Origin: Penicillus capitatus
Taxonomy: Eukaryota; Plantae; Chlorophyta
Length of the DNA stretch: 64,000 bases
Assembly: GCA_965649825.1 (NCBI GenBank)
Contig: OZ287704.1
Coordinates: forward strand, 48,001 to 112,000
Direction: 5' to 3'
Shown here: positions 1 through 64,000 of the stretch, piece by piece
Numbering within the stretch: position 1 is the first letter of the stretch
How the letters are laid out: each line of letters begins with the position of its first letter
Made by a program: the position numbers and the translations under genes
Notes under the pieces: generated by a model
What the model was told of the DNA's origin: nothing
Databases searched by the model: none
What the model saw: the letters and a program-made list of their open reading frames with translations, nothing else

Positions 1-691
1 TGTCGACAGCAGCATCTGTCCTCGACTAGAGACGCCGCCGATGACGGAGATCTGGCAGCGAATGGGAATCGATCCCTTTGGAGCACCCGGTTCCTTGTCT
101 CCATAACAGACCTCTCTATAACAGAGGTATCTATCCGTAGGGACGCTGAGTGTCTGTTCGGCAATAACAAAGGCACTTCAATCGCTGCACGTACGAAAAG
201 GAGGGTTCTCTGGACTGATGTTGCCAGTCTGCGAAGATGCTGGCCTCGTTGCAGCTGCTAAACAGGTCATCTCCTTTTGTGAGGACCCTTGTTGCGGAGA
301 TCCATTGTCTGCTGGCAGAAGTCTTTTGGAATTCGGGATCTGTTGCTCTACTCTACCGTCTGTGCCTGTGGTCTGGATTGTGTTCCTGTTCCGGGTTACG
401 GTGATGATGCTCAAGAGAACGTAACCCTCGAGAGGCGCATGGCATCATATTTAGCAGATCTCTGTTCCCTTGCCACCAGGTTTCTCACACATCTCACACA
501 ATCTGTCCTCTCACTATCGTATTCTGCTAGATTGAAGAAGCCACTCAGTTGTCGATTTCTGCCGGCCCATGGGAGAAAACCAGGCGAGAAGACAACGTTT
601 AATTTTCCGTATCTGCTTGACGGCAGCGTCATGGAACTATAAGACAAGCACTCGAACGCACAGTCTTTTTCAAAAGAGGTTCTCAGTCTGT

Positions 692-3600
692 TTATACATC
701 GGTGGCCTTTTGCGCAGCTATGCGCTTCTCCACTTCTGTGGCAATGAAATGCGCTTTTTGTACAATGGGTTCTGCCAGGCCAGCTAAACGGGCCACTTGC
801 ATACCGTAGCTTCTTGGAGCGACACCCTCCTCCAATTTGTAGAGGAACTTCACATCGGGGCACGGTTCAGATACACCCTCGACTCGGCACTTCATATGCT
901 GTACCGTGATTTCTGATCGATCTCCAAAACTCCGTGCCAGTGAGTGGTAATGTGTGGCGAACAGACCGAGACAGCGCACGTGGGAGGATAGATGCTCCAG
1001 AACAGCGTGGGCGATAGCTTCGCCGTCTGTCGTTGCTGTCCCCCTTCCCAACTCATCCAGAGCCACCAACGAATGCTTTGTCGCCTTTCTCAGCATCGTT
1101 GCCGTTTCGGAAAGCTCTACAAAAAACGTCGACTGCCCACAGATGAGTCGATCCTTGGCGCCCATGCGAACGAAAATGGCATCGACGGGTGTCAATTCCA
1201 AAGAAGCCGCGGGCACACACGCTCCGATCTCCACACCATCCACAGAATGAGATCAGGCGTAGCGTAAACAGAGGCGCACTTGTGCCAGAAGCGTTGCCAG
1301 GCAGACCTGTCTGAGCAAAGTGCTCTTTCCTCCCATGTTTGCCCCCGTCAGCACCATAAAATTCGCACGGCCATCACCCAGATGGATATCGTTGGGGACA
1401 AACCCCCCACGGACGCAGAGATTGGGATGCCGAAGTTCAGTCGCCTTGAACACAGGCGATGCGCTTTCGGACCGCTCCACCAGTCTCGGACGACAAGATG
1501 GCTTCGGCAGACTGACAGCAGCAATGGAGAGGGACATCAATACATCCAACTGAGCAATGGCCTTCACAGCCGCCATCCACGATTCATGATGTTCAACGAA
1601 TCTGCCAAGCAGTTTCTGTAACACATGGCTCGATTCCTTCTCGCAGCGATCTTCTGCATCTTGGATGGTCTGAACGTGCGTCTTCAGCTGCGGAGAGGCA
1701 TAGCGTTTGAAGCCTTTACGTTGTGAGACGAGTTCGAAGTCGATCGGAATCTGCATTGCCAGTCGATCGGCGACTTCGATAACGAACTTGCCTTTCTTAA
1801 CAGGCAGGTAGTTCACTTCAGCCTTGTGTGCTCCGAGCTGTCTCTGTAGCTCCGCTAAATAAACCTGCAGCTTCTCCGTAGCTTCTTTCATCTGATCTTT
1901 GGCAGCGTCGTATTCGCGAACCAGGCCCTAGAAGAGAGAGCATGACAACTGAGACAACTGCCAATAGCTGTACAGGGGATGGAAGAATGCGTCCCGATTC
2001 TTGCGCTTCTTTCCAGTCGGCTGATGCCATCAAGTCATTCAGCTGTTGCTGTATGTCAGGAAATCCCTCTCCAGGTGTCAAGATTCGATGTAGGAGTGGA
2101 CTGATGAGACGAGGTTTCACATGATGGAAGGCAGAGATCGTCCCTTGAACCGTCTGCAGTCCCATCAGTGCCTTAACCAACGCCTGCACTTTCTTCACGG
2201 CCATGTCTTCGTAGAGAACCACGTGCTGCGCTTCCCTTCCTTCAAAGAAGCCTGTCTGACAGGTACTGTGCAGTCGGACGAGGAGACGCTCCAGATCGCC
2301 CAGAGATGCCAAGGAACGCCGGACGCTGCCGACAACGACAGCTGCCGTTGTTAAGAGATCTTGAATAGCGTCTTGGCGTTCTTGGATGGCGGCAATGGAT
2401 ACCAGAGGCTGGCCGAGCCATTTCTTGAGCAGTCTCTTACCAAAAGACGTCACACAATGATCCAGTGATGCCAATAGAGAATTGCCCGTTCGGCCATTGC
2501 TGTCGAGGAAGACTTCGAGGTTCTCAAGAGCGGAGCTGTCGAGCAGGACACGGTCTAGCATCTCATCCTGTAACATCCATCCATCCACTGGCCCATCGAC
2601 GGCACTGTGCCTCGTTTGATGACAGGAGGCATCGAAAGAGACGAGTTCGTAAGACGACATCGGGAAAATGGCAGCATCGAGTTTCGCACGGATCAAAAAC
2701 TGAATGACGGCACCCAGGGACATCAGGAGCTCCACATAGTCCGAATCCCGATCCAGGATTCTCTGCAGGACGGGAGGCACTGGTGGTCCGTCCTCATCAA
2801 AGTACTGGAGGATGGATGCGGCAGAGATATGGGGATCTGTAAAGCCTGCGTCCCCGACAGGCAATGCATTTCTTCTGGCCATCGGGACACAGTGCTCCAG
2901 CAGTTTTGGAAGCTTCTGTGCCGTCTCCTCCTCCGACTTCGGCACCAAGAACTCGACAGGCTCCAACACTAAGCACCATCACCACGCACCTCGTCTTAGC
3001 ATCTCAGTAACATCCACGACAAACGTGAGATCTGTGTTCTCGTTTGTGACATGAGCGCATCGTCCGTCAACTGGCCGAGGATGATTTGACTTGTGGCAAC
3101 ATCGACAGCACAGTAGCCCACGACGTGGCCTCCCTCGTGCTCCGCTCGTGCATAGACTGACATCAAATACTGTGCCTCTCCGTGCCCTGCCATCATCTCA
3201 GCATCTCGTACGGTGCCCTTCGTTACCACCGCCACTTTCTCGCGGTTTACGACTTTGGCCGTTGTCTCTCCGCGTTTCTTCAATGTCTCGTTGCGTTGCC
3301 TCAACTGTTCGGGTGTTTCTGTCTGCTCGATGACGGTGACTTTGTGACCCTTATCTACCAGGGCAGCTGTCATATCGGTATAAGCGGATTCGGGGAAGCC
3401 GCAATGCGGCTGCTCTCCCTTCATGTACTTTAATCCCAGTACCTCCACGGCAACGTGGGCATCCATCTCATACAACTGCACAAACATACCCCGATCCCAT
3501 TTGTCCACAGCTGTATCCACGCACCTCATAGAATTTTCCGACTTTGAAAAGCAGCAGGGAGTCGAAGTGTGTTGCTTTGAATGTCCACCACTGACGTTGT

Positions 3601-4251
3601 CCGGCCGAAATCTTGCAGTCGTCAAACCAGGAGTGCGGGATGTAAAGCGTCGTGGGATCATAATCCAGTTCGTCTGGTCGACGTCCCTTCGCATCGCGTA
3701 TCGTCTCGGGTTGGAGGAATGGAAGCGTCCGCGTCTCTGTATCCAACAACATTGCCTCCTTCCTCACTTCTTCGACCCATAGCCCTTACGTGTCACATCT
3801 GTAGCCTCCGCCGTTGGCAGCGATTCGAGAGCGTCGTGCAGTTCCGGCGTCCAATCCCGAAGCTTCGCTTGACAGAGCGCGCGGGAGGTATGTTCGTTCG
3901 CATGGCTCTGGATCTCTTGTTCTTCAGCGGGTCTGCGTCGTTTGATATCGAAGGTGGATGTCGTCGGCGAACGACTCGAAGGCGGTGCAGCGCGTTTGCG
4001 ACGGGCAATGGGCTCATCGTCGCTCTCGTGATCTTCGACGTCCATCCAATCTTCACGCGTTACGGCGGGTGACATCGAACCACCCTCCTGGCATTCTGAT
4101 AGGCACCGATCGTCAGTCACCCATCGTGGACGACACGTGGCGCACTTGATGCAGTTCTTGAGAAATGGCGAAGGTCTGGGGAATCGCTCATGCCCCGTGG
4201 ACTGGCAGAGAAGTAGAATCCAAGCGTGCGTTGTTTCGGCGGCGTCGACAT
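692..4251 (-). CDS. MSH6: DNA mismatch repair protein MutS homolog 6 (multi-exon)
   Basis: ORFs 3468-3767 (RDAKGRRP..YDPTTLYIP, FKVGKFYE), 2996-3694 (HCGFPE), 1253-1891 (clamp region, TGANMGGKSTLLRQ) and 692-1243 (DELGRGTAT, SYGMQVARLAG). Predicted ATG at 4251 gives MSTPPKQRTLGFYF, a PIP box. Presence of the clamp domain favours MSH6 over MSH7. Confidence 0.93.
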
Positions 4252-4318
4252 GCAGATGTTGGTGATGCGACGTTTCGTCGTGACCGTTTTAAAGGCATCG
4301 TGATGTGACGTTACTGTA

Positions 4319-5390
4319 CTAGAAGAGATACTGCTGAATGGGATAGCCCGTTTTCATCGCGTAGAAGAAGACGACTTGACGGAGGAACAGCGCCGCGAGG
4401 ACCAACGCGACAAGCAACGTCAATCGTCGCGCCGACGGATTCGCCATGCGCTCTGGGCCATAGGTGATGGCCAAAATCGAGCCCGAAAAGAGAACATAGA
4501 GTGTGCCCATGATAAACCCCTCGGCACCGAGCTGTTGACCATTTCCTCGATAAAAGATCTGAATCTTGCCGTCCTTAGGCATGGCAAACGGAACCCCACG
4601 AATGATATTGAACATGCCACCCGACGTTGAGAACCAGCAGACGATGACGGCGGCGACCATCCAGATCCAGCGACTTCTCAAAATCGCCGACTGATACAGA
4701 CGCGATGCCGTCCAGATCGACGAGGCGAGGAAGACAAACATGAAGAGCGCCGAGAGACGCGAGGAGAGGAAATCGCTGCGGGGAATGTCGTCGACGGCGA
4801 CGCCGGTTCGCATCTTGACGAACTCGGCAAAGGCCTCTGCTTTCCATGGATAGTCAGGGTAACGCTGGAACGACATTCTCTCTTCGGGCGGAATCTCGAT
4901 CGTGCCGGTCGTGGTGACCGTGGCGTGCGGGGCGAGGCGAAATGCGAAAGGTAGGGCATCGACATTGAGGCGTCGAAAGACGTCCCGTGTCGAATCCAGC
5001 TCAACGGTAACGAAGAAGACCTTGCCGGCACGTTCACTGCTATGGCCGTATTTCTGTTTGTATGCTTGCGAAGCGAGGCCGAATTCTTTGCGGAGAGCGC
5101 GTAGACCGAGCTTCGGTCTGTCCATCAGCTTCTCGGCGAGCAGCAGGAAGACGAGGGAATAGGGACGTGATTTTGCCACGGTGAAACGGTCGAAGTCTTC
5201 TTGGCTGAAATGGATAACGCCATCAGAGGAACGTTGCTGCGCGTCAAAGAGCTCCTGTGGAGACAGGGCGTCGGAACGGAGAAGAAAAGGACAGCTGCGG
5301 TACCGTCTGAAGATTTGAAAGAGACGAACTGTGGCAAAGCAAAGACGCAAAGCACAGCGTCGTAAACAGAATTCCGCTGCGTGAAGCCAT
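4319..5390 (-). CDS. OST3: Oligosaccharyltransferase subunit OST3/OST6 (MAGT1/TUSC3 family)
   Basis: Signal peptide MASRSGILFTTLCFASLLCHS; 49-nt intron 5255-5303; thioredoxin-like lumenal domain; TM region with WFSTSGGMFNIIRGVPF and QLGAEGFIMG. Confidence 0.9.
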
Positions 5391-6196
5391 CTTCGACGCA
5401 ACGCCGTCGACACCTTCGAATGCACGAGATAGCGAAGAAATGATCATCATCCAGACAATGTGATCAGCACGCATGGAGTCTGGAAGCGTGCAACTGGGCA
5501 GGGAACAGCTAAGAGACAGCAATGCGTTTTTCAGGTTCTACACTGTCCATGGCGATGATATGGTGCGTGAATACCAGGATGATATCATGTAAAGCCGGTT
5601 CACGATTGTTGTATGCCGTGGTGTCCCTTTGGCTTATGCCCTGTTCTGACAAGTGACGACACATGGCATTCAGTTTCATGGCAGTGCTATTCCTTTTGCC
5701 TCTGTGCCCGATTTCAGTAAGCGAGTAAGAGGCACGCGTATTCGAGTCATGTAATACGTTGCGTACACGGATGGGGGAGTTCCGTCAGTACCGTGCATTC
5801 GGTGTCTTTTTTAGCCACCCTCCGCCGGCTAGTCCATTCTTTGCCGAGGTCGCGGCTGCTCGTGCTAAATTCACAGCGGATTCCTTTTAATCCAACCGAC
5901 ACACACGTCAGCCTCTAATCTCGAAGCGGTTAAGCCTTCGCTTTTCCACGGCGCTTTCGAAAAACGCATTCATGTGGTGGCATAGATACCTGCGCTCGTC
6001 AAAAGCACAGACCCCCATAAAGAATTCCGTTCTTGAGGGATTCTAGACGCGTCAAGAGTGCCCCTTGGCCAGAGGTAAATTCTTTAAATCTGCCACGCAA
6101 CCGTCAGGAGGAATCTACCATACTTATGGCTCTTTGCTGATGGACTGCCCATTGTCGTTTGTCCATGCGCGCTGCACGTCTTGTACTATTCTTCCA

Positions 6197-9100
6197 ATGT
6201 CGAGGCACCCTGTCCGCCATAAACTCCTGCCGTTCTTCTTGTTGACGCTCTTCTGCCGCTTCCACTGTACGTTCTGCCGGCAACCTTAACGATTTATGGT
6301 TCCCTCCAGGCGACGGCGACGACGCATCTTCGCAACGCACGACGACGGTCGTTCGCAATCGAGAAGAACTGCGAGCCGCTCTACAGAACCGCATTCCACA
6401 TCAAAGGCTCATCCTAGAAGCAGAGGAATTTCATTTGACAAAGGCGACGGTTATCGATGTTCCAGGCATTACAGTGGAAGGACGACATGGATCGCAAACG
6501 TCGATTCGTTGCGCAGAGACCCAAAGCGCATTCATCGTTAAGTAAGATCACCTCATTGCTGCATCGTATGGTCGGTCTCACCAGCGACATCTGTACAGAA
6601 GAAACGAAACGCGATTCATCTCTCTGACCTTCCATCGATGCCAAAATCGATCCGCTGTGACGATTCAACCGGAAAAGGGCAAAAGAGAAGAGACAATGGA
6701 CGTCTCCTTTGATCGTGTCCACTTTCTGGAGAACGGAAAGGAAAGAGATCACATCCTAGGCGCCGCCATTCGAGTGGATGGATGCCAAACGACGGCGTGC
6801 GCCAAACCACATCTCCTCTTACAGGAATGCGTCTTCGCCAACAACACCGCACTTCGAGGAGGAGCCATCTACGCTGAGGATACAGATCTAGAGATCCGCA
6901 ACGCAACGTTCCGAGGGAATGCGGCACATCTGACTGGCGGCGCTCTCTATGTTCACAACCGACGCGATGCTATTGTCAATATCAGTGATTCACTCTTCGA
7001 GAATAACGTAGCGCGTGCAGATCCACGTCTGCATCGTCTATCAGAGGAGGAGCTCCTGGTCACGAAGAACGAGACGTTGAAGACATCGGGCATGGGAGGC
7101 GCCATCTTCGTGCATCGTCCTGTTGGCTTTTCGATCCGAGCCTCGAGCTTCGTAAACAATACGGCTTGTAGAGGAGGCGGCGCAGTGGGGGCCTTTCATG
7201 TGATGCTCTCTTCAGAAACCAACACCTCGTTCGCTTTCTCCATCGTCGATTCTGTCATGGAAAGAAACGTGGCGTACTGTGGGTCGCAAGAAGATGCGTT
7301 CAATTTCGATCTGCTCGGCAGTGAAGTGCATTATGGAGGGGCGGTTATGTATGTGTCCCTGGATGGGTCGCCCAATGCGTGGTTACTGGCCAACACCTCT
7401 TTCGTGGGAAACCGTGCCCGTGTCGGTGGGGCGCTCTCCATACGATCGGCGTTTGCCTCGACTGTGGAGCATGATCTTATTTCGTGCACGTTCGATGAAA
7501 ACGTCGCTCTCAGAATCGGAGGATCCGTTATCGTCCACTCAGCACATCTCCGAGTCATGAGCACCATCATCCGGAACAGTCGATCGATTTATGGCGGCGG
7601 CCTCACCATCTGGCAGACCTCATCTGTGGTGTTCTCGCCCAATCCCGTCAATACCTCTGCCTTAAGCTCCATCGAAAGCAACGTGGGGAGCTTCGGAGGC
7701 GGAATCCTGTTGAGCAACGGAGGTAGAATCCTGCCCATTTGCTGCCATTCGCCATTTTGTGTGCAGGCCAGCTGGATCTCTCCTCCGTCGTCATCCGCAA
7801 CAACACGGCTTACCGAGGGGGAGGGGGATTGCGTATCGACAACACACAGCAACGCATCGTCATACGAGGTGTGCTGTTTGAAGACAATCGTTCGTTGCTT
7901 GGAGGAGGTGTCATGATCGATGACGTCATGAGCATCAACTTCACCGCTTTCGATGATCAACCGACGGTTATCCGACAGAACGTCGCAGCAGTGGGGGGAG
8001 GTGTCTATTACGAACCGGGTCGTGTTCCCTATCTCCGTCTAAATGTTGACCACCCCTGAGACACACCATGTCGCTGATCTGTCTGCCGTAGATTGAGGAT
8101 ACTGAATTCATTGAGAACAGTGCTCTGGCTTTAGACACTCCAGAGGTTCAGCATTTGCTGAACGAGAGTCAGCGATATTCCCCGCTGCCGGAAGAATTCA
8201 TTCGAATTCCGCAGCTCTCGGGGCATTTGGAAGCGTTCTCGCTGTTGAGATATCTGGCGCATGTCGAAGAAGGACACGGTGGAGGGATTTGTCTGAATCT
8301 CAAAAATCTCAACCTCTTTTCCATCGCCGAAATTTTCTTTCAGAACCTATTCATGACGCAGAACACTGCCGTCGTCGGCGGTGCGTATCGTGTATTCCGA
8401 GAGTGCTGTGCAGGAGGCAGCTGTTGCGTAGGTGGCATCTCTGCACACATGACAGATCTGTACTGGAATAAAGGCAACAGGTCATCCTGTTTCCCGGCTG
8501 CATTTGGCCTGGACACGTGTCAGAAATTTGTGCTCGTTTATGCGACGATTATAGAAAACAGGGCGGCGTTTGCAGGAGGGGTCTTCTCTACTCTGGCAGA
8601 CGGCATCATCGTTTCGTGCACTCCTGGCGGCGACGTGTACTTCAATGCTCGAGATCTCGTCGCCGAAGATCTGGAAACCGATCCTGTGCGGCCCTACTGC
8701 TCGACGGTTGAGAACAACGGCGTTGTGAATGGGACCGTCCTGCAGGGTGCCAATGCTGGAGGCACAGCTGAGTATCTGGCTGTCGATGGATGGAATGGTC
8801 CACTGAAAACCGTCGCCAGTGGAAAGCATCTGGCCATCCCTTGCAAGAACAATCTCAACGATTCCTGTTCGCAGCAACTGCGCATCATTGTGCGGGACAT
8901 CTTTAATCAGACGATCTCTCGAGGAGTGGATGATGCCAGTCTGGAGATCGTCCTTCAGTCCAGAGACATCGTTGGCGATGTGCGGTACCGAGCGGACCGC
9001 GGTATCGTTGTGATCAACAATACCGTTGCCTGGGGCATCAATGTCAGCAGTACATTACGCATTGTCAGCGAACGAGATCCACGGGTCTCTCTCGAATTGG

Positions 9101-11390
9101 AGCTGTCCACAAGGGCGTGCTATCCTGGAGAGATCAACCAAACAGACCTCTGCCAGATATGCCCGGTCGATCAGTATGGCTTCATTCCATCTCTTGGCAA
9201 GTGTGAAGCGTGTGAAGATCATGCAGAATGTAGTGGAGGAGCTTCCCTTGTGCCAATGGAAGGGTACTGGCACTCGACACCGTTCTCGCCTGTTGTGCGA
9301 AAGTGCATCACGACGGGTGCCTGCAAATACGAAGGCAGGATGGAGAGATTGGATCGGTATTATGCAGATCCGCAGAAACTGGAGCAAGACATTCGGGACT
9401 TGGATGCCTATGTACAGGAACAGGCACCGGTCCCTGAGTTTCTGGGCTATCAGCAGTGCACAGATGGTCATCAAGGCTTGCTCTGTGGGTCTTGTCAACC
9501 TGGGTATGGGCATTCCTATACAGGAACGTGTCACAAGTGTCCGAAGAACGGCACTGTCCTCATCATCCTCGTTTTCTTGTCCAATGCTTGGCTGTTTCTG
9601 CTGATCGGAATCAACTGCGCGTTCACGCTGCTTTCCACGAAGACCCGGGTGGATTTGGTCAAGCATGAGGCCCAGACTGTCGCCAAGGCGAGACCCAGGA
9701 CCGTCGAGCGAGCCGTCGAGCACATCCATCGTTCCCTCACCGTCACTTCCAAACTCTCCGCCGCCGCCACAGGTTCGTCGAGATCTTTGCAAAAACTGGC
9801 AGTTCATGTGCCGCGCTGCACTTAGATCGAACCATTTCACTCCCGTTTATGGATACAGACACACAACTGCTCTTTGCTCAGCAGCTTATCGCGACGGTTC
9901 AACTTTCAGAGACGCTGAAGGTGTGTGATCTCGATCGACGACACTTGGCGTGACGATCACTGGCTGCAGATCTTGATTAACTATCTCCAAGTGACGAGCA
10001 TAGCTGTACGTTTACAGACCGATTGGAATGCTTTCTTCGGCGGCTTCCTTTCAGCACAAGGTATGCACCGAGCTTCTGAGACAGCCGAGACGAAATGAAG
10101 GGCGTTTCTGTCTGCGCAGCCAGTTTTGCAGGAGTATCGAGTTCTGTCATCGTTGCTCCATACGAGTGTAATTTTGATGCCAGTAGCGTCCCGCCCTCCG
10201 TGGCAGCTCTCTGGATGCGGTTGGCAACACCATGGATTCTGTTACTTGCCATGGAGTTGGTTTTTGTGATCAGCTGGTCACTTTGGCGTTTACGCACGCG
10301 TGTCAGCTTTCCCGCTTCCCCTGCAGATCATCTCAACAAAACAAGTCTATTCACCTACGTGATCATCATCTCTATTGTATCGATGTATCTCTCATACATC
10401 AGCGTTGTGAGAGAACTCCTTAGAGCCGTCAACTGTATGAAGATTAAGGAGGAGGTAGGTCATCTCCCAGCAGATCATCCTTACCTAGACTACGCCATCG
10501 AGACAACGGATCAGAAACTGTGGGCGGAAGATACAGATCTGGTATGCTGGAAAGGAAGCCATCTTCCAGTTGGCATCGTTGGCGTCATTGGATTGATCAT
10601 TTCACTCTGCGGTATCATCTCTATCATCGTGTGGCTGCCTCTCCACAAGAAGCACTTGACCAAGACTGAATTTGTTTCCCGCTACTGGTTCATCTATCAA
10701 GCTTATGGTAAAGAATGGTATCGCGTCTCATGGGAGTCCACCATTCTCACGAGAAAGGCACTCATTGCCGGTGTTATCGTCTATTCTGCGCATATGGGTC
10801 CTGGACTCCAGGCTGCCCTCTGTGCCGGAATTCTGAGCCTCTTTCATATGTTACACTCTGTTATCTCTCCCTTCAAGGTATGCAATCAGTACAAGTGCAC
10901 ACCGGAGTATGCTGGCAGCGTTTGGAGAACCCTGTGTCTTCCGAAGCTGGCGCCTCGATGGATCGCCTTCAGCAACTCTGTCCATCTGAATACCTTGGAA
11001 TCCGTTTCTCTGGCATCGACGATCATTGTCTTCTACTGTGCGATTGTGTTGAATGATGCATCTTCAAGCCCCATTGGTCGTGGTCTGATGATCGCTTTCG
11101 CATTTGCAGTGAATTTCGTATTTGTGCTGTACATGCTGTATCGTTTGTATGCTGGGTTGCATGTGCTGGTCGATCTGAAACTGGAGATAGATCATGCAGC
11201 GTTTATGGCTGCCAGTAATAATTCTATGAGCCCTCTGCATCTTCTCGTCAAGATCTTGGTTCTGATTCGAGACAAAATGACTCCTTGTCCTGCCTGTGGC
11301 AGTCAAGACAACGTTACCTTCTCCCCTAGAAACGCCGCCTCTGATGCACGAGAGTGTCCAGAGTCGTCGGAAATTGTCCCGGATCCTTAG
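6197..11390 (+). CDS. Beta-helix (GGA/PMP-like repeat), Cys-rich, multipass membrane protein, paralog 1
   Basis: Signal peptide MSRHPVRHKLLPFFLLTLFC; repeated FxxNxAxxGGA(I/L) motifs; EGYWHSTPFSP; QCxxGHQGLLCGSC; LINYLQVT; WAEDTDLVC; SRYWFIYQAY..WE; several hydrophobic helices. Spliced from ORFs 6657, 7739, 8155 and 10095. Confidence 0.85.
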
Positions 11391-11802
11391 GGTTTTTGAA
11401 ACTATTGCACGAAACTATGACAATTGATGATCAACAGAAAATAACGCAGCGCCATCTGTTGCTGTCTGACGATGCTTTGTGGTTATCTCCTCGATATCTC
11501 TTGTTGCTAGCAGAAGTTTGATTATGACATCTCGTTCGCGCTCAACGTTTCCGGCAACGCGTTGTGCAACAGTGAGAGTATGCTCCAAGTGCTCCTGCAA
11601 AGAGAACAACGGAATTCTCGACGAGTGACAATGATGACGTCATCTTGACGAGCGGTGCTGCTGAGGAGAGGCTAGCAAGTAAACTTTGTAACCACGTGGC
11701 ATCATTTAAGGCGGCCTGTCTCATTGCCAATAGTCCAAATCTACCTGTGCGTTTTGAATTTCTCCCCTTAGCGAACGTGTGTCGGAAAGAGAATAACGAC
11801 CC

Positions 11803-14800
11803 ATGCCGCCGCGGGTTCTGAGCCTATTCGCCTTGGCGTTATGGCTATCGTCTGTTTTTGCGAAAGGCGGTAAGAAAGCATCAAAGAAAAGGCGAACTTA
11901 GGATGTTTGGTCACAGTTAAGGGACAGTCTCGTGTACTGACACAAACGAACGATTCAACCGAAGTGAAGACTGTCTCCACTGAAAGAGAGCTCAATGACG
12001 CATTGAACGCTGGGCGTCGGGAAAGAAGTCTGAGACTGGCCGTCGACGAGATTCGACTCTCGGAGCCATTGGTGGTTGACGTGCTTCGCGTTTCCATATC
12101 GGGAGCGGCAAACGGCACCGTCATTCACTGTCCGCCGACAGACGGTGCGTTCGTTATCAAGCAAGGCCGCCATCTCTGTATTGACGTACGGCTAAGCCAA
12201 AACCTGTCTTTGCAGGAACGGGAGCGTGTGGCTGGCATCCGTGACCATTACCGGCTGTCATTCGCATTCTGCCGTACAGATAGAATCGAAGAGCGAGCCA
12301 ACCGATGGCGTTATTGACGTCGTCTTCAAAACGGTGTACTTCGTAGAGAATGGAAAAGGTGGCGACATCGAAGCTGGAGCGGCAACGCGCGTCGAGTCCT
12401 GTGGAAAGGGCTCTTGTGTGCGACCCGTGGTCGAATTCAGACGGTGTCGTTTCGATCGCAATCGAGCTGCTATCGGCGGAGCTATTTACGCGACGGATTC
12501 CAAGATCCGCATCAACGACTCGATATTCGAAGAGAACGAGGCCAGCCTTTCTGGCGGTGCTTTGTTTTTTAGCAATACCGATGATGCAGAGTTGACCATC
12601 GAAAATTCCACTCTTCATGGGAACCGGGCTTTAGGTCAAGACAAGCCTCGCGAAACGAAGGCGAGAGCACTCCTTCCGTCGACAGAAGACATCCCGGACA
12701 TGTCTGGCATGGGCGGTGCCGTTTTCGCATACGATCCTGCCCGTCTATACGTAAACGCGACCAACTTCACAGATAATAGCGGATGCCAAGGAGGTGGAGC
12801 GATGATCGTTGTTCAAGCGGCGGCTGGAGCAGCAAACAACGGCACGCACAGTTTCAACATCTCGCACGCATTGTTCGAAGGAAATGCTGCGTACTGTGAT
12901 GCTAAAGATGCCTCTCGGCTGAATGATTATTATAACCAGATGTATCATGGCGGAGCCTTGATGCAAGAGTCCTCCGATTCTATGGTCCATGACTGGACAA
13001 TTATCCATTCCGAATTCCGGCAAAACCGTGCAGCGCTTGGCGGCGCTATCAGTTTTCTTTCCCGTTTGAGGTCGGATGTAGAGCAGAGTGTCATTTCTTG
13101 CAGCTTTATTGAGAATGATGGACTGGTCGCCGGCGGCGCGATTCTGCTGGACGCAACTCGCTTAAAGATCGTGCGTACGGAGATCCGAAACAGCAGATCG
13201 GTTTTTGGCGGCGGTCTCGTCGTCAGACGCAATGCTTTCCTGACGATCGTTCAAGATCCAAAATACCCTGCAGCAAATAGCAGCAGCAGCATCATCGAAG
13301 GAAACATTGGCGTATATGGCGGCGGCATGTTTGTAGATTCTGGCGGTGGGTGACTCTCACCTTACTCAAGACTCGACTCATTGTACTTCGTAGGCGTCCA
13401 TTTAGAAGCGCTGACTGTGCGCAACAATATCGGATATCGAATCGGTGGCGGCTGCCGATTCTTGTCCACGGATCGGCCTTCTTTCCTTCGCGGCGTCCGA
13501 ATCGAAGGCAATCAAGCTTTTGCAGGCGGTGGCATTTCTTTGGGCACGATCGACAATGTCACCTTGGTTGGACTGGGAGAGAAATACAGTGTCATTGCAA
13601 ACAACACGGCAACAGTTGGAGGCGGCCTATATTACGAAGCAGGAGAATTCTACATCTCCTTCATTCGAGTAAGGACCCAGGCAAATAGTCTCTTCGCATA
13701 ACAGACCCGTCGCAGATAGAAGAAACGTTGTTCATTGCCAACAGAGCCTTATCGTCGACGAGTTCAGAGATCGTGGCGTTCAATCGCGAGGCGGAGAAGT
13801 ATCACCTGAAGTATTCTAAAGGGGTAAACGTCTCTAATATCAACGAAGAAACAGAACGCTCCTCCGTTATGGAATATATCAAAACAAGAGAATCGGGACA
13901 TGGCGGCGGCATCAGCATCAACGTATTTCGTACTCGGCCATTCATCATCCACGAAATCGCTTTCCAGAACGTCACGGTTGTCGAGAATGCAGCCATCGTT
14001 GGAGGTGACTTCGTTTGGGAATGTATCTTTGGCATCTTCATTGCTCAGGTGGAATATCTGTTCAGACAAAGAAGGTTCACAAGAATGTCGCCAGCAACGT
14101 TTCCTGCTCCAGTGCTTCGCTTGGTTTCGATACGTGTCAGAGGATTGTGTTCCGCAACGTTACCGTCGCACGGAACAAGGCAGAGTATGCAGGTGGACTG
14201 TTTGTATCTTCTCTGGACTACATGACATTCTCGTGTGGTCCCAACGCGACATGGGCAAGCGATACGCACGAGCCATCGAAAGCCATGGTGGATCAACGGC
14301 GACCCTTTTGCACAGAGATCTCAAACAATACCTTGATCAATGCATCCGCTACAGAAGCGGCCGATATTGGCACACGAGTTGCCAAACTGTCTGTCAAGGG
14401 AGAACACCATCAGCTGAAGCCGATGGCCAGCGGCGACACACTTGTCGTTGTGTGCGAAGACATCCAGAATGCAACCTGTAACCGTTCCTTGGAGATCCTT
14501 GTGAAGGACACTTTCGGTCAGCGCATTGAACAGGGACTCGACGATGCCAACCTGGAACTCACACTCTCCTCTGAAGCCATTCTGGGCGACCACCGATACA
14601 AAGCCATCAGAGGGACGGCTGTGATCGACAGTACTCAGGCCTTTGGTGTGAATGTCAATAAGACACTGATGATCGCTGCTGAGGAAAACCGAGACGTCTA
14701 CGTCCAGCTAGACCTCACCACAAGGGCGTGCTATCCAGGAGAAGTCATTCAGTCAAATCACTGCGCCACCTGTGCCGTTGACAAGTATGAATTCGATCCA

Positions 14801-16925
14801 TCCCAGGAGAAATGTCGAAGCTGCGAAAAAAATGCACGATGCCGTGGAGGGGCTGCGCTTGTGCCGATTGACGGGTACTGGCATTCCACTCCATTCTCGC
14901 CCGTCTTCTGCAAGTGCATCGATCAGAAGGCCTGCCAGTATGGAGGAAGGACAGACAAGCTCATGGCTTTCTATGAAAATGCTAGTGCATTGACGTCGCG
15001 ACTGAGTGCTCTGAATAAATTTATCGAAAAAGGAGGTCAGATGCCAGATTTCTCAGAATACCAGCAGTGCCTTGAAGGGTACGATGGGCCGCTCTGTGGT
15101 TCTTGTCAGCCGGACTACGGCCATTCGCACTCCTATGGATGCGAAGAATGTCCACAGGAGAAGACGACCGGCGTCCGCTTGACATTCGTAGCGGTATGGC
15201 TTTTCGTTGTGATCGGGTTGAACTGTGTCGTCACGTTGATGACCACCAATACCAGAATTGCATTCGCCAAATACGAACGGCAAGCAAAGATCATCACCGA
15301 AACAAGGGTTCTTCAAAGAACGGAGCACATTCAGGCCGCGCCTGTGCGAATCCCTCATCCTTTATCGGGCGAATCAGGTTTGTTAACGAACGATGTCATG
15401 CGCCTTCCCTTGGCCACCAGTAGCACAACCGCAGTTGCCGCCGCCACCCAGAGAAGACTCTATGCTCAGCAACTCATGCTTGCCGTTACCTTGACAGAGA
15501 TTCTTAAGGTCATGCCCGGCACGCACTGAACAGTTTGGAGACTCTGTTTCAGATTCTGGTCAACTACTTGCAAGTCACGGGCACTGCCTTACGCTTACAG
15601 ACGGAATGGACGGGGCCGCTTCGTATCCTGTTGCAGTTCGAAGGTAATTGCTGGTCAATCATATCTAGTCCTAAAATCGTGTTGACTCAGCTGGGTGGGT
15701 CGGATTCCTTGACGCCTTCATGTCGACTCCATTCGAGTGCGGTCTGGAAAAGGGTATCGCACCCGCATCCGTTTCTGCACTGTGGATGCGATTAACCATG
15801 CCGTGGTTGGCCCTGGCGGCTATAGAACTCACCTTTGTACTTGTCTGGCTCTGCACGCAACGCTATCGACACATGCGGGAGTTTCAACTCCCAACCTGCC
15901 TCATAGTGATCGCTCTCGTGTCTGTGAACTTCTCCTTCATCGACGTCACCAGAGAGCTCATGAGAGCCGTCAACTGTGTGCAGATCGCAGAGATGTGCAC
16001 AGACGATTCTGCTGGACATCCTTACGGCAACTATTCCTTGGACACAGCCGGAAGACTCTGGGCTGAAGACACGTCGCTGGTGTGTTTTGAAGGGAGTCAT
16101 TTGCCGCTCGGCATTGTGGGAATTATTGGACTCGCTGTCTCCTTCTGTGGAATCGTCACCATCATTCTCTGGCTGCCGATGAACAGAGAACACGTCGGAA
16201 AGAGCCAGTTCATCGCACGGTACTGGTTTATGTACCAGGCCTACAGAAACGAGTGGCATACCGTGTCCTGGGAGTCCGTGATCCTTGCAAGGAAGTCTGC
16301 CATCGTTGCCGTAGCGGTGTTCTCTGTTCATCTGAATCCTAATTTGCAAGCCGCCATGTGTGCCGGAATTCTAACCGTCGCTGTGGTCTTGCAAGCAATG
16401 TTCACGCCGTTCAAGATTCCGGAGAAGCACATCAGCCTGCCAGATTACGCCGGAGACATCTTCAAAAGGTTCTGCCTTCAGAACGTTGGACGTTGGTGGA
16501 TGCAATTCAACGATGCCATCCATCTCAATCTCATCGAAACTGCTTCGTTGGCATCTTCGGCAAGCGTCTACTTTTCAGCGATCGTCCTTCAAGATTCCGG
16601 TTCGTCTGTGCACGGGCGTCGAACAATATCAACCCTTTCGTTCGCCGCTAACGTGGCATTTGTGCTGTATGTTCTGTATCGTCTGTACGCTGGGGTCCAT
16701 CTCCTGTTGGATCTTAAGTTGGAGCAAGGCAATACGGCTTTCATAGCGGAGCATGAAAACGGAATGGGAATTCTCAGTCTCATCAGGAAGATCTGTGCCT
16801 TCCTTCGCGTTTTGCGCAGGAGTCGAATGGCGGACAGACTCATGGATGACGGCGTAGAAAAGAGCAACACTCTTGAGTTGAGTGTTTTACATGATCGTGA
16901 AACTGTAGAGACGGCGGCTGCATGA
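11803..16925 (+). CDS. Beta-helix, Cys-rich, multipass membrane protein, paralog 2
   Basis: Signal peptide MPPRVLSLFALALWLSSVFA; same motif series as paralog 1 (ORFs 11907, 12226, 13381, 14015, 15720). Confidence 0.85.
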
Positions 16926-17859
16926 TAGCAGACAGTGGAAACTGTTTTGCCTAGAGATGTCTTTCATATTGTAAATTGTGAACACACCGACTTCTCGGAT
17001 CTCGACAGCGCAACGCCGTTTGACATAGGCCAAACAGAGGCCGTGCCCGATGTCAGATCCCAGGGATGGCTTTCTCTGAATTTTTATGTACCCAATAGTC
17101 AGAAGGAATTTAACAGAGATCGATTTGCACACTTGAAGCGATGGTTGGCCAGAACGAATGAGATCTCCTCTGCCAATCACGACGATCTTGTAGCAGACTC
17201 CTCTTCGGGATGTACGTACACTTGTGCGCATGAGGACGTTGCATAGCTCTTTCAGAAGTACCGCCGGCTGTGGGACGCGACAAGCCCAGACTGGAACAGA
17301 CACGACAGTCGATCGACCTGAGATCTACCGCTACCTGCACTTGGACACATAATCCAAAATCGAAGTCGTTTCTTTGGCTGAGATGTGGCCCAGAAAAATC
17401 AAAACGGTAACTTTTCAGTGATGTATCTTCTTCGATATCCGATCTTACCTTCCCTCATTCTCTTGCTTTCTTCAACAAACTCTTGCAGGACGGGATGCGG
17501 GAACTGCGATAGATGACAACGTAGCAACACAATGAGCGACATTCCTTCGTGATGAGATTTCTCTTTTTTGTCTTGTCTACTTTTACGGGGAACATTGCAT
17601 CGACTGTAGGAATCCATCGCTGTGGCGAATCTCTTGTCGATTCCTGTCTCCGACAGCGGCTCGCAGCTTGTCGTATCGAGAGTTCTCACTAACCGTTCCT
17701 CAAACTCTGCACTGAGAAGTTAACAGTTGACGTCGTGTCTATGCCTCGTTCTTGGTTGAGAAAAAATGACCCCCTCTGTTTTTGGACTATAAATGCTTAG
17801 CAACGGTGCATTCGTTTGTCGATACTCCACAACGCGATTAGAGTCATGGCCACGCGCAG

Positions 17860-17871
17860 ATACCTTTGTAT
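17860..17871. repeat. Target-site duplication, left copy
   Basis: ATACCTTTGTAT, identical to 22680-22691. Confidence 0.9.
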
Positions 17872-17941
17872 ATATATATGAATCAGGTGTGTTACAGCCC
17901 CGTGTGCCCTTGGCATGTGGGGAAACATCTACAAAATGTGT

Positions 17942-20900
17942 TCAGAGATTCAAGTGGATCAGACCCCACTTTCTTAGTAACTGGCCGAGAAATTTGATAA
18001 GGGTTTTTATAAATTCCCATTTCTGGAGGAACTGGTTGGTTTCAACGGCATTCTGAGGAATCTTCCAGAGAGTTCTTCTTTCTTCCTGAAGATGAGGGCA
18101 AGTGAAAACATGGATTTGATCTTCGTCTTGCATCTGGCAGAGGCGGCAAAGTTGTGATTCGGACTTCCCTATACGGCAGAGGTGGGTCATTGCAGGCCAA
18201 TGCGCTAGCAGGTACTGCGCGAGTAAAGTGAGCTCGGAACGTCTTAGTTTTCGAAAAGGCCATTTGGGCCATGCATAGAAGGGGCCCCACCGGAGGGCCG
18301 ATCGGCCAGCCGAGGGGTTGGCTTGCTCCCAGTCTTGGACTTGCTGTGTTCTTATGATTTCTCGGATACTTTCCTTCCAGTCCTTGTAAGACAGCTTCCA
18401 GGGGGGTTTGAGACCCTCTTTAATGCGTTTTTGCAATTCGATTGCTAGCTCCAGTTTCCCTGCTGTGTAGGTTGCCTTGGGAGGCTGCGACCGTGAGTCT
18501 TGTGTTTCAAGAAGGGGCTCCAGTACTCGGCGTGGGAGGAAGAACGCTGACCTCAGAAGGAGTTCTTTGTATCTTGTTTGAATGTTCTCAAGTCCCGCAA
18601 GATGGATCACTTCTGTGAACGGGGAAGATGGGAGCGCGCCAAGTATCCAGAGAGAGCACAGTCGGATGATCCGGTCTAGCGCCAAGTGGATGGACTTAAC
18701 CCGGAGTCGAAAGCCCCATGCTTCAATCGCATACGTGAGAATTGGGAGGACAGCCCCCCTGACCAGCTGTCTTAGGACCGTAGGGCTGGTGCCAAAGTAT
18801 GTAGAGGCAATCATCTTCATCTGCGTGAGGCGGCGGAGTGCTGTTGCCCGAATAAAGTCCACGTGTTGGTGCATCAGGAGGCGCCGATCGATTTGGATGC
18901 CAAGATAGCGTAACGACTGAGCTGGCAGTAAAGTCTTGTTGTTGAATCGGAGATGCGGGCTTGTTTGCTTACGAAGGCGGGATATAAAGATCGTTTGGGT
19001 CTTGTCTGCGTTAAATTGCATCTCGAACTTGATTGCCCATGCTTCGAGTTTCCTTAGGGTCATTTGGACGTCCGTTGCGTCTGTGCCGTCCGCGTTGAGC
19101 TCCCTCCAAATCACTAGGTCATCCGCGTACATTTGTCCTTCCACCTGACCGGTTAACGACTCCAGTATACTATTAGCATACGTTATGAAGAGAGCTGGTG
19201 ACAGCGGAGATCCTTGTGGGAGACCTCTTTGCGGAAAATGTGTCCAACTACCTGAGCCTACTGACAAGGAAGCTTCACGTTGTCTGTAGAAGCCGTCCAG
19301 TAAACGGAGGAGGGGCCTTGGAACTCCAGCGTCTTGAAGTATCTTCCACATGACATCAGGGTCGGTTGAGTCGAAGGCGGCTTGAAGATCGAAGGAAATG
19401 ACCAATAGTTGCTTCTTGTTGTTGAGGGCGTTTGTGGCCTTCTCGAGGATGCGGGAGATTGCTTGAGTCGTGGATCGGTTCCTGCGGAAGCCGTATTGGT
19501 GCTTTGACCATTGCCCTGTGCCCTCCATGTGACTCGTGAGTCGGCTGCGGAGGAGCGTCTCGAACTTCTTTCCCATGCACGACAAGAGCGATATGGGGCG
19601 GTACCCAGCGACGTTTGTTGGATCTTTTCCAGGCTTGGGAACGCTGATGATGTTGGCCTTCCGGAAAGCTGCCGGGAAGTATCCTAGGACGAAGCATGCA
19701 TTGAAAATCCGGCACAATGGATGTGCCAGAAACTCTCTTAGCTTTTGAAAGAGCAGGTTTGGGATTCCGTCAGGGCCGGCTGCCGCGAGAGGTTTCCCAC
19801 TCTTGAGGACTTCAAGGACTTCAACGGTCTGGAATTCGTTATCTTCTGGTTCGAGGGGCGGCAAGGATGCGATCCAGTTGCGGTGAGTATGTGCACAGTG
19901 TGATTTATGCGACTCTGGACTATGGGGTGCCGGTTGTACAAAGTACTTTTTTGCCAGCTCCGCTGCAATCTTGGAGGGTTCCACGAGCGTTTCTTGCGGA
20001 GTCTTGAGGTAGTCAATGTCATAGGAGCGTTTTCTTCCAGTCAGTCTCTGGACTCCATTCCACATGCTGTCGTTCCCGAGGGAGGCACAGAAGTCCTGAA
20101 AAGCCTTTTGCTTTTTGGTCCGGGCTAGCGCCCGGAATTCCTGGATGCGGATGTTTTTTACCTCCTTATTGACCTCCGTGGGGGACCTTTTCCACGTGCG
20201 CTCGGCGTCCTTCATGCGGAGATGTTGCGCGCGAACTTCCATGTCGTACCACGGCCTTGATTTGTTGCACACTCGCTTAGCTGGGACGTGTTTCTGGATC
20301 AGACGCTGCAGTGTCTCCGTAAGCATTCCGACGCTATCATCAATTTCTTGTTTGGTGCAGATTGGAAGTTCTTCATCTCCCATGAGGCCCAGGTTTTGCA
20401 GGTCAATTTCCAGATCTTCGGAAGCTTGATCCCAGTCGGCTTTTTTCCAGTCCAAACTCGTCCGTATTGGAGCTTTGTTCGGGGACAGTTGTAACTGTGT
20501 GACAATCAGCTCATGGTCTGTCACCGCAATTAGATCCTCTTCCACGCGCCAGCTGGTAACAATGTCGAGCACCGGACTAGTGACAATGCTGAGATCAATC
20601 CAGTGTCCTTTTCCCCGGGCGTCATGGAACGTTGGAGGAGACTCCAAGTCGTTGAGGACCACCATCCCAAGTTGTATGATCATGTCTTCAAGGGACTCTC
20701 CGATGGGATTGGGTTCAAGGACCGGGCTCCACAGAGGACTATGACCATTGCTATCTCCGAGGGCAATGATTTTCGGATATCTGGGGCGTGCAAGTTCGAT
20801 CATTTCCTTGAGTTGGAGAAGCGCGGTGTCTCGATCGGCAGGTTTGATGTAGAAGCTTAATAGACCTAAAGGACCTTTACCAGTTCGGAGGGTGATCCCA

Positions 20901-21175
20901 GTGGCGAATTCCATGGGCGTCGTTAGGAGGGAATATTCCAATTGCTTGTGTAGGAGGAAGCCCGCCCAGCATTCTTTGTCTTTTATCCCAATCCAACGGA
21001 AATCCTCCACTCCGGATATCTTGTCCGAGCGTAATTTCTGGGGTGGGTCGGATATTGCAATGACGTCCATCTCAGTGATAAGTGGTATATGCATGAGTGA
21101 GTCCAGTGCTTGAATGCTCGCTCGGAGGTTGATTTGTCCAATCTTTATTTCTCTGTGTTCCGAGGAGGACCACAT
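17942..21175 (-). CDS. LINE ORF2: AP endonuclease, reverse transcriptase, C-terminal Cys/His motif
   Basis: 1077 aa; GDSNGH, HWIDLS, TDHELI (APE); YRPISLL, QYGFR, GLPQGSPLSP, YADD, YLGI (RT); CRLC..H...C. No RNase H seen. Confidence 0.95.
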   Translation of the reverse strand: MWSSSEHREIKIGQINLRASIQALDSLMHIPLITEMDVIAISDPPQKLRSDKISGVEDFRWIGIKDKECWAGFLLHKQLEYSLLTTPMEFATGITLRTGKGPLGLLSFYIKPADRDTALLQLKEMIELARPRYPKIIALGDSNGHSPLWSPVLEPNPIGESLEDMIIQLGMVVLNDLESPPTFHDARGKGHWIDLSIVTSPVLDIVTSWRVEEDLIAVTDHELIVTQLQLSPNKAPIRTSLDWKKADWDQASEDLEIDLQNLGLMGDEELPICTKQEIDDSVGMLTETLQRLIQKHVPAKRVCNKSRPWYDMEVRAQHLRMKDAERTWKRSPTEVNKEVKNIRIQEFRALARTKKQKAFQDFCASLGNDSMWNGVQRLTGRKRSYDIDYLKTPQETLVEPSKIAAELAKKYFVQPAPHSPESHKSHCAHTHRNWIASLPPLEPEDNEFQTVEVLEVLKSGKPLAAAGPDGIPNLLFQKLREFLAHPLCRIFNACFVLGYFPAAFRKANIISVPKPGKDPTNVAGYRPISLLSCMGKKFETLLRSRLTSHMEGTGQWSKHQYGFRRNRSTTQAISRILEKATNALNNKKQLLVISFDLQAAFDSTDPDVMWKILQDAGVPRPLLRLLDGFYRQREASLSVGSGSWTHFPQRGLPQGSPLSPALFITYANSILESLTGQVEGQMYADDLVIWRELNADGTDATDVQMTLRKLEAWAIKFEMQFNADKTQTIFISRLRKQTSPHLRFNNKTLLPAQSLRYLGIQIDRRLLMHQHVDFIRATALRRLTQMKMIASTYFGTSPTVLRQLVRGAVLPILTYAIEAWGFRLRVKSIHLALDRIIRLCSLWILGALPSSPFTEVIHLAGLENIQTRYKELLLRSAFFLPRRVLEPLLETQDSRSQPPKATYTAGKLELAIELQKRIKEGLKPPWKLSYKDWKESIREIIRTQQVQDWEQANPSAGRSALRWGPFYAWPKWPFRKLRRSELTLLAQYLLAHWPAMTHLCRIGKSESQLCRLCQMQDEDQIHVFTCPHLQEERRTLWKIPQNAVETNQFLQKWEFIKTLIKFLGQLLRKWGLIHLNL

Positions 21176-21219
21176 TTTAGTGGTTCTTCCCGAGGCTGAT
21201 CACGAGGTACGGTTCTTTT

Positions 21220-22659
21220 CTACTCTTGGCGGGAGAGGGGGGTTTTCCGTGTCCTCTCTTCTTCTTCGGGATCTTCTGTCCAATCTGTCGGTCCCACCTT
21301 GTGCAACTGAACTGTTGCAGCTTCAGAGTTCTTTGGTTTCTTGTCACAGTCTTCACTGCGATGTCTTCCATGACAGTGGCGACAGCTTGAAGCGAACCTA
21401 CACTCATTTATCGTGTGGAATCCCAAGCGACCGCAGTTGAGGCATCTCTTCTTGAGCGGTTCATACAAGCGGACGTGGCATAGTCTGTAGCCCATTACTA
21501 CCGCTCCATGTCTGTAAATCGCGTCGTGCAATGCGGGTTTGAGATGGACCCGAACTGAGCGAGAGTCTTCCAATTCTTCCGTCGCGGGGTTCCTCCATTT
21601 GAGTCTTGAGACTTGGAGAATGCTATCAAAGGCCATGTCGGCTTCCAATCCGTGGAGCTCGGCATTCCGGCTGACGAGTTCTTCTTTAATCTCGGCTTCG
21701 GAGATACTCTTGTCAACTTCTTGGATCACCAAGGAAGGTCCCTGGGGAACTGAAGGAAGATCAAGTTTCTTCCATGTGCCTTTCGAGGCGGTAACGATTG
21801 TCATGTCTCCCGATTCTTGCAGATGTTCCCATGCGTGTTCTGTAAGTTGGATCTGAAAGCCTCCGCGTTCCAGGCGTCTGAGATACTCCACCTGTTTTCG
21901 AGATCTCATGTTTGATGGGAGCCGAGCGGCGATGGCTGCCGTAATTTCTCTTTCAAATTGGATAATGGAGATTTCCATTCGCCTGAAGCCATCACATTCG
22001 GGCACCCACACCCCAGAGCGAGAGCGATCCGTTTTGGGAGGGGCCAACAGTTTCTTGGCTTCTTCTCTGGCTTGTTTAATTGGCTCCGGGGTTTTTCTGC
22101 GAGTTGGTGGAGCATCCCATGGGCTGCGCAAAGCAGCATCGCGGTATGATCTTCGCCTCTCTGGCGGCATCGGAACTCGTTCTTCTATTACCTTGGGCGA
22201 CGGTTGAGATAGTAGGGCTAGTCTCAAGCCTCCTATCAGCCCTTCAAGCATGTGAGCTGCTGCATTCAGTGGTGTCTCTACGTCCCCGTCATCGTTGATA
22301 AGGGCTGCCTGCGCTTTTTTGACCTCCGTGGTAGCCTTTAGGAGACCCCGAAGTGCCAGGTCAACAGGGGAGGTGTCGCTGGATAGCTCGATGGGCTGTT
22401 TGTCGGCGGAGGTGTTCGCCGACTGCTGACCTTCTCCTTCGTCAGTTCTACGCGAGTCGCAGAAAGCTTTAAGCAAACGACGTAGGTCATCTGCCGTTGT
22501 CTTCTTTTGGTGACCGTTGACGCCAAGTTTCTGACACCAAGCACGGATTGCAGCGAGCTTTGCTTCTTTAATTTCGCGGTCGGAAGGTAGCGGTTCCGCC
22601 TCGCGGCATCGTCGCGCCTTCGCGGTTGATGAGCTTGATCCGGTCGCCGGAGAGCTCAT
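21220..22659 (-). CDS. LINE ORF1 (gag-like nucleic-acid-binding protein)
   Basis: 479 aa; zinc knuckles CLNCGRLGFHTINEC and CRHCHGRHRSEDC; lies directly upstream of ORF2. Confidence 0.88.
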   Translation of the reverse strand: MSSPATGSSSSTAKARRCREAEPLPSDREIKEAKLAAIRAWCQKLGVNGHQKKTTADDLRRLLKAFCDSRRTDEGEGQQSANTSADKQPIELSSDTSPVDLALRGLLKATTEVKKAQAALINDDGDVETPLNAAAHMLEGLIGGLRLALLSQPSPKVIEERVPMPPERRRSYRDAALRSPWDAPPTRRKTPEPIKQAREEAKKLLAPPKTDRSRSGVWVPECDGFRRMEISIIQFEREITAAIAARLPSNMRSRKQVEYLRRLERGGFQIQLTEHAWEHLQESGDMTIVTASKGTWKKLDLPSVPQGPSLVIQEVDKSISEAEIKEELVSRNAELHGLEADMAFDSILQVSRLKWRNPATEELEDSRSVRVHLKPALHDAIYRHGAVVMGYRLCHVRLYEPLKKRCLNCGRLGFHTINECRFASSCRHCHGRHRSEDCDKKPKNSEAATVQLHKVGPTDWTEDPEEEERTRKTPLSRQE

Positions 22660-22679
22660 GCGTACGACAAAAAGGATAT

Positions 22680-22691
22680 ATACCTTTGTAT
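22680..22691. repeat. Target-site duplication, right copy
   Basis: ATACCTTTGTAT, identical to 17860-17871. Confidence 0.9.
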
Positions 22692-23751
22692 GGCAACCTA
22701 TGTCATTGTTGCAGCATTAGGAGTGTCCAGTGAGACAGCTCACGATTTAAAGGACGGTTTACAGTCGTGGAGTCACATGAGACAGGAAGCCGGATATTAC
22801 ACCAAGTCCGGCGTTTACAGAGGAGGCCTGTGGCGCATCGCCAGCAACAGAGAGTCGGAAGTCTACCACTGTCTCAAAGACGCCAGCAGTCGCTGTACCA
22901 TCTGGAATACGCACGAAAAGAATCAAGTGGAAGAAGAACGCGGCAAGTGTAGCTGTGCCGCGACGGAGCTGTCCTACTGCGAACAATGGACGTGTACGAC
23001 GAAGCGCGTCAGTTTACGCCACTACACTCGTTTCAAGGATACCTTGGAGTGTGGATGCGTCAGTCCGTCTCCCAACGAGAGATATTGTTCCGAGTGGGCA
23101 TGCACAGAGCGCAGCTCCTCGGGCCATTCTGAACAAGAAGACTACCAATGTGTGGAGGAGGACGTCACTGGAGAGTATTGCTATCGCTGGAACGGCAACA
23201 TTTCTTCCAGTCTCGAGATCGAGTCCTCTTTGTGCGAGTGCTTCGAGAGGGGAAAGCACTTCTGTAAACACTGGGAATGCCGAGAGAGGTCCATGATCCG
23301 CTGCGCTGCGCATTGGGGTGGATGGTGCAGCATTGAGATCGCCGTCTTCGTAGGAGGGATCTTTGGACTTTACTACTTGATGCAGATCTGGTGTATTCTT
23401 CGAAAAGAGCCTTGGCGCGAGTTGAACCGCCTAGTGTTGTCCAAGTCGCACGTGGTCGGACTGCTCCTGTTTTGCCTGATGATACCGTCGGAGCTACTCT
23501 ACAGATTCTGTTGCTTATCCTATCTGTTGGGTCAAAATGAACGAACAAATCTCAAATCGACTTGCTTGTTGTTGAAGTGGTCTCTGCTACTTTGTCTACC
23601 TTGGTTGATAGGAGTCGTCATATGGGGTGGGTTGTTGGCCTGCGCCATCGTAATCCCAGTTTGGATTGTCGTCTTTCTTATCATCGCATTCTCGCTTTAC
23701 TTTGAACGAATCCCGCATGATCGCCGAGTGCATCCTTCTTCACAAGTGTGA
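22690..23751 (+). CDS. Uncharacterised Cys-rich repeat membrane protein; original start at 17846, separated by the LINE
   Basis: 353-aa ORF with five C-x-x-W repeats followed by hydrophobic helices. Removing the LINE joins ATG 17846 in frame. Confidence 0.7.
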   Translation: MATYVIVAALGVSSETAHDLKDGLQSWSHMRQEAGYYTKSGVYRGGLWRIASNRESEVYHCLKDASSRCTIWNTHEKNQVEEERGKCSCAATELSYCEQWTCTTKRVSLRHYTRFKDTLECGCVSPSPNERYCSEWACTERSSSGHSEQEDYQCVEEDVTGEYCYRWNGNISSSLEIESSLCECFERGKHFCKHWECRERSMIRCAAHWGGWCSIEIAVFVGGIFGLYYLMQIWCILRKEPWRELNRLVLSKSHVVGLLLFCLMIPSELLYRFCCLSYLLGQNERTNLKSTCLLLKWSLLLCLPWLIGVVIWGGLLACAIVIPVWIVVFLIIAFSLYFERIPHDRRVHPSSQV

Positions 23752-23831
23752 TCGTTCTTCAGCTTTATGTTGTCATTGTTAAGCAACGCTTGTAAAATCC
23801 CTTTTGTGCGGACGCATAGAAAATTTAAACA

Positions 23832-25032
23832 AAGTGAATGGCTGCGAAATGCCTGTCAACAACGTTTGTTGAGTTTGCCGCGCTTTTTGTTACTGGCTCC
23901 GGCTTGCTGGTTGAGGAAGTGAAAGATCCGCAGTGCATGCATGGTTCGCGGTGACGTCGGCGACAAGCACGTTTAGCATCCACTCGCCCAGTCTGCTTAC
24001 TGCAACGCCTCTGCTGCCGAGTGAGCAACGCGTGGTAGCCAAAATGCGCTCGACATGTACAGTCCACAGGGCCACAGAAAAATGAGACAGAAGGCGCCGA
24101 GTGTCGCCACAAGAGGCAAGTAAGCAACGATATGCAGGCACTGAACGTAGATTACTGTGTCGAGCAGCCAAAAGAACATCGAACATGCGACAAATCCTTC
24201 GAGAAATGCAAACAGAGCTTCTCCGTCGATGCTACAAAGGGACTGTGTGTTCGCCACGCGGTTTCGCGTAACGTCGGACAGCATCCAGACGGAAACGAAA
24301 GCGGTTTTTACAGTCCTGTTTTTGGAACGCAAAAAAACGAAAGGGGAAGTCGACAAAAGTTTTTGTCCGGGTGGTGACCCTATCGTCGGCCCCCGAACTT
24401 GGCGCGACGTTGTCCTTTCCCCGCCGTAACCCATCCAACTCGGCGCGGGCTCGCCAGACTCAACCGGGTCAACTCTGATGGGACACCCTCCTCTGAGTCC
24501 GGCGCAGGAATCGAACCCCCGCGGTCGTACTTCTCGAACTGGTCCAACTGCACCATCCGCATTCGGGTCGATCCCCACAGTCGAGAAGACGCTGTCGCCA
24601 ATGAGTGCGCATCGGTGACGACTTCGCCGACGACTTTCTGACGACTCTGTCGAGCGACAAGCATGCATGCATCCTCGACGACTTCGCCGACCACTCTCTG
24701 GACGACCCGGGCAACATCTTTCGCGTCGCATTGTGATCTCCGATACGTTTCTTAGTCATCTGTCGGCGGCACCTGTCGTGTGGTATCCAACGCACAGTTT
24801 CTACTAACAAATCAGACCAATGTCTGAAGTCAGAAACATCAAAACGCGAGTAAGACTGCAAATCGTAGCGGCGTTTGAGAATCTCTCTGTGGTACTTGAC
24901 CCTTTGATTTGTGGGTCAGCCTGCCGAGAAACTTTATGTGAATCTGCTATTCTTTAAGGTTCGCAAAGAGAGCATATCATTCTTTTATTCGCAGTTACGC
25001 ATACATACTCACTGTTACAACCTGAAACGTGC
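23832..25032. repeat. Segmental duplication copy A (direct repeat of 37597-38849)
   Basis: Colinear similarity from aagtgaatggctgcg to gaaacgtgc; flanks visibly diverged, core near-identical. Confidence 0.88.
24331..24623 (-). ncRNA. Candidate Pol III-type structured RNA or SINE-like unit, copy A
   Basis: A box TGGTGCAGTTGG (24544-24555), B box GGTTCGATTCC (24507-24517), T7 tract (24331-24337), several helices; nearly identical to copy B. Confidence 0.45.
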
Positions 25033-26111
25033 TGTTTCGAACAAATTTTCTCTTAGGCGCAACTAAAATCCTCAGCGCAGAGCACAATGACGAAAGCTTT
25101 TGCCTTCAGGACTGTTCACATTTGCGTTTCATACAGAGAACAAATCTCTTCCTCCTATCTCCCGTTCTGCATGGGCGTGCACCCGTCATCGAAATACGGG
25201 TGCACCTGCTTTTTGATACATTGCTGTTGGCGTCCATACTCTACCACTAGTGGCGATCGGCATTATATTCATTAGGGTACCAATGAAGTTTGTTCTAAAC
25301 CTTCCACTGCACTTTCCGTTCTTTGACTGCTTAGAGAACTCTATTCCTTACAGTACAGCATATAATATCCTCGCCTGCGACACTGTGCGTTCTTCTAAGA
25401 CAACTTTTTTCGATGATTGCCTTCGCTGGCGCATCCAAAAAAGCAACGCGGTGCTTCCGCGTGAGAAAGGCAACGGACAGTAGATACCTGCCGAAAGAAA
25501 AGACATCGCGAAGTTCTGCAGTAGCGGCATACAGCGTTATCCCAAAGGTCAAGGTCGTCGAAGTCGAGTCTTCCAGTTGTCGTGTAACGATACCATAGCC
25601 GCCTAACAACTCGTTTGCGTCAACGGCACAGGCGAACACATTTCGCAAAAATGAGCAGTATGAACAGAGATGTAGATGTCTCAGAATAAAAACAGAAATA
25701 CGAGCGAAATATGTTCGAGCTACAATCCTTTCTTGCTTGAATCTCTTCTGACTCAGAGCTGCAAGTCGTCGACTGTCTGTATCGTCTTCCTGAAGCATGA
25801 CGAGAGTTTCTCACATTCGATTGCGTGCATCGTAGAAGCTGTTCGAAGCTCATGCACGTCCCATCACACGAATACAATGACCAGTTCTTCCACTACTCTG
25901 AGTTATCTGGGCATCGAAACCGGTTCCCTCTTAAAGGAACCATGTTCTACGCTAGGGGATGTGCTGCTAACTCGACACCAATACTTCACTGCGCGAGAAC
26001 AATCGCGCCGACTTCCTTCCGCTTTCCTCGTCTTCGTCACCCAAGACATCCATCTCGTAACTCCATAACATTATAAATGTGTCCTGCGTTCGATCTGCGA
26101 AAAGTCTAAAA

Positions 26112-29100
26112 ATGCGAAACACCTCTCTCCGTCTTCGCTTTTTCCTCTTCTCCTTTACATGTGTCGCGTGCGTCGCGCTCAATGAAGGTGACGTGTTGCT
26201 ATCGCCACGGAATCTGCCGTCGCCCGAGAGAAACCGCGCCAAGGCCCATGGCGAATGGCACCGTTCTCTGCACCAGTTTGCGCCAGAAGGGCCCGTGGTC
26301 GTGACTCGGACGTTTTCGGAGCTCCAGCGAAGCTTTGACTCTTTGGTAGAAAACAGTATCGTCGTCATTGACGCCAAGGAGCCGCTGAAACTGGAAGAGA
26401 CGTTAATTGTCGACCTTCCGGGCATTACTCTCCGCGGGAGTTCCGGTCAGTCGACGACACTCATCTGTCCCTCCGTCTCAAAACCTGCTCTTATCATAAG
26501 GTGTCCATTCAATTATTCATCTGAATGATGTGACATTTGAGTGTGTAGAGGGGCGAGGACGCAGGTGGAGTCTTTGAACTTCATGCGATGCGTCAATACT
26601 TCGGTCATCATTGTCGAACCGCTAGAAGATATGACGTCCACCTCTTCTGGGGTTTCGTTTATAAATTTGGGGTTTTCTGATAACCGGAATCTGGGAGGGG
26701 GAGGCGCTCTGCGGGCCGTCTTGCGTACTGGAAATTTGTTTTGTCCCTCATGGTGGATCAACATCGAGAACTGTACATTTTCACAAAACCGAGCGAAGAA
26801 AGGAGCAGCAATATACGCCGAGAATGTCCACCTTGACATTAGGAACTCAGAATTTACTGAGAATCACGCAGATCATTCGGGAGGTGCCATATCATTTGAA
26901 TCTAAATGCCGAGATCCGAATTCCTTGACGATCAAGAACTCCTCATTTGTTGACAACTGGGCCGTTTCTCGTCTTGCGATGGAGGAAGGGGACGATCATT
27001 CTGAATATCTGGCTGGACGGGGCGGTGCCATTTCGGCCATCAATCCCCGAAGCACAAGCTTTCGGGATGTCATATTTGTGAACAACACCAGCTGTGTTGG
27101 CGGCGGGGCGTTGTATGTTCGCATGATAGAGACGGCAGGGCAACGAAACACGACGGCTGAATTCCAAATCGAGAGATCTGTTTTTGAAGGGAACGGAGCT
27201 TATTGCATGGCAACTCCCAGAGCAGAGCTAAGAAACCCTCGTGATCAAAATCACTACGCTGGAGGTGCCTTCCTCTATCGCTCGACTGTCTATCTCCAAA
27301 TGTACTGGACTGTCCGAGACACAAGATTTACTCAGAATCGCGCCGTATACGGCGGAGCTTTGCAAGTGTCGGGCCAACATGAGACGCCGCTCAATTTGGT
27401 CAATTCTTTGTTAGAAGAAAATGGGGCGCTGCAGAGGGGCGGTGCCATTTGCATCCTTGGGGCTCAGCTTAGAATGCGAGGATCAACACTGCGTAGAAAC
27501 GCTGCACTGCTAGGAGGAGGCATCGCTGTCTGGGATGACGGTCGTCTCATGACGCGGCCTCATTTTTCAAACTACTCTTCGGTTTCGGTCATCGAAGAGA
27601 ATTCTGCTTACAATGGCGGAGGCATCGGAATCTTTGTGACAGGTCTTTTCCCAACAACACTTCTCATCCTTCTGCATTTCTGTGTCCTGCGTCAGACACG
27701 ATCGACTTTTCATCAAGCTCAATGGATCTGAGATCTTTGACTGTGAGGAATAATACGGCATTCCATTACGGTGGCGGCATCCGCGTCTTTGCCGTCTCGA
27801 CTGGGCTCTACTTTCGTGGGATTACTGTGGAGGGCAACAGAGCCATGGCTGGAGGAGGATTCGCATTCACTTCTGCCCCTGTTGCACATTTTGAATCGGC
27901 CGATGGGAAAGCGATGCGTATCGTCAACAACGTGGCGGCTGTCGGTGGTGGTCTGCTCTTCGAGATCGGGCACCTTGTGCCCGTCAATATCACAGTAAGC
28001 TGCTTGCTCCCGATGACGCCGATCGGTCTAAAGCAGAAACCGTAGAATAAGGAAGCCGAAATCTCTGGCAACAAAGTGCGCCACTCTTGGCATCCAGACA
28101 TCGTGGATCTCCGCAGAGCTGGCGAAAGCTATCTCCCCTTGCATGGTGCTCCGATACATAACGCCTTTGATTCCATAGATGGCTTCGATGCACGATTGGC
28201 TTTGGACATCAGAGTTGGATCTTTGGCCGGTCATGGCGGTGGCATCTGCATGTCATTTGTCGACATCCTACCCTTTACTCTGGTCGAAGTCTTCTTCCAG
28301 GACGTAGTGCTGCGGGATAACGAGGCAGTGGTAGGCGGAGGTGCTTCGTTGCATTTCACGGATCTCCTTTGGAGCAGAGGAGACATGAAGTACTGCATCT
28401 CTCGTATGATTGGCATCGAATTCTGTCAACGCATGTACTTCAACAATGTCACTATTCGAGACAACCAGGCAGACTACGCAGGCGGCCTCTTCATCTCGCA
28501 TCCAGACAGTGTCATTGTCACCTGCAACATGACAGACGTGCAGCTGAATTCCACCTTCGAAGCCGTCTACAACAGAAAGATCCAGGCACAGGAAGTGCTT
28601 GATCCGATGCTGGATCTTCAATGCCTCGTCATTGAGGACAACCGCATCTCTGTATGTCACTTACCTTGTCAAGACGTGTGTTTCGATGAGGATGGTGCGA
28701 TGCAGGATGGGGAGACTGTTGATGGAGCGGACGTTGGCACTTTGGCAAGGGCATTGGCAATCGATGGCCTAGAGGAAGGAACGGATCTGAGACGCGTGGC
28801 CAGTGGGGAGAAACTCTCTCTTCCGTGCGACGAGAAGGGAGAGAAAGCGTCATCCTGCCTCGAAGGATTCACAGTCTCCGTGTTGGATGCTTTCAATCAG
28901 ACCATTTCCAGAGGCATCGATGACGCGTCTCTGGAGCTGTCTTTGGAATCGCCAAACATCGGAGGTGCCATTCATTATGTGACAAAGCACGGTGTGGCTC
29001 GGATCGACGCGACGATGGCTCGAGGAATCGGCGTCGAGTCTTATGTGACCATCCTGAACGACCGAGAGCCTTCCATTCGGACGCAAGCGGTTTTCTCCAC

Positions 29101-31174
29101 AAGGCGGTGTTATCCTGGAGAGTTCGTAACGGGCGACAGCTGCCACTCGTGTCCGGCGGATGTCTACAGCTTCAATGCCTCGCTGGGACAGTGCCATCCC
29201 TGCGAGGCCCATGCCAGATGCAGGGGACAAGCATCGCTGGTGCCCGAAGTTGGCTACTGGCACTCGACGCCCTTCTCTCCCAAGTTCCACCGATGCATTG
29301 AAAAAGAGGCGTGTCGCTTTGATGACAGGGAAAAGAACCTGGATGCATTCTACCAGAACGAGGAAGAGCTTCAGAAGGATCTGGACAAGATGAATGCCTA
29401 TCTCGAAGGAAACGATTCTCTGCCAGAATTCCCAAACTACCAACAGTGTGCCGAAGGGTACGAAGGCGTGCTCTGTGGCTCGTGTCAGCAAGATCACGGA
29501 CATGGATTCTCAGGAACCTGCGTTTCCTGTCCATCCGAGAGGGGCAATGCAGGGATGCTGTTGGCGGCGGCCATCTTCTGGACTTTTGTCGTCATCGGCG
29601 TCAACTGTCTGGTCACTCTGATGTCGGCCAGGACAAGGATTCAGCTGGTCCGCCACGAAACACACAACCAGGACAACAATCGCGCCGGGACGTTGGAGCG
29701 AACGACGGCTCACATTCGAGAGAGCGTATCTGTCAGGATACTTCCATCCGGACCTTGCACACTGAGCCCTGCCAATTCGGGGTTCAGCGATGTCTTCTGT
29801 CACCAGGTCCTGACGCAGTATCTCGTCACCACTGTCCAGCTGACAGAAACACTCAAGATCCTCATCAACTACCTGCAGGTCACGAGCTCGGCCATGCGAC
29901 TCTCCGTCGATTGGAGTCGCGTCCTCAACAGTCTCCTCTCTGTCGAAGGTGCACCCCCTTGATTCCCCCTTCCTGATCTAATGCCTCTATGTGCAGCGGC
30001 TTTTGTGGGTGTGACCAGCGAGGCGCTGTCCATTCCTTTCGAATGCAACTTTCAGGGATCGACGACGCACTGGTTACCTTCGATCCTTGCCATATGGATG
30101 CGACTTCTCACCCCTTGCTTGGCGCTGACAGGGCTCATTCTCATCTACGTCCTCTTCTGGATCATTCGTCACTTGACACGCACCACCGAGTTAGAGTCAA
30201 CGAGCAATCTCCGAGCCAGCGACCTCATCACAGGCGTCATTGTCATCATCATCGTTGCGGTGCACTTCTCATACATCGACAACGTCCGCGAGATGCTGCG
30301 AATCGTTAACTGCATCCGAGTGGATGCGGATGATGCATCTCTGACATCGCATCCGTACGGACAGTACGCCATCGAAGAAGGTCGTACGGTCTGGGCAGAG
30401 GACACCGATCTCATCTGTTTTCAAGGAAAGCATCAAGTGACTGGAATCGCCGGTATCATCGGATTGGTGCTGGCACTGATGCTCATCATCTTCGCTGTTT
30501 TCTGGTTGCCAGCAAACAAGAAGAAATCCACCTCAACGCAGTTTGTCGCACGTTACTGGTTCATTTATCAGGCGTACAAAGACAAATGGTACGCGATTCC
30601 ATGGGAGGCAGTGATTCTGCTCCGCAAGGCACTCATCTCGGCCGTCATTGTCTTCTCCTTTCAGCTCGGGCCGAGTCTGCAGGCAGCACTGTGTGTAGGG
30701 ATTCTGATCGCGGCGCACATTCTCCAAGTCGTATGCCAGCCATTCAAGGTCCCAGAGAATCATGTCCACGTGCCAGAGTACGCAGGTCACTTCCTCAAGG
30801 CAATGCACATGCCGAACCTCGCTGCGCGCTTTGTCCGCTGGAACAACTCCCTGTCTCTGAACGACCTGGAATTCGCATCTCTCTTGTGTTCATTTTTTAT
30901 CTTCTATACGGCTGTCATCTTGACAGACATCGATGTTTCCGAAATCGTTGTCCAATTAATCGCCATTGTTGCCGTGGGCACAAATGTCCTTTTCTTACTC
31001 TACCTGTTGTACCGTCTGTACTACGGACTTCACATACTCTTGGATCTGAGGTTGGAAATGGATAATCCAACCTTTGTTGCAACACATGAAAACGATCCTG
31101 GGTGTTTCTATCTAATGCGTAAATTGTATCGAGTCTGCCGTGTCGTCATCCTGGCACATCTCCATGAGAGATAA
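26112..31174 (+). CDS. Beta-helix, Cys-rich, multipass membrane protein, paralog 3
   Basis: Signal peptide MRNTSLRLRFFLFSFTCVACVA; GGA repeats; GYWHSTPFSP; LINYLQVT; WAEDTDLIC; ARYWFIYQAY (ORFs 26079, 26541, 27722, 28076, 29981). Confidence 0.85.
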
Positions 31175-32789
31175 AGGGCAATCGAAGAGAAATGGGTTGA
31201 CGAACGAACAATGGGTGTAACTTTACAAACGAACTGTTATGACAGTTTGAGTCGGCACCTGAAAGAAGGGGCCAATGCTATTCGGTTCTTCTTGCCGTCT
31301 CCGTGTTGTGCGCAATGTCTCGGAAGGATAGTGATTTTTTCAGCAGCTCTATGTAAGGAGGCAGTGTGACGACAACACGAGAGAGGCGGCTGACATCATG
31401 TGCCAATCATCGTCAGGGATGACCGATCGGGAGAATGGGGCAAGAGAACTAAAGCTGTCGAGCAAAGCTCTTTCGCACATTACGACACACCCAAATGGTA
31501 TGGCGTGTCTGAGTCAGGCTTTCCTGTGAATCTGCAAGCAAAGGTGTAGGCCTAGCGTCACGTCGTTCGTTCATGCGATGGGTATCAGAACGAGAGATCG
31601 CCGTTGAAATACAGCACCCCGTATTAAACGCTTCTCGATCTGGTGTTCAGATGACACGTGCTATCTCTACTACACGCGTAAGCAGTGTTCAGTATGGGTT
31701 TAGTTAAAATCTGTCATCGAACGGCATCAGGATTCCTTAGTGTCGGAGACCATTTAGCTCTTATTTCCTGCTTCCATGCGTAAGGACATCTGTTAAGCGC
31801 TGCAGATTTGGAGATTGACAATTCCTGTGGATCCTCGCCGCCACACAAACCGCCTCCAGGCCTTATGCCGTTGACGTCGTCTGTGATTTTTGATTCCTTC
31901 TCTGCAATCGTCGACACGGTATGCCGCTTGCTTCTGAGGCTAGTCTGTCGCTTGAATGTCTTGCCTGGTCTCCCATCGTGCGTGAACAAGACGTTGCACG
32001 ATAGTCGATGCAAACAGTAGCGATTGAGTCATGTTTATCAACGCTGGGAGATCTCATTTTCACACAACCGCTCCCCTCACCGTTGGCATAGGCCCGCTCG
32101 TCGTCTCTTCTGTTCTTTCAGATACTCGATTTGACAGAGAAGCGGACAGAGAGAAAAGCATTTGGCTATGGACACTACATCGTATCCCACGACGACAGAG
32201 TGTGCGACACACAGCACGTCGTTGTCGTTCGACACGGCACCAATCTCGCAGAGAACTCAAGTGGCGTCGACGGCAAGTTCATGCAGCGCTGCAACGAAAC
32301 GTCATGTCACTCTTTCTGCGTCACTCCTTTGATGATTACCGTCGTCGATGGACGCCATCGATGCTGAAGAGTAAGACGCCGTCACTCTGTGTCCCTCTGT
32401 CAGATGATTGCACACTAAACTAAAACTTAGCAATCTAAAAGATGGACAAAGACATCAATGCTTGGCATCGATGGCGGCCGAAACTGTCATTTCAATATCA
32501 AGTTGTAATGTTCGAGACGTCAGACAAGGAAACAAACTCGAGATATTTTATTATCAAATATTGCTTTAAAACTTCTGAAGATGGACACGACTTGAAGAAT
32601 CGACGCGCCTTCTCCATCGACAGAATACGACAGTCCGGAGAGTCGACGGCTTGGAAATTGTCTCGTCGACATCGGAAGCCGTCATCAAGAAAGACGATGC
32701 TCTGCCGAGATGACGGTTCTGAAATCAAATAGGCGCGTTTCATTTACGTCAGGCATGCGGTTCATCTTCCGTATGCATCTACTTATCCA

Positions 32790-34682
32790 ATGCCAATGGC
32801 CCCGACGCTTGAACATCTCGTCGAAAGCTCCACGGCTGTCTGTCTCCGCGGCTCCCCGGTGACGGAACACCAAGCTCAGCAATACCTCTCGGACTTCTCC
32901 CTCGACTTTATCTTCACGTGACCAACTCCTTTCCATCCCTCAATCGATGTCTCGTTTCGCAGAGCCTTCCAGACGTGGACTCTCGATTCTTCCGAACTTC
33001 AAACGGTCACCCGTGCCCTGAGTATCGTGTTTGGGGCCGTAGATGTCGCATCCCTGCTTCCAAAGCTCTTGCAGTATGCGATTCTCGCCCTCGAAGCTGA
33101 CCAGGAAGACATCAAGCTCCTCGGCCTCGAGCAACTGCGACGGATCAGTCAACTGGACGACGTGGATGTTCAGTTTTCATCAGTCCAGGCCCTTTTCTCC
33201 GCGCTGCAGGTCACACTTTTATTCTCATACTGTCAGGTGTGACTGTTTGCAAGGGCAGCAAGAGAGCACGAGCGTCGGCATTGCCGCTTCGAGGGCCCTT
33301 CTCGCATACTTTGGAAAGCACTCCAAATGGAAGGCTCTCTCGGACCTGCATTCCTCCTCCCTGTCGGGACTGCTGGCACATCCCAATGCCGTGATTCAGA
33401 TGCGCGCTCTGGACTTCTGTCTGCAGATCAGTCTATCGTCCGGCGATGCTCGTCGCCTTCTGCACTCTGCGGGCAATTCTCTCGTCGGCCCGAGGTGCTT
33501 GTGATCTGTTTGTCATGGCAGGATTCGTGGACGCAGGAATGGGTCCCCTGTTGGCCTTCGATGACCCCTTAGGGTGCTTGGCTTGTTGGGATCTCTTTGC
33601 GGAGATTTTCTTCAAGGCGATCCGAGAAGGAGACGCCGAGTGCATATCAATCCTTCAGGAATGGCTGGAACCGAAGATGGAACATGTGCTTCAGTCTTTT
33701 ACGTCGATGGACCGCACGCTGCAGTCGGGTATCTTGAAAGTTGTCGCGTCCATCGCGGGACAGATGTCGACAGCAGGTTCGCCAAAGATGCATTTTTGGA
33801 AGAGATCTCACGGCGAGGTATTTAGGCGACAAAGCACACCAACATTTCTCTGCTGTGGTTTCGCTCTTGCAAGAGACTCTGGAACAAAATTTTGCCGATC
33901 CTGAAGTGGGACAGACCTTTCTAACCCTGTGGGTGTCAGCTCCTCATTGTAGTGGCTGGATATCGTCGTCGATTGCATGGGGCAGTTAGGAAGAAGAGTC
34001 ACCGGCGCCGAAGAGCTCATCCTGAACGACTCGGTGTTTCCGTTTTTAGTGAAACACGCTTTCAACGGAGATTCGCCGCCGCCGTTTCGTATCACTGCCA
34101 TGCAATCTATCGAAACGATTTCGAGCAGTTCCGGGTCCGACTTGCTCACTCCACAAGTGATTTATGGACGTGGACAGAACATGAAGACGCATCTGTGATT
34201 GGCAGGTGGAGGAGCGATTGAAGGAGGTAGTGGTAGGAGTGCACGGCGAAGTGGAGAATCTGGTCGACTGTCTGTGGAACGATCTGTCCAACGGAGTGAT
34301 GGAGCTCCGAGCCTCCGTCTACGGATTGATTTCGTCACTCTCGAACCGCATCTGGTTTGCGGAGGAGATTTGCAAACACGAATCGCTTTTCGGCCGTCTT
34401 ATCGATACGAAAAGCGAAGTTCACGCAGAACTCTCGAAGTGCAGGTATGCTGTCGATGATCCGGCCGACAGTCGGCATTTGACGCACAGGTACGGCTGCG
34501 TGGTGTCCCTGGCGGCGACAGCCAGGTCAGTGGCTGAGCGACAGACGCCGGGAATCGTCAGTCAATGGGACAGTTTGCGTCTAAAGGAAGAGACTCTGCA
34601 CAACGCAGTGGAGCAGGGGCCTTTTGGTCGGGGGGTCGGTGCTCCGACGAGTGTACCTATCGTCGGTACCGAGCTTCGATAG
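32790..34682 (+). CDS. PSMD5: 26S proteasome assembly chaperone S5b/Hsm3 (PSMD5 family), multi-exon
   Basis: HEAT/ARM-like helical ORF pieces; ELRASVYGLISSLSNRIWFAEEIC and C-terminal AVEQGPF..PIVGTELR resemble plant PSMD5. Confidence 0.7.
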
Positions 34683-35429
34683 ATGTATTACTTCAAAACC
34701 GACTTTTGTTGGCCCAAGCTCTCTTTCTTGTTGTTCTGTGTCCCTGCTTGATGACTCTACAGGTAGACTTGACGTAAACAGTAAACACGTTTGTTCACGC
34801 GATGCAAACAGATACGGCTGTCGCAGATCTGGCTCCTCTCGAAGACCGCGTGTGCACATCCAATCATGTTAAAGATTTCATTTATGCCGTGCAGACTTGA
34901 AAGATACACCAAAACCTGGTCGAACAATACATTCAACGTCTGGAGTCCGAATATTAACTGATAGCCAATCGTTATCATCAGCACATCATTTGTTTGGTCT
35001 TTCAATGTTCCGTTGGCGCTTCTGTCCTTTGACAGCCTCTTAAAGTTACCAAGTGGACGGCCTCTGATCCCACATCTGCGCATCTGTTGCCAGGCAATCA
35101 ATTCTCTTGATGCGTCCGATGGAGGGACAAAGGGCGCGAGACTGGCATTTGCTGCCTCCTGTCGACAGCTTTCGTTGATTTGTCGTTTGATGCGACGGCT
35201 TCAGTACAGACGCACGCACCTAAATGCCGGAGACACATCGTCGCATTGTCATGCTCATCGGCCTCAGCCGCGAGGGTCTTACCCCCCACTCTTAAATAAC
35301 CTCCATCGCTAACTGTTTTTGTCTAGCTCGCTCCGCGGTTGCAGAGAAGCTCCGCTCCCTCGGCTGGGCCGTCGTGCAAGTACACCCTTCCCGGATAACA
35401 ACTAAAGGAGCTTACGTGACGCGCAGGGA

Positions 35430-36774
35430 CGCTCGAGCAATCCTCTAGTCGCTGAAGAATTTGTCAATTTGGTCCTGTCTGGACGTGAAGTCGTGCTGGA
35501 CGAGTATTTGATGCATCCCATGACATTCGTCGAACTCACGTGCTGTTTCTAGACAGAATACTCAACGGACAGAACGGCGACAATGGTTTCAGTGCATCGA
35601 AGAGTATGTGAAGAACAGACTTCTGAAGTAAGGGGCGAGACGGTGGGCACGGTGGTCGATTCCTCTGTCCAGATGGCCATTGTATTGGATCGGTTTGATG
35701 ACAGAAGGATCCTCGCGGAACGAAGAGGGCGTCCAGCTGGAGCAAGACGCTTGGCGTGTTGCCGCCCCCAAACGCAAGGAAGGCTTCAGCAGCGTTCTGT
35801 TTCTCTCGGACCTGCCCTGCGATCCTTCGCTCTACTTTTCGTCCTCCGCTGCCCCTCGATGTCGACACCCACCGGCGAATGGCACTCTCCCTCAGCAGGA
35901 CCGTTTCCAGTTAAGCTTGCGAAGCATTCGGATACAAGGAGGCGAAACCCGTGTGTCTGTCTCGGCAGATGGGATGCAAGCCTTCGACGCCGCCATCTCG
36001 CGGACGGAGATGTGGTTTTGCTCTTCGACCTCAACGGCACGCTCACCAGTCATACAGCTCAGAGGAGATCGTCCGGGAGGAACAGACTCAGACCGGGGAC
36101 AGAAGATCTCATGAAACTCAAGGTGCGGGACCTCCTCCCTCTTCTCGCGTGCACATCACACCAGCGACGTTTCCCTCCAGGAACGTTTTCGGCTTGGGAT
36201 ATTCAGCTCGTCGACGCCCCGCACCGTGGATACAGTCTTGTCCATGTTCCGAGCGCACCTAGGTGAACATCTCTTCGATCCGGAGCTCATTTTCTGCAGA
36301 GACCACACGCGACCCGTCAGCAGAAGTTCGTCCCATCGCACACGACGATAACGGGACAGACGTGTCTTCGTGGCACCAGGTCTTCAGCGGCACTACGGTC
36401 TGAAACCGTGGGACACTGTTAAGCCGCTCGGACATCTCTTCAGCGACATCCACCGAGTGGTGCTCTTTGACGACGATCACTGGAAGGCGGTGAGAGGAGA
36501 GGAGGCAAACATGGTCATTGTGCCCTGCTGGGAATCGGAGGATGCACAGGACTCCGTTCTCCGAAACCTCGTGCGCCATGTCTTGGATCAGTTGGGCGAC
36601 GTCTCGTCAGATGAAGATCTACGCGGCAGGACGAAGCACCTCACGGACGCCTTGCAGCCATCCGTACCCCTGCAAGGGAACAACAACATCGCTCCGTTCC
36701 CTCAAAAGACCTTTCCGCGGCACAGATCTGCTCAAAAGCCAAAGAGCGCGAAGAATGCGAAGAGAAGGTCTTGA
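35430..36774 (+). CDS. FCP1-homology (NIF/HAD) phosphatase-like protein; start uncertain
   Basis: LLFDLNGTLT, RLRPG, LIFCRDHT, KPLGHL..VVLFDDD..K..NMVIVPCW..D.VLR.L. Confidence 0.72.
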
Positions 36775-37596
36775 AGGCGGAGGGTTTCCAGAAGGGACTG
36801 ATCGTTAACAGAAAGAAACAGTTCAGTGGTTGCTTTTCATGTGCGGGTAGGCGTTCAACATTCTTTCCTGAGAGGTTTGTTCCTGAATTTCGAGCCCGGA
36901 TGATGTTATTCCGGAGACTTGGGCGTTTGATGGCTGTGCTCTGCTCTGAACACCGGCTTGTCCACTCTGACTTGAGTCGTTGTTAAAATGCGCGGCAATC
37001 TGCGGAGAATCCTGCTGCGATTCGACCAAAGCGAGACGACTGCGTCACCTTTCCAACGGTGGAGACGATTCCTCGAAGCCTTGAGGCAACTGAGTCGTCA
37101 CTGAGGCACGTTCCGATCGTCTGTCTCTGATTGCCCGCATCTAGTATCACACCGTGAGCAATGATCCTGCTCGAGAGTCGACGTGCTTGGCAGTCGGGAA
37201 GGGCCGATTTCGGAACAGGATGCTAGACCTGTCGTCGGGGACACATCACCGTCGGATTCTATGGTCAGCGCCGTCACTCTTCTTCTGCGCCAAATGTACA
37301 CCACATGAAAAAAGTGTGAGATGTATGGGGTCTGACTGGACAGGGATCATGCTGGGATGAGATCCTTGGACAACGAGGGACTCGACGAAGGTTTTCACGG
37401 CAGGCGGAATTCTGCGTCTTCCGTTCTCTCGTGCCATTTCTTCGTCTCTACACTCGCCAGGTTGATCTGTATGGCGCCACAAGCTCGCCTGGTGGCCTCA
37501 TCTGCCCCGGGTTCCACTTTCCTTTGAAATGCAGGAGGCGCCACCTCTACGAAACTGAAACGCCTCCGGTGCAGAGGAGACTGAGAGCGATGAACT

Positions 37597-38849
37597 AAGT
37601 GAATGGCTGCGGGATGTCTGTCAACAACGTTTGAGTTTGTCGTGCTTCTCACCACTGGCTCCGGCTTGCTGGCCGAGGAAGTGAAAGATCCGCAGTGCAT
37701 GAATGGTTCGCGGTGACGTTGTCGGCGAGAGACTTTCGCATTCATTCGACCAGTCTGCGTACTGCGTCACTTCTGCTGCCGAGTGAGCAACGCGTGGTAG
37801 CCAAAATGCGCTCGACAGGTAGAGTCTACAGGGCCACAGAAGAATGAGACAGAAAGGGACGAGTGTGGTCAAAAAAGCTAGTAAAGCAACGGTAGGCGGC
37901 CACTGTACGGAGACTGCTGTGCCGAGTAGCCAAAAGAACATCGAGCATGCGACAAAACCTTCGAGAAATGCAAACAGAGCTTTTCGGTCGATGTTGCACA
38001 AGGGACTGGGTGTTCGCCGCGCGGTTTCGCGTAACGTTGGACAGCATCCAGACGGAAACGAAAGCCGTTTTTACAGTCCTGTTTTTGGAACGCAAAAAAA
38101 ACGAAAGGGGGAGTCGACAAAAGTTTTTGTCCGGGTGGTGGTGACCCTATCGTCGACCCCCGAACTTGGCGCGACGTTGTCCTTTCCCCGCCGTAACCCA
38201 TCCAACTCGGCGCGGGCTCGCCAGACTCAACCGGGTCAACTCTGATGGGACACCCTCCTCTGAGTCCGGCGCAGGAATCGAACCCCCGCGGTCGTACTTC
38301 TCGAACTGGTCCAACTGCACCATCCGCATTCGGGTCGATCCCCACAGTCGAGAAGACGCTGTCGCCAATGAGTGCGCATCGGTGACGACTCTCCAGAGGC
38401 GTCCTTGACGACTTTGTCCGCCGATCGCGTGCATCTACGACGACTTCGCGGACGACTTTCTGACGACTTTGTCCGCCGACGACTGTGAGCGTATAACGAC
38501 TTTGCCAACCACTCTCTGGACGACCCGGCAGTAGTCACAAGCCTCGCATGGCGATCGCAGATACTTATTCTTAGTCGATTATCGGCGGCACCTGTCGTGT
38601 GGTATCCAATGCTAGGTTTAAGTAAGAAGTGAAACCAATGTCTGAATTCAGAAAGCGTCAAAAAGAGAGTCAGACTGCGAGTCGTGACAACGTTTGAGAA
38701 TCTCTCCGTACACTTGACCATTCGATTCGCATGCAGTCACCCCGGAGAGAGTTTGTGCAAAATTTGGTATTCTTTAAGGGTTCTCAAGGAGAGCACATTA
38801 TACTTCTGTTCGCAGTTACCCATACACACTCCTATAATCCGAAACGTGC
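37597..38849. repeat. Segmental duplication copy B
   Basis: Colinear with 23832-25032; similarity stops at gaaacgtgc where the retroelement-like sequence begins. Confidence 0.88.
38094..38390 (-). ncRNA. Candidate Pol III-type structured RNA, copy B
   Basis: A box 38311-38322, B box 38274-38284, T8 tract 38094-38101. Confidence 0.45.
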
Positions 38850-41211
38850 CCCCTGCACAGGACACGCCACCTTGGTTCGTATACCCACAGTTGCGATAAT
38901 GAAACACCCTCATGACACGGGTGCGGAGACTTCCTGATGATTCCCCCATCTCTTTGTTTTCTTTTGTGTTTTCTCAGCTGACCCTGTGCGTCTTCCCCCT
39001 CTCCCGCCTGTGCGGGAGGATTCTCTAGTTTTTTTTTTGCACTATCTGGCAGAAAAGCTTCCGCCTCGAGGGAAACACTGCCATATGGCCCGGGTTCGTC
39101 GATGAAACTCCCAACTGCCCCATCCCAGGAGTTCCAATAATGTCTCTTACGTTTCTCTTCACAATCCAATAGTGGATTGCCTTCCCCTCCTCGTCCCCGA
39201 ACCGGGTTTCCACGACCGTCTGTCCTGTCACCTCCAACGGCTCTCCGGAAACCCCTGTCAGGGTCGGCTTGTCAGGTCCAGCCGGTTGGACACCCACGCC
39301 CAGTCGTGCGCATGTCTTCTCACTCAGCAAATTCACCTCCGAGCCGGTGTCAATAAGGAACGTACAAGGAGCTATTCCTCCTCCTACGACCAGCTGGCCC
39401 CGAAGTCGTATCCCTTGGCATCTTGGTCAACCACCGCCACTACCGACCCCTGTGTGCCTGGTTCCCCACTGCCCTCTCCCTTCGTAGAGAAGGATATCGA
39501 AGACTCCGCTTGAGAGGCATCCTCTATCAATCTTGCTTCCCAGTCCCACGTCGTCTCGGGTTCTTCTTGTTCACACACCGCCACCGCCTTGGCCCTCGCC
39601 GGTCTCGGGGTCGGTGATCGTCGCCTGTTTTCCACAATCTTGGCCCGATGCTCACACATTCCAGTCGCGCCACACGTTCTGCACTTAGTGCAGTCCCAGC
39701 ACTCGAGTCCCGGATGCCACTTGTTACAGCGCTCGCAATAGCGATGGCGGCCTCCCGTCGGTGGTACCGGTCCTTACCCTGGCCCCGACGAGGGGACGCA
39801 GCCCGTGGGGTCGATACAGGCCCTGGTTGTTTTCCCAAATGTATGAATTCCTTCCGCAACTGATCCAGTTGCTGTTGGAAGACCGCCTGAATGTCTCTCA
39901 TGGTTTTTGTCTGTGCGTCCTCTCCCGGGCTGGTCTGCTGTTCGCACTTGGCCATGAGGTTCTCCACATGACCGCGAAGCTCTCGCATCTCCCGTTGCTC
40001 CTTCCCCTTCCGTTGGCTCGCCTCCACGGTTTTCCGGAGCTTCTCCACGGTCTTCCGCATCTCTTGAAGTTCAGGGGAGGATCCCTCTGACCCCTCCCCC
40101 TCCGCAGTTTCGAAAACATCATGCTCACGAGCCTAAACATGGGTAGGCCGCCCAACCAGCCGGCGAACCTTCTCATCCCCGCCCATACATCAGCCGCTCG
40201 GAATACGGCAAGCAGAAGGAGGTTGATCACCACCAGCAGGATCGTTATCCCCAACACCGGACCCCAGAAGCCTGCACTGAACAGGCCCGAGGCCCAGTGG
40301 CCTCCAGTGCCATACGGATCCCAAATAAAGCGGTAGACAAGGTGCGCCGTCTGATGGAATAGCTCCCCGACTGTCGTCCACCACATTTCAAAGCAGCAAG
40401 AGAGGTCTTGACAACCCTCCACTATGACAACTTTCTTCGGCTCGACTTCCACACTCGGGGGAGGGATTCCCCACAGCCATTCCCACCAAGTCCGCGTTGC
40501 TTCTAGCCTACGCTTCTTGAAGTCGTCCTCAAGCACCTCCTTGATCACTTCCGCCTCCATGCGCTCCCGAAGGCGGTCGTTCTCTTGCTTAACGTCCTGC
40601 AGCTCTTCATTGAGCTGAGCCCGTGCGGTTCTTTCTGTCCGAAGCTCCATTTGCTGTCGCTCGACGGTCTCCCGCAGTTCAGACAGCTGACGGAGGACAT
40701 CTGCCAAAGAGACCCCCGCCTCTTCCAGCTTTTTCTGTGCCTCCTCCTCCGTCCACTCCTTCTTCGTGGAGTCCTTCGTGGAGTTCTCCGTGGCGATCAC
40801 TGTCACGGACGCAACCAAATAAAACAACACGAACAAAACCAACCAGCCTCGCTCCGAAACCACGTTGCCTTCTGGTTGATTTGGTGGACCTCCGTAGCCG
40901 ACTGGGGGGTTTGGCCGGACTTCGTTGTCTAGAGATTGCTCCTGAGGGCCTGCCGAGGGAATATCCGCTGGGTGAAAGACTACTAGGTTAACGCTTCCGT
41001 CTTCAGAGCTGCGTCGAGTGTCGTAGACCCCAACGTTGTGAACCACGCGTTCAGCACCCCTCTGAATGAGCTCTGAGTGTTCGCCTCGACGGAAGCGATT
41101 CAGAGACTCCTGGAACGTTGGATAAAGTGGCGCGTATGGAACAGTCGCTCGTCGAACGTTATGATCGTCGTTGGCCAGAGTGACGAACACAAGGCTAAAC
41201 GTAGACAACAA
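38850..41211 (-). mobile_element. LTR-retroelement-like gag-protease polyprotein (TM, coiled coil, zinc finger, retropepsin), frameshifted, no RT
   Basis: Read across frames: YCERCNKWHPGLEC..CRTCGATGMCEH and FLIDTGSEVNLL..LTGVSGEPL..IIGTPGM (DTG at 39343-39351). Four -1 frame shifts. Confidence 0.75.
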
Positions 41212-41277
41212 AAGGTGTTACAATGACAATGTCAAAGAGACAGACAAATGGCGAATTCTAAGCCTTTTATTCGGTTC

Positions 41278-41406
41278 TGGTGATGTGACTTTCCTAGGTA
41301 GGTGAGTCATCCGAACGCCAGAACCAAAGAAACGCGCCTCAGATGACTCAACCAGCGTCCCCCCACCGCATGGACCTCACGAAAACAAGACAGTAGTCCC
41401 ATCGCC
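41278..41406. repeat. Diverged inverted repeat, left arm (partner 42972-43095)
   Basis: Reverse complement aligns with 42972-43095; two TGA(C/G)TCA sites 41 bp apart in each arm. Confidence 0.75.
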
Positions 41407-41522
41407 GGGCGACACAATCTTCAATAAGAACGTGGGCGGACTTTGCGAAAGTCCTGTGGAATGCGATGGCGGAGATTCGCTTGGTGGCGGGTGCCGACGA
41501 CCATGCCCACCTCTAGGTTGTC

Positions 41523-42203
41523 TTGTTTTCCTACGCTATGAGCCTATGGTTCGACGGGGAGAAGATGGCGGAAGTCGAACATAGAATGTATGTGACTCAA
41601 AAGTTTGTCGAATTCGTTGGAAGCAAGGCCGACGAGGGACCGGTGGAGGAGGCCGACGAGGGACCGGTGGAGGAGGCCGACGAGGGACCGGTGGAGGAGG
41701 CCGACGAGGGACCGGTGGAGGAGGCCGACGAGGGACCGGTGGAGGAGGCCGACGAGGGACCGGTGGAGGAGGCCGACGAGGGACCGGTGGAGGAGGCCGA
41801 CGAGGGACCGGTGGAGGAGGCCGACGAGGGACCGGTGGAGGAGGCCGACGAGGGACCGGTGGAGGAGGCCGACGAGGGACCGGTGGAGGAGGCCGACGAG
41901 GGACCGGTGGAGGAGGTCGACGAGGGACCGGTGGAGGAGGTCGACGAGGGACCGGTGGAGGAGGTCATGGAGGTAGTGGCGGCTTCTAAACGCCGCGGTT
42001 CCAAACGCCTTCGCCGGTACGCCGTGGAGTACAAAGAGGAAGCGGAGAGGGTAAAGAGGGTAAAGGAGGACCATGGCCTTCGCGACACGGCGGCGAGGAG
42101 GGAATGGCTGAGAAAGTTGAAGAAGGCGGACAAGGAAAAGCGTAAGGTTAACGGTGATGGGGAGGGTATATCTAAGGTCACTCGGAAGAGGTCGAGAAAG
42201 TGA
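41523..42203 (+). CDS. Acidic tandem-repeat protein (ADEGPVEE x14) with basic NLS-like C-terminus
   Basis: 226-aa ORF whose non-repeat tail is rich in K/R (KRRGSKRLRR, RKRSRK). Coding status unproven. Confidence 0.45.
   Translation: MFSYAMSLWFDGEKMAEVEHRMYVTQKFVEFVGSKADEGPVEEADEGPVEEADEGPVEEADEGPVEEADEGPVEEADEGPVEEADEGPVEEADEGPVEEADEGPVEEADEGPVEEADEGPVEEADEGPVEEVDEGPVEEVDEGPVEEVMEVVAASKRRGSKRLRRYAVEYKEEAERVKRVKEDHGLRDTAARREWLRKLKKADKEKRKVNGDGEGISKVTRKRSRK
41627..41962. repeat. 24-bp minisatellite, 14 copies
   Basis: Unit ggccgacgagggaccggtggagga; the last two units carry c>t. Confidence 0.97.
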
Positions 42204-42971
42204 GGGACCGTTGAAGCGGTGTGGCGTGAGGACTAGGCTTCGTGGAGGGTTGTATCGGGCCTTCTCTTGTGAAAGGCGGAATTTTGTCGAGATGGGCGGG
42301 CTAGAAGAGAGGAAATGTCAAGGGTCGGCAGAAGAGGATGATGTGGCGATCTAATGCGTAACTTGGTGACATGTGATGAAGGGGAGAATATGGATGGCGA
42401 ATACACGGTGAGGCCAAAGCACGACGACCAAGGTGTGCGAGGAGTGGAGAGCGCGGGGTGATGACGGCTTGGGAACGAGGATTGCCGTGGGGCCACGTTC
42501 CCTGGTTGACTGCGGTTGACCTTGAGTTCTGCGATCGCCTTGGCTCGACGCGCGTTTTTCTTTTCTTGAGTGTCTTCGTAGGAAACGTGGTTTTTTCTTT
42601 CCCGCGCCAGCGCCGTCTTTTCGCTATCGCTGTGTGTCGTAGGCTTGTTGTTTTTTCTTTTCTGTTTTTCCGTTGCAACTGCAAGCACGCTTCGGGTGTT
42701 CTGCGTGGATTCTTTTCTCAAGAGCCGTGGTCCGTAGGATCTCTTGCGTCGGTTTCGCCACGAAGCTCTGCTTCGTCGTCAGCTCGTGGAGGACGTTGGT
42801 GTCCGCGAGGGAGAGTGGTAGACTAGAGGGTGTGTTACTTCGCTCCACGGGGTTTGAATCCGGCGGTAGGTCTAGTGCGGAGGCGCTGGGAATTGGTCTG
42901 GGAGATGCGGGAACGGAAGTGTGGTCGGACGGTTAGATCGCCAAGGGACAGGTGTCGCCAAGATCTGGCTT

Positions 42972-43095
42972 GGCGATGTGACTGCCTCGATTTCGATGGG
43001 TCCATGTTCTGGGGGTGCAGGTTGAGTCACTTGAGGCCATTTTCTCTGGTTCTGGCGCAAGGATGACTCACCTGCATAGGCATGTCACGTCGCCA
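42972..43095. repeat. Diverged inverted repeat, right arm
   Basis: See left arm. Confidence 0.75.
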
Positions 43096-43391
43096 CTGGC
43101 ATATTTAAACGAACAACGCGAACCATGTTTTGCCCTTGCTCTGTAAACGAAAAAAGTCTTCCGCTGTTGGTATTTTCTGTCCGACCCGACCGGCGACAAC
43201 AGGTTTGTGCCGTTTGTCTTGGGATGTCGACAAGACTGGAAAGCGCCCATTCGAGACAAGGTTTCGAATGTTTTGTTTGCTGGGGGCAACGGAAGAGACG
43301 TTGTGTTCTTCGGTCGAATGGTTGAATGGGTTTGTGACGGGCATGAATTGGATAAAGGTATCGGAAGGTGTTCAGGCATCTTTGAAGCCGT

Positions 43392-43638
43392 GGCTGTTTC
43401 TCTGGCAAGACGGGTTCGGCGGCCAAAAGCCGAACCGGCTCCATTCGGACTCATTTCACTCTGGCCGTTTCTCTGGCAAGTTGGGTTCGGCGGCCATAAG
43501 CCGAACCGGCTCCATTCGGACTCATTTCACTCTGGCCGTTTCTCTGGCAAGTTGGGTTCGGCGGCCATAAGCCGAACCGGCTCCATTCGGACTCATTTCA
43601 CTCTCTGGCCGTTTCTCTGGCAAGTTGGGTTCGGCGGT
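43392..43638. repeat. 71-bp tandem repeat, about 3.4 copies, each with a hairpin
   Basis: Units start at 43392, 43463, 43534 and 43607; GGTTCGGC-N8-GCCGAACC stem in each full unit. Confidence 0.93.
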
Positions 43639-44947
43639 GTGACGAGTCCTGAACGGCCAGACAAAATATTACAGGGATCGTGCATCATTCGGTCCATTAA
43701 TCGCCCCACAACGGCTGGAAACGTCCTCTCTCGGTGGAACCTGCCTCTTGTTCGATTACGGTGATCGGATAGACGAAGAGAGGAATCACTTCCGGATCCG
43801 GTACCACGTTCACAGCAATCGATCGGTATCGTTTCATCTGGCGGCATATCAATTCCTGTCGGCGCCTAAAGGCGCGAGGACGTATCTGCAGAGCTCGACT
43901 AACTCAATAGCTTGTCAAGGGATGAAGCGGGATGGCTCAAAGTGCCGAGAGTCGGATATTGACACGACTGTCGTCTTCGCGCTCTTTCGCGTCTACTGTC
44001 TGAGAGACGCACTAAACAAAGAGACGACGCATATATTAGATTAGAGTCATACGCACGAAACTCCTCGTCGGACACAAAGAGCAGACGTCTTGTGTCATTC
44101 TCTTCTTCTCCGTCGAACTCTGGATGCAGACCACTCACTCTAAACACATCAGCGCGATTGAGTCGCTCAGCCATCTATCCAGGGATACTGTTTGCGGTAT
44201 AGTGCGTCCAGACAGGAGATTCGTTCCGTAGACGCAAAGAGACTCGTCTTCAGTCAGCGTAAAGTTTAGCGGCACATCCGCTCGGAGAAATGATTCTGTA
44301 TAAAATGAATCTAAGGAACTTCAGAGCAACGACGGCTGATTCCTTAACCTTAGAATAGGACGAAGCATGAGTTTGGTTCACTGCACATCTGTTCTACAAC
44401 TTCATGTCACAGAACAGCCCTCCGATCAGAAATGCAGGGAGGGTCATAGGTTTACCAAACCACAAAACAAGAAAAGAGAATGGCGTCACGTCATGCATCA
44501 CACATGAGCTGCCTGGCAGCTTGTGAGGGCATTCGGACAATCCATGAGAGAGATATGCATATGCCGCACTGAACGTGTCTCGACAGGCGTCTGATTCCAA
44601 GGGCTGGTTCGTCAGATGGATATCGACTACGCGATTCTGGAACCTCGCCTGTGATCGACTAAAAAAGTTAGCAGTGCAGGTAATATACGCTGCACGGTCA
44701 AAGCTTTAAATTCAAAGCTGTGTAGCGAGTTCTGCCAGGCGCAGTTTAGCAGCAGCGATTCAGACAACGCGTTTGCCTTAAGATCTGCACGAAGTCGGTC
44801 AACACAAGAGCCTTGTGGCAGGCATCTTTTAATGGAGGCTTTATACTGAACCTCTTGTTTTCTCCACTGCAAACGCTTCTCAATGTTTAGACAAACAGAC
44901 ACAAATGGATTTGAAAATTGAATAGAAAGACAACTGAAAGAATGCAA

Positions 44948-47900
44948 TCAGGGCTTCAACAGATCCTCGAGAGTTGAACGAATCTCTGCGGTGCAGGTGG
45001 ATGTCGAGACACAGATGACGTCCAATGGCGTCTTGCCGCTCTTTCCTTCTATTGTTTTCGAGGCTCCGTGAGCCAAAAGAATCTGAAACCGGGGTGTCAA
45101 ACAAAGAGGTAACAACCTGTTTACCTTGACAATCTCGACGTGTCCCTTGCGCGAGGCCCAATGAAGCGATGTGAAGCCAGAACGGTCAGCGACATTGACT
45201 CCGGCTTTGTATTCCAAAAAAATCTGTTGATAGACGATTCGAAACTACCCATACAAGCGGATTCTGTGGTCACCTCGACGACATCAACATATCCGTTGCC
45301 TGCTGCCAACATCAGCGGCGTTTTCTCGTTTTGGGTGACATCGACGTGGGCTCCACCGTCCAGAAGAACCTATGGCTCATTCGCCGTCAGCATCGTCTCG
45401 ACGACGGAAGTCCGATAGCTATACCTTGGCGATATCGGCGTACCCGAGATTCGCCGCCGTGTGGAGAGCCGTCCACATAGTACTGGACGCAAGGTTTACA
45501 TCAATTCCGGCATCCACCAGAATCTACAGAGCAATCACTTGCGAGACACCGAAGCTAAACGCTTACCTTCAGGATCTCGAGCTGCTCAGATCTAACCGCG
45601 CTGTAAAGAAGATTCCACTCTCCTATGCGCAAGCTGGCGCCGGCTTCCAGCAGAACCTGTCGGTCTATACGTTAAAACAGCTCATGTAAGCGGATGTTGC
45701 CGTCACCTCGACGACGTCGACGTGTCCCTTGGCCACTGCAAACATTAGCGGCGTTTTCTCGTTTTGGATGACGTCGACGTGAGCTCCACCGCCCAGAAGA
45801 ATCTATCGCTCATTCGCCGTCGTCTCGATGGCGGCGGTCCGATGATTTACCTTGGCGACATCGGCGTACCCGAGGTTCGCCGCTGCGTGAAGAGCAGCCC
45901 ATCCGTTTTTGTCGGTCAGGTTTACGTTTATTCCGGCATCCACCAAAATCTGCAGAGCGATCACTATGCGAGACACCGAAGCTAAACGCTTACCTTCAGG
46001 ATCTCGAGCTGCTCAGATCTAACCGCGCTGTAAAGAAGATTCCACTCTCCTATGCGCAAGCTGGCGCCGGCTTCCAGCAGAACCTGTCGGTCTATACGTT
46101 AAAACAGCTCACGTAAGGGGATGTTGCCGTCACCTCGACGACGTCGACGTGTCCCTTGGCCACTGCAAACATTAGCGGCGTTTTCTCGTTTTGGATGACG
46201 TCGACGTGGGCTCCACCGTCCAGAAGAACCTATGGCTCATTCGCCGTCAGCATCGTCTCGACGACGCGAGTCCGATAGCTGTACCTTGGCGATATCGGCG
46301 TACCCAAGGTTCGCCGCTGCGTGGAGAGCAGCCCATCCATTTTTGTCGGTCAGGTTTACATTAATTCCGGCATCCACCAGAATCTGCAGAGAGATTGCTA
46401 AGCGAAACACGCGTGAGGCGGAAGAGTTACCTTCAGGCAGTCGAGCTTCCTGGACCTGATGGTGTTGTAAAGAAGATTCCACTCTCCTATGCGCAAGCTG
46501 GCGCCGGCTTCCAGCAGAACCTGTCGGTCCATGTGTCTGTGTCGCTCACGTAAGGGGATGTTGCGGTCACCTCGACGACGTCGACGTGTCCCTTGGCCAC
46601 TGCAAACATTAGCGGCGTTTTCTCGTTTTGGATGACGTCGACGTGAGCTCCACCGCCCAGAAGAATCTATCGCTCATTCGCCGTCGTCTTGACGACAGGA
46701 CTCCGATGACTTACTTACCTTGGCGACATCGGCGTACCCGAGGTTTGCCGCTGCGTGGAGAGCCGTCCATCCATTTTTGTCGGTCAGGTTTACATCAATT
46801 CCGGCATCCACCAGAATCTACAGAGCGATCACTTGCGAGACACGCGAAGCTGAACGCTTACCTTCAGAATCTCGAGCTGCTCAGATCTAACCGCGCTGTA
46901 AAGAAGATTCCACTCTCCTATGCGCAAGCTGGCGCCGGCTTCCAGCAGAACCTGTCGGTCCATGTATCTGTGCAGCTCATTCATGTAAGCGGATGCTGCG
47001 GTCACCTCGACGACATCGACGTGTCCTTTGGATACTGCAAACATTAGCGGCGTTTTCTCGTTTTGGATGACATCGACGTGAGCTCCACCGTCCAGAAGAA
47101 TCTATCGCTCATTCGCCGTCGTCTTGACGACAGGACTCCGATGATTTACCTTGGCGACATCGGCGTACCCGAGGTTCGCCGCTGCGTGAAGAGCAGCCCA
47201 TCCGTTTTTGTCGGTCAGGTTTACGTTTATTCCGGCATCCACCAAAATCTGCAGAGCGATCACTATGCGAGACACGCGAAGCAAAACGCTTACCTTCAGG
47301 ATCTCGAGCTGCTCAGATCTAACCGCGCTGTAAAGAAGATTCCACTCTCCTATGCGCAAGCTGGCGCCGGCTTCCAGCAGAACCTGTCGGTCTATACGTT
47401 AAAACAGCTCATGTAAGCGGATGTTGCCGTCACCTCGACGACGTCGACGTGTCCCTTGGCCACTGCAAACATCAGCGGCGTTTTCTCGTTTTGGGTGACG
47501 TCGACGTGGGCTCCACCGTCCAGAAGAACCTATGGCTCATTCGCCGTCAGCATCGTCTCGACGACGGGAGTCCGATAGCTGTACCTTGGCGATATCGGCG
47601 TACCCGAGGTTTGCCGCCGTGTGGAGAGCCGTCCACATAGTACTGGACGCACGGTTTACGTCGATGCCGCCATCCACCAGAATCTATCAAGCGATTGATG
47701 AGCGAAATATGCGTAGCCGAACGCTTACCTGCAGGCAGTCGAGCTTCCTTGACCTAACGGTGTTGTAAAGAAGATTCCACTCTTTTATATGTATGTCAGC
47801 TCCATTATTGAGGAGGACCTATATTTCGCCACGTCATTCTCACGCCGCAGAGAGAGATCGTCGTTGTTCGATCACCTTCAATGCTGCGGCGTGTCCATTA

Positions 47901-49747
47901 ACTGCGGCTTTGTAAACCACTGTCGTTCCGTTTTTCTGCCGAGAATCGACATTGGCGCCGGCTTTCAACAGAACCTGTTGAAAGACCAATGATGTGACAG
48001 AGCAAGCGACTGTATGTGAACGTCACCTCAATAATCTCGACATATCCAAGAAACGCTGCCACGTGAAGCGGAGTTTCACCATCGGCAGGTGCAGCTTCCG
48101 GGCGCGCGCCCATATCGATGAGGACCTTGAGTCAACAACAGTCCTCGAGATCAATAGACGCGTTTGACAGCAAACGCGGCGTAGTTTATTGATTGCTGAA
48201 CAGGCATACATATGCGTAACGCATGAACGCTCAACCGTTTTAATGTGACAAGATGCAGCACAGTCGATATCACGTCGCATACCTCGGTGCACTCAAGGGC
48301 GTCGTTAGCAGCGGCCCAGTGCAAGAGTGTGGAGCCTGTCTGCAATGGGTAACCCTCCACAGTAGCGCTCTCATCAAACTTACTGTCGACTTCCAAGCCA
48401 GCCAATACAAGTGCCCTGGCATCCATCGCATCATCTGCTTGAATTGCAGACTTCATCTTCTATTCCGACACAACAAACGAATACACCGAGTTTCGTTTCG
48501 GCGAGACTTACGGCAAGCATCTCATACGGCGACAGCAGCTCGTACTCTTTACGCCGTTTAGTCAATTCCTTCGTTTCTTTGCCTCGACGCTGCAGTCACG
48601 CGGTCATGGTGTCGGCGAAGAGTATTCGCCAAATCTTCGCTCACCTTTGATCGACTTTCGATTACTTCTTCGATCCAGTCGAGAAAGTAATCGACGTTTG
48701 TGTAGATAGCGGGTTCATACCCACTGCACTGTTCGGATTCGTCTGCCGCGTATCCGTAGGACGTGATTCCGACGATCAAGTCCAGACTCGGATCTCCCTT
48801 TTCGATGTATCTCTTCGGAGAATCGGCCAACAGCAATGGACCACCCGAATCGCCTGTCGCAGCAGGTCGTGTGTGAATGGTAGATACACGACGCGGAAAC
48901 GACACGACACATTACCTTTACATGTGTCTTCGCCCAGACCGCCGGCACATATCCAGCTGCCCGCGTCCGTCACATTGGGTGGCACTTCACAGTGTTTCTG
49001 ATCGACGATGGCCAACCGATCGGTAACGCGCAGCGTCTTCGCGACAGCAGCAGATTCGGTCTTGCCCCATCCCGCGGCCGCCATATAGTCTCCAGCCGTA
49101 ATGGTGATATTGCCCGATCCCAGACGCGGTCGCGTCAGACCCTTTGCCTTTTTGTCCAACTTCAGCAGGGCGATGTCGTATCCGTCTCCCACATCGCCTG
49201 TAAACTTGGGGTGGACGTGTCCCTCGACGACATCAAACACCTAAAAGAATACCGACGTGCGGCATCGCAAACGGAGCTCGTCTGTCACTCGCCTTATCCT
49301 GATCTATTTCGTCGACTTTGTGGACGCCACAGTGGACGACGGGGGATAACCCGACCGACCCTTCGATTCGGGTGTCTACGCAGTGTGCCGCCGTCAGAAT
49401 CCAGTCACGTCGGAAGAGCGTCGAGCCGCACACGTGCTCTCGACTGCCGCGCCTGCGCAAGCTGCACATGTAAGGAAAACGCCCCGGTGGCGCCTTCTTT
49501 CCCGCCTGCCCATCATTTCGGTCGGACGAACAAACAAACGAACATGTGAGAAAGGCATCGTCGTGCCGTTTACCACGATTTTTTGGTAGATGATAGAGTT
49601 GTGAAAGTCGCGTTGGCCGTTTTCTGCCAAGCACAGAGGTTTCTTAGATGTGCAAGAACGCTTCGCATTCTTCCTACCGTGGCTACAGGAACACGACGGT
49701 AGTGCGAACAATAACATGCACACCGCCAGGTAAAGACGCGTCGCCAT
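44948..49747 (-). CDS. Predicted secreted trypsin-like serine protease fused to ~23 ankyrin repeats
   Basis: Signal peptide MATRLYLAVCMLLFALPSCSC; TAAHC, YDIALL, EDTCK|GDSGGP; in-frame splice path through a 78-nt linker exon (48512-48589) into ankyrin exons; stop at 44948. Confidence 0.75.
45280..47820. repeat. ~430-bp tandem unit x6 (three ankyrin exons plus three introns)
   Basis: Recurring ttaccttcagg/aaagaagattccactctcc block near 45562, 45989, 46427, 46858, 47289 and 47725. Confidence 0.95.
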
Positions 49748-50562
49748 CGCTTTCTTCGAGCAGTGCGACTGAGAAACTCACGCCGAACGTGCGAACATGT
49801 TCACCGACGCGGAATGCGAGTTTAATGCCTCTGGAGCTGTCTTGTGGCGAGATGGTCACATGATGACTTGGCTGCATTTTGTACAGCAGAGAAGTGTATC
49901 CGTCGAGTGGTATGCGATCCGCAAGCCGAAAAATGTTTCCCTGTCTGCTGAACGTTCTCGAAAAACCTCTGCGAAGCTCCATGCGTCTGTCCGTATCCCT
50001 GTTGTCCTAAGAGAGACGACAGCGCGTCCGTAGAGAGTGAGGAATGACATCGTTTTGATCGAAGCCTTCTATCCACTGAGACGCGCAAAGAGGCGAGAGG
50101 ACGCAGACATCTTCCCTCCTGCGATAGAGGCGTCGAGCTTCGCGACCTCACATAAGAGATAGCGCAGGAAGATGGACGACCTGCTACGGAGATTAAGAGC
50201 TAACTAAGGCCACCACTGTCGTCTTTCGCCCTCTGCCGCGTCAGATATATACCTTGTCAGAGGGTTTCCCTCTTAACTGCCGACACTTGGAATGAGGTTC
50301 TAGCCAATGCCGATGTGCCGCGACAAGCATCGTTGTTTTCGTTGACATCGAGATGATCGACTGTCTGACGCGACCTTCTGGCAAAACTCTCTTGCGCGTT
50401 ACAACAGCTTACTTTTATTCCGCTGCGTTCCCGAACAGCGAAAGTTAGATCTCCACTGCATCGCGAACAGTCATCCGACGTAAAACGTGTTCTCCTCTCT
50501 CGACGATCTCACTCACAGATCTCGACAGACAAGAAGGAGCGGCTACGAAGGAGAGGCTTTAG

Positions 50563-50911
50563 AATGGAAAGGTTTCGGTGGATACGCTCAAAATCGATTT
50601 CCAGACAGTCCATTCGGCGTTTGTCACCGATCCCGACGATTCCAGCGCCTGGATCTACTATCGATGGTTGTTGAGTCACTTTCTTCATCTGGAAAAGAGT
50701 GAGGAGACGGCGGCGATGCTGAAGGACGAGGTGGCTTTTTTCGAACGGGAGTCGATGGAATTGAATCCTGAATCGAAGTGGACGCTGCTAACGTACGCGG
50801 TGCTTTTGGAGGTCGGTGACCAACGTGAAGGTCGCGAATCATCTCAGCAGATCAAGAAGATCTATTGAATACTGTGCGACGTTGAACCCATGAGACAAGG
50901 ATTCTATCAAG
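50563..50911 (+). pseudogene. C-terminal fragment of a protein prenyltransferase alpha subunit (RabGGTase alpha-like)
   Basis: FQTVHSAFVTDPDDSSAWIYYRWLL, ELNPESKWTLLT and LCDVEPMRQGFY; no N-terminal PPTA repeats recognised upstream. Confidence 0.6.
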
Positions 50912-52660
50912 GTAATGAGAATTACCTAAGGCCGAGAACCACACACAACCTTCTGGGCGTCACCCATAAATTTAAATTTTAAAAAAGTGAACTCAGAGAC
51001 ATGTCATCGGGAGTGGCGCGATAAGAGGAGTTGTGAATGCTTTGAGTGGAGAAGAACATCAGCCATACCAAAGAAATAGCCCAGTTCCTCCAAACCAAGT
51101 TCAGTAACCAAGACCAGTACCTATGGATGGTCGGGCAGCTGGCTGCCTTGTATTTCCAAGCCAGGGTCGGAGTCCTTCCGTGGTCCCGATTTGACAATCT
51201 GTTGACACCTAGTACTGCGATTTCTCACCCTGTGCCTGTCATTCAAGGTCGTTCAACAGACAGTGACATCGACCACGGGTTGACGAACCGCGCGATCGAG
51301 TCCGATTCGGCAACGGCCAAGAATCTGAGTAAACTGATGTATGATTGCAAGAACCAAACCGTTTAAATAGGCAAGATTGTATCGGTTATTTTCAAACTTG
51401 TTGTAAAACGTGGTTGGACCACTTTGAAAAATAGCAATTTCGGTTTGTACATCGCCAACCGTTGTTGAAACGTTTCAAAGTAAATTGTCGTTTTTAGAAT
51501 CGGTATGAAATCTTCCTAATCAATATAGAAAGTGCGAATTGAATATCGAAAACCAAACAAAGCGAATTTTAATGAGTTGAAGAGAACTGACATCTGTCTA
51601 CCTGACTTGCAAAATGCCAAAGTGAGTTCGAAACATTTCACAAAGCGGTCTCATTTTATGACGGGCTTGATACAGTGGAACGCTTCACATGCCTCACAAG
51701 ATTCTCTGCGTCATCAATAATCGTTTTCAAACTCCAAAGCGGCGTTCGGTTAGTTTGTTTCCGGCCTCGATTCTCGACGTGTCATCAGATCCGTCTATGC
51801 GTACTTCTCTTCAACTTTTCGTGCTGGCTTTTAACTTTGAATTAGAACATGTTAATAAAACACATAATGAATGAGTACAGGGTTTCTGTTCGAAGTCTAT
51901 TTTGTATCGCTCAAGGCTATCTCGACGAAAAGTGACAAGGCATTTTGCCGATTTCACTGAATCCAAGGATCTCAAGGACTGGTTTCGGCAAAAACTGAAG
52001 TGGGTTCTTATCATGGCTTGTTGAATTTTGCAATCGGCCGATAGATACTTTAATTTCCAAAAGTAGCATTGTGCAAAACGAACGGACAACTTTCAATCTC
52101 TCGTTGCGCATGTCTAAGTATGTTTTACTATTCCCCATTTCGATTTACAATTATTCATTTCGGTGGATGAGATTTGTATCCAATTTCTCTCTGTTGTGTC
52201 ACGCTTAGACATCATCGAATAGCGACGTTAGAACTCACGGCGCCCGTTTTTCGGAAAATAGTCAAGTCACGTTTCAAGCTCTCTTAGAAACCGATGGAAG
52301 TGAGCGATATCACGAACTTCAGTAAGAACTTCACAACATTTCTCATAGAGATTCTTACATAGAATCACAAAACATTACAGGCGAAAAGCCTTGTACATTT
52401 GAACGCTCTTGACAGTGCATATCATGCCCGTCGCGCCCTCGTCGCGTGGACAAATGTAAAGCAATCGATCCTACAGGACAGAGATCGTACTAACGTCATT
52501 CAACCCATTTGGCGATCCGGATGTGACAATGTCGCTGTCCCGACATCTGTGCCGTGGCGACGCTAATGGTGACAAAGACTTCGCGCACACGCGGATAAAA
52601 CGTTCTGCCGATACCTTACGAGCATTTCCATCAACGTCCACTACCAGAAAAACACACATA

Positions 52661-55600
52661 ATGACTGCCATGCACTACCGCTGTGCATTGCTTCTCCTTT
52701 TTGCCCTTCCCCTATCTCTATCGCAGAGAGGTGCGTGCGTGCTCGTAGTGCAGCGATACAGACTGAGAGCGTCGATTTCTTTAAAATGTAGTGCGTCAAG
52801 GAGAGCGTTTTCGGGAGGAGAATGCGCAGGTTGTTACCGTTCGAACGGAAACGGAGCTTCGACAAGCGTTGCTAACTTTGCGGAAAGGACAGCTCATCGC
52901 TGTGGATGCCGCGGAGATCGCTTTAACGGACACTCTTACCATCGCTGTGCGCAATGTCACACTCAGAGCCGCGCGCGAGACACCTGTTGTCGTTCGGTGT
53001 CCCCGCAGAGCTAAGCGAAATGCACTGAGAATCCAGTACGTTTCGATTTTGTCTCACACTTTCGTGAGAGGACGTTGTCTTACATAGGCGAGGTCACACA
53101 CGAATCTCCTCTCTGCATTTCACTCACTGTACCGAAGAGGCCGTCGTCGTCGAGCGTGGCAGACGTCGAAGAGTGAGGGCAACATTTGAAAATGTGCATT
53201 TCACACACAACGGCGCAACAGAAGGCGGGATTCATGGAGCAGCTGTCCGAGCAGATGCCTGTGCGGCTGGTAACGTGTGTCCAGCATCACCCGTTCTACG
53301 ATTCCAATCCTGTACATTCGAACATAACCGAGCCTCTAAGGGCGGGGCGATCTTCGCAGAGGATGCGTATATCGTCATCAACCAATCCACCTTTTCCAAG
53401 AACACGGCCGCCGTCACTGGAGGCGCTGTCTATTTTCGAAACTCGCAGAATACGACATTGACGATCGAGGGGTCCACATTCGAGGAGAATACTGCTGGAT
53501 CGGAAGAAGGAGAAGATATAGCTTTAAACGCTGGTCCGCTGGATTGGTTTAATCTTACATTGCTCGTAGTCGGGCGCGGCGGTGCCGTTTTTGCGCACAG
53601 TCCTATGGAAATCTCCATCCGCCGATCTGTCTTTTCAGACAATCTCGGCCGTCGGGGAGGGGGTGCCATTGCTGTCCTGTGCAATGAGATAAACACATCC
53701 GAGATCACGAGGGGATATAGAATAGACGATTCCCGTTTTGAACGGAATGCGGCTATTAGCGAAACACATCGGGGTTTCGAGCTGCCGCAGCCTTTTCTGT
53801 GGGCGCCGCACGTCGGCGGAGCACTTGCTCATGAAGCTCTCAATTCGTCGTTATCACAGGCTTGGACGCTCAAGAACATATCCTTCCTGGACAACGTTGC
53901 CGTTAACGGAGGCGCCCTCAGTTTTCGCTCCCTGACATCCGTGACAGGGCCGCACAGAATCTCTACCTGTATCTTTGAACGGAACATCGCCACGAGAAGA
54001 GGCGGATCGATTTCTCAAGACACATCCCATCTCGTCATCGTCAACACGACCTTCGTGCACAGCAAAGCTCTCTACGGTGGATCGATCGTAGTGAATGAGA
54101 ATGCCATACTGGATTTCGAGACCGATCCAGAGGACGCATCACTCCTCAGCTACATCGAGAATTCGACCGCCGTGTACGGCGGAGGGATTTTCTCTATCGG
54201 TGGAGGTAAGTACATCTCACTCCTCCGGAAGCAGACTGTGGATGCCTAGGCGATACCCACCTCGCTGCTTTGGTCCTTCGCGACAATGTGGCCATGCGCA
54301 GTGGAGGTGCAATGACCATCCAAGAAAGCACCGGAGTCGCTAGGTTGTCTGGCCTCCTTATCGAGAACAACCGTGCCTATGTCGGCGGTGGTATCGAAAT
54401 CTTGAGCATCGCTGCCTTCTCCGTGGTGTCTGATGATTTCCGGCCAACGGTGATTCGAAACAACACGGCTGTGACAGGAGGCGGTCTATACTATCGTGCT
54501 GGACTATACCCTCTTCTTCTTTTCCGAGTAAAGCACATAATTCGCAGGCCCGTGCTAAATCTGACATACAGATTGCGGACAGTTTGTTTATCGGCAACCG
54601 AGCGCTGCCGGCCGATTCCTCAGAAATGAAGGAGTTAGAGGATGCCAGTCGAAGCTACTCGCCATTATCCTCTGCACACGAACGGGCACCGAACTATTCG
54701 AGGCATCTGGGGAATTTTTCACTGCTCGAGTACATAACTGATGGGAAAGAGGGATTCGGAGGCGGCATTGGTGTATCCTTCTTGGATGTGCAGCTGTTCA
54801 CGGCCGTCGAAGCAATTTTCGAAAACCTGCAGCTTGAAGAGAACGAGGCTGTCGTGGGAGGTACTATCTTATCTGGAGAAACAGTCTTTCTTCATCGTTC
54901 TCTCCAGGTGCCGTTGCTGCGCTCATGGATCCACTCTACTGGAATCAAGGCCACAGAAAATCATGCTTCCCCATAGCCATCGGTCTAGATGCTTGTCAGA
55001 TCTTCGTGTTCTCCAACGTGACGGCGACTCGGAACAGAGCTGATTATGCAGGAGGCGTCTTTTCGAGCCTGCCGGAAGGAATTGCCGTCGCGTGTGCTGA
55101 CGACACGCCTCGTGTCACCGCTCGCAACTTCACAGGATTTCTTCCAATCGCCGATTCGCTTTTTTCCTACTGCTCGAATATCTCCGCTAACGAGATCTCG
55201 GATAATGTGGCAGCGCACGGGACCGACGCCGCCACCAATGTTGTCTTGTTAGTGATCGAAGGATGGAACGGACCGTTGAAACGCGTCGCCAGTGGAGAAC
55301 AGTTGCGGATTCCCTGCCAAGACACCCGTAATGCGTCATGCTCACGGGAGCTCAGAATTCTGGTGAAGGACATCTTTAATCAGACGATTGTTCGAGGCGT
55401 CGACGATGCCAATCTGGAAATTATGCTCGTGTCGGACGCCGTGGTTGGAGACCTCAGGTACAGAGCAGCGAATGGCATTGCTGTGATCAACAACACGGCT
55501 GCCTGGGGTATCAACGTCTCCACCACACTCACGATCGTCAGCGAACGCGATCGGAGTATCCGACTCGACGTCGGGCTGTCTACCAGAGAGTGTTATCCAG

Positions 55601-57811
55601 GCGAGATCAATCAGGTCAATATCTGCCAGAGCTGCCCACACGACCAGTACGGATTTGATCCCTTTCTGGAAAAGTGTGAGAGCTGTGAGAAGAATGCTGA
55701 ATGCAGTGGAGGTGCGGCTCTGGTGCCAAAGAACGGATACTGGCACTCCACTCCTTTCTCGCCTGTCTTTCGTCAGTGTATCGAACCAGATGCCTGTACC
55801 TACGAAGGCAGAAGTGCACGTCTGGTAGCCTTCTACGAAGACGGTGCCAGACTGCAATCTTACCTGAGCGCCCTTGACGGGCGGGATGGACAAGAGAGTG
55901 CGGCGATGGAGACAGCGGATTATCAGCAGTGCTCCATAGGATATGAAGGTCCGCTCTGTGGGTCATGTCAAGACGGTTACGGTCACACTTACTCGCGAAA
56001 GTGCAAGGAGTGTCCCGAAGGGAGCTCCAGGAAGAGCTTTCAGCTACTGCTGAGCTGCGGATATCTCTTTGCATTGATCGGGGCGAATTGCCTCGTGACA
56101 CTGATGTCCATGAACAGTCGCGTTGAGTTGGTCAAACACGAGCTACGATGTGCAACCAGGACACGATCGAGGACGATTCAGCAGTTGACTGCGACGAGCT
56201 CTCGACAAGACATCGCGCGGCAGTCTTCGCAGCGCACAGGTGTGCATTTCATCCACGGCATCTCCAACGATCGCTGTGCAGATGGATCAGCCGAATCAGG
56301 AGGAACGATGGCCGTCAATACACAGCAGGTTTTTGCAAAGCAGCTCATCGCCACCGTTCAGCTAACGGAAACACTCAAAGTGAGAAGCCAGGCAACGAGG
56401 CAGACGGATGCATTCACGACTGTCGTTTTCCAGCTGTTGATCAATTATCTGCAAGTGACGAGCATCGCTTTGCGGCTGCAGACGGACTGGAATTCTGTGC
56501 TGAAAGGACTGCTTAAACTACAAGGTTCTGTCTCTCACCCTGCCCCTGATGTGACGGACGTGTCATCCAGGATGTCTTGGCGGGCTGTCCAACTTCCTTG
56601 TCTCCGTTCCATACGAATGTCATTTCGAAGCGGATCACACGTCATCTTCCGCCAACGCCCTGTGGCTGCATCTCAGCACACCAGCGATCGTTCTGGTCGC
56701 CCTTTTGCTGGTGCTGCTGCTCGCCTGTCTCGTGACCAATCTGCTCAGAATGCGGTCGGGAAATGCCAGCCTGCCAGATGCGGAAGCTCGAAAGCGATTC
56801 TTCACTTATGTCATCATCATCTGCATCGTCGCTCTCTACTTCTCCTACATCGATCTTGCGCGAGAATTCCTCCGAGCCATCAACTGCGTCGAGATCCAGG
56901 CTTCCCATGCCGACCTCTCCCCAGACCACCCTTACCTGCAGTACGCCACGGAGGCGGTCGGTCAACACGTGTGGGCAGAAGACACAAATCTGGTTTGTTA
57001 CGAGGGGAGACATCTGGCGGTGGGCATTGCTGGCATCGTCGGTCTGTTCTTTCTGCTCTGCGTCATCGTCTGGATCGCTGTCTGGCTGCCGCTCAACGGA
57101 AGAAACCGACGCAAGACGGAGTTCGTTGCCCGTTACTGGTTTCTCTATCAAGCCTACCGCAAGAAGTGGTACACAAACGGCTGGGAATCGATCATCCTTG
57201 CCCGCAAAACACTGATCGCCACCGTCATCGTCTTTGCCGTTCATCTGGAACCGACACTACAAGCAGCGATGTGTGTCGGCATCCTTGTCATCTGTCACAC
57301 ATTGCATTCACTCATTTTGCCATTCAAAGTCCCAGAGGAGCACCAAAACACTCCCGAGTATGCAGGCGGCACTTTTCGGCTGATTCGTTTGCCGGGATGG
57401 GCGGCCACCTGGGTCAAGATGAGCAATGCCATCGATCTCAATGTCCTCGAATCGATGTCGCTCTTCGCATCCATCACTATGTTCTTCGCTGCCATCGTAC
57501 TCCATGATACGTCGGCCACTTCTCCAGGCCGCGTCAGCATGATCATCTTTACGTTTGCCGTGAACATCGGGTTCTTGCTCTATGGGTTGTATCGTCTCTA
57601 CTGTGGACTCCTCATCGTGGTCGACCTGAAACTTGAAGTGCACAATCTAAAGATCTCTCCCAGGCAGGAGAGACGCATGGATGTCATCAGTCTGAGCAGA
57701 AAGGTCCTCGTGTTGACCGCCTTCTATGGTCGGACATGTGTGGGAGGGGACGCATCAGATCATTCCGCAGTCTCGGCAGATCAGTCCTCTGAGCATTCCG
57801 TCCCCCCTTAA
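52661..57811 (+). CDS. Beta-helix, Cys-rich, multipass membrane protein, paralog 4
   Basis: Signal peptide MHYRCALLLLFALPLSLS; same motif series (ORFs 52791, 53173, 54270, 54925, 56705). Confidence 0.85.
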
Positions 57812-57991
57812 ACCCGATTCTCATCGTTCATGCTAGACATGTGCGCTTCTCAGATCAAGTTATGATTGCGGGATGGGATTGGTTCAGTTCACCGTGCGGT
57901 TGCTGTTCTCCGTGGACGCGATGGGGCATCATTGTTATAGATTTGAGCATTAGGCCACAGATGTCGGCATTCTCAGCGCAAACGCATCGCC

Positions 57992-58566
57992 ATGACGACG
58001 CTGCGCCGTTTTCGCTGCGAGGATCTCTTTCGTTTCAACCACGTCAACTTGGACCACCTGACCGAGACCTACAATCTCCAATTCTACCTTCAATACCTCG
58101 CCACATGGCCCGAGATGTGCATTGCCGCCGAGGGACCAGGCCAGCAGATGACCAGCTACGTCTTGGGCAAGCACTCTGTGATAGACTGACCTGCGTCGAA
58201 CGCATGGCTCTTCTAGGCAAGGCCGAAGGAGAGAGGCAGAATTGGCATGGGCACGTCACGGCCATCTCCGTGGCGGCCGAGTATCGCCGACTGAAACTCG
58301 CCCGCAAGCTCATGGCTCTGCTCGAGGACATCACCGAGACGGTGCACGACGGATTCTTCGTCGATCTGTTCGTGCGCGCCTCGAACACCGTGGCCATTCA
58401 GATGTACCAACAGTTGGGCTACGTTGTCTACCGAAGAGTGCTGCTCTATTACAATGGGACAGAAGATGGACTGGACATGCGCCGTGCCATGAGGCGCGAC
58501 AAAAATAAAGAGTCGATGATTCCGTGTGACGCACCCATCATGCCGAGCGAACTTGAGTACGATTGA
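57992..58566 (+). CDS. NAA20: N-terminal acetyltransferase B catalytic subunit
   Basis: MTTLRRF..VNLDHLTETY..YLATWPE, WHGHVTAISVAAEYRR, FFVDLFVRASN; one GC-AG intron at 58167-58216. Confidence 0.96.
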
Positions 58567-58588
58567 CGCCCGCGGACCATCGCCTCAC

Positions 58589-59149
58589 TCATTCTTCGAT
58601 CCACGGTGCATTGGTCTGATCCCATTGAACAATCTCTTCTGGCTGAAACCAAAGCTCCATTTCCCGAATGCCGTTCTCTGGCGAATCGCTGCCGTGGACG
58701 ACGTTGCGTCCTTTGTCGATCGCAAAGTCGCCTCGAATGGTTCCGGCGGCGGCCTCGGTTGGATCGGTCACGCCGATGAGATTTCTGGCCCCTCGGACAA
58801 CGCCATTCCCTTCCAGTGCCATACAGACGACGGGCCCCGACGTGATGTAGTCCACGAGTTTGGGATAGAAGGGCTTGTCTTGCAGCTCCACGTAATGCTG
58901 CTCGGCCAACTCGCGCGGACACTGCATCATCTTGAGGCCCTTGAGTTTGTAACCCTTGTGTTCGAACCGCGACACGATCTCGCCGACGAGGCCGCGCTGA
59001 ACGCCGTCTGGCTTGACCATGACATAGGAGATCTCACTCCGCACACTCAGACACGCAGCACGCCGCCGAGAATTAGCGGCAGAATGCAAAGGACGGCGAA
59101 GAAAATGACCTTCCCTAGTGGCCAGACGCAACGAGCAGCGGGCCATCAT
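58589..59149 (-). CDS. NDPK: Nucleoside diphosphate kinase with organellar transit peptide
   Basis: YVMVKPDGVQRGLVGEI, SGPVV, GTIRGDF, RNVVHGSDS; R/S/A-rich N-terminal extension. Confidence 0.96.
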   Translation of the reverse strand: MMARCSLRLATREGHFLRRPLHSAANSRRRAACLSVRSEISYVMVKPDGVQRGLVGEIVSRFEHKGYKLKGLKMMQCPRELAEQHYVELQDKPFYPKLVDYITSGPVVCMALEGNGVVRGARNLIGVTDPTEAAAGTIRGDFAIDKGRNVVHGSDSPENGIREMELWFQPEEIVQWDQTNAPWIEE

Positions 59150-59693
59150 GCGATTTGACGAGATGAGTCGGGCGTTGGTCGAAATCGAGGAGGAGCCGTT
59201 GCGCATGGAGCGCTATACGTCGTTCGTCTCCGAACCCTCGGCCGGAGCCATCGCCACGTTCACCGGGGTGACGCGAGATAGCTTCGAGGGACGCCGCGTG
59301 ACGAAGCTCGAATACGAGGCCTATCCCGAAATGGCCACGAGCCTGATGGAAGTAGGACATGGAGGGCAGACCACCCGGAACGTGATCCTCGGAAGATTAG
59401 AGTCTCTGTGGAACGATGCTGAAGAAATGGGACATCTGCAAAGTGTCACTGGCGCATCGAGTCGGAACGGTCCATGTGGGAGAGCCCAGTGTCATCATCG
59501 CCGTCTCCTCTCCACACCGACGCGAAGCGCTCGAGGTCAGTGCGGTCGCACGCTAGGCTATGTCACTGGGTCGTTGTGTTAGGCATGCTCCTGGGCGATC
59601 GACGAGGTGAAGGCGAAGGTGCCGATCTGGAAGAAAGAGTTCTTCGAGGGCGGATCGATTTGGAAAGAGAACGAAGAACAAAGGCGGCCTTAA
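59148..59693 (+). CDS. MOCS2B: Molybdopterin synthase catalytic subunit (MoaE/CNX6)
   Basis: [50 protein letters not shown]; two introns. Start is ATG 59148 or 59163. Confidence 0.93.
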
Positions 59694-61099
59694 TCCCTTA
59701 ACTGTAGTGTACAGGTTTCAGACGTCTGTGTCTCACGGTAGCGGCAACGTCGGGCATATTCGAACAGGGTTTGACGTGCGAGATCCCGAATCTGCTGGTC
59801 GTGGGCGGACGTGTTGGTCCAGGACATTAGGAACGTGATTTTGTGCTGGCCGGCCTTGAGTAAAGCGCGACTGCGTGTCGCATTCGAGTCTCCAGAAGCG
59901 TGAGATCCCTCGCTTGATGTGTGACGTTTCAGGCACGAACGCACCATGCGCTGAGCATCGCACAGCGCCAGGATTACGACGCATCGGCCGACGGACAGCA
60001 TCTTTGTCACGTCCTTCAGAACGCAGAGGGCCATGACCCTGCAGGATGCGAAGTGAGAACTCGCGAGAGGGTCTCTTGCCGCACTTATTGTCGGAGTGGC
60101 CAACGGGAGCGGCCAAGAGCGATGTCATGAGGTCCTGCACAACGACGGCACAGCTCTCCAGTTGCGATCTGTTTCGGTCGAAACACGAACAGAGTGACGT
60201 CCAGAGAAGAGCCACCTGCGTCGCATCCCATTCCCAATCGCCATTGTATCTCCTCAACACAAAGGCGTAGACATATCTACAACAGTCACCCAGCTGCAAG
60301 ATTCCTTCCGATGGTCGTTGCATCAGGTTTCTCACAGAATCTGCACCAGCTGCCGAGAAACCGTGGCAGAAACGGGCCCCTTGTGCAGAGCTTCGAATGC
60401 CGGTATCGGTTTGCGGGGTGGAGATGGTCGACCCTGTGACCGGGAGGAAGCTGCTTCGTCCAACCTTGCCACCAATGCTGTCCCTGAAGCCGAGAGTTGC
60501 ACTTCCGCTGCATTCGCCTTCTCCCACCACGGCGTAAAGATCGGCATCACATCCGAAGAGAAACCGGTCTGAAGCTGATGATGGAAGGAAGCCAACAGCG
60601 ATTCGGGCACCAGATGACCAACATCTGCCTCTCCGTCTCCTTCACACGTCTACTCGTCCTTTCACTTTGCGTAGTGTCTCGCAACTGTAGAAGTGCACCT
60701 CTTTAAGACGCTGAATCTGCTCTTCTGAGAGTCCATGGAAGATATCTGCGTCATCGGACTCCGACGACGACGAGGCTTCGTATAATCGGGCCAGGATCTC
60801 CTCTGTCTTGCGTTTCTCTTCCGGGGTGGCTCGCGTGTTGCGCAAGCCCTCCTGCACCTGCGATCTGAGGAGGAGCGTGCTTGAGCGCGGTTCGCCAGAA
60901 GAGGTGCCGAACTTGTAGAACCGTTCGGTGCAGGCTTCGCTGTGTTGGCGATAGCAGTCGAGGCTGCAGTAGGGGCAGTTGCACCGAGGACATGTATACC
61001 TTGAGAACTGCCGACAACACCTGTTCTCACACAACTCTCACTCTTTGGCCAGCTCAAATCAATCACCGACACTTTGCACACGGAGGCAGGTCGCTGCAT
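59690..61099 (-). CDS. ZNHIT2: Zinc finger HIT domain protein (ZNHIT2-like)
   Basis: After splicing: [35 protein letters not shown]; RRYNGDW; KITFLMSW near the C-terminus. Confidence 0.8.
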
Positions 61100-61500
61100 T
61101 CAAAAAATGCAAAGCATTAACAACACCGAAACGAAGCACGTCAAAGTCTGCCTTGACGAAAGGATCGCGGTTGCTACGATCAATTACGCGATCTATGGTT
61201 ATCGAGGACATGCGTTGTCGACTCATGACACGGACGCCATTCGAAACTCGACACGCCTGTCTGTTCTCTCCTAGAAGCTCGTTTCGCCAAAACCTCGAGG
61301 GAAGATCACCCTGGTGCTCCGAAGAAGAGCGACGCAATTTTTTCGTCACGTTCTGGTTCCGGTGTACGACAGACAACATCAATCAGAACGACAGCGCGCA
61401 TGACGATCATTGCATCTGAGCGCCTCGTCGTTTCGGAGCGTTCTGTATTGGAGCATGCGTTAATGCTGTCTTGAAGGTACACCTATTGTCCTTCTGCTGA

Positions 61501-62900
61501 TTGCCGATGCATTCTTCAGTCGTCGGATCGGTCGAGCTCTCCCAAGCGTCCGGGACCTGGGCCGATCGAGCAATACAGCTCGTGTTTGAGCAGACTCACT
61601 CTGGCACTCGTGGACATCAGTGTGACGAAGTAATGGGTATCGGTCAGAAAGAACCGCGAACATATCCACAAGAGAAAAGAGACTCAGAGCCTGGTGCTAG
61701 TTTCTGGACATTTCTGGCAGGCATCTGTATAGGAGTGACCGTAACCGTGATGGTGAGGAAGTTGATACCCTCACCGAATTCGCCGAAAACAAACGACCGT
61801 GAGCGAATTCCGCCGGTGAGAGGAACATTCTACAACCTGACGACAAAGGCGTTGGGTACGAGGTCTCCCGAAGAGCGGACAGCTGTCCGATTCTCTTCGC
61901 GTCCTCTGAGCTTCAGCCCATGTGCGTCGAGCAGGATGGATTCGGTCAGGCGTATCTCCGAGGCATCGAGAAAGACTGTCTGGTTTGGACAGATGGTGGA
62001 GAGCTTCTCTCACAGTTCAGTCTCTGACCTCACGACGATGTCGCCGCCAGGCCTGTCGTCAGATCGCCGTGTCTGCCCTATCGGCAAATTCCTTTACTCC
62101 TTCGTGTTCAGGGATGTTAGCAACCATGAGCCGAAGAGGCGAGAACAAGAACGAGGATGAGCGTCAAAAACAGAGGACATGCATTACGACAGCCAAACAT
62201 TTTGCCTCTGCACGGGTATCGGTCTTCTTGAGAAGTTTAAAAAAATGCGAACCGCCTACGCGAGCTGATGTCGTCATGTAACAGACAGATTTCGCTATAC
62301 GGCGCAAGAAGGGCAGATTCCCCACACGGGTCCTGATGGAAGGACGTGGTTCGTGTCGAGTAGAGCACAGGGCGGAAAGGAGCACCGACGAGGAACAGAG
62401 CTCCAAAGCAGAAGAGATCGGACGCGTCGAACTATGGAACAGGAAAGGAAGGATAAGATGCCGGTATAGCCAAAATATCGCTAGGATATAGTGCTCATAC
62501 GTTCCGATCCTCACAAGACAATGCTCCTGTCGGTTCTACTCAACAACAGTGCCTCCGAGTCGAAGAAAGACAACGATGAAGCAACTCCTCACGACGTCCT
62601 GCGCACTGGAGCTTTGGTGGACCACTTTGAGAGGGCCAAGCCTCTAATCATGTCGATGAAATAGGCCACTCCAAGCGTAAGAGTGAATAACGTCTTCCGC
62701 TGTTGTGCACCTTTAGATCCTTTTATCTGATAGCGCGCGTCCTGCTAAGCTTCGGACGTACGATGTTTCGAGAACTCTATGCTCACCGGGACATGAAGGC
62801 ATTGTTTGAATTGGCGGGCTCTTGTGTAAACATTGACAGATCTTCTAACGATCTCTCGGAGGTACAGATCTTGTTCTTGTTCCCTTGATGGGTGTCCTCA
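61501..62900 (+). CDS. Possible uncharacterised multi-exon gene with one TM helix
   Basis: Hydrophobic segment FWTFLAGICIGVTVTVMV and coding-like segments bounded by splice-like signals; no family recognised. Confidence 0.3.
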
Positions 62901-63729
62901 AATCTGAGTCTCGGAGAGTGGCCGAGGCGAGAAGGAGTGAGGAAGGGTAAAGTCGATGCCTCCCGATCGTCTTGGGTCTCTTCCTTTGTCTACTGGACCG
63001 TACCCGTTGACGTGACATCGAATCTCCGGCTGACGTGACAGATTCGAATCGTAAACGTATCCAAGGAGCCGTTCGCTTCGCCACAGACCAGCAGATAAGC
63101 TCGTGCGATTGTCATCATTTAACAATGCGAAGTGTGATCGATGCATTTTACACAACGGATGTCTTTAGACACTCGCCTTATCGCAGAAGATTGCTCGTGT
63201 CGTCGTCGACTGACAAGTGCTGCTCGCACTGCGAGAACAATCACGTACATCAGTTCAGCTTCGACGTCTCTTTACCCTGGCTGTGTGGATGGACAACCGT
63301 TTTCTTTGCTGTCCAAAGCACGGGCACGGGAAAACGTGGACGGGACGCGCCAACGATGTCCTGTCAACTGCACGACAGCTAGGATGGCATTCAAGTTCGA
63401 CCACGCATACCTGAGGCTGCATTTGATTCGAACCTTGCATTTGAATCCGAGCAAGAAGCGTTTTTTATCTCGCCGTCACACAGACCTTGTTCTTCTGTGT
63501 AAACATGAAGTGCGCCGCACTACACTCGTGGACATGTCTTCTTCTCGTTCTTCGCGCGACATTCGCCAGTCAGGGTACCGCCTCAGAAGCATCCTTCCTT
63601 TCAACGAAGCGTGTTGCGGTGTCAGAAGGAGTTCTGCCGTCCACGGAACTGGACATCGGGGACAGGCATATGCACGTCCACGCCGCCGAAGTCAACCGCG
63701 AAACACATCAGGTAGAATCGCGCAGACGT

Positions 63730-64000
63730 GAGGTCATTGTAGCCGCGGAAGCTGCCTTCTCAGTCCTTCGGTGGAAGCGACGGGAGCGCTAAAGCGCGCA
63801 GCAACGTGGGGCCGACCCCACTTCACCTGGCAGTGGCGGACGGACGAGCGGATGATGCGAAAGTGCGTCATGACGTGGAATACAATTTTTCAAGGCTAAT
63901 CGCCTATACAGGCACTGCTCCGCGGAGGAGCCGACATCGAAGTCACAGACGAGACAGGACTGACTCCACTCTACTACGCGGTCTTGTCCGAGAAGGTGGA
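63730..64000 (+). CDS. Ankyrin-repeat protein, partial (runs off the window end)
   Basis: PTPLHLAVADGRADDAK|..ALLRGGADIEVTDETGLTPLYYAV. Confidence 0.75.

Follow-up and report, generated by a model that had tools for sequence, protein, structure and literature searches.

Within a 64,000-nt stretch of contig OZ287704.1 from the green alga Penicillus capitatus (the window), nearly every repeat of a long ankyrin array is encoded by a short exon of its own, and groups of these exons recur with patchy variants. The question raised by this locus is whether it generates a combinatorial recognition repertoire, possibly for immunity, as the initial annotation proposed, or is a repeat array that grew by tandem duplication. 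The evidence points to an ordinary, recent tandem expansion of a three-exon unit (C-A-B) within a protease-ankyrin gene, homogenized by recombination, as the probable explanation, rather than to a diversity-generating recognition system. The locus offers a clear, datable case of repeat-protein growth, in which a three-exon cassette with its introns is present six times, the outgroup is single-copy and the recombination tracts are visible. It is useful as a case study and leaves the understanding of ankyrin arrays and of algal immunity unchanged.

Gene structure and predicted protein

The ankyrin array forms the C-terminal portion of a larger gene on the minus strand (window positions 44951-49747), for which the splicing model built in this analysis contains 29 exons and encodes 1086 amino acids, predicted to comprise a signal peptide, a propeptide, a trypsin-like protease, a linker and 23 ankyrin repeats. 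The spliced model is open from ATG to stop, and all introns are GT-AG except for one GC-AG intron in the protease part, which is kept in the closest relative (L002). The protease exons (48645-49747, minus strand; P1a 49747-49678, P1b 49623-49574, P2 49505-49293, P3 49240-48916 and P4 48853-48645) carry the motifs TAAHC, DIALL and GDSGGP, an Asp at the S1-pocket position and an activation site (YQK|IVAG). Profile positions 1-220 of 220 of Pfam PF00089 are matched (125.4 bits, E 3.7e-36), and the catalytic residues H81, D133 and S222 are invariant across 37 members of the trypsin-ankyrin family described below. The full-length profile match together with the catalytic His/Asp/Ser places the predicted protein among the S1 serine proteases. 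Proteolytic activity with Arg/Lys specificity is suggested by an Asp located six residues ahead of the catalytic Ser (EDTCKGDSGGP) and by the K|IVAG site, and the protease is putatively secreted and of the zymogen type.

The protease and ankyrin parts are joined in frame by linker exon L1 (RRGKETKELTKRRKEYELLSPYEMLA; 48512-48589, minus strand), which has phase-0 splice sites at both ends and a homologous 81-nt counterpart with the same splice sites in L002. Protease and ankyrin repeats also share one uninterrupted open reading frame on transcript-sized contigs of relatives (e.g. P0143 and P0144), and from these frames and the in-frame splicing through L1 the two parts are predicted to form a single polypeptide. 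A structure model of P0143, serving as a proxy for the window protein, shows confident protease and ankyrin modules connected by a disordered linker (pTM 0.51).

The ankyrin part occupies 48459-44951 on the minus strand; the array described initially is real, but its proposed boundary at 45125 omits the last exon. Pfam matches occur in multiple stretches for both Ank (400.5 bits, cut-off 21.1, E 5e-125) and Ank_2 (462.8 bits, cut-off 27.3, E 7e-142), and these tandem matches above the curated thresholds identify the product as a predicted ankyrin-repeat protein (PF00023 / PF12796). Outside the amplified region lie three N-terminal exons (47876-48459, minus strand; N0 48459-48283, N1 48125-48027 and N2 47974-47876), each of which pairs one-to-one with an L002 exon at 71-82% nucleotide identity, and two C-terminal exons (44951-45223, minus strand; T1 45223-45125 and T2 45082-44951, the latter including the stop codon). 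T2 contains two Cys residues that are nearly invariant within the trypsin-ankyrin family.

From N1 through T1 each ankyrin repeat corresponds to one exon of 90, 96 or 99 nt that begins directly after AG and stops directly before GT. All 22 introns within the ankyrin part are in phase 0 and interrupt the repeat at one fixed point (..K/E|V/I-L-L..), with lengths of 42-57 nt and the N0|N1 intron (157 nt) as the sole exception. Seven of these positions are independent (N0|N1, N1|N2, N2|C, C|A, A|B, B|T1 and T1|T2), and the chance of all seven being phase 0, from phase alone, is (1/3)^7, or about 5e-4. The same intron placement is found in a second ankyrin gene of the window (63.7-64.0 kb) and in relatives L002, L003, L012 and L013. 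Animal ankyrin genes (ANK1-3) also contain many 99-bp single-repeat exons. The exon model thereby bears out the initial description of one repeat per exon with phase-0 introns at a fixed repeat position, and with every ankyrin exon a multiple of 3 nt, the loss, gain or skipping of exons would be frame-neutral, as was also claimed.

The six C-A-B units and their mosaic sequences

The C-A-B unit is present six times between window positions 47818 and 45224, with unit lengths of 427-437 nt, and TRF applied to the array returned a period of 435 with 5.8 copies and 85% matches, in agreement with the sixfold three-exon unit first reported. The exon lengths follow the fixed order 90, 99 and 96 nt for C, A and B, and the duplicated block consists of the three exons with their introns. 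Reading along the minus strand, unit 1 (47384-47818) forms one edge of the array and contains C1 (47818-47729), A1 (47683-47585) and B1 (47529-47434). It is followed by unit 2 (46952-47383; C2 47383-47294, A2 47248-47150, B2 47101-47006), unit 3 (46521-46951; C3 46951-46862, A3 46817-46719, B3 46666-46571), unit 4 (46084-46520; C4 46520-46431, A4 46383-46285, B4 46229-46134) and unit 5 (45657-46083; C5 46083-45994, A5 45949-45851, B5 45802-45707), with unit 6 (45224-45656; C6 45656-45567, A6 45523-45425, B6 45369-45274) forming the other edge.

Pairwise identity between units ranges from 75 to 93%, and every unit has private substitutions and indels. Units 2 and 5 are 93% identical overall and nearly identical through C, the following intron and A. 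As peptides, four of the six C exons are identical, A2 equals A5 and B3 equals B5. All 18 duplicated exons and all 36 of their splice sites are intact, although dS between units reaches 0.57, and a 3-nt deletion in exon B that is common to all copies keeps the frame. The 30-residue C repeat is degenerate, and consensus residues are missing from it as well as from the ASSTM hairpin.

The variants are distributed much as first noted. ASSTMWTALHT is present in the outermost A-type exons, A1 and A6, and LYNTVRSRKLDC in C1; the peptide of C4, for which the same sequence had been given, is LYNTIRSRKLDC, which differs at one residue. The variants had been assigned to positions that include hairpin and inner-helix residues of the binding surface; of the two, the A1/A6 patch alone reaches canonical binding positions of the hairpin, and the C patch lies in the helices. 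Polarized against the outgroup, LYNT..KLDC is the ancestral form and the ASSTM patch is derived. The 5' half of C1 is likewise ancestral, keeping 14 outgroup states that have been lost from C2-C6, and the 3' part of B6 has diverged from B1-B5 and keeps outgroup states. A1 and A6, at opposite ends of the array, have the derived hairpin block in common, which is not expected under a simple edge-versus-interior model.

A recombination test on 62 informative sites found 787 of 1891 site pairs to be incompatible, with a neighbour-incompatibility score of 0.278; permuted data gave 0.416 +/- 0.017, and not one of the 5000 permutations scored as low as the observed arrangement (p<2e-4). Shared-variant blocks, in units {1,4} (columns 56-125) and in units {1,4,6} (columns 228-315), cross exon-intron borders, and switches of sequence fall within exons: the 5' half of C4 resembles C2-C6 and its 3' half C1, and A6 changes in mid-exon from A3-like to A1-like. 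Unit 5 is a three-part mosaic, resembling unit 2, then unit 3 in exon B and finally unit 1 in its last intron. Tracts that extend across exon-intron borders, combined with switches inside exons, are what gene conversion or unequal crossover between repeats leaves behind, and not the exchange of whole exons, and the exon-wise mosaic originally envisaged is therefore not upheld. The pattern as read from the alignment has three sources, namely ancestral states that persist in C1 and C4, a single derived block common to A1 and A6, and tracts of recombination. The significant mosaic and the more ancestral edge copies mark the locus, on this comparison, as a tandem array under concerted evolution, in which inner copies are homogenized, edges are more divergent or ancestral and topologies disagree along the unit; the array departs from the simple form of that model in the derived block shared by both edge A exons.

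A strict higher-order repeat of three units was considered and rejected, since of the lag-3 pairs 1-4 and 2-5 are similar and 3-6 is not, and since pairs 2-3 and 3-5 match 2-5 in closeness. The unusual 5' half of C2-C6 shows a weak preference for other exons (27/36 for N2 and 25/36 for T1, against 22/36 for C), and a chimeric-junction origin for it is proposed tentatively.

Values of dN/dS, calculated pairwise from six short copies, lie between 0.08 and 0.49 for all 15 unit pairs, and synonymous changes make up 46% of variable states against an expected 24% (p=1.6e-5), as evidence of purifying selection on the duplicated exons. An excess of nonsynonymous change, the lack of which had been named beforehand among the signs of a plain tandem expansion, is absent. 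Between units dS spans 0.06-0.57, and it is 0.55 between the window gene and L002. In the latter comparison dN/dS is about 0.3-1.0 for the ankyrin exons and 0.15 for the protease; this faster ankyrin evolution fits relaxed constraint, and some adaptive change may also have contributed.

Related genes in the Bryopsidales

The closest relative, L002, encodes 614 residues and has the layout N0-N1-N2-C-A-B-T1-T2, with a single C-A-B block and otherwise the same exon plan; the inner window units all align to one and the same L002 segment. A second copy of the relative's gene (L012) is 99.3% identical to L002 and has the same single-unit layout. A syntenic contig shows 84% identity over 15 kb. The window aligns to L002 only over the gene, some 0.6 kb of sequence before it and some 1.2 kb after it, and tblastx searches of the flanks for signs that L002, L003 and L013 are orthologous returned only noise beyond about 0.6 kb upstream. 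Six blocks here as opposed to one in the closest relative indicate that the sixfold array is a lineage-specific amplification, as expected if, as had been suggested, unequal recombination altered the cassette number in evolution. That one unit is the ancestral state is suggested by the closest available homologue and by typical family lengths.

The window gene, L002 and Bryopsis BSKO_04794 share a phase-1 intron (..CKG|DSGGP) and an intron before ..VFD/VDVF.. in the protease part. These shared positions, and the domain order of signal-like segment, trypsin, linker and C-terminal ankyrin repeats, assign the predicted protein to a trypsin-ankyrin family of the siphonous Bryopsidales. Dozens of proteins combining trypsin and ankyrin domains occur in Bryopsis, Ostreobium and Logan transcripts, with lengths of 455-979 residues and N-termini that are mostly signal-like and hydrophobic. 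The named representatives (Bryopsis sp. KO-2023 BSKO_04794 and BSKO_04809, and unnamed products of Ostreobium quekettii) have the same domain order, an invariant triad, the same protease intron positions, ankyrin repeats mostly encoded one per exon and cassette duplications of their own. They differ from the window protein in being only 32-40% identical to it and shorter (455-979 residues, mostly 540-740, compared with 1086), and the repeat introns of Bryopsis are shifted downstream by about five codons (..AG|A..) and measure 100-450 nt, whereas those of the window are 42-57 nt. With the complete spliced protein as query, no relative exceeded about 40% identity, and a conserved 19-mer from exon C, scanned against metagenome DNA, gave seven loci, all of them chance 20-nt matches. 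The OST3 protein is nearest, among named matches, to Ostreobium (48%) and Bryopsis (47%).

L013 and a Bryopsis paralogue each show an independent duplication of a two-exon cassette, and since relatives differ in cassette content the arrays appear evolutionarily labile. Exons match by position and not across positions in the four related loci available for this comparison (L002, L003, L012 and L013); locus L014 ends before the ankyrin part. A literature search found no description of a trypsin-ankyrin family in the Bryopsidales. This large, putatively secreted family and the independent cassette duplications in several of its members are of more interest than the array itself. The present locus alone provides no evidence for a wound or defence role; if the family acts in wound or defence reactions of these giant single-celled algae, it would deserve experimental work. 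The broader proposal, that the secreted family serves lineage-specific recognition, defence or wound responses, with tails that gain and lose cassettes rapidly and with scaffold length or specificity varying within one coenocyte, among its millions of nuclei, through unequal exchange or skipping, is a long shot.

Origin of the array and comparison with known systems

In the course of events considered most probable, each ankyrin repeat would already have occupied its own small phase-0 exon in the ancestral family state, and unequal homologous recombination between adjacent repeat exons would have duplicated three exons with their introns (C-A-B, about 435 nt). More unequal crossovers may then have taken the number of units to six. 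Continuing unequal crossover and gene conversion would have homogenized the inner copies, and the edge copies would have retained more ancestral sequence, leaving the patchy mosaic. The gene would most likely give one constitutive mRNA, and thus a single isoform, whose product would be a 23-repeat solenoid tethered to the protease through a flexible linker. On this account the expansion would extend a docking scaffold with near-identical repeats and would not provide a library of binding specificities.

Three other explanations were weighed. Assembly errors typically arise in tandem repeats such as these, of about 435 nt, and the six units might have been over-expanded or mis-joined from fewer real copies. 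This is very improbable given that all units can be told apart (75-93% identity, private substitutions and indels), that frame and splice sites are intact in 18/18 exons, that the mosaic blocks are internally coherent and that a graded dS of 0.06 to 0.57 is not expected from mis-assembled reads. It is unlikely that the extra repeats are functionless passengers, or that the gene is becoming a pseudogene, with no selected role for the array: the duplicated exons are under purifying selection, no stop, frameshift or lost splice site has arisen in 18 exons despite dS to 0.57, and the deletion shared by all B exons preserves the frame. Such neutral growth or decay would nevertheless fit a relative that works with one unit, an ankyrin part less constrained than the protease, and the degenerate C repeat and ASSTM hairpin.

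It is also quite unlikely that exon skipping, or somatic or germline unequal crossover, produces a combinatorial set of binders that might serve immunity. The dN/dS values and synonymous excess, the exchange tracts that disregard exon borders and the low diversity of the modules argue against it; modules that are near-identical as peptides have a small combinatorial information content, and skipping them would mainly alter the length of the product. The variant seen in C1 and C4 is no more than an ancestral state, the two gene copies of the relative agree in having one unit, and the protein lacks a signalling domain. Introns of 42-57 nt suggest splicing by intron definition, in which exon skipping is uncommon. 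In favour of a repertoire, any subset of ankyrin exons stays in frame and in repeat register, related loci differ in cassette number and content, the many family members in Bryopsis are clustered, a feature common among families that evolve fast, and the A1/A6 patch swaps a hairpin that includes canonical binding positions. The source alga is a coenocyte with many nuclei, in which somatic variants could coexist. A precedent is also documented in brown algae (PMC3341825, PMC11378527).

In that precedent, ROCO (LRR) and NB-ARC-TPR genes encode one repeat per exon and are candidate immune receptors subject to 'exon shuffling' (Zambounis et al. 2012, PMC3341825; PMC11378527). The window array resembles these Ectocarpus genes in having one repeat per small exon with symmetrical phase (22/22 introns in phase 0), in keeping frame and in a repeat number that varies between loci. 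Ectocarpus-type exons are of one identical length (72 bp) and move one at a time, both within and between many loci, and the system shows positive selection at ligand-binding residues, attached signalling domains and reported alternative splicing (PMC3341825, PMC11378527). The window array, in contrast, has exons of three lengths in a three-exon unit that includes introns, with tracts crossing exon borders, and appears to be under purifying rather than positive selection (judged from pairwise dN/dS of six short copies); its partner domain is a putative secreted protease.

Another parallel is found in the nebulin super-repeats, in which seven domains are encoded by four exons and whose duplication is ascribed to recombination within the gene (Bjorklund et al. 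2006, PMC1553488). There, as here, a multi-repeat block with a fixed exon pattern has been tandemly duplicated as one unit, although nebulin exon borders fall inside domains whereas each exon here is one repeat length, and the protein family and organism differ. Exons that cover whole repeat units with a periodic intron position are common according to Street, Rose & Barrick (2006), as cited in PMC3995336, where 26% of recently changed human repeat arrays are given as having at most one unit per exon. Compared with these general cases, which are mostly old, diverged and from animals, the present copies are young (dS down to 0.06), have introns of 42-57 nt and occur in a green alga.

Exon structure of the protease-ankyrin gene

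On the reverse strand between 44.8 and 48.8 kb, ankyrin-type peptides switch frame at GT..AG boundaries, and a search for open segments of 3n nucleotides between AG and GT recovers each ankyrin repeat as a separate exon. In the explicit spliced model of the gene, which has 29 exons (44951-49747, minus strand), the ankyrin part runs from the N-terminal exons N0, N1 and N2 (99 nt each for N1 and N2) through a C-A-B triplet of 90, 99 and 96 nt, present six times over 2.6 kb (units 1-6), to the C-terminal exons T1 (99 nt) and T2 (132 nt, with the stop codon at its end). All ankyrin introns are of phase 0, are 42-57 nt in length with one exception of 157 nt, and interrupt the repeat at a single position, between K/E and V/I-L-L. 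Tandem Repeats Finder reports a period of 435 nt with 5.8 copies over 45255-47783, and the ankyrin repeats are confirmed by Pfam. The phase-0, exon-per-repeat array proposed in the initial annotation is thus borne out. The peptides and positions quoted there are also correct, except for one residue of C4, which reads LYNTI.. and not LYNTV..

Immediately upstream, the same strand encodes a complete trypsin-family domain that matches positions 1-220 of the 220-position Pfam profile (E 4e-36). It contains the motifs TAAHC, DIALL and GDSGGP, its S1-pocket position is occupied by Asp, and YQK↓IVAG forms an activation site of the zymogen type; a hydrophobic N-terminal segment precedes the domain. 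A 78-nt linker exon with phase-0 sites connects the two parts in frame, giving a spliced product of 1086 aa. Since this exon and its splice sites are kept in the closest relative (locus L002) and many relatives carry both domains in a single uninterrupted ORF, a protease-ankyrin fusion is a well supported prediction for the P. capitatus gene. The protease part includes a 52-nt GC-AG intron (49292-49241, minus strand; donor GCGAGT), with the same donor in L002, and a 54-nt phase-1 intron (49677-49624, minus strand) right after the signal peptide. The latter goes unnoticed when the window sequence is checked for frame, being a multiple of three in length and free of stop codons; removal of its L002 counterpart is needed for an open frame.

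Amplification of a three-exon cassette

L002 is the closest homologous locus, with a protease fragment 76% identical to that of the window. Its exon plan is identical, yet there is a single C, A and B exon between N2 and T1. The clean ORF of L002 (614 aa) is inside the usual length range of the family, and blastn matches window units 2-6 all to one L002 segment. A second copy of this locus on a lower-coverage contig (L012) is 99.3% identical and also has one C-A-B unit. The single unit in both copies and the six in the window indicate, from sequence comparison, that the array is a lineage-specific amplification of the three-exon cassette, the window/L002 alignment being limited to the gene and approximately 0.6-1.2 kb on each side and L002 being a homologue of unproven orthology.

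The six aligned units are 78-98% identical in their exons and 70-87% in their introns. Blocks of shared variants in this alignment run regardless of exon borders: units 1 and 4 share columns 56-125, from mid-exon C across the following intron; units 1 and 6 share columns 170-203 within exon A; and units 1, 4 and 6 share columns 228-315, comprising the end of A, the entire intron and the beginning of B. Because the variant blocks take no account of exon borders, a model in which whole exons are swapped is rejected. Unit 5 changes along its length from unit 2-like to unit 3-like and then to unit 1-like. Incompatibility with a single tree affects 787 of 1891 pairs of informative sites, and compatible sites are strongly clustered (0.278 observed versus 0.416 ± 0.017; as low in 0 of 5000 permutations).

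With L002 as the outgroup for polarity, the ancestral state is the C1/C4 form LYNT..KLDC, 14 ancestral sites are kept only by the 5' half of C1, and the ASSTM hairpin of A1 and A6 is a shared derived block carried by both end copies. A 3-nt deletion is common to all six B exons. Such a mosaic is largely what is expected of tandem copies subject to unequal crossover and gene conversion, with the edge copies less homogenised. The divergent 5' half of C2-C6 might conceivably derive from a chimeric founding junction. The array adds a new, well-resolved case of an exon cassette amplified in tandem and evolving in concert, by an ordinary mechanism.

Nei-Gojobori dN/dS values are 0.08-0.49 in all 15 unit pairs. 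When each variable state is counted once, 37 are synonymous and 43 nonsynonymous (expected synonymous share 24%, p=1.6e-5). Peptides are identical for four of the six C exons, for A2 and A5 and for B3 and B5, and every one of the 18 duplicated exons is intact, splice sites included, despite dS values of up to 0.57. In the window/L002 comparison, constraint is weaker on the ankyrin exons (dN/dS 0.3-1.0) than on the protease (0.15). Inter-unit dS is lowest for units 2 and 5 (0.06) and reaches 0.57, compared with 0.55 between the window and L002; amplification therefore started at approximately the time of the window/L002 split or after it, and went on until recently.

Related genes and possible function

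Fusions of a predicted signal peptide, a trypsin domain and ankyrin repeats form a large family in Bryopsidales. Bryopsis sp. KO-2023 has dozens of trypsin-ankyrin proteins, most of them encoded on a single 7.4-Mb contig; several occur in Ostreobium, and many transcripts encode products of 540-670 aa. All 37 aligned members retain the catalytic His, Asp and Ser, and most members have a signal-like hydrophobic start. The array sits inside this little-known algal protease-ankyrin family, for which no descriptive paper was found in the searchable literature. The trypsin-ankyrin architecture is also annotated in the nematode Aphelenchoides bicaudatus (P0004 and P0005), with contamination or convergence as candidate explanations.

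The array is not alone in its intron placement: a second ankyrin gene (63743-64000, plus strand), divergent and unrelated and cut off by the window's right edge, is interrupted by an intron at the same point of the repeat (..DAK-gt..ag-ALLRGGADIEV..). Repeat exons of 99 nt between AG and GT, with introns of 44-54 nt, occur in L012 and in the further related loci L003 and L013. The protease introns recur in a distant Bryopsis paralogue in which, too, each repeat has its own exon, but its repeat introns are shifted by approximately five codons (between ..AG and A..) and are far longer than those in the window. A two-exon ankyrin cassette (X-Y pair) is present twice in L013 (7673-8217), and in the Bryopsis paralogue (BSKO_04794; locus L004, 8719-10196) a 102 + 96-nt exon pair occurs twice, with introns of matching length in both copies (444/317 and 452/313); these duplications are independent tandem events. 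There is ample general documentation of exons that correspond to repeats and of duplication units holding several repeats (PMC3995336, PMC1553488).

The closest full-length relative, P0143, was modelled in place of the window protein. In the model, the trypsin fold and the ankyrin solenoid are both predicted with confidence; the linker of approximately 40 residues between them is disordered, and the two modules have no defined mutual orientation (pTM 0.51). The protein is probably a secreted protease of the zymogen type, linked by this tether to an ankyrin scaffold that serves for docking. In the window gene this scaffold would have been lengthened from approximately 8 to approximately 23 repeats through near-identical added modules. 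Participation in how these giant cells respond to wounding or defend themselves is a matter for speculation.

The initial annotation regarded the array as a source of combinatorial recognition repertoires, possibly for immunity. Its premise that the frame is kept after loss of any ankyrin exon is arithmetically correct, and evolutionary gain of cassettes through unequal recombination is demonstrated. The repertoire itself fails the tests run: a nonsynonymous excess is absent, the modules show little diversity, exchange does not proceed exon by exon and one cited 'variant' is merely ancestral. The only likeness to the Ectocarpus ROCO/TPR system is one repeat per phase-symmetric exon. With introns this tiny, frequent exon skipping is unlikely on general grounds. 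That the genes form a rapidly changing family for recognition or wound response, making use of frame-neutral cassettes, is considered highly improbable.

Genomic neighbourhood

Just downstream of the protease-ankyrin gene lie a near-perfect 24-nt tandem repeat (41626-41964; 14 copies, 99% matches) and a 71-nt repeat (43391-43637; 3.5 copies). An intact 1077-aa ORF (17942-21175, minus strand) corresponds to a non-LTR (LINE-type) retrotransposon with endonuclease and reverse transcriptase domains. Chlamydia polymorphic-membrane-protein repeats and a beta-helix are found in long plus-strand ORFs at 6657-7916, 12226-13353, 26541-27731 and 53173-54249. Similar ORFs of this multi-copy family are present in a syntenic relative, the 436-kb ENA contig ERZ26696514 ctg303580, whose sequence is collinear with window positions 1-15271 (84% nucleotide identity). 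At 1253-5425 (minus strand) there are MutS-family ORFs and an OST3/OST6 gene that lacks introns; the closest named matches of the OST3/OST6 product are from Ostreobium quekettii (48%) and Bryopsis sp. KO-2023 (47%). These matches and the collinear contig place the window in a siphonous green alga belonging to the Bryopsidales or close to them. In L002, a NACHT-domain ORF (1593-3062, minus strand) lies approximately 7 kb upstream of the protease-ankyrin gene, and BTB and protein-kinase ORFs are located downstream in both L002 and L013.

Follow-up and report, generated by a model that had tools for sequence, protein, structure and literature searches.

A Green-Algal Gene Fusing a Predicted Secreted Trypsin-Type Protease to a Long Ankyrin Array

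The region 44948..49747 of the window (the whole 64,000-nt stretch of DNA analyzed here) is one intact green-algal gene, in which a predicted secreted trypsin-type protease is fused to a long ankyrin array. The fusion is genuine, although it is not the only one of its kind, since the same layout was found in dozens of unnamed siphonous green algal proteins. The gene is thus a new member of a family that is visible in the databases and functionally uncharacterized. We consider it quite probable that the product is a zymogen-type trypsin-like S1A protease of the secretory pathway, tethered via a short flexible linker to a 23-repeat ankyrin solenoid with a two-Cys tail.

Gene Structure

All features of the gene lie on the minus strand. 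A hand-built splice model gave a single open frame of 1105 codons plus the stop for the complete coding region (44948..49747), with 28 exons and without an in-frame stop. The frame ran from an ATG at 49747 to a TGA at 44950-44948, and the latter was also the lower bound given by the preliminary description. The introns comprised 26 of the GT-AG type and one of the GC-AG type, and their sizes ranged from 42 to 68 nt, with one exception at 157 nt. The order of parts in the 1105-aa product was signal peptide, propeptide, S1A protease, 26-aa basic linker, 23 ankyrin exons and two-Cys tail. The GC-AG intron was intron 2 (49241..49292; AAG/GCGAGT...TTTTAG). Its GC donor was shared with L001, one of four paralogous loci (L001–L004) in a public metagenome, and collinearity with the intron-free homologs was regained once this intron was removed. 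Two of the paralogous loci adjoined NACHT-domain genes.

Signal Peptide, Propeptide, and Secretion

The predicted signal peptide (residues 1-22, MATR/LYLAVCMLLFAL/PSCSCS; 49682..49747) displayed visible n, h, and c regions and was comparable with the N-termini of the homologs. It was the sole hydrophobic segment, and no other part of the protein reached a mean Kyte-Doolittle value of ≥1.6 over 19 residues; a hydropathy scan in 19-residue windows found no membrane segment beyond it. The propeptide (residues 23-56) and the activation site K56/I57-V-A-G followed at 49577..49681. The IVAG motif, preceded by ...YQK56, was completed across intron 1, and it was collinear with the VVGG of the mature elastase N-terminus and with the R/ISGG, R/IVGG, and K/IVGG of the homologs.

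Entry of the protease-ankyrin protein into the secretory pathway seems plausible, because signal-peptide-like N-termini occurred across the family, a zymogen site was present, the disulfide cysteines were conserved, and there was no membrane helix. The topology of the family was not uniform, since the Ostreobium relative P0089 had a membrane helix between its protease and ankyrin domains, which would place its ankyrin part in the cytosol.

S1 proteases with signal peptides are secreted, whereas ankyrin repeats are mostly intracellular and are unusual in the secretory lumen or outside cells. This rarity speaks for a protein that enters the endomembrane system and acts intracellularly, be it in the ER, Golgi, vacuole, or wound-released vesicles of the giant cell, rather than in extracellular digestion. 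No cell-wall-binding or carbohydrate-binding domain was found in the protein, and coenocytic algae keep large vacuolar systems, which would also suit such a role. We nevertheless regard it as rather doubtful. The protein ended with ...EDLLKP and carried no KDEL/HDEL-type C-terminal signal. Moreover, about 40% of the expanded S1 peptidases in Ostreobium quekettii were predicted to be secreted and proposed to serve in external protein degradation (Iha et al., preprint 10.1101/2020.07.21.211367).

Protease Domain

The S1A (chymotrypsin-fold) domain (48645..49576) was encoded by the last part of exon 1 together with exons 2–4 (49505-49293, 49240-48916, and 48853-48645). In a phmmer search of the PDB, the matches to elastase, matriptase, and trypsin chains covered residues 1-248 of 251 (E ~1e-22). 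The catalytic residues His99 (TAAHC, chymotrypsin His57; 49383..49385), Asp151 (DIAL, chymotrypsin Asp102; 49175..49177), and Ser240 (GDSGG, chymotrypsin Ser195; 48846..48848) were found in the S1A order and aligned with the elastase triad. All three were invariant in a 30-row family alignment, which combined a collapsed form of the window protein with 29 Trypsin+Ank homologs. The disulfide Cys pairs C84/C100 (42-58), C213/C227 (168-182), and C236/C280 (191-220) were also invariant in this alignment. Asp239 of GDSGG, which corresponds to Asp194, the partner of the Ile/Val16 N-terminus, was present and collinear with the homologs. The dN/dS of the protease against the paralogs was 0.15-0.37.

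In the alignment with elastase, Asp234 (48926..48928, in EDTCKGDSGGP) was located at chymotrypsin position 189 of the S1 pocket. Gly216 was kept, and position 226 was Ala (EPAIYT) rather than Gly. Asp234 at position 189 predicts Arg/Lys specificity; going by the literature on trypsin mutants, the activity may be reduced or altered by the Ala at 226. The preliminary description had listed a signal peptide, an IVAG activation site, the triad, and the S1 Asp, and all of them were located where it had placed them, the signal peptide as a prediction.

Linker between the Two Domains

The linker was encoded by mini-exon 5 (48512..48589; 78 nt, phase 0-0; RRGKETKELTKRRKEYELLSPYEMLA). Among its 26 residues there were 10 Lys/Arg, including RR and KRRK. 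Judging from the 30-row alignment, a basic linker encoded by a mini-exon is restricted to the subfamily of the window protein, and the linkers of the other members were acidic, Pro-rich, or had a Cys-rich insert.

In an AlphaFold model of homolog P0004, which was 41% identical to the window protein, the protease (~residues 40-287) and the ankyrin domain (pLDDT up to 98) were confident, and the linker between them (288-332) was disordered, with pLDDT below 50. The pTM of the model was 0.49, so no fixed docking between the protease and ankyrin domains is expected. The halves of the model matched elastase (TM 0.83) and a DARPin (TM 0.89) by Foldseek, and none of the Foldseek matches listed was a chain covering both domains.

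The basic residues lie beside a protease whose predicted specificity is for Arg/Lys, and a linker that is disordered, as in the P0004 model, would be accessible. The gene could thus be fused as proposed while the ankyrin array acts as a C-terminal pro-domain or inhibitory domain, or as a separate product, freed by a self-cleavage or kexin-like cut in the linker. This is distinctly unlikely, given that the basic linker was confined to one subfamily and that in the low-pTM model of P0004 the ankyrin domain did not touch the active site.

Conservation of the Junction

Mini-exon 5 was bounded by intron 4 (48590..48644; 55 nt, GTGAGC...TGCAG) and intron 5 (48460..48511; 52 nt, GTAAGT...AATAG), both of which were canonical GT-AG introns. 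The last protease exon closed with ...IESRSK at the GTGAGC donor, and the exon after intron 5 opened with KMKSAIQ. The in-frame connection through these two introns and the mini-exon, proposed in the preliminary description, was therefore reproduced.

The junction region was kept at L001–L004 with 75-80% nucleotide identity. The mini-exon was 78, 81, 81, 81, and 87 nt long in the five copies (the window and L001–L004), and all its indels were multiples of three. Only the fusion frame was open through the mini-exon in all five copies, and the other frames hit stops. Its dN/dS ranged from 0.12 to 0.97 and was <1 in all 10 pairs. The two flanking introns contained 1-, 2-, and 4-nt indels among the copies: intron 4 of the paralogs differed by 1-nt and 3-nt indels, and intron 5, whose GTAAGT donor was invariant in the five copies, by 2-nt and 4-nt indels. 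In the reliable paralog alignments, exons 2, 4, 6, and 7 were gap-free, and exon 3 had one 3-nt gap in L003. The junction is not a product of chance, because it was conserved in four paralogous loci and the same architecture occurred in more than 30 homologs. A single transcription unit is indirectly supported by the intron-free homologous contigs L005 and L006 and by the evolutionary signature of the mini-exon. Sequence analysis, from which the two protease/linker/ankyrin junctions were deduced, thus supports one gene in which the protease and the ankyrin array are joined in frame via the 78-nt mini-exon. The one-gene fusion of the preliminary description was strengthened by the conserved splice sites, the 3n indels of the mini-exon, the dN/dS below 1, and the same order of parts in relatives.

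Two adjacent genes would be the other way to read this region, with a protease-only gene ending at 48560-48558 through intron 4 and an ankyrin-only gene starting from Met335 (48456-48454), so that the join would be an artifact of splice-like motifs. Retention of intron 4 did lead to an in-frame TAA at 48560-48558, as the preliminary description had noted, and a protease-only isoform of the fused gene could arise in this way. AAGATGAAG was invariant in the five copies, the conserved in-frame ATG of Met335 would permit an ankyrin-only product, and the prokaryote-style ORF calls in a public assembly stopped just past the protease (P0002). However, there were only 186 nt between the last protease codon and Met335, too few to accommodate both a 3′ UTR and a promoter. 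The read-through tails up to the stop, VSEDLANTLRRHHDRVTAASRQRNEGID in the window and VSQILTNTTCDTMIT in L001, differed in both sequence and length, and their frame was shifted between copies by 1-nt indels. The mini-exon behaved as coding in the fusion frame. Both domains were also found in one ORF in more than 30 homologs, intron-free contigs included. Two separate genes are therefore very improbable.

Ankyrin Array and C-Terminal Tail

Exon 6 (48283..48459) encoded a helical N-cap and the first ankyrin repeat, KMKSAIQ...LLHWAAANDALECTE, and contained the conserved Met335 at its start. This exon aligned without gaps to the paralogs at 78-81% nucleotide identity, with dN/dS of 0.15-0.69, and its N-cap aligned with that of the transcript-like homologs P0004 and P0005. 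Each of exons 7–27 (45125..48125), which were 90, 96, or 99 nt long, encoded one repeat, and the introns between them were all of phase 0. Vertebrate ankyrin genes, too, typically devote one 99-nt exon to each repeat. In total there were 23 tandem units of 30-33 residues, in agreement with the ankyrin consensus TPLH...G..(D/E)(V/I)V..LL..GA over ~33 residues, but each third unit was a degenerate 30-residue repeat without the TPLH motif. Searches of the PDB with the ankyrin part matched DARPin, ankyrin-1, and NOMPC chains, with a best E of 3.5e-107 and a range of 3.5e-107 to 6e-94 for DARPin and ankyrin-1; latrotoxins were also among the matches. The ankyrin domains of the homologs were assigned to PF12796 and PF00023.

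Most of the array was composed of six tandem cassettes (45224..47818), each with three exons and three introns and a length of 427-437 bp (Tandem Repeats Finder: period 435, 5.8 copies). The cassettes were 75-93% identical to each other, and exons were better conserved than introns in most pairs. The pN of the cassettes was well below pS, which indicated purifying selection, not diversification or hypervariability. One modeled paralog had 5 repeats, compared with 23 over 4.8 kb in the window, and the other paralogous genes spanned ~2.4-2.7 kb. The "variable binding module" of the preliminary description consequently holds for the number of repeats but not for the cassettes, and targeting by the array is putative. 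A decaying copy, or a 23-repeat array assembled by error from a shorter one, is hardly credible: the paralogs are shorter and decay does occur in the family, as L003 lost the catalytic Ser (GDAGG) and Cys220, but the window copy had neither stop nor frameshift in 28 exons and intact splice sites and catalytic residues, and cassettes differing by 7-25% with such low pN are not expected from a collapsed or inflated assembly.

The last exon (44948..45082) encoded a C-cap repeat and a family-specific tail, ...TPLDVIC1085VSTSTC1091TAEIRSTLEDLLKP, followed by the TGA. The pattern D-x-(I/V)-C-x(4-20)-C-x(6-8)-L-x-x-(I/L)-L was present after the last repeat, and both Cys and one Leu were invariant in 30 sequences.

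Homologs in Siphonous Green Algae

The Trypsin+Ank architecture was looked for in databases, and both Pfam domains were found in 31 proteins among the best 120 matches. They came from Bryopsis sp. KO-2023, Ostreobium quekettii, EukProt entries, and Logan/JGI contigs, and all the named Trypsin+Ank proteins among these matches belonged to Bryopsis or Ostreobium. The protease was N-terminal to the ankyrin domain in 31 of 31, and also in the four paralogous loci. P0004 and P0005 were each encoded by an unbroken ORF bordered by UTR-like sequence, on contigs 1952 and 2044 nt long, as would be expected of spliced mRNAs. No paper describing a protease-ankyrin architecture was found.

The same order of parts as in the window protein was displayed by Bryopsidales proteins such as BSKO_04794 (P0010) and BSKO_04805 (P0011) of Bryopsis sp. 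KO-2023 and a "Peptidase S1 domain-containing protein" of O. quekettii (P0077). They also shared with it the intact triad, the variable linker, and the tail with two invariant Cys. The genes of these relatives were clustered: a single Bryopsis contig of 7.4 Mb carried at least 13, and a single metagenome contig of 462 kb carried three. The relatives were 30-41% identical to the window protein and had 455-690 aa, compared with 1105 aa and 23 repeats here. The best named matches reached only 33-41% identity, so the window does not come from O. quekettii itself. The Bryopsis members carried Gly189 and Asp226 instead of the Asp189 of the window protein. The G+C content of the window was ~52%, and 52.4% has been reported for Ostreobium; the same genome preprint contained no mention of ankyrin fusions (10.1101/2020.07.21.211367). 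On sequence grounds, the source of the window is probably a siphonous ulvophyte akin to Bryopsis and Ostreobium.

The NDK gene of the window was of the chloroplast NDK2 type, with best named matches of 66-71% identity that were almost all from green plants (68% for Ulva). It thus assigns the window to green plants and algae in general. A MutS fragment had no named relative above 27%.

Comparison with Known Systems

The closest solved structures to the window protease belonged to the mosaic S1A proteases of animals (CLIP-domain proteases, coagulation and complement factors, and TMPRSS/matriptase). As predicted for the window protein, these are zymogens with the chymotrypsin fold that are cut before I/V-V-G-G; they are secreted or membrane-bound, and extra protein-binding domains set their substrate choice. 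However, their accessory domains are N-terminal and of extracellular types (CLIP, kringle, EGF, CUB, and SRCR), whereas the window protein has a C-terminal ankyrin solenoid. We know of no solved or described S1A protease with a C-terminal ankyrin solenoid. In HtrA/DegP, a chymotrypsin-fold protease is likewise followed by C-terminal protein-binding modules, which capture substrates or regulate activity. Those enzymes differ in belonging to subfamily S1C, in having PDZ rather than ankyrin modules, in lacking zymogen activation through a new N-terminus, and in forming oligomeric cages.

Long ankyrin solenoids such as the 24-repeat membrane-binding domain of ankyrin-1/2, NOMPC, and the DARPins are built from the same 33-residue helix-turn-helix-hairpin unit and bind proteins. 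They are cytosolic, whereas the array described here sits behind a predicted signal peptide. Extracellular action is known for few ankyrin proteins, among them the latrotoxins.

Proposed Function

In the mechanism that we propose, the signal peptide would carry the whole chain into the ER lumen. A cut after Lys56 would free Ile57 and render the protease active, with Arg/Lys specificity set by Asp189, Gly216, and Ala226. The ankyrin solenoid, folding independently on its disordered tether, would serve as a protein-binding arm, keeping the protease attached to a substrate or to an anchoring partner. Growth of the array probably proceeded by tandem duplication of the three-exon cassette, as the phase-0 exons, one for each repeat, allow, and the copies were then kept by purifying selection.

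More broadly, we tentatively speculated that siphonous green algae, which consist of a single giant cell, may have evolved a rapidly expanding and clustered set of secreted trypsin-like proteases with an extracytosolic ankyrin recognition arm, whose length is tuned by duplication of phase-0 cassettes. If true, this would mean recognition-coupled proteolysis, for example in wound sealing, defense against giant-cell invaders (compare the two paralogous loci beside NACHT-domain genes), or breakdown of the protein matrices in carbonate substrates, and it would be a functional counterpart in the green lineage to the modular protease cascades of animals.

Gene Model and Protease-Ankyrin Junction

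The locus 49747–44948 on the minus strand was established, at the level of sequence, as a single intact gene with a complete S1A protease apparatus, a conserved fusion to an ankyrin array, cassette expansion in that array and signatures of purifying selection. The G+C content of the window was ~52%, which resembles the 52.4% of Ostreobium (10.1101/2020.07.21.211367), and its abundant short GT-AG introns indicated that the window is eukaryotic. In the splice model, in which the ankyrin exons were anchored on repeat peptides, the frame ran without a stop from the ATG at 49747 to the TGA at 44950–44948 through 28 exons and gave a product of 1105 amino acids. The introns ranged from 42 to 68 nt, with a single exception of 157 nt; intron 2 (49292–49241) was of the GC-AG type and all others were GT-AG. 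No further protease or ankyrin gene was found within the window beyond this locus, and an Rfam search of the window gave no match.

The last protease exon ended at 48645 with the residues IESRSK and was followed, on the same strand, by intron 4 (48644–48590, 55 nt), the phase-0 mini-exon 5 (48589–48512, 78 nt, encoding RRGKETKELTKRRKEYELLSPYEMLA) and intron 5 (48511–48460, 52 nt), after which the ankyrin side started with KMKSAIQ. The preliminary description had placed this junction at exactly the same coordinates. It had also proposed a protease-only form by intron retention, and the stop reached when intron 4 is retained was present as a TAA at 48560–48558.

Conservation of the Fusion

The reality of the protease-ankyrin join was strongly supported by three independent lines of sequence evidence: the paralogues, the domain architecture of homologues and the transcript-like contigs. 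The closest database proteins (58–76% identical) were prokaryote-style ORF fragments on contigs of the metagenome assembly ERZ25074695. Their four loci, the paralogues L001–L004, each combined a protease with the mini-exon and an ankyrin array, and all had the tail in common. Both donors and both acceptors were kept in the five-way junction alignment, the mini-exon measured 78, 81, 81, 81, and 87 nt in the five copies, and the fusion frame was the only one open across all of them. Introns 4 and 5 carried indels of 1, 2, 3, and 4 nt between copies; where the alignments were reliable, exons 2, 4, 6, and 7 were gap-free and exon 3 had one 3-nt gap, in L003. The dN/dS ratio of the mini-exon varied from 0.12 to 0.97 and was below 1 in all 10 pairs, and the corresponding values were 0.15–0.37 for the protease and 0.15–0.69 for the ankyrin N-cap. 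A model of two genes requires read-through tails after the protease exon; however, these tails varied among the copies in both length and frame. The in-frame join suggested earlier was thus borne out, as far as sequence can tell, by the conserved splice sites, the open mini-exon frame and dN/dS below 1.

Paralogue L003 (~10300–10420, contig ctg322585 of ERZ25074695) showed GDAGG for GDSGG, which replaces the catalytic Ser with Ala, and had lost Cys220. Its frame was still open in exons 2–6 and the coverage of the contig was just 4x; this copy may be either a pseudo-protease or a decaying gene. A conserved stretch of ~30 nt, GTATAAAGCCTCCATTAAAAGATGCCTGC, was located ~100 nt past the stop (window ~44820–44850; L001 ~11805–11835), and it may be a 3′-UTR or polyadenylation element. 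NACHT-domain genes (L002 1593–3062; L004 1–1440), one of them with HEAT repeats, were located no more than ~8 kb from two of the paralogous trypsin-ankyrin genes, on a shared 462-kb contig where BTB_2 and protein-kinase genes were also recurrent. No NACHT ORF was noticed among the window ORFs of at least 130 aa.

Protease Half

Residues 57–307 were a full-length match to solved S1A proteases, including elastase, matriptase, factor XI and trypsin (E ~1e-22). The catalytic triad was complete (His99, Asp151, and Ser240), all three classical S1A cysteine pairs were present, and Asp239 occupied position 194, with Asp234 at position 189, the base of the S1 pocket. Alignment to elastase placed Gly at position 216 and Ala at position 226, from which, together with Asp 189, specificity for Arg/Lys and some narrowing of the pocket would be predicted. 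The N-terminus consisted of a charged start, a hydrophobic core of 12 residues and the small-residue c-region PSCSCS, and the protein had no other hydrophobic segment. It was followed by a propeptide of 34 residues and the sequence K56|I57VAG, a candidate zymogen activation site that could be cleaved by a trypsin-like enzyme. The IVAG-like site, the triad and the S1 Asp noted in the preliminary description were therefore all found. Its claim of secretion stood as to the signal-peptide-like N-terminus; the protein is likely secreted, and its end point may be extracellular or lumenal.

Ankyrin Half and Cassette Expansion

Exons 6–28 each encoded one repeat in 90, 96, or 99 nt, and all their introns were in phase 0. 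The array matched DARPins, ankyrin-1/2 and NOMPC (best E = 3.5e-107). The NCBIfam matches, ankyrin hits to models of bacterial effectors, were all sub-threshold and were rejected as repeat similarity rather than membership. Six tandem three-exon cassettes occupied 47818–45224 on the minus strand, each ~432 bp with introns, and the copies were 75–93% identical. Between cassettes pN was far below pS (for example, 0.009 vs. 0.058 and 0.019 vs. 0.172), and in most pairs the exons were more conserved than the introns (for example, 97.9% vs. 86.6%). This indicated that the duplicated repeats are translated and constrained, not diversifying, and hypervariable cassettes were rejected on the pN/pS values. 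The "variable" binding module proposed earlier thus held for repeat number and failed for cassette sequence. The locus is a clean example of how a one-repeat-per-exon, phase-0 structure lets an array grow by cassette duplication with the frame kept.

Wider Family and Structure Model

The Trypsin plus Ank architecture, which had been put forward for checking, was carried as both Pfam domains by 31 of the best 120 matches to the N-terminal 392 aa. These belonged to Bryopsis sp. KO-2023, Ostreobium quekettii, EukProt entries, and Logan and JGI contigs, and the named relatives with both domains among the best 120 matches were all Bryopsidales. The Bryopsis members formed a cluster (BSKO_04685 to BSKO_04837) on a single 7.4-Mb contig. 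The protease was N-terminal in 31/31, mostly behind a hydrophobic N-terminus. An alignment of 30 rows showed an invariant triad, invariant disulfide cysteines, and two Cys and one Leu invariant in the C-terminal tail (DVIC1085VSTSTC1091TAEIRSTLEDLLKP in the window protein); its first row was a 630-aa version of the window protein, collapsed by fusing exon 10 to exon 26, which served for alignment only and is not a natural product.

Two homologues, P0004 and P0005, were ~40% identical at 85% query coverage. The ORFs on their contigs of 1952 and 2044 nt were unbroken and had short UTR-like flanks; one of the contigs ended in a sequencing adapter. Spliced mRNA would be expected to look like this, because genomic copies of the family have an intron every ~100–300 bp. 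An Ostreobium homologue (P0089) had a membrane helix between the protease and ankyrin domains, which indicated that topology varies across the wider family.

A six-Cys module of ~55 residues was observed in the linker of nine homologues (P0020, P0032, P0036, P0038, P0042, P0045, P0046, P0067, and P0069), with the consensus (D/G)C.CS.DG.S....TG..GC...........CY......C.....S.LFPGA.W..C. at columns ~540–600 of the alignment. No relative of this module was found in the PDB (best E = 1.2), and the window gene is without it.

The structure of P0004 was modeled with a family alignment of 29 sequences. The protease was confident (residues ~40–287), the linker 288–332 was disordered (pLDDT below 50), and the ankyrin domain, which started with a cap helix and ended with another helix, was very confident. 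The pTM of 0.49 indicated no fixed relative position of the two domains. In Foldseek searches of the PDB, the halves matched elastase (TM 0.83, to target) and DARPins (TM 0.89), and no chain spanning protease and ankyrin was among the matches listed.

Genomic Surroundings

Four paralogous large genes were found on the plus strand (6657–11390, 12226–16925, 26541–31174, and 53173–57811). Behind a signal-peptide-like start, each had Gly-rich GGAIY/GGAL repeats similar to those of polymorphic membrane proteins or beta-helices, then an EGF-like, Cys-rich stretch (C..C..D.Y...C..C) and, in the C-terminal part, several membrane passes; the four seem to form a family of surface proteins specific to the lineage. 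Between two of them was a minus-strand non-LTR (LINE-like) retrotransposon (17942–22659), with an intact ORF of 1077 aa (17942–21175) carrying endonuclease and reverse-transcriptase motifs and an upstream ORF of 479 aa (21220–22659) with a zinc-knuckle-like motif. A direct repeat of ~0.8 kb (23869–24651 and 37631–38418, 13.76 kb apart, blocks 82% and 96% identical) is probably dispersed rather than an LTR pair, because ordinary genes lie between the copies. The ORF at 41523–42203 comprised ~15 tandem EADEGPVE units of eight residues and a Lys/Arg-rich tail, at a G+C peak of 58%.

Housekeeping neighbors were a MutS-family mismatch-repair gene (692–3694, minus), a prenyltransferase-alpha-repeat-like ORF (50578–50868, plus), an N-acetyltransferase-like ORF (57841–58566, plus), a nucleoside diphosphate kinase of the chloroplast NDK2 type (58589–59206, minus) and a MoaE-like ORF (59118–59582, plus). 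The best named matches of the kinase were almost all land plants (66–71% identity), with Ulva at 68%. Taken with the Bryopsidales relatives of the fusion and the G+C content, this points to a green alga as the source of the window, probably a siphonous ulvophyte. A MutS fragment matched a relative at 86% identity, located on a 1.6-Mb contig in a public ENA assembly, and its other matches were distant; the close match is suggestive of either a sister species or a second haplotype.

Novelty and Proposed Function

The Ostreobium genome paper reported a strong expansion of S1 peptidases, with 189 PA-clan genes, ~40% of them with signal peptides and 25% membrane-bound, and proposed external protein degradation, possibly of the skeletal organic matrix; it makes no mention of ankyrin (10.1101/2020.07.21.211367). 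The genome papers on Bryopsis and Halimeda refer to neither domain, and full-text literature searches found no description of a trypsin-ankyrin fusion in Bryopsis or Bryopsidales. Databases already show the architecture, under the names "hypothetical protein" or "Peptidase S1 domain-containing protein", and it is uncharacterised; this gene adds a new and unusually long member to an existing undescribed family.

We propose that the chain would be imported into the ER, that the zymogen would be activated at Lys56 and that the activated enzyme would be trypsin-like. The ankyrin solenoid, on a flexible, Lys/Arg-rich tether that may itself be cut, would act as an arm that binds proteins, either to capture substrates or for anchoring, and such a targeting role can reasonably be inferred. 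The invariant Cys pair of the tail would be consistent with a small disulfide loop, a feature to be expected if the compartment is oxidising.

Few trypsin-type (S1A) proteases occur in the green lineage, and the location of ankyrin repeats is nearly always the cytosol. The siphonous green algae live as single giant cells and close their wounds in a matter of seconds to minutes; Ostreobium also bores into coral skeletons. Given that scarcity and that cytosolic norm, a conserved and expanded family joining both domains behind a signal peptide represents unexplained cell biology of siphonous green algae. The idea of external digestion for the Ostreobium S1 expansion (10.1101/2020.07.21.211367) left unconsidered the protein-binding arm that many of these proteases carry, and such an arm suggests that the proteolysis is selective and not bulk.
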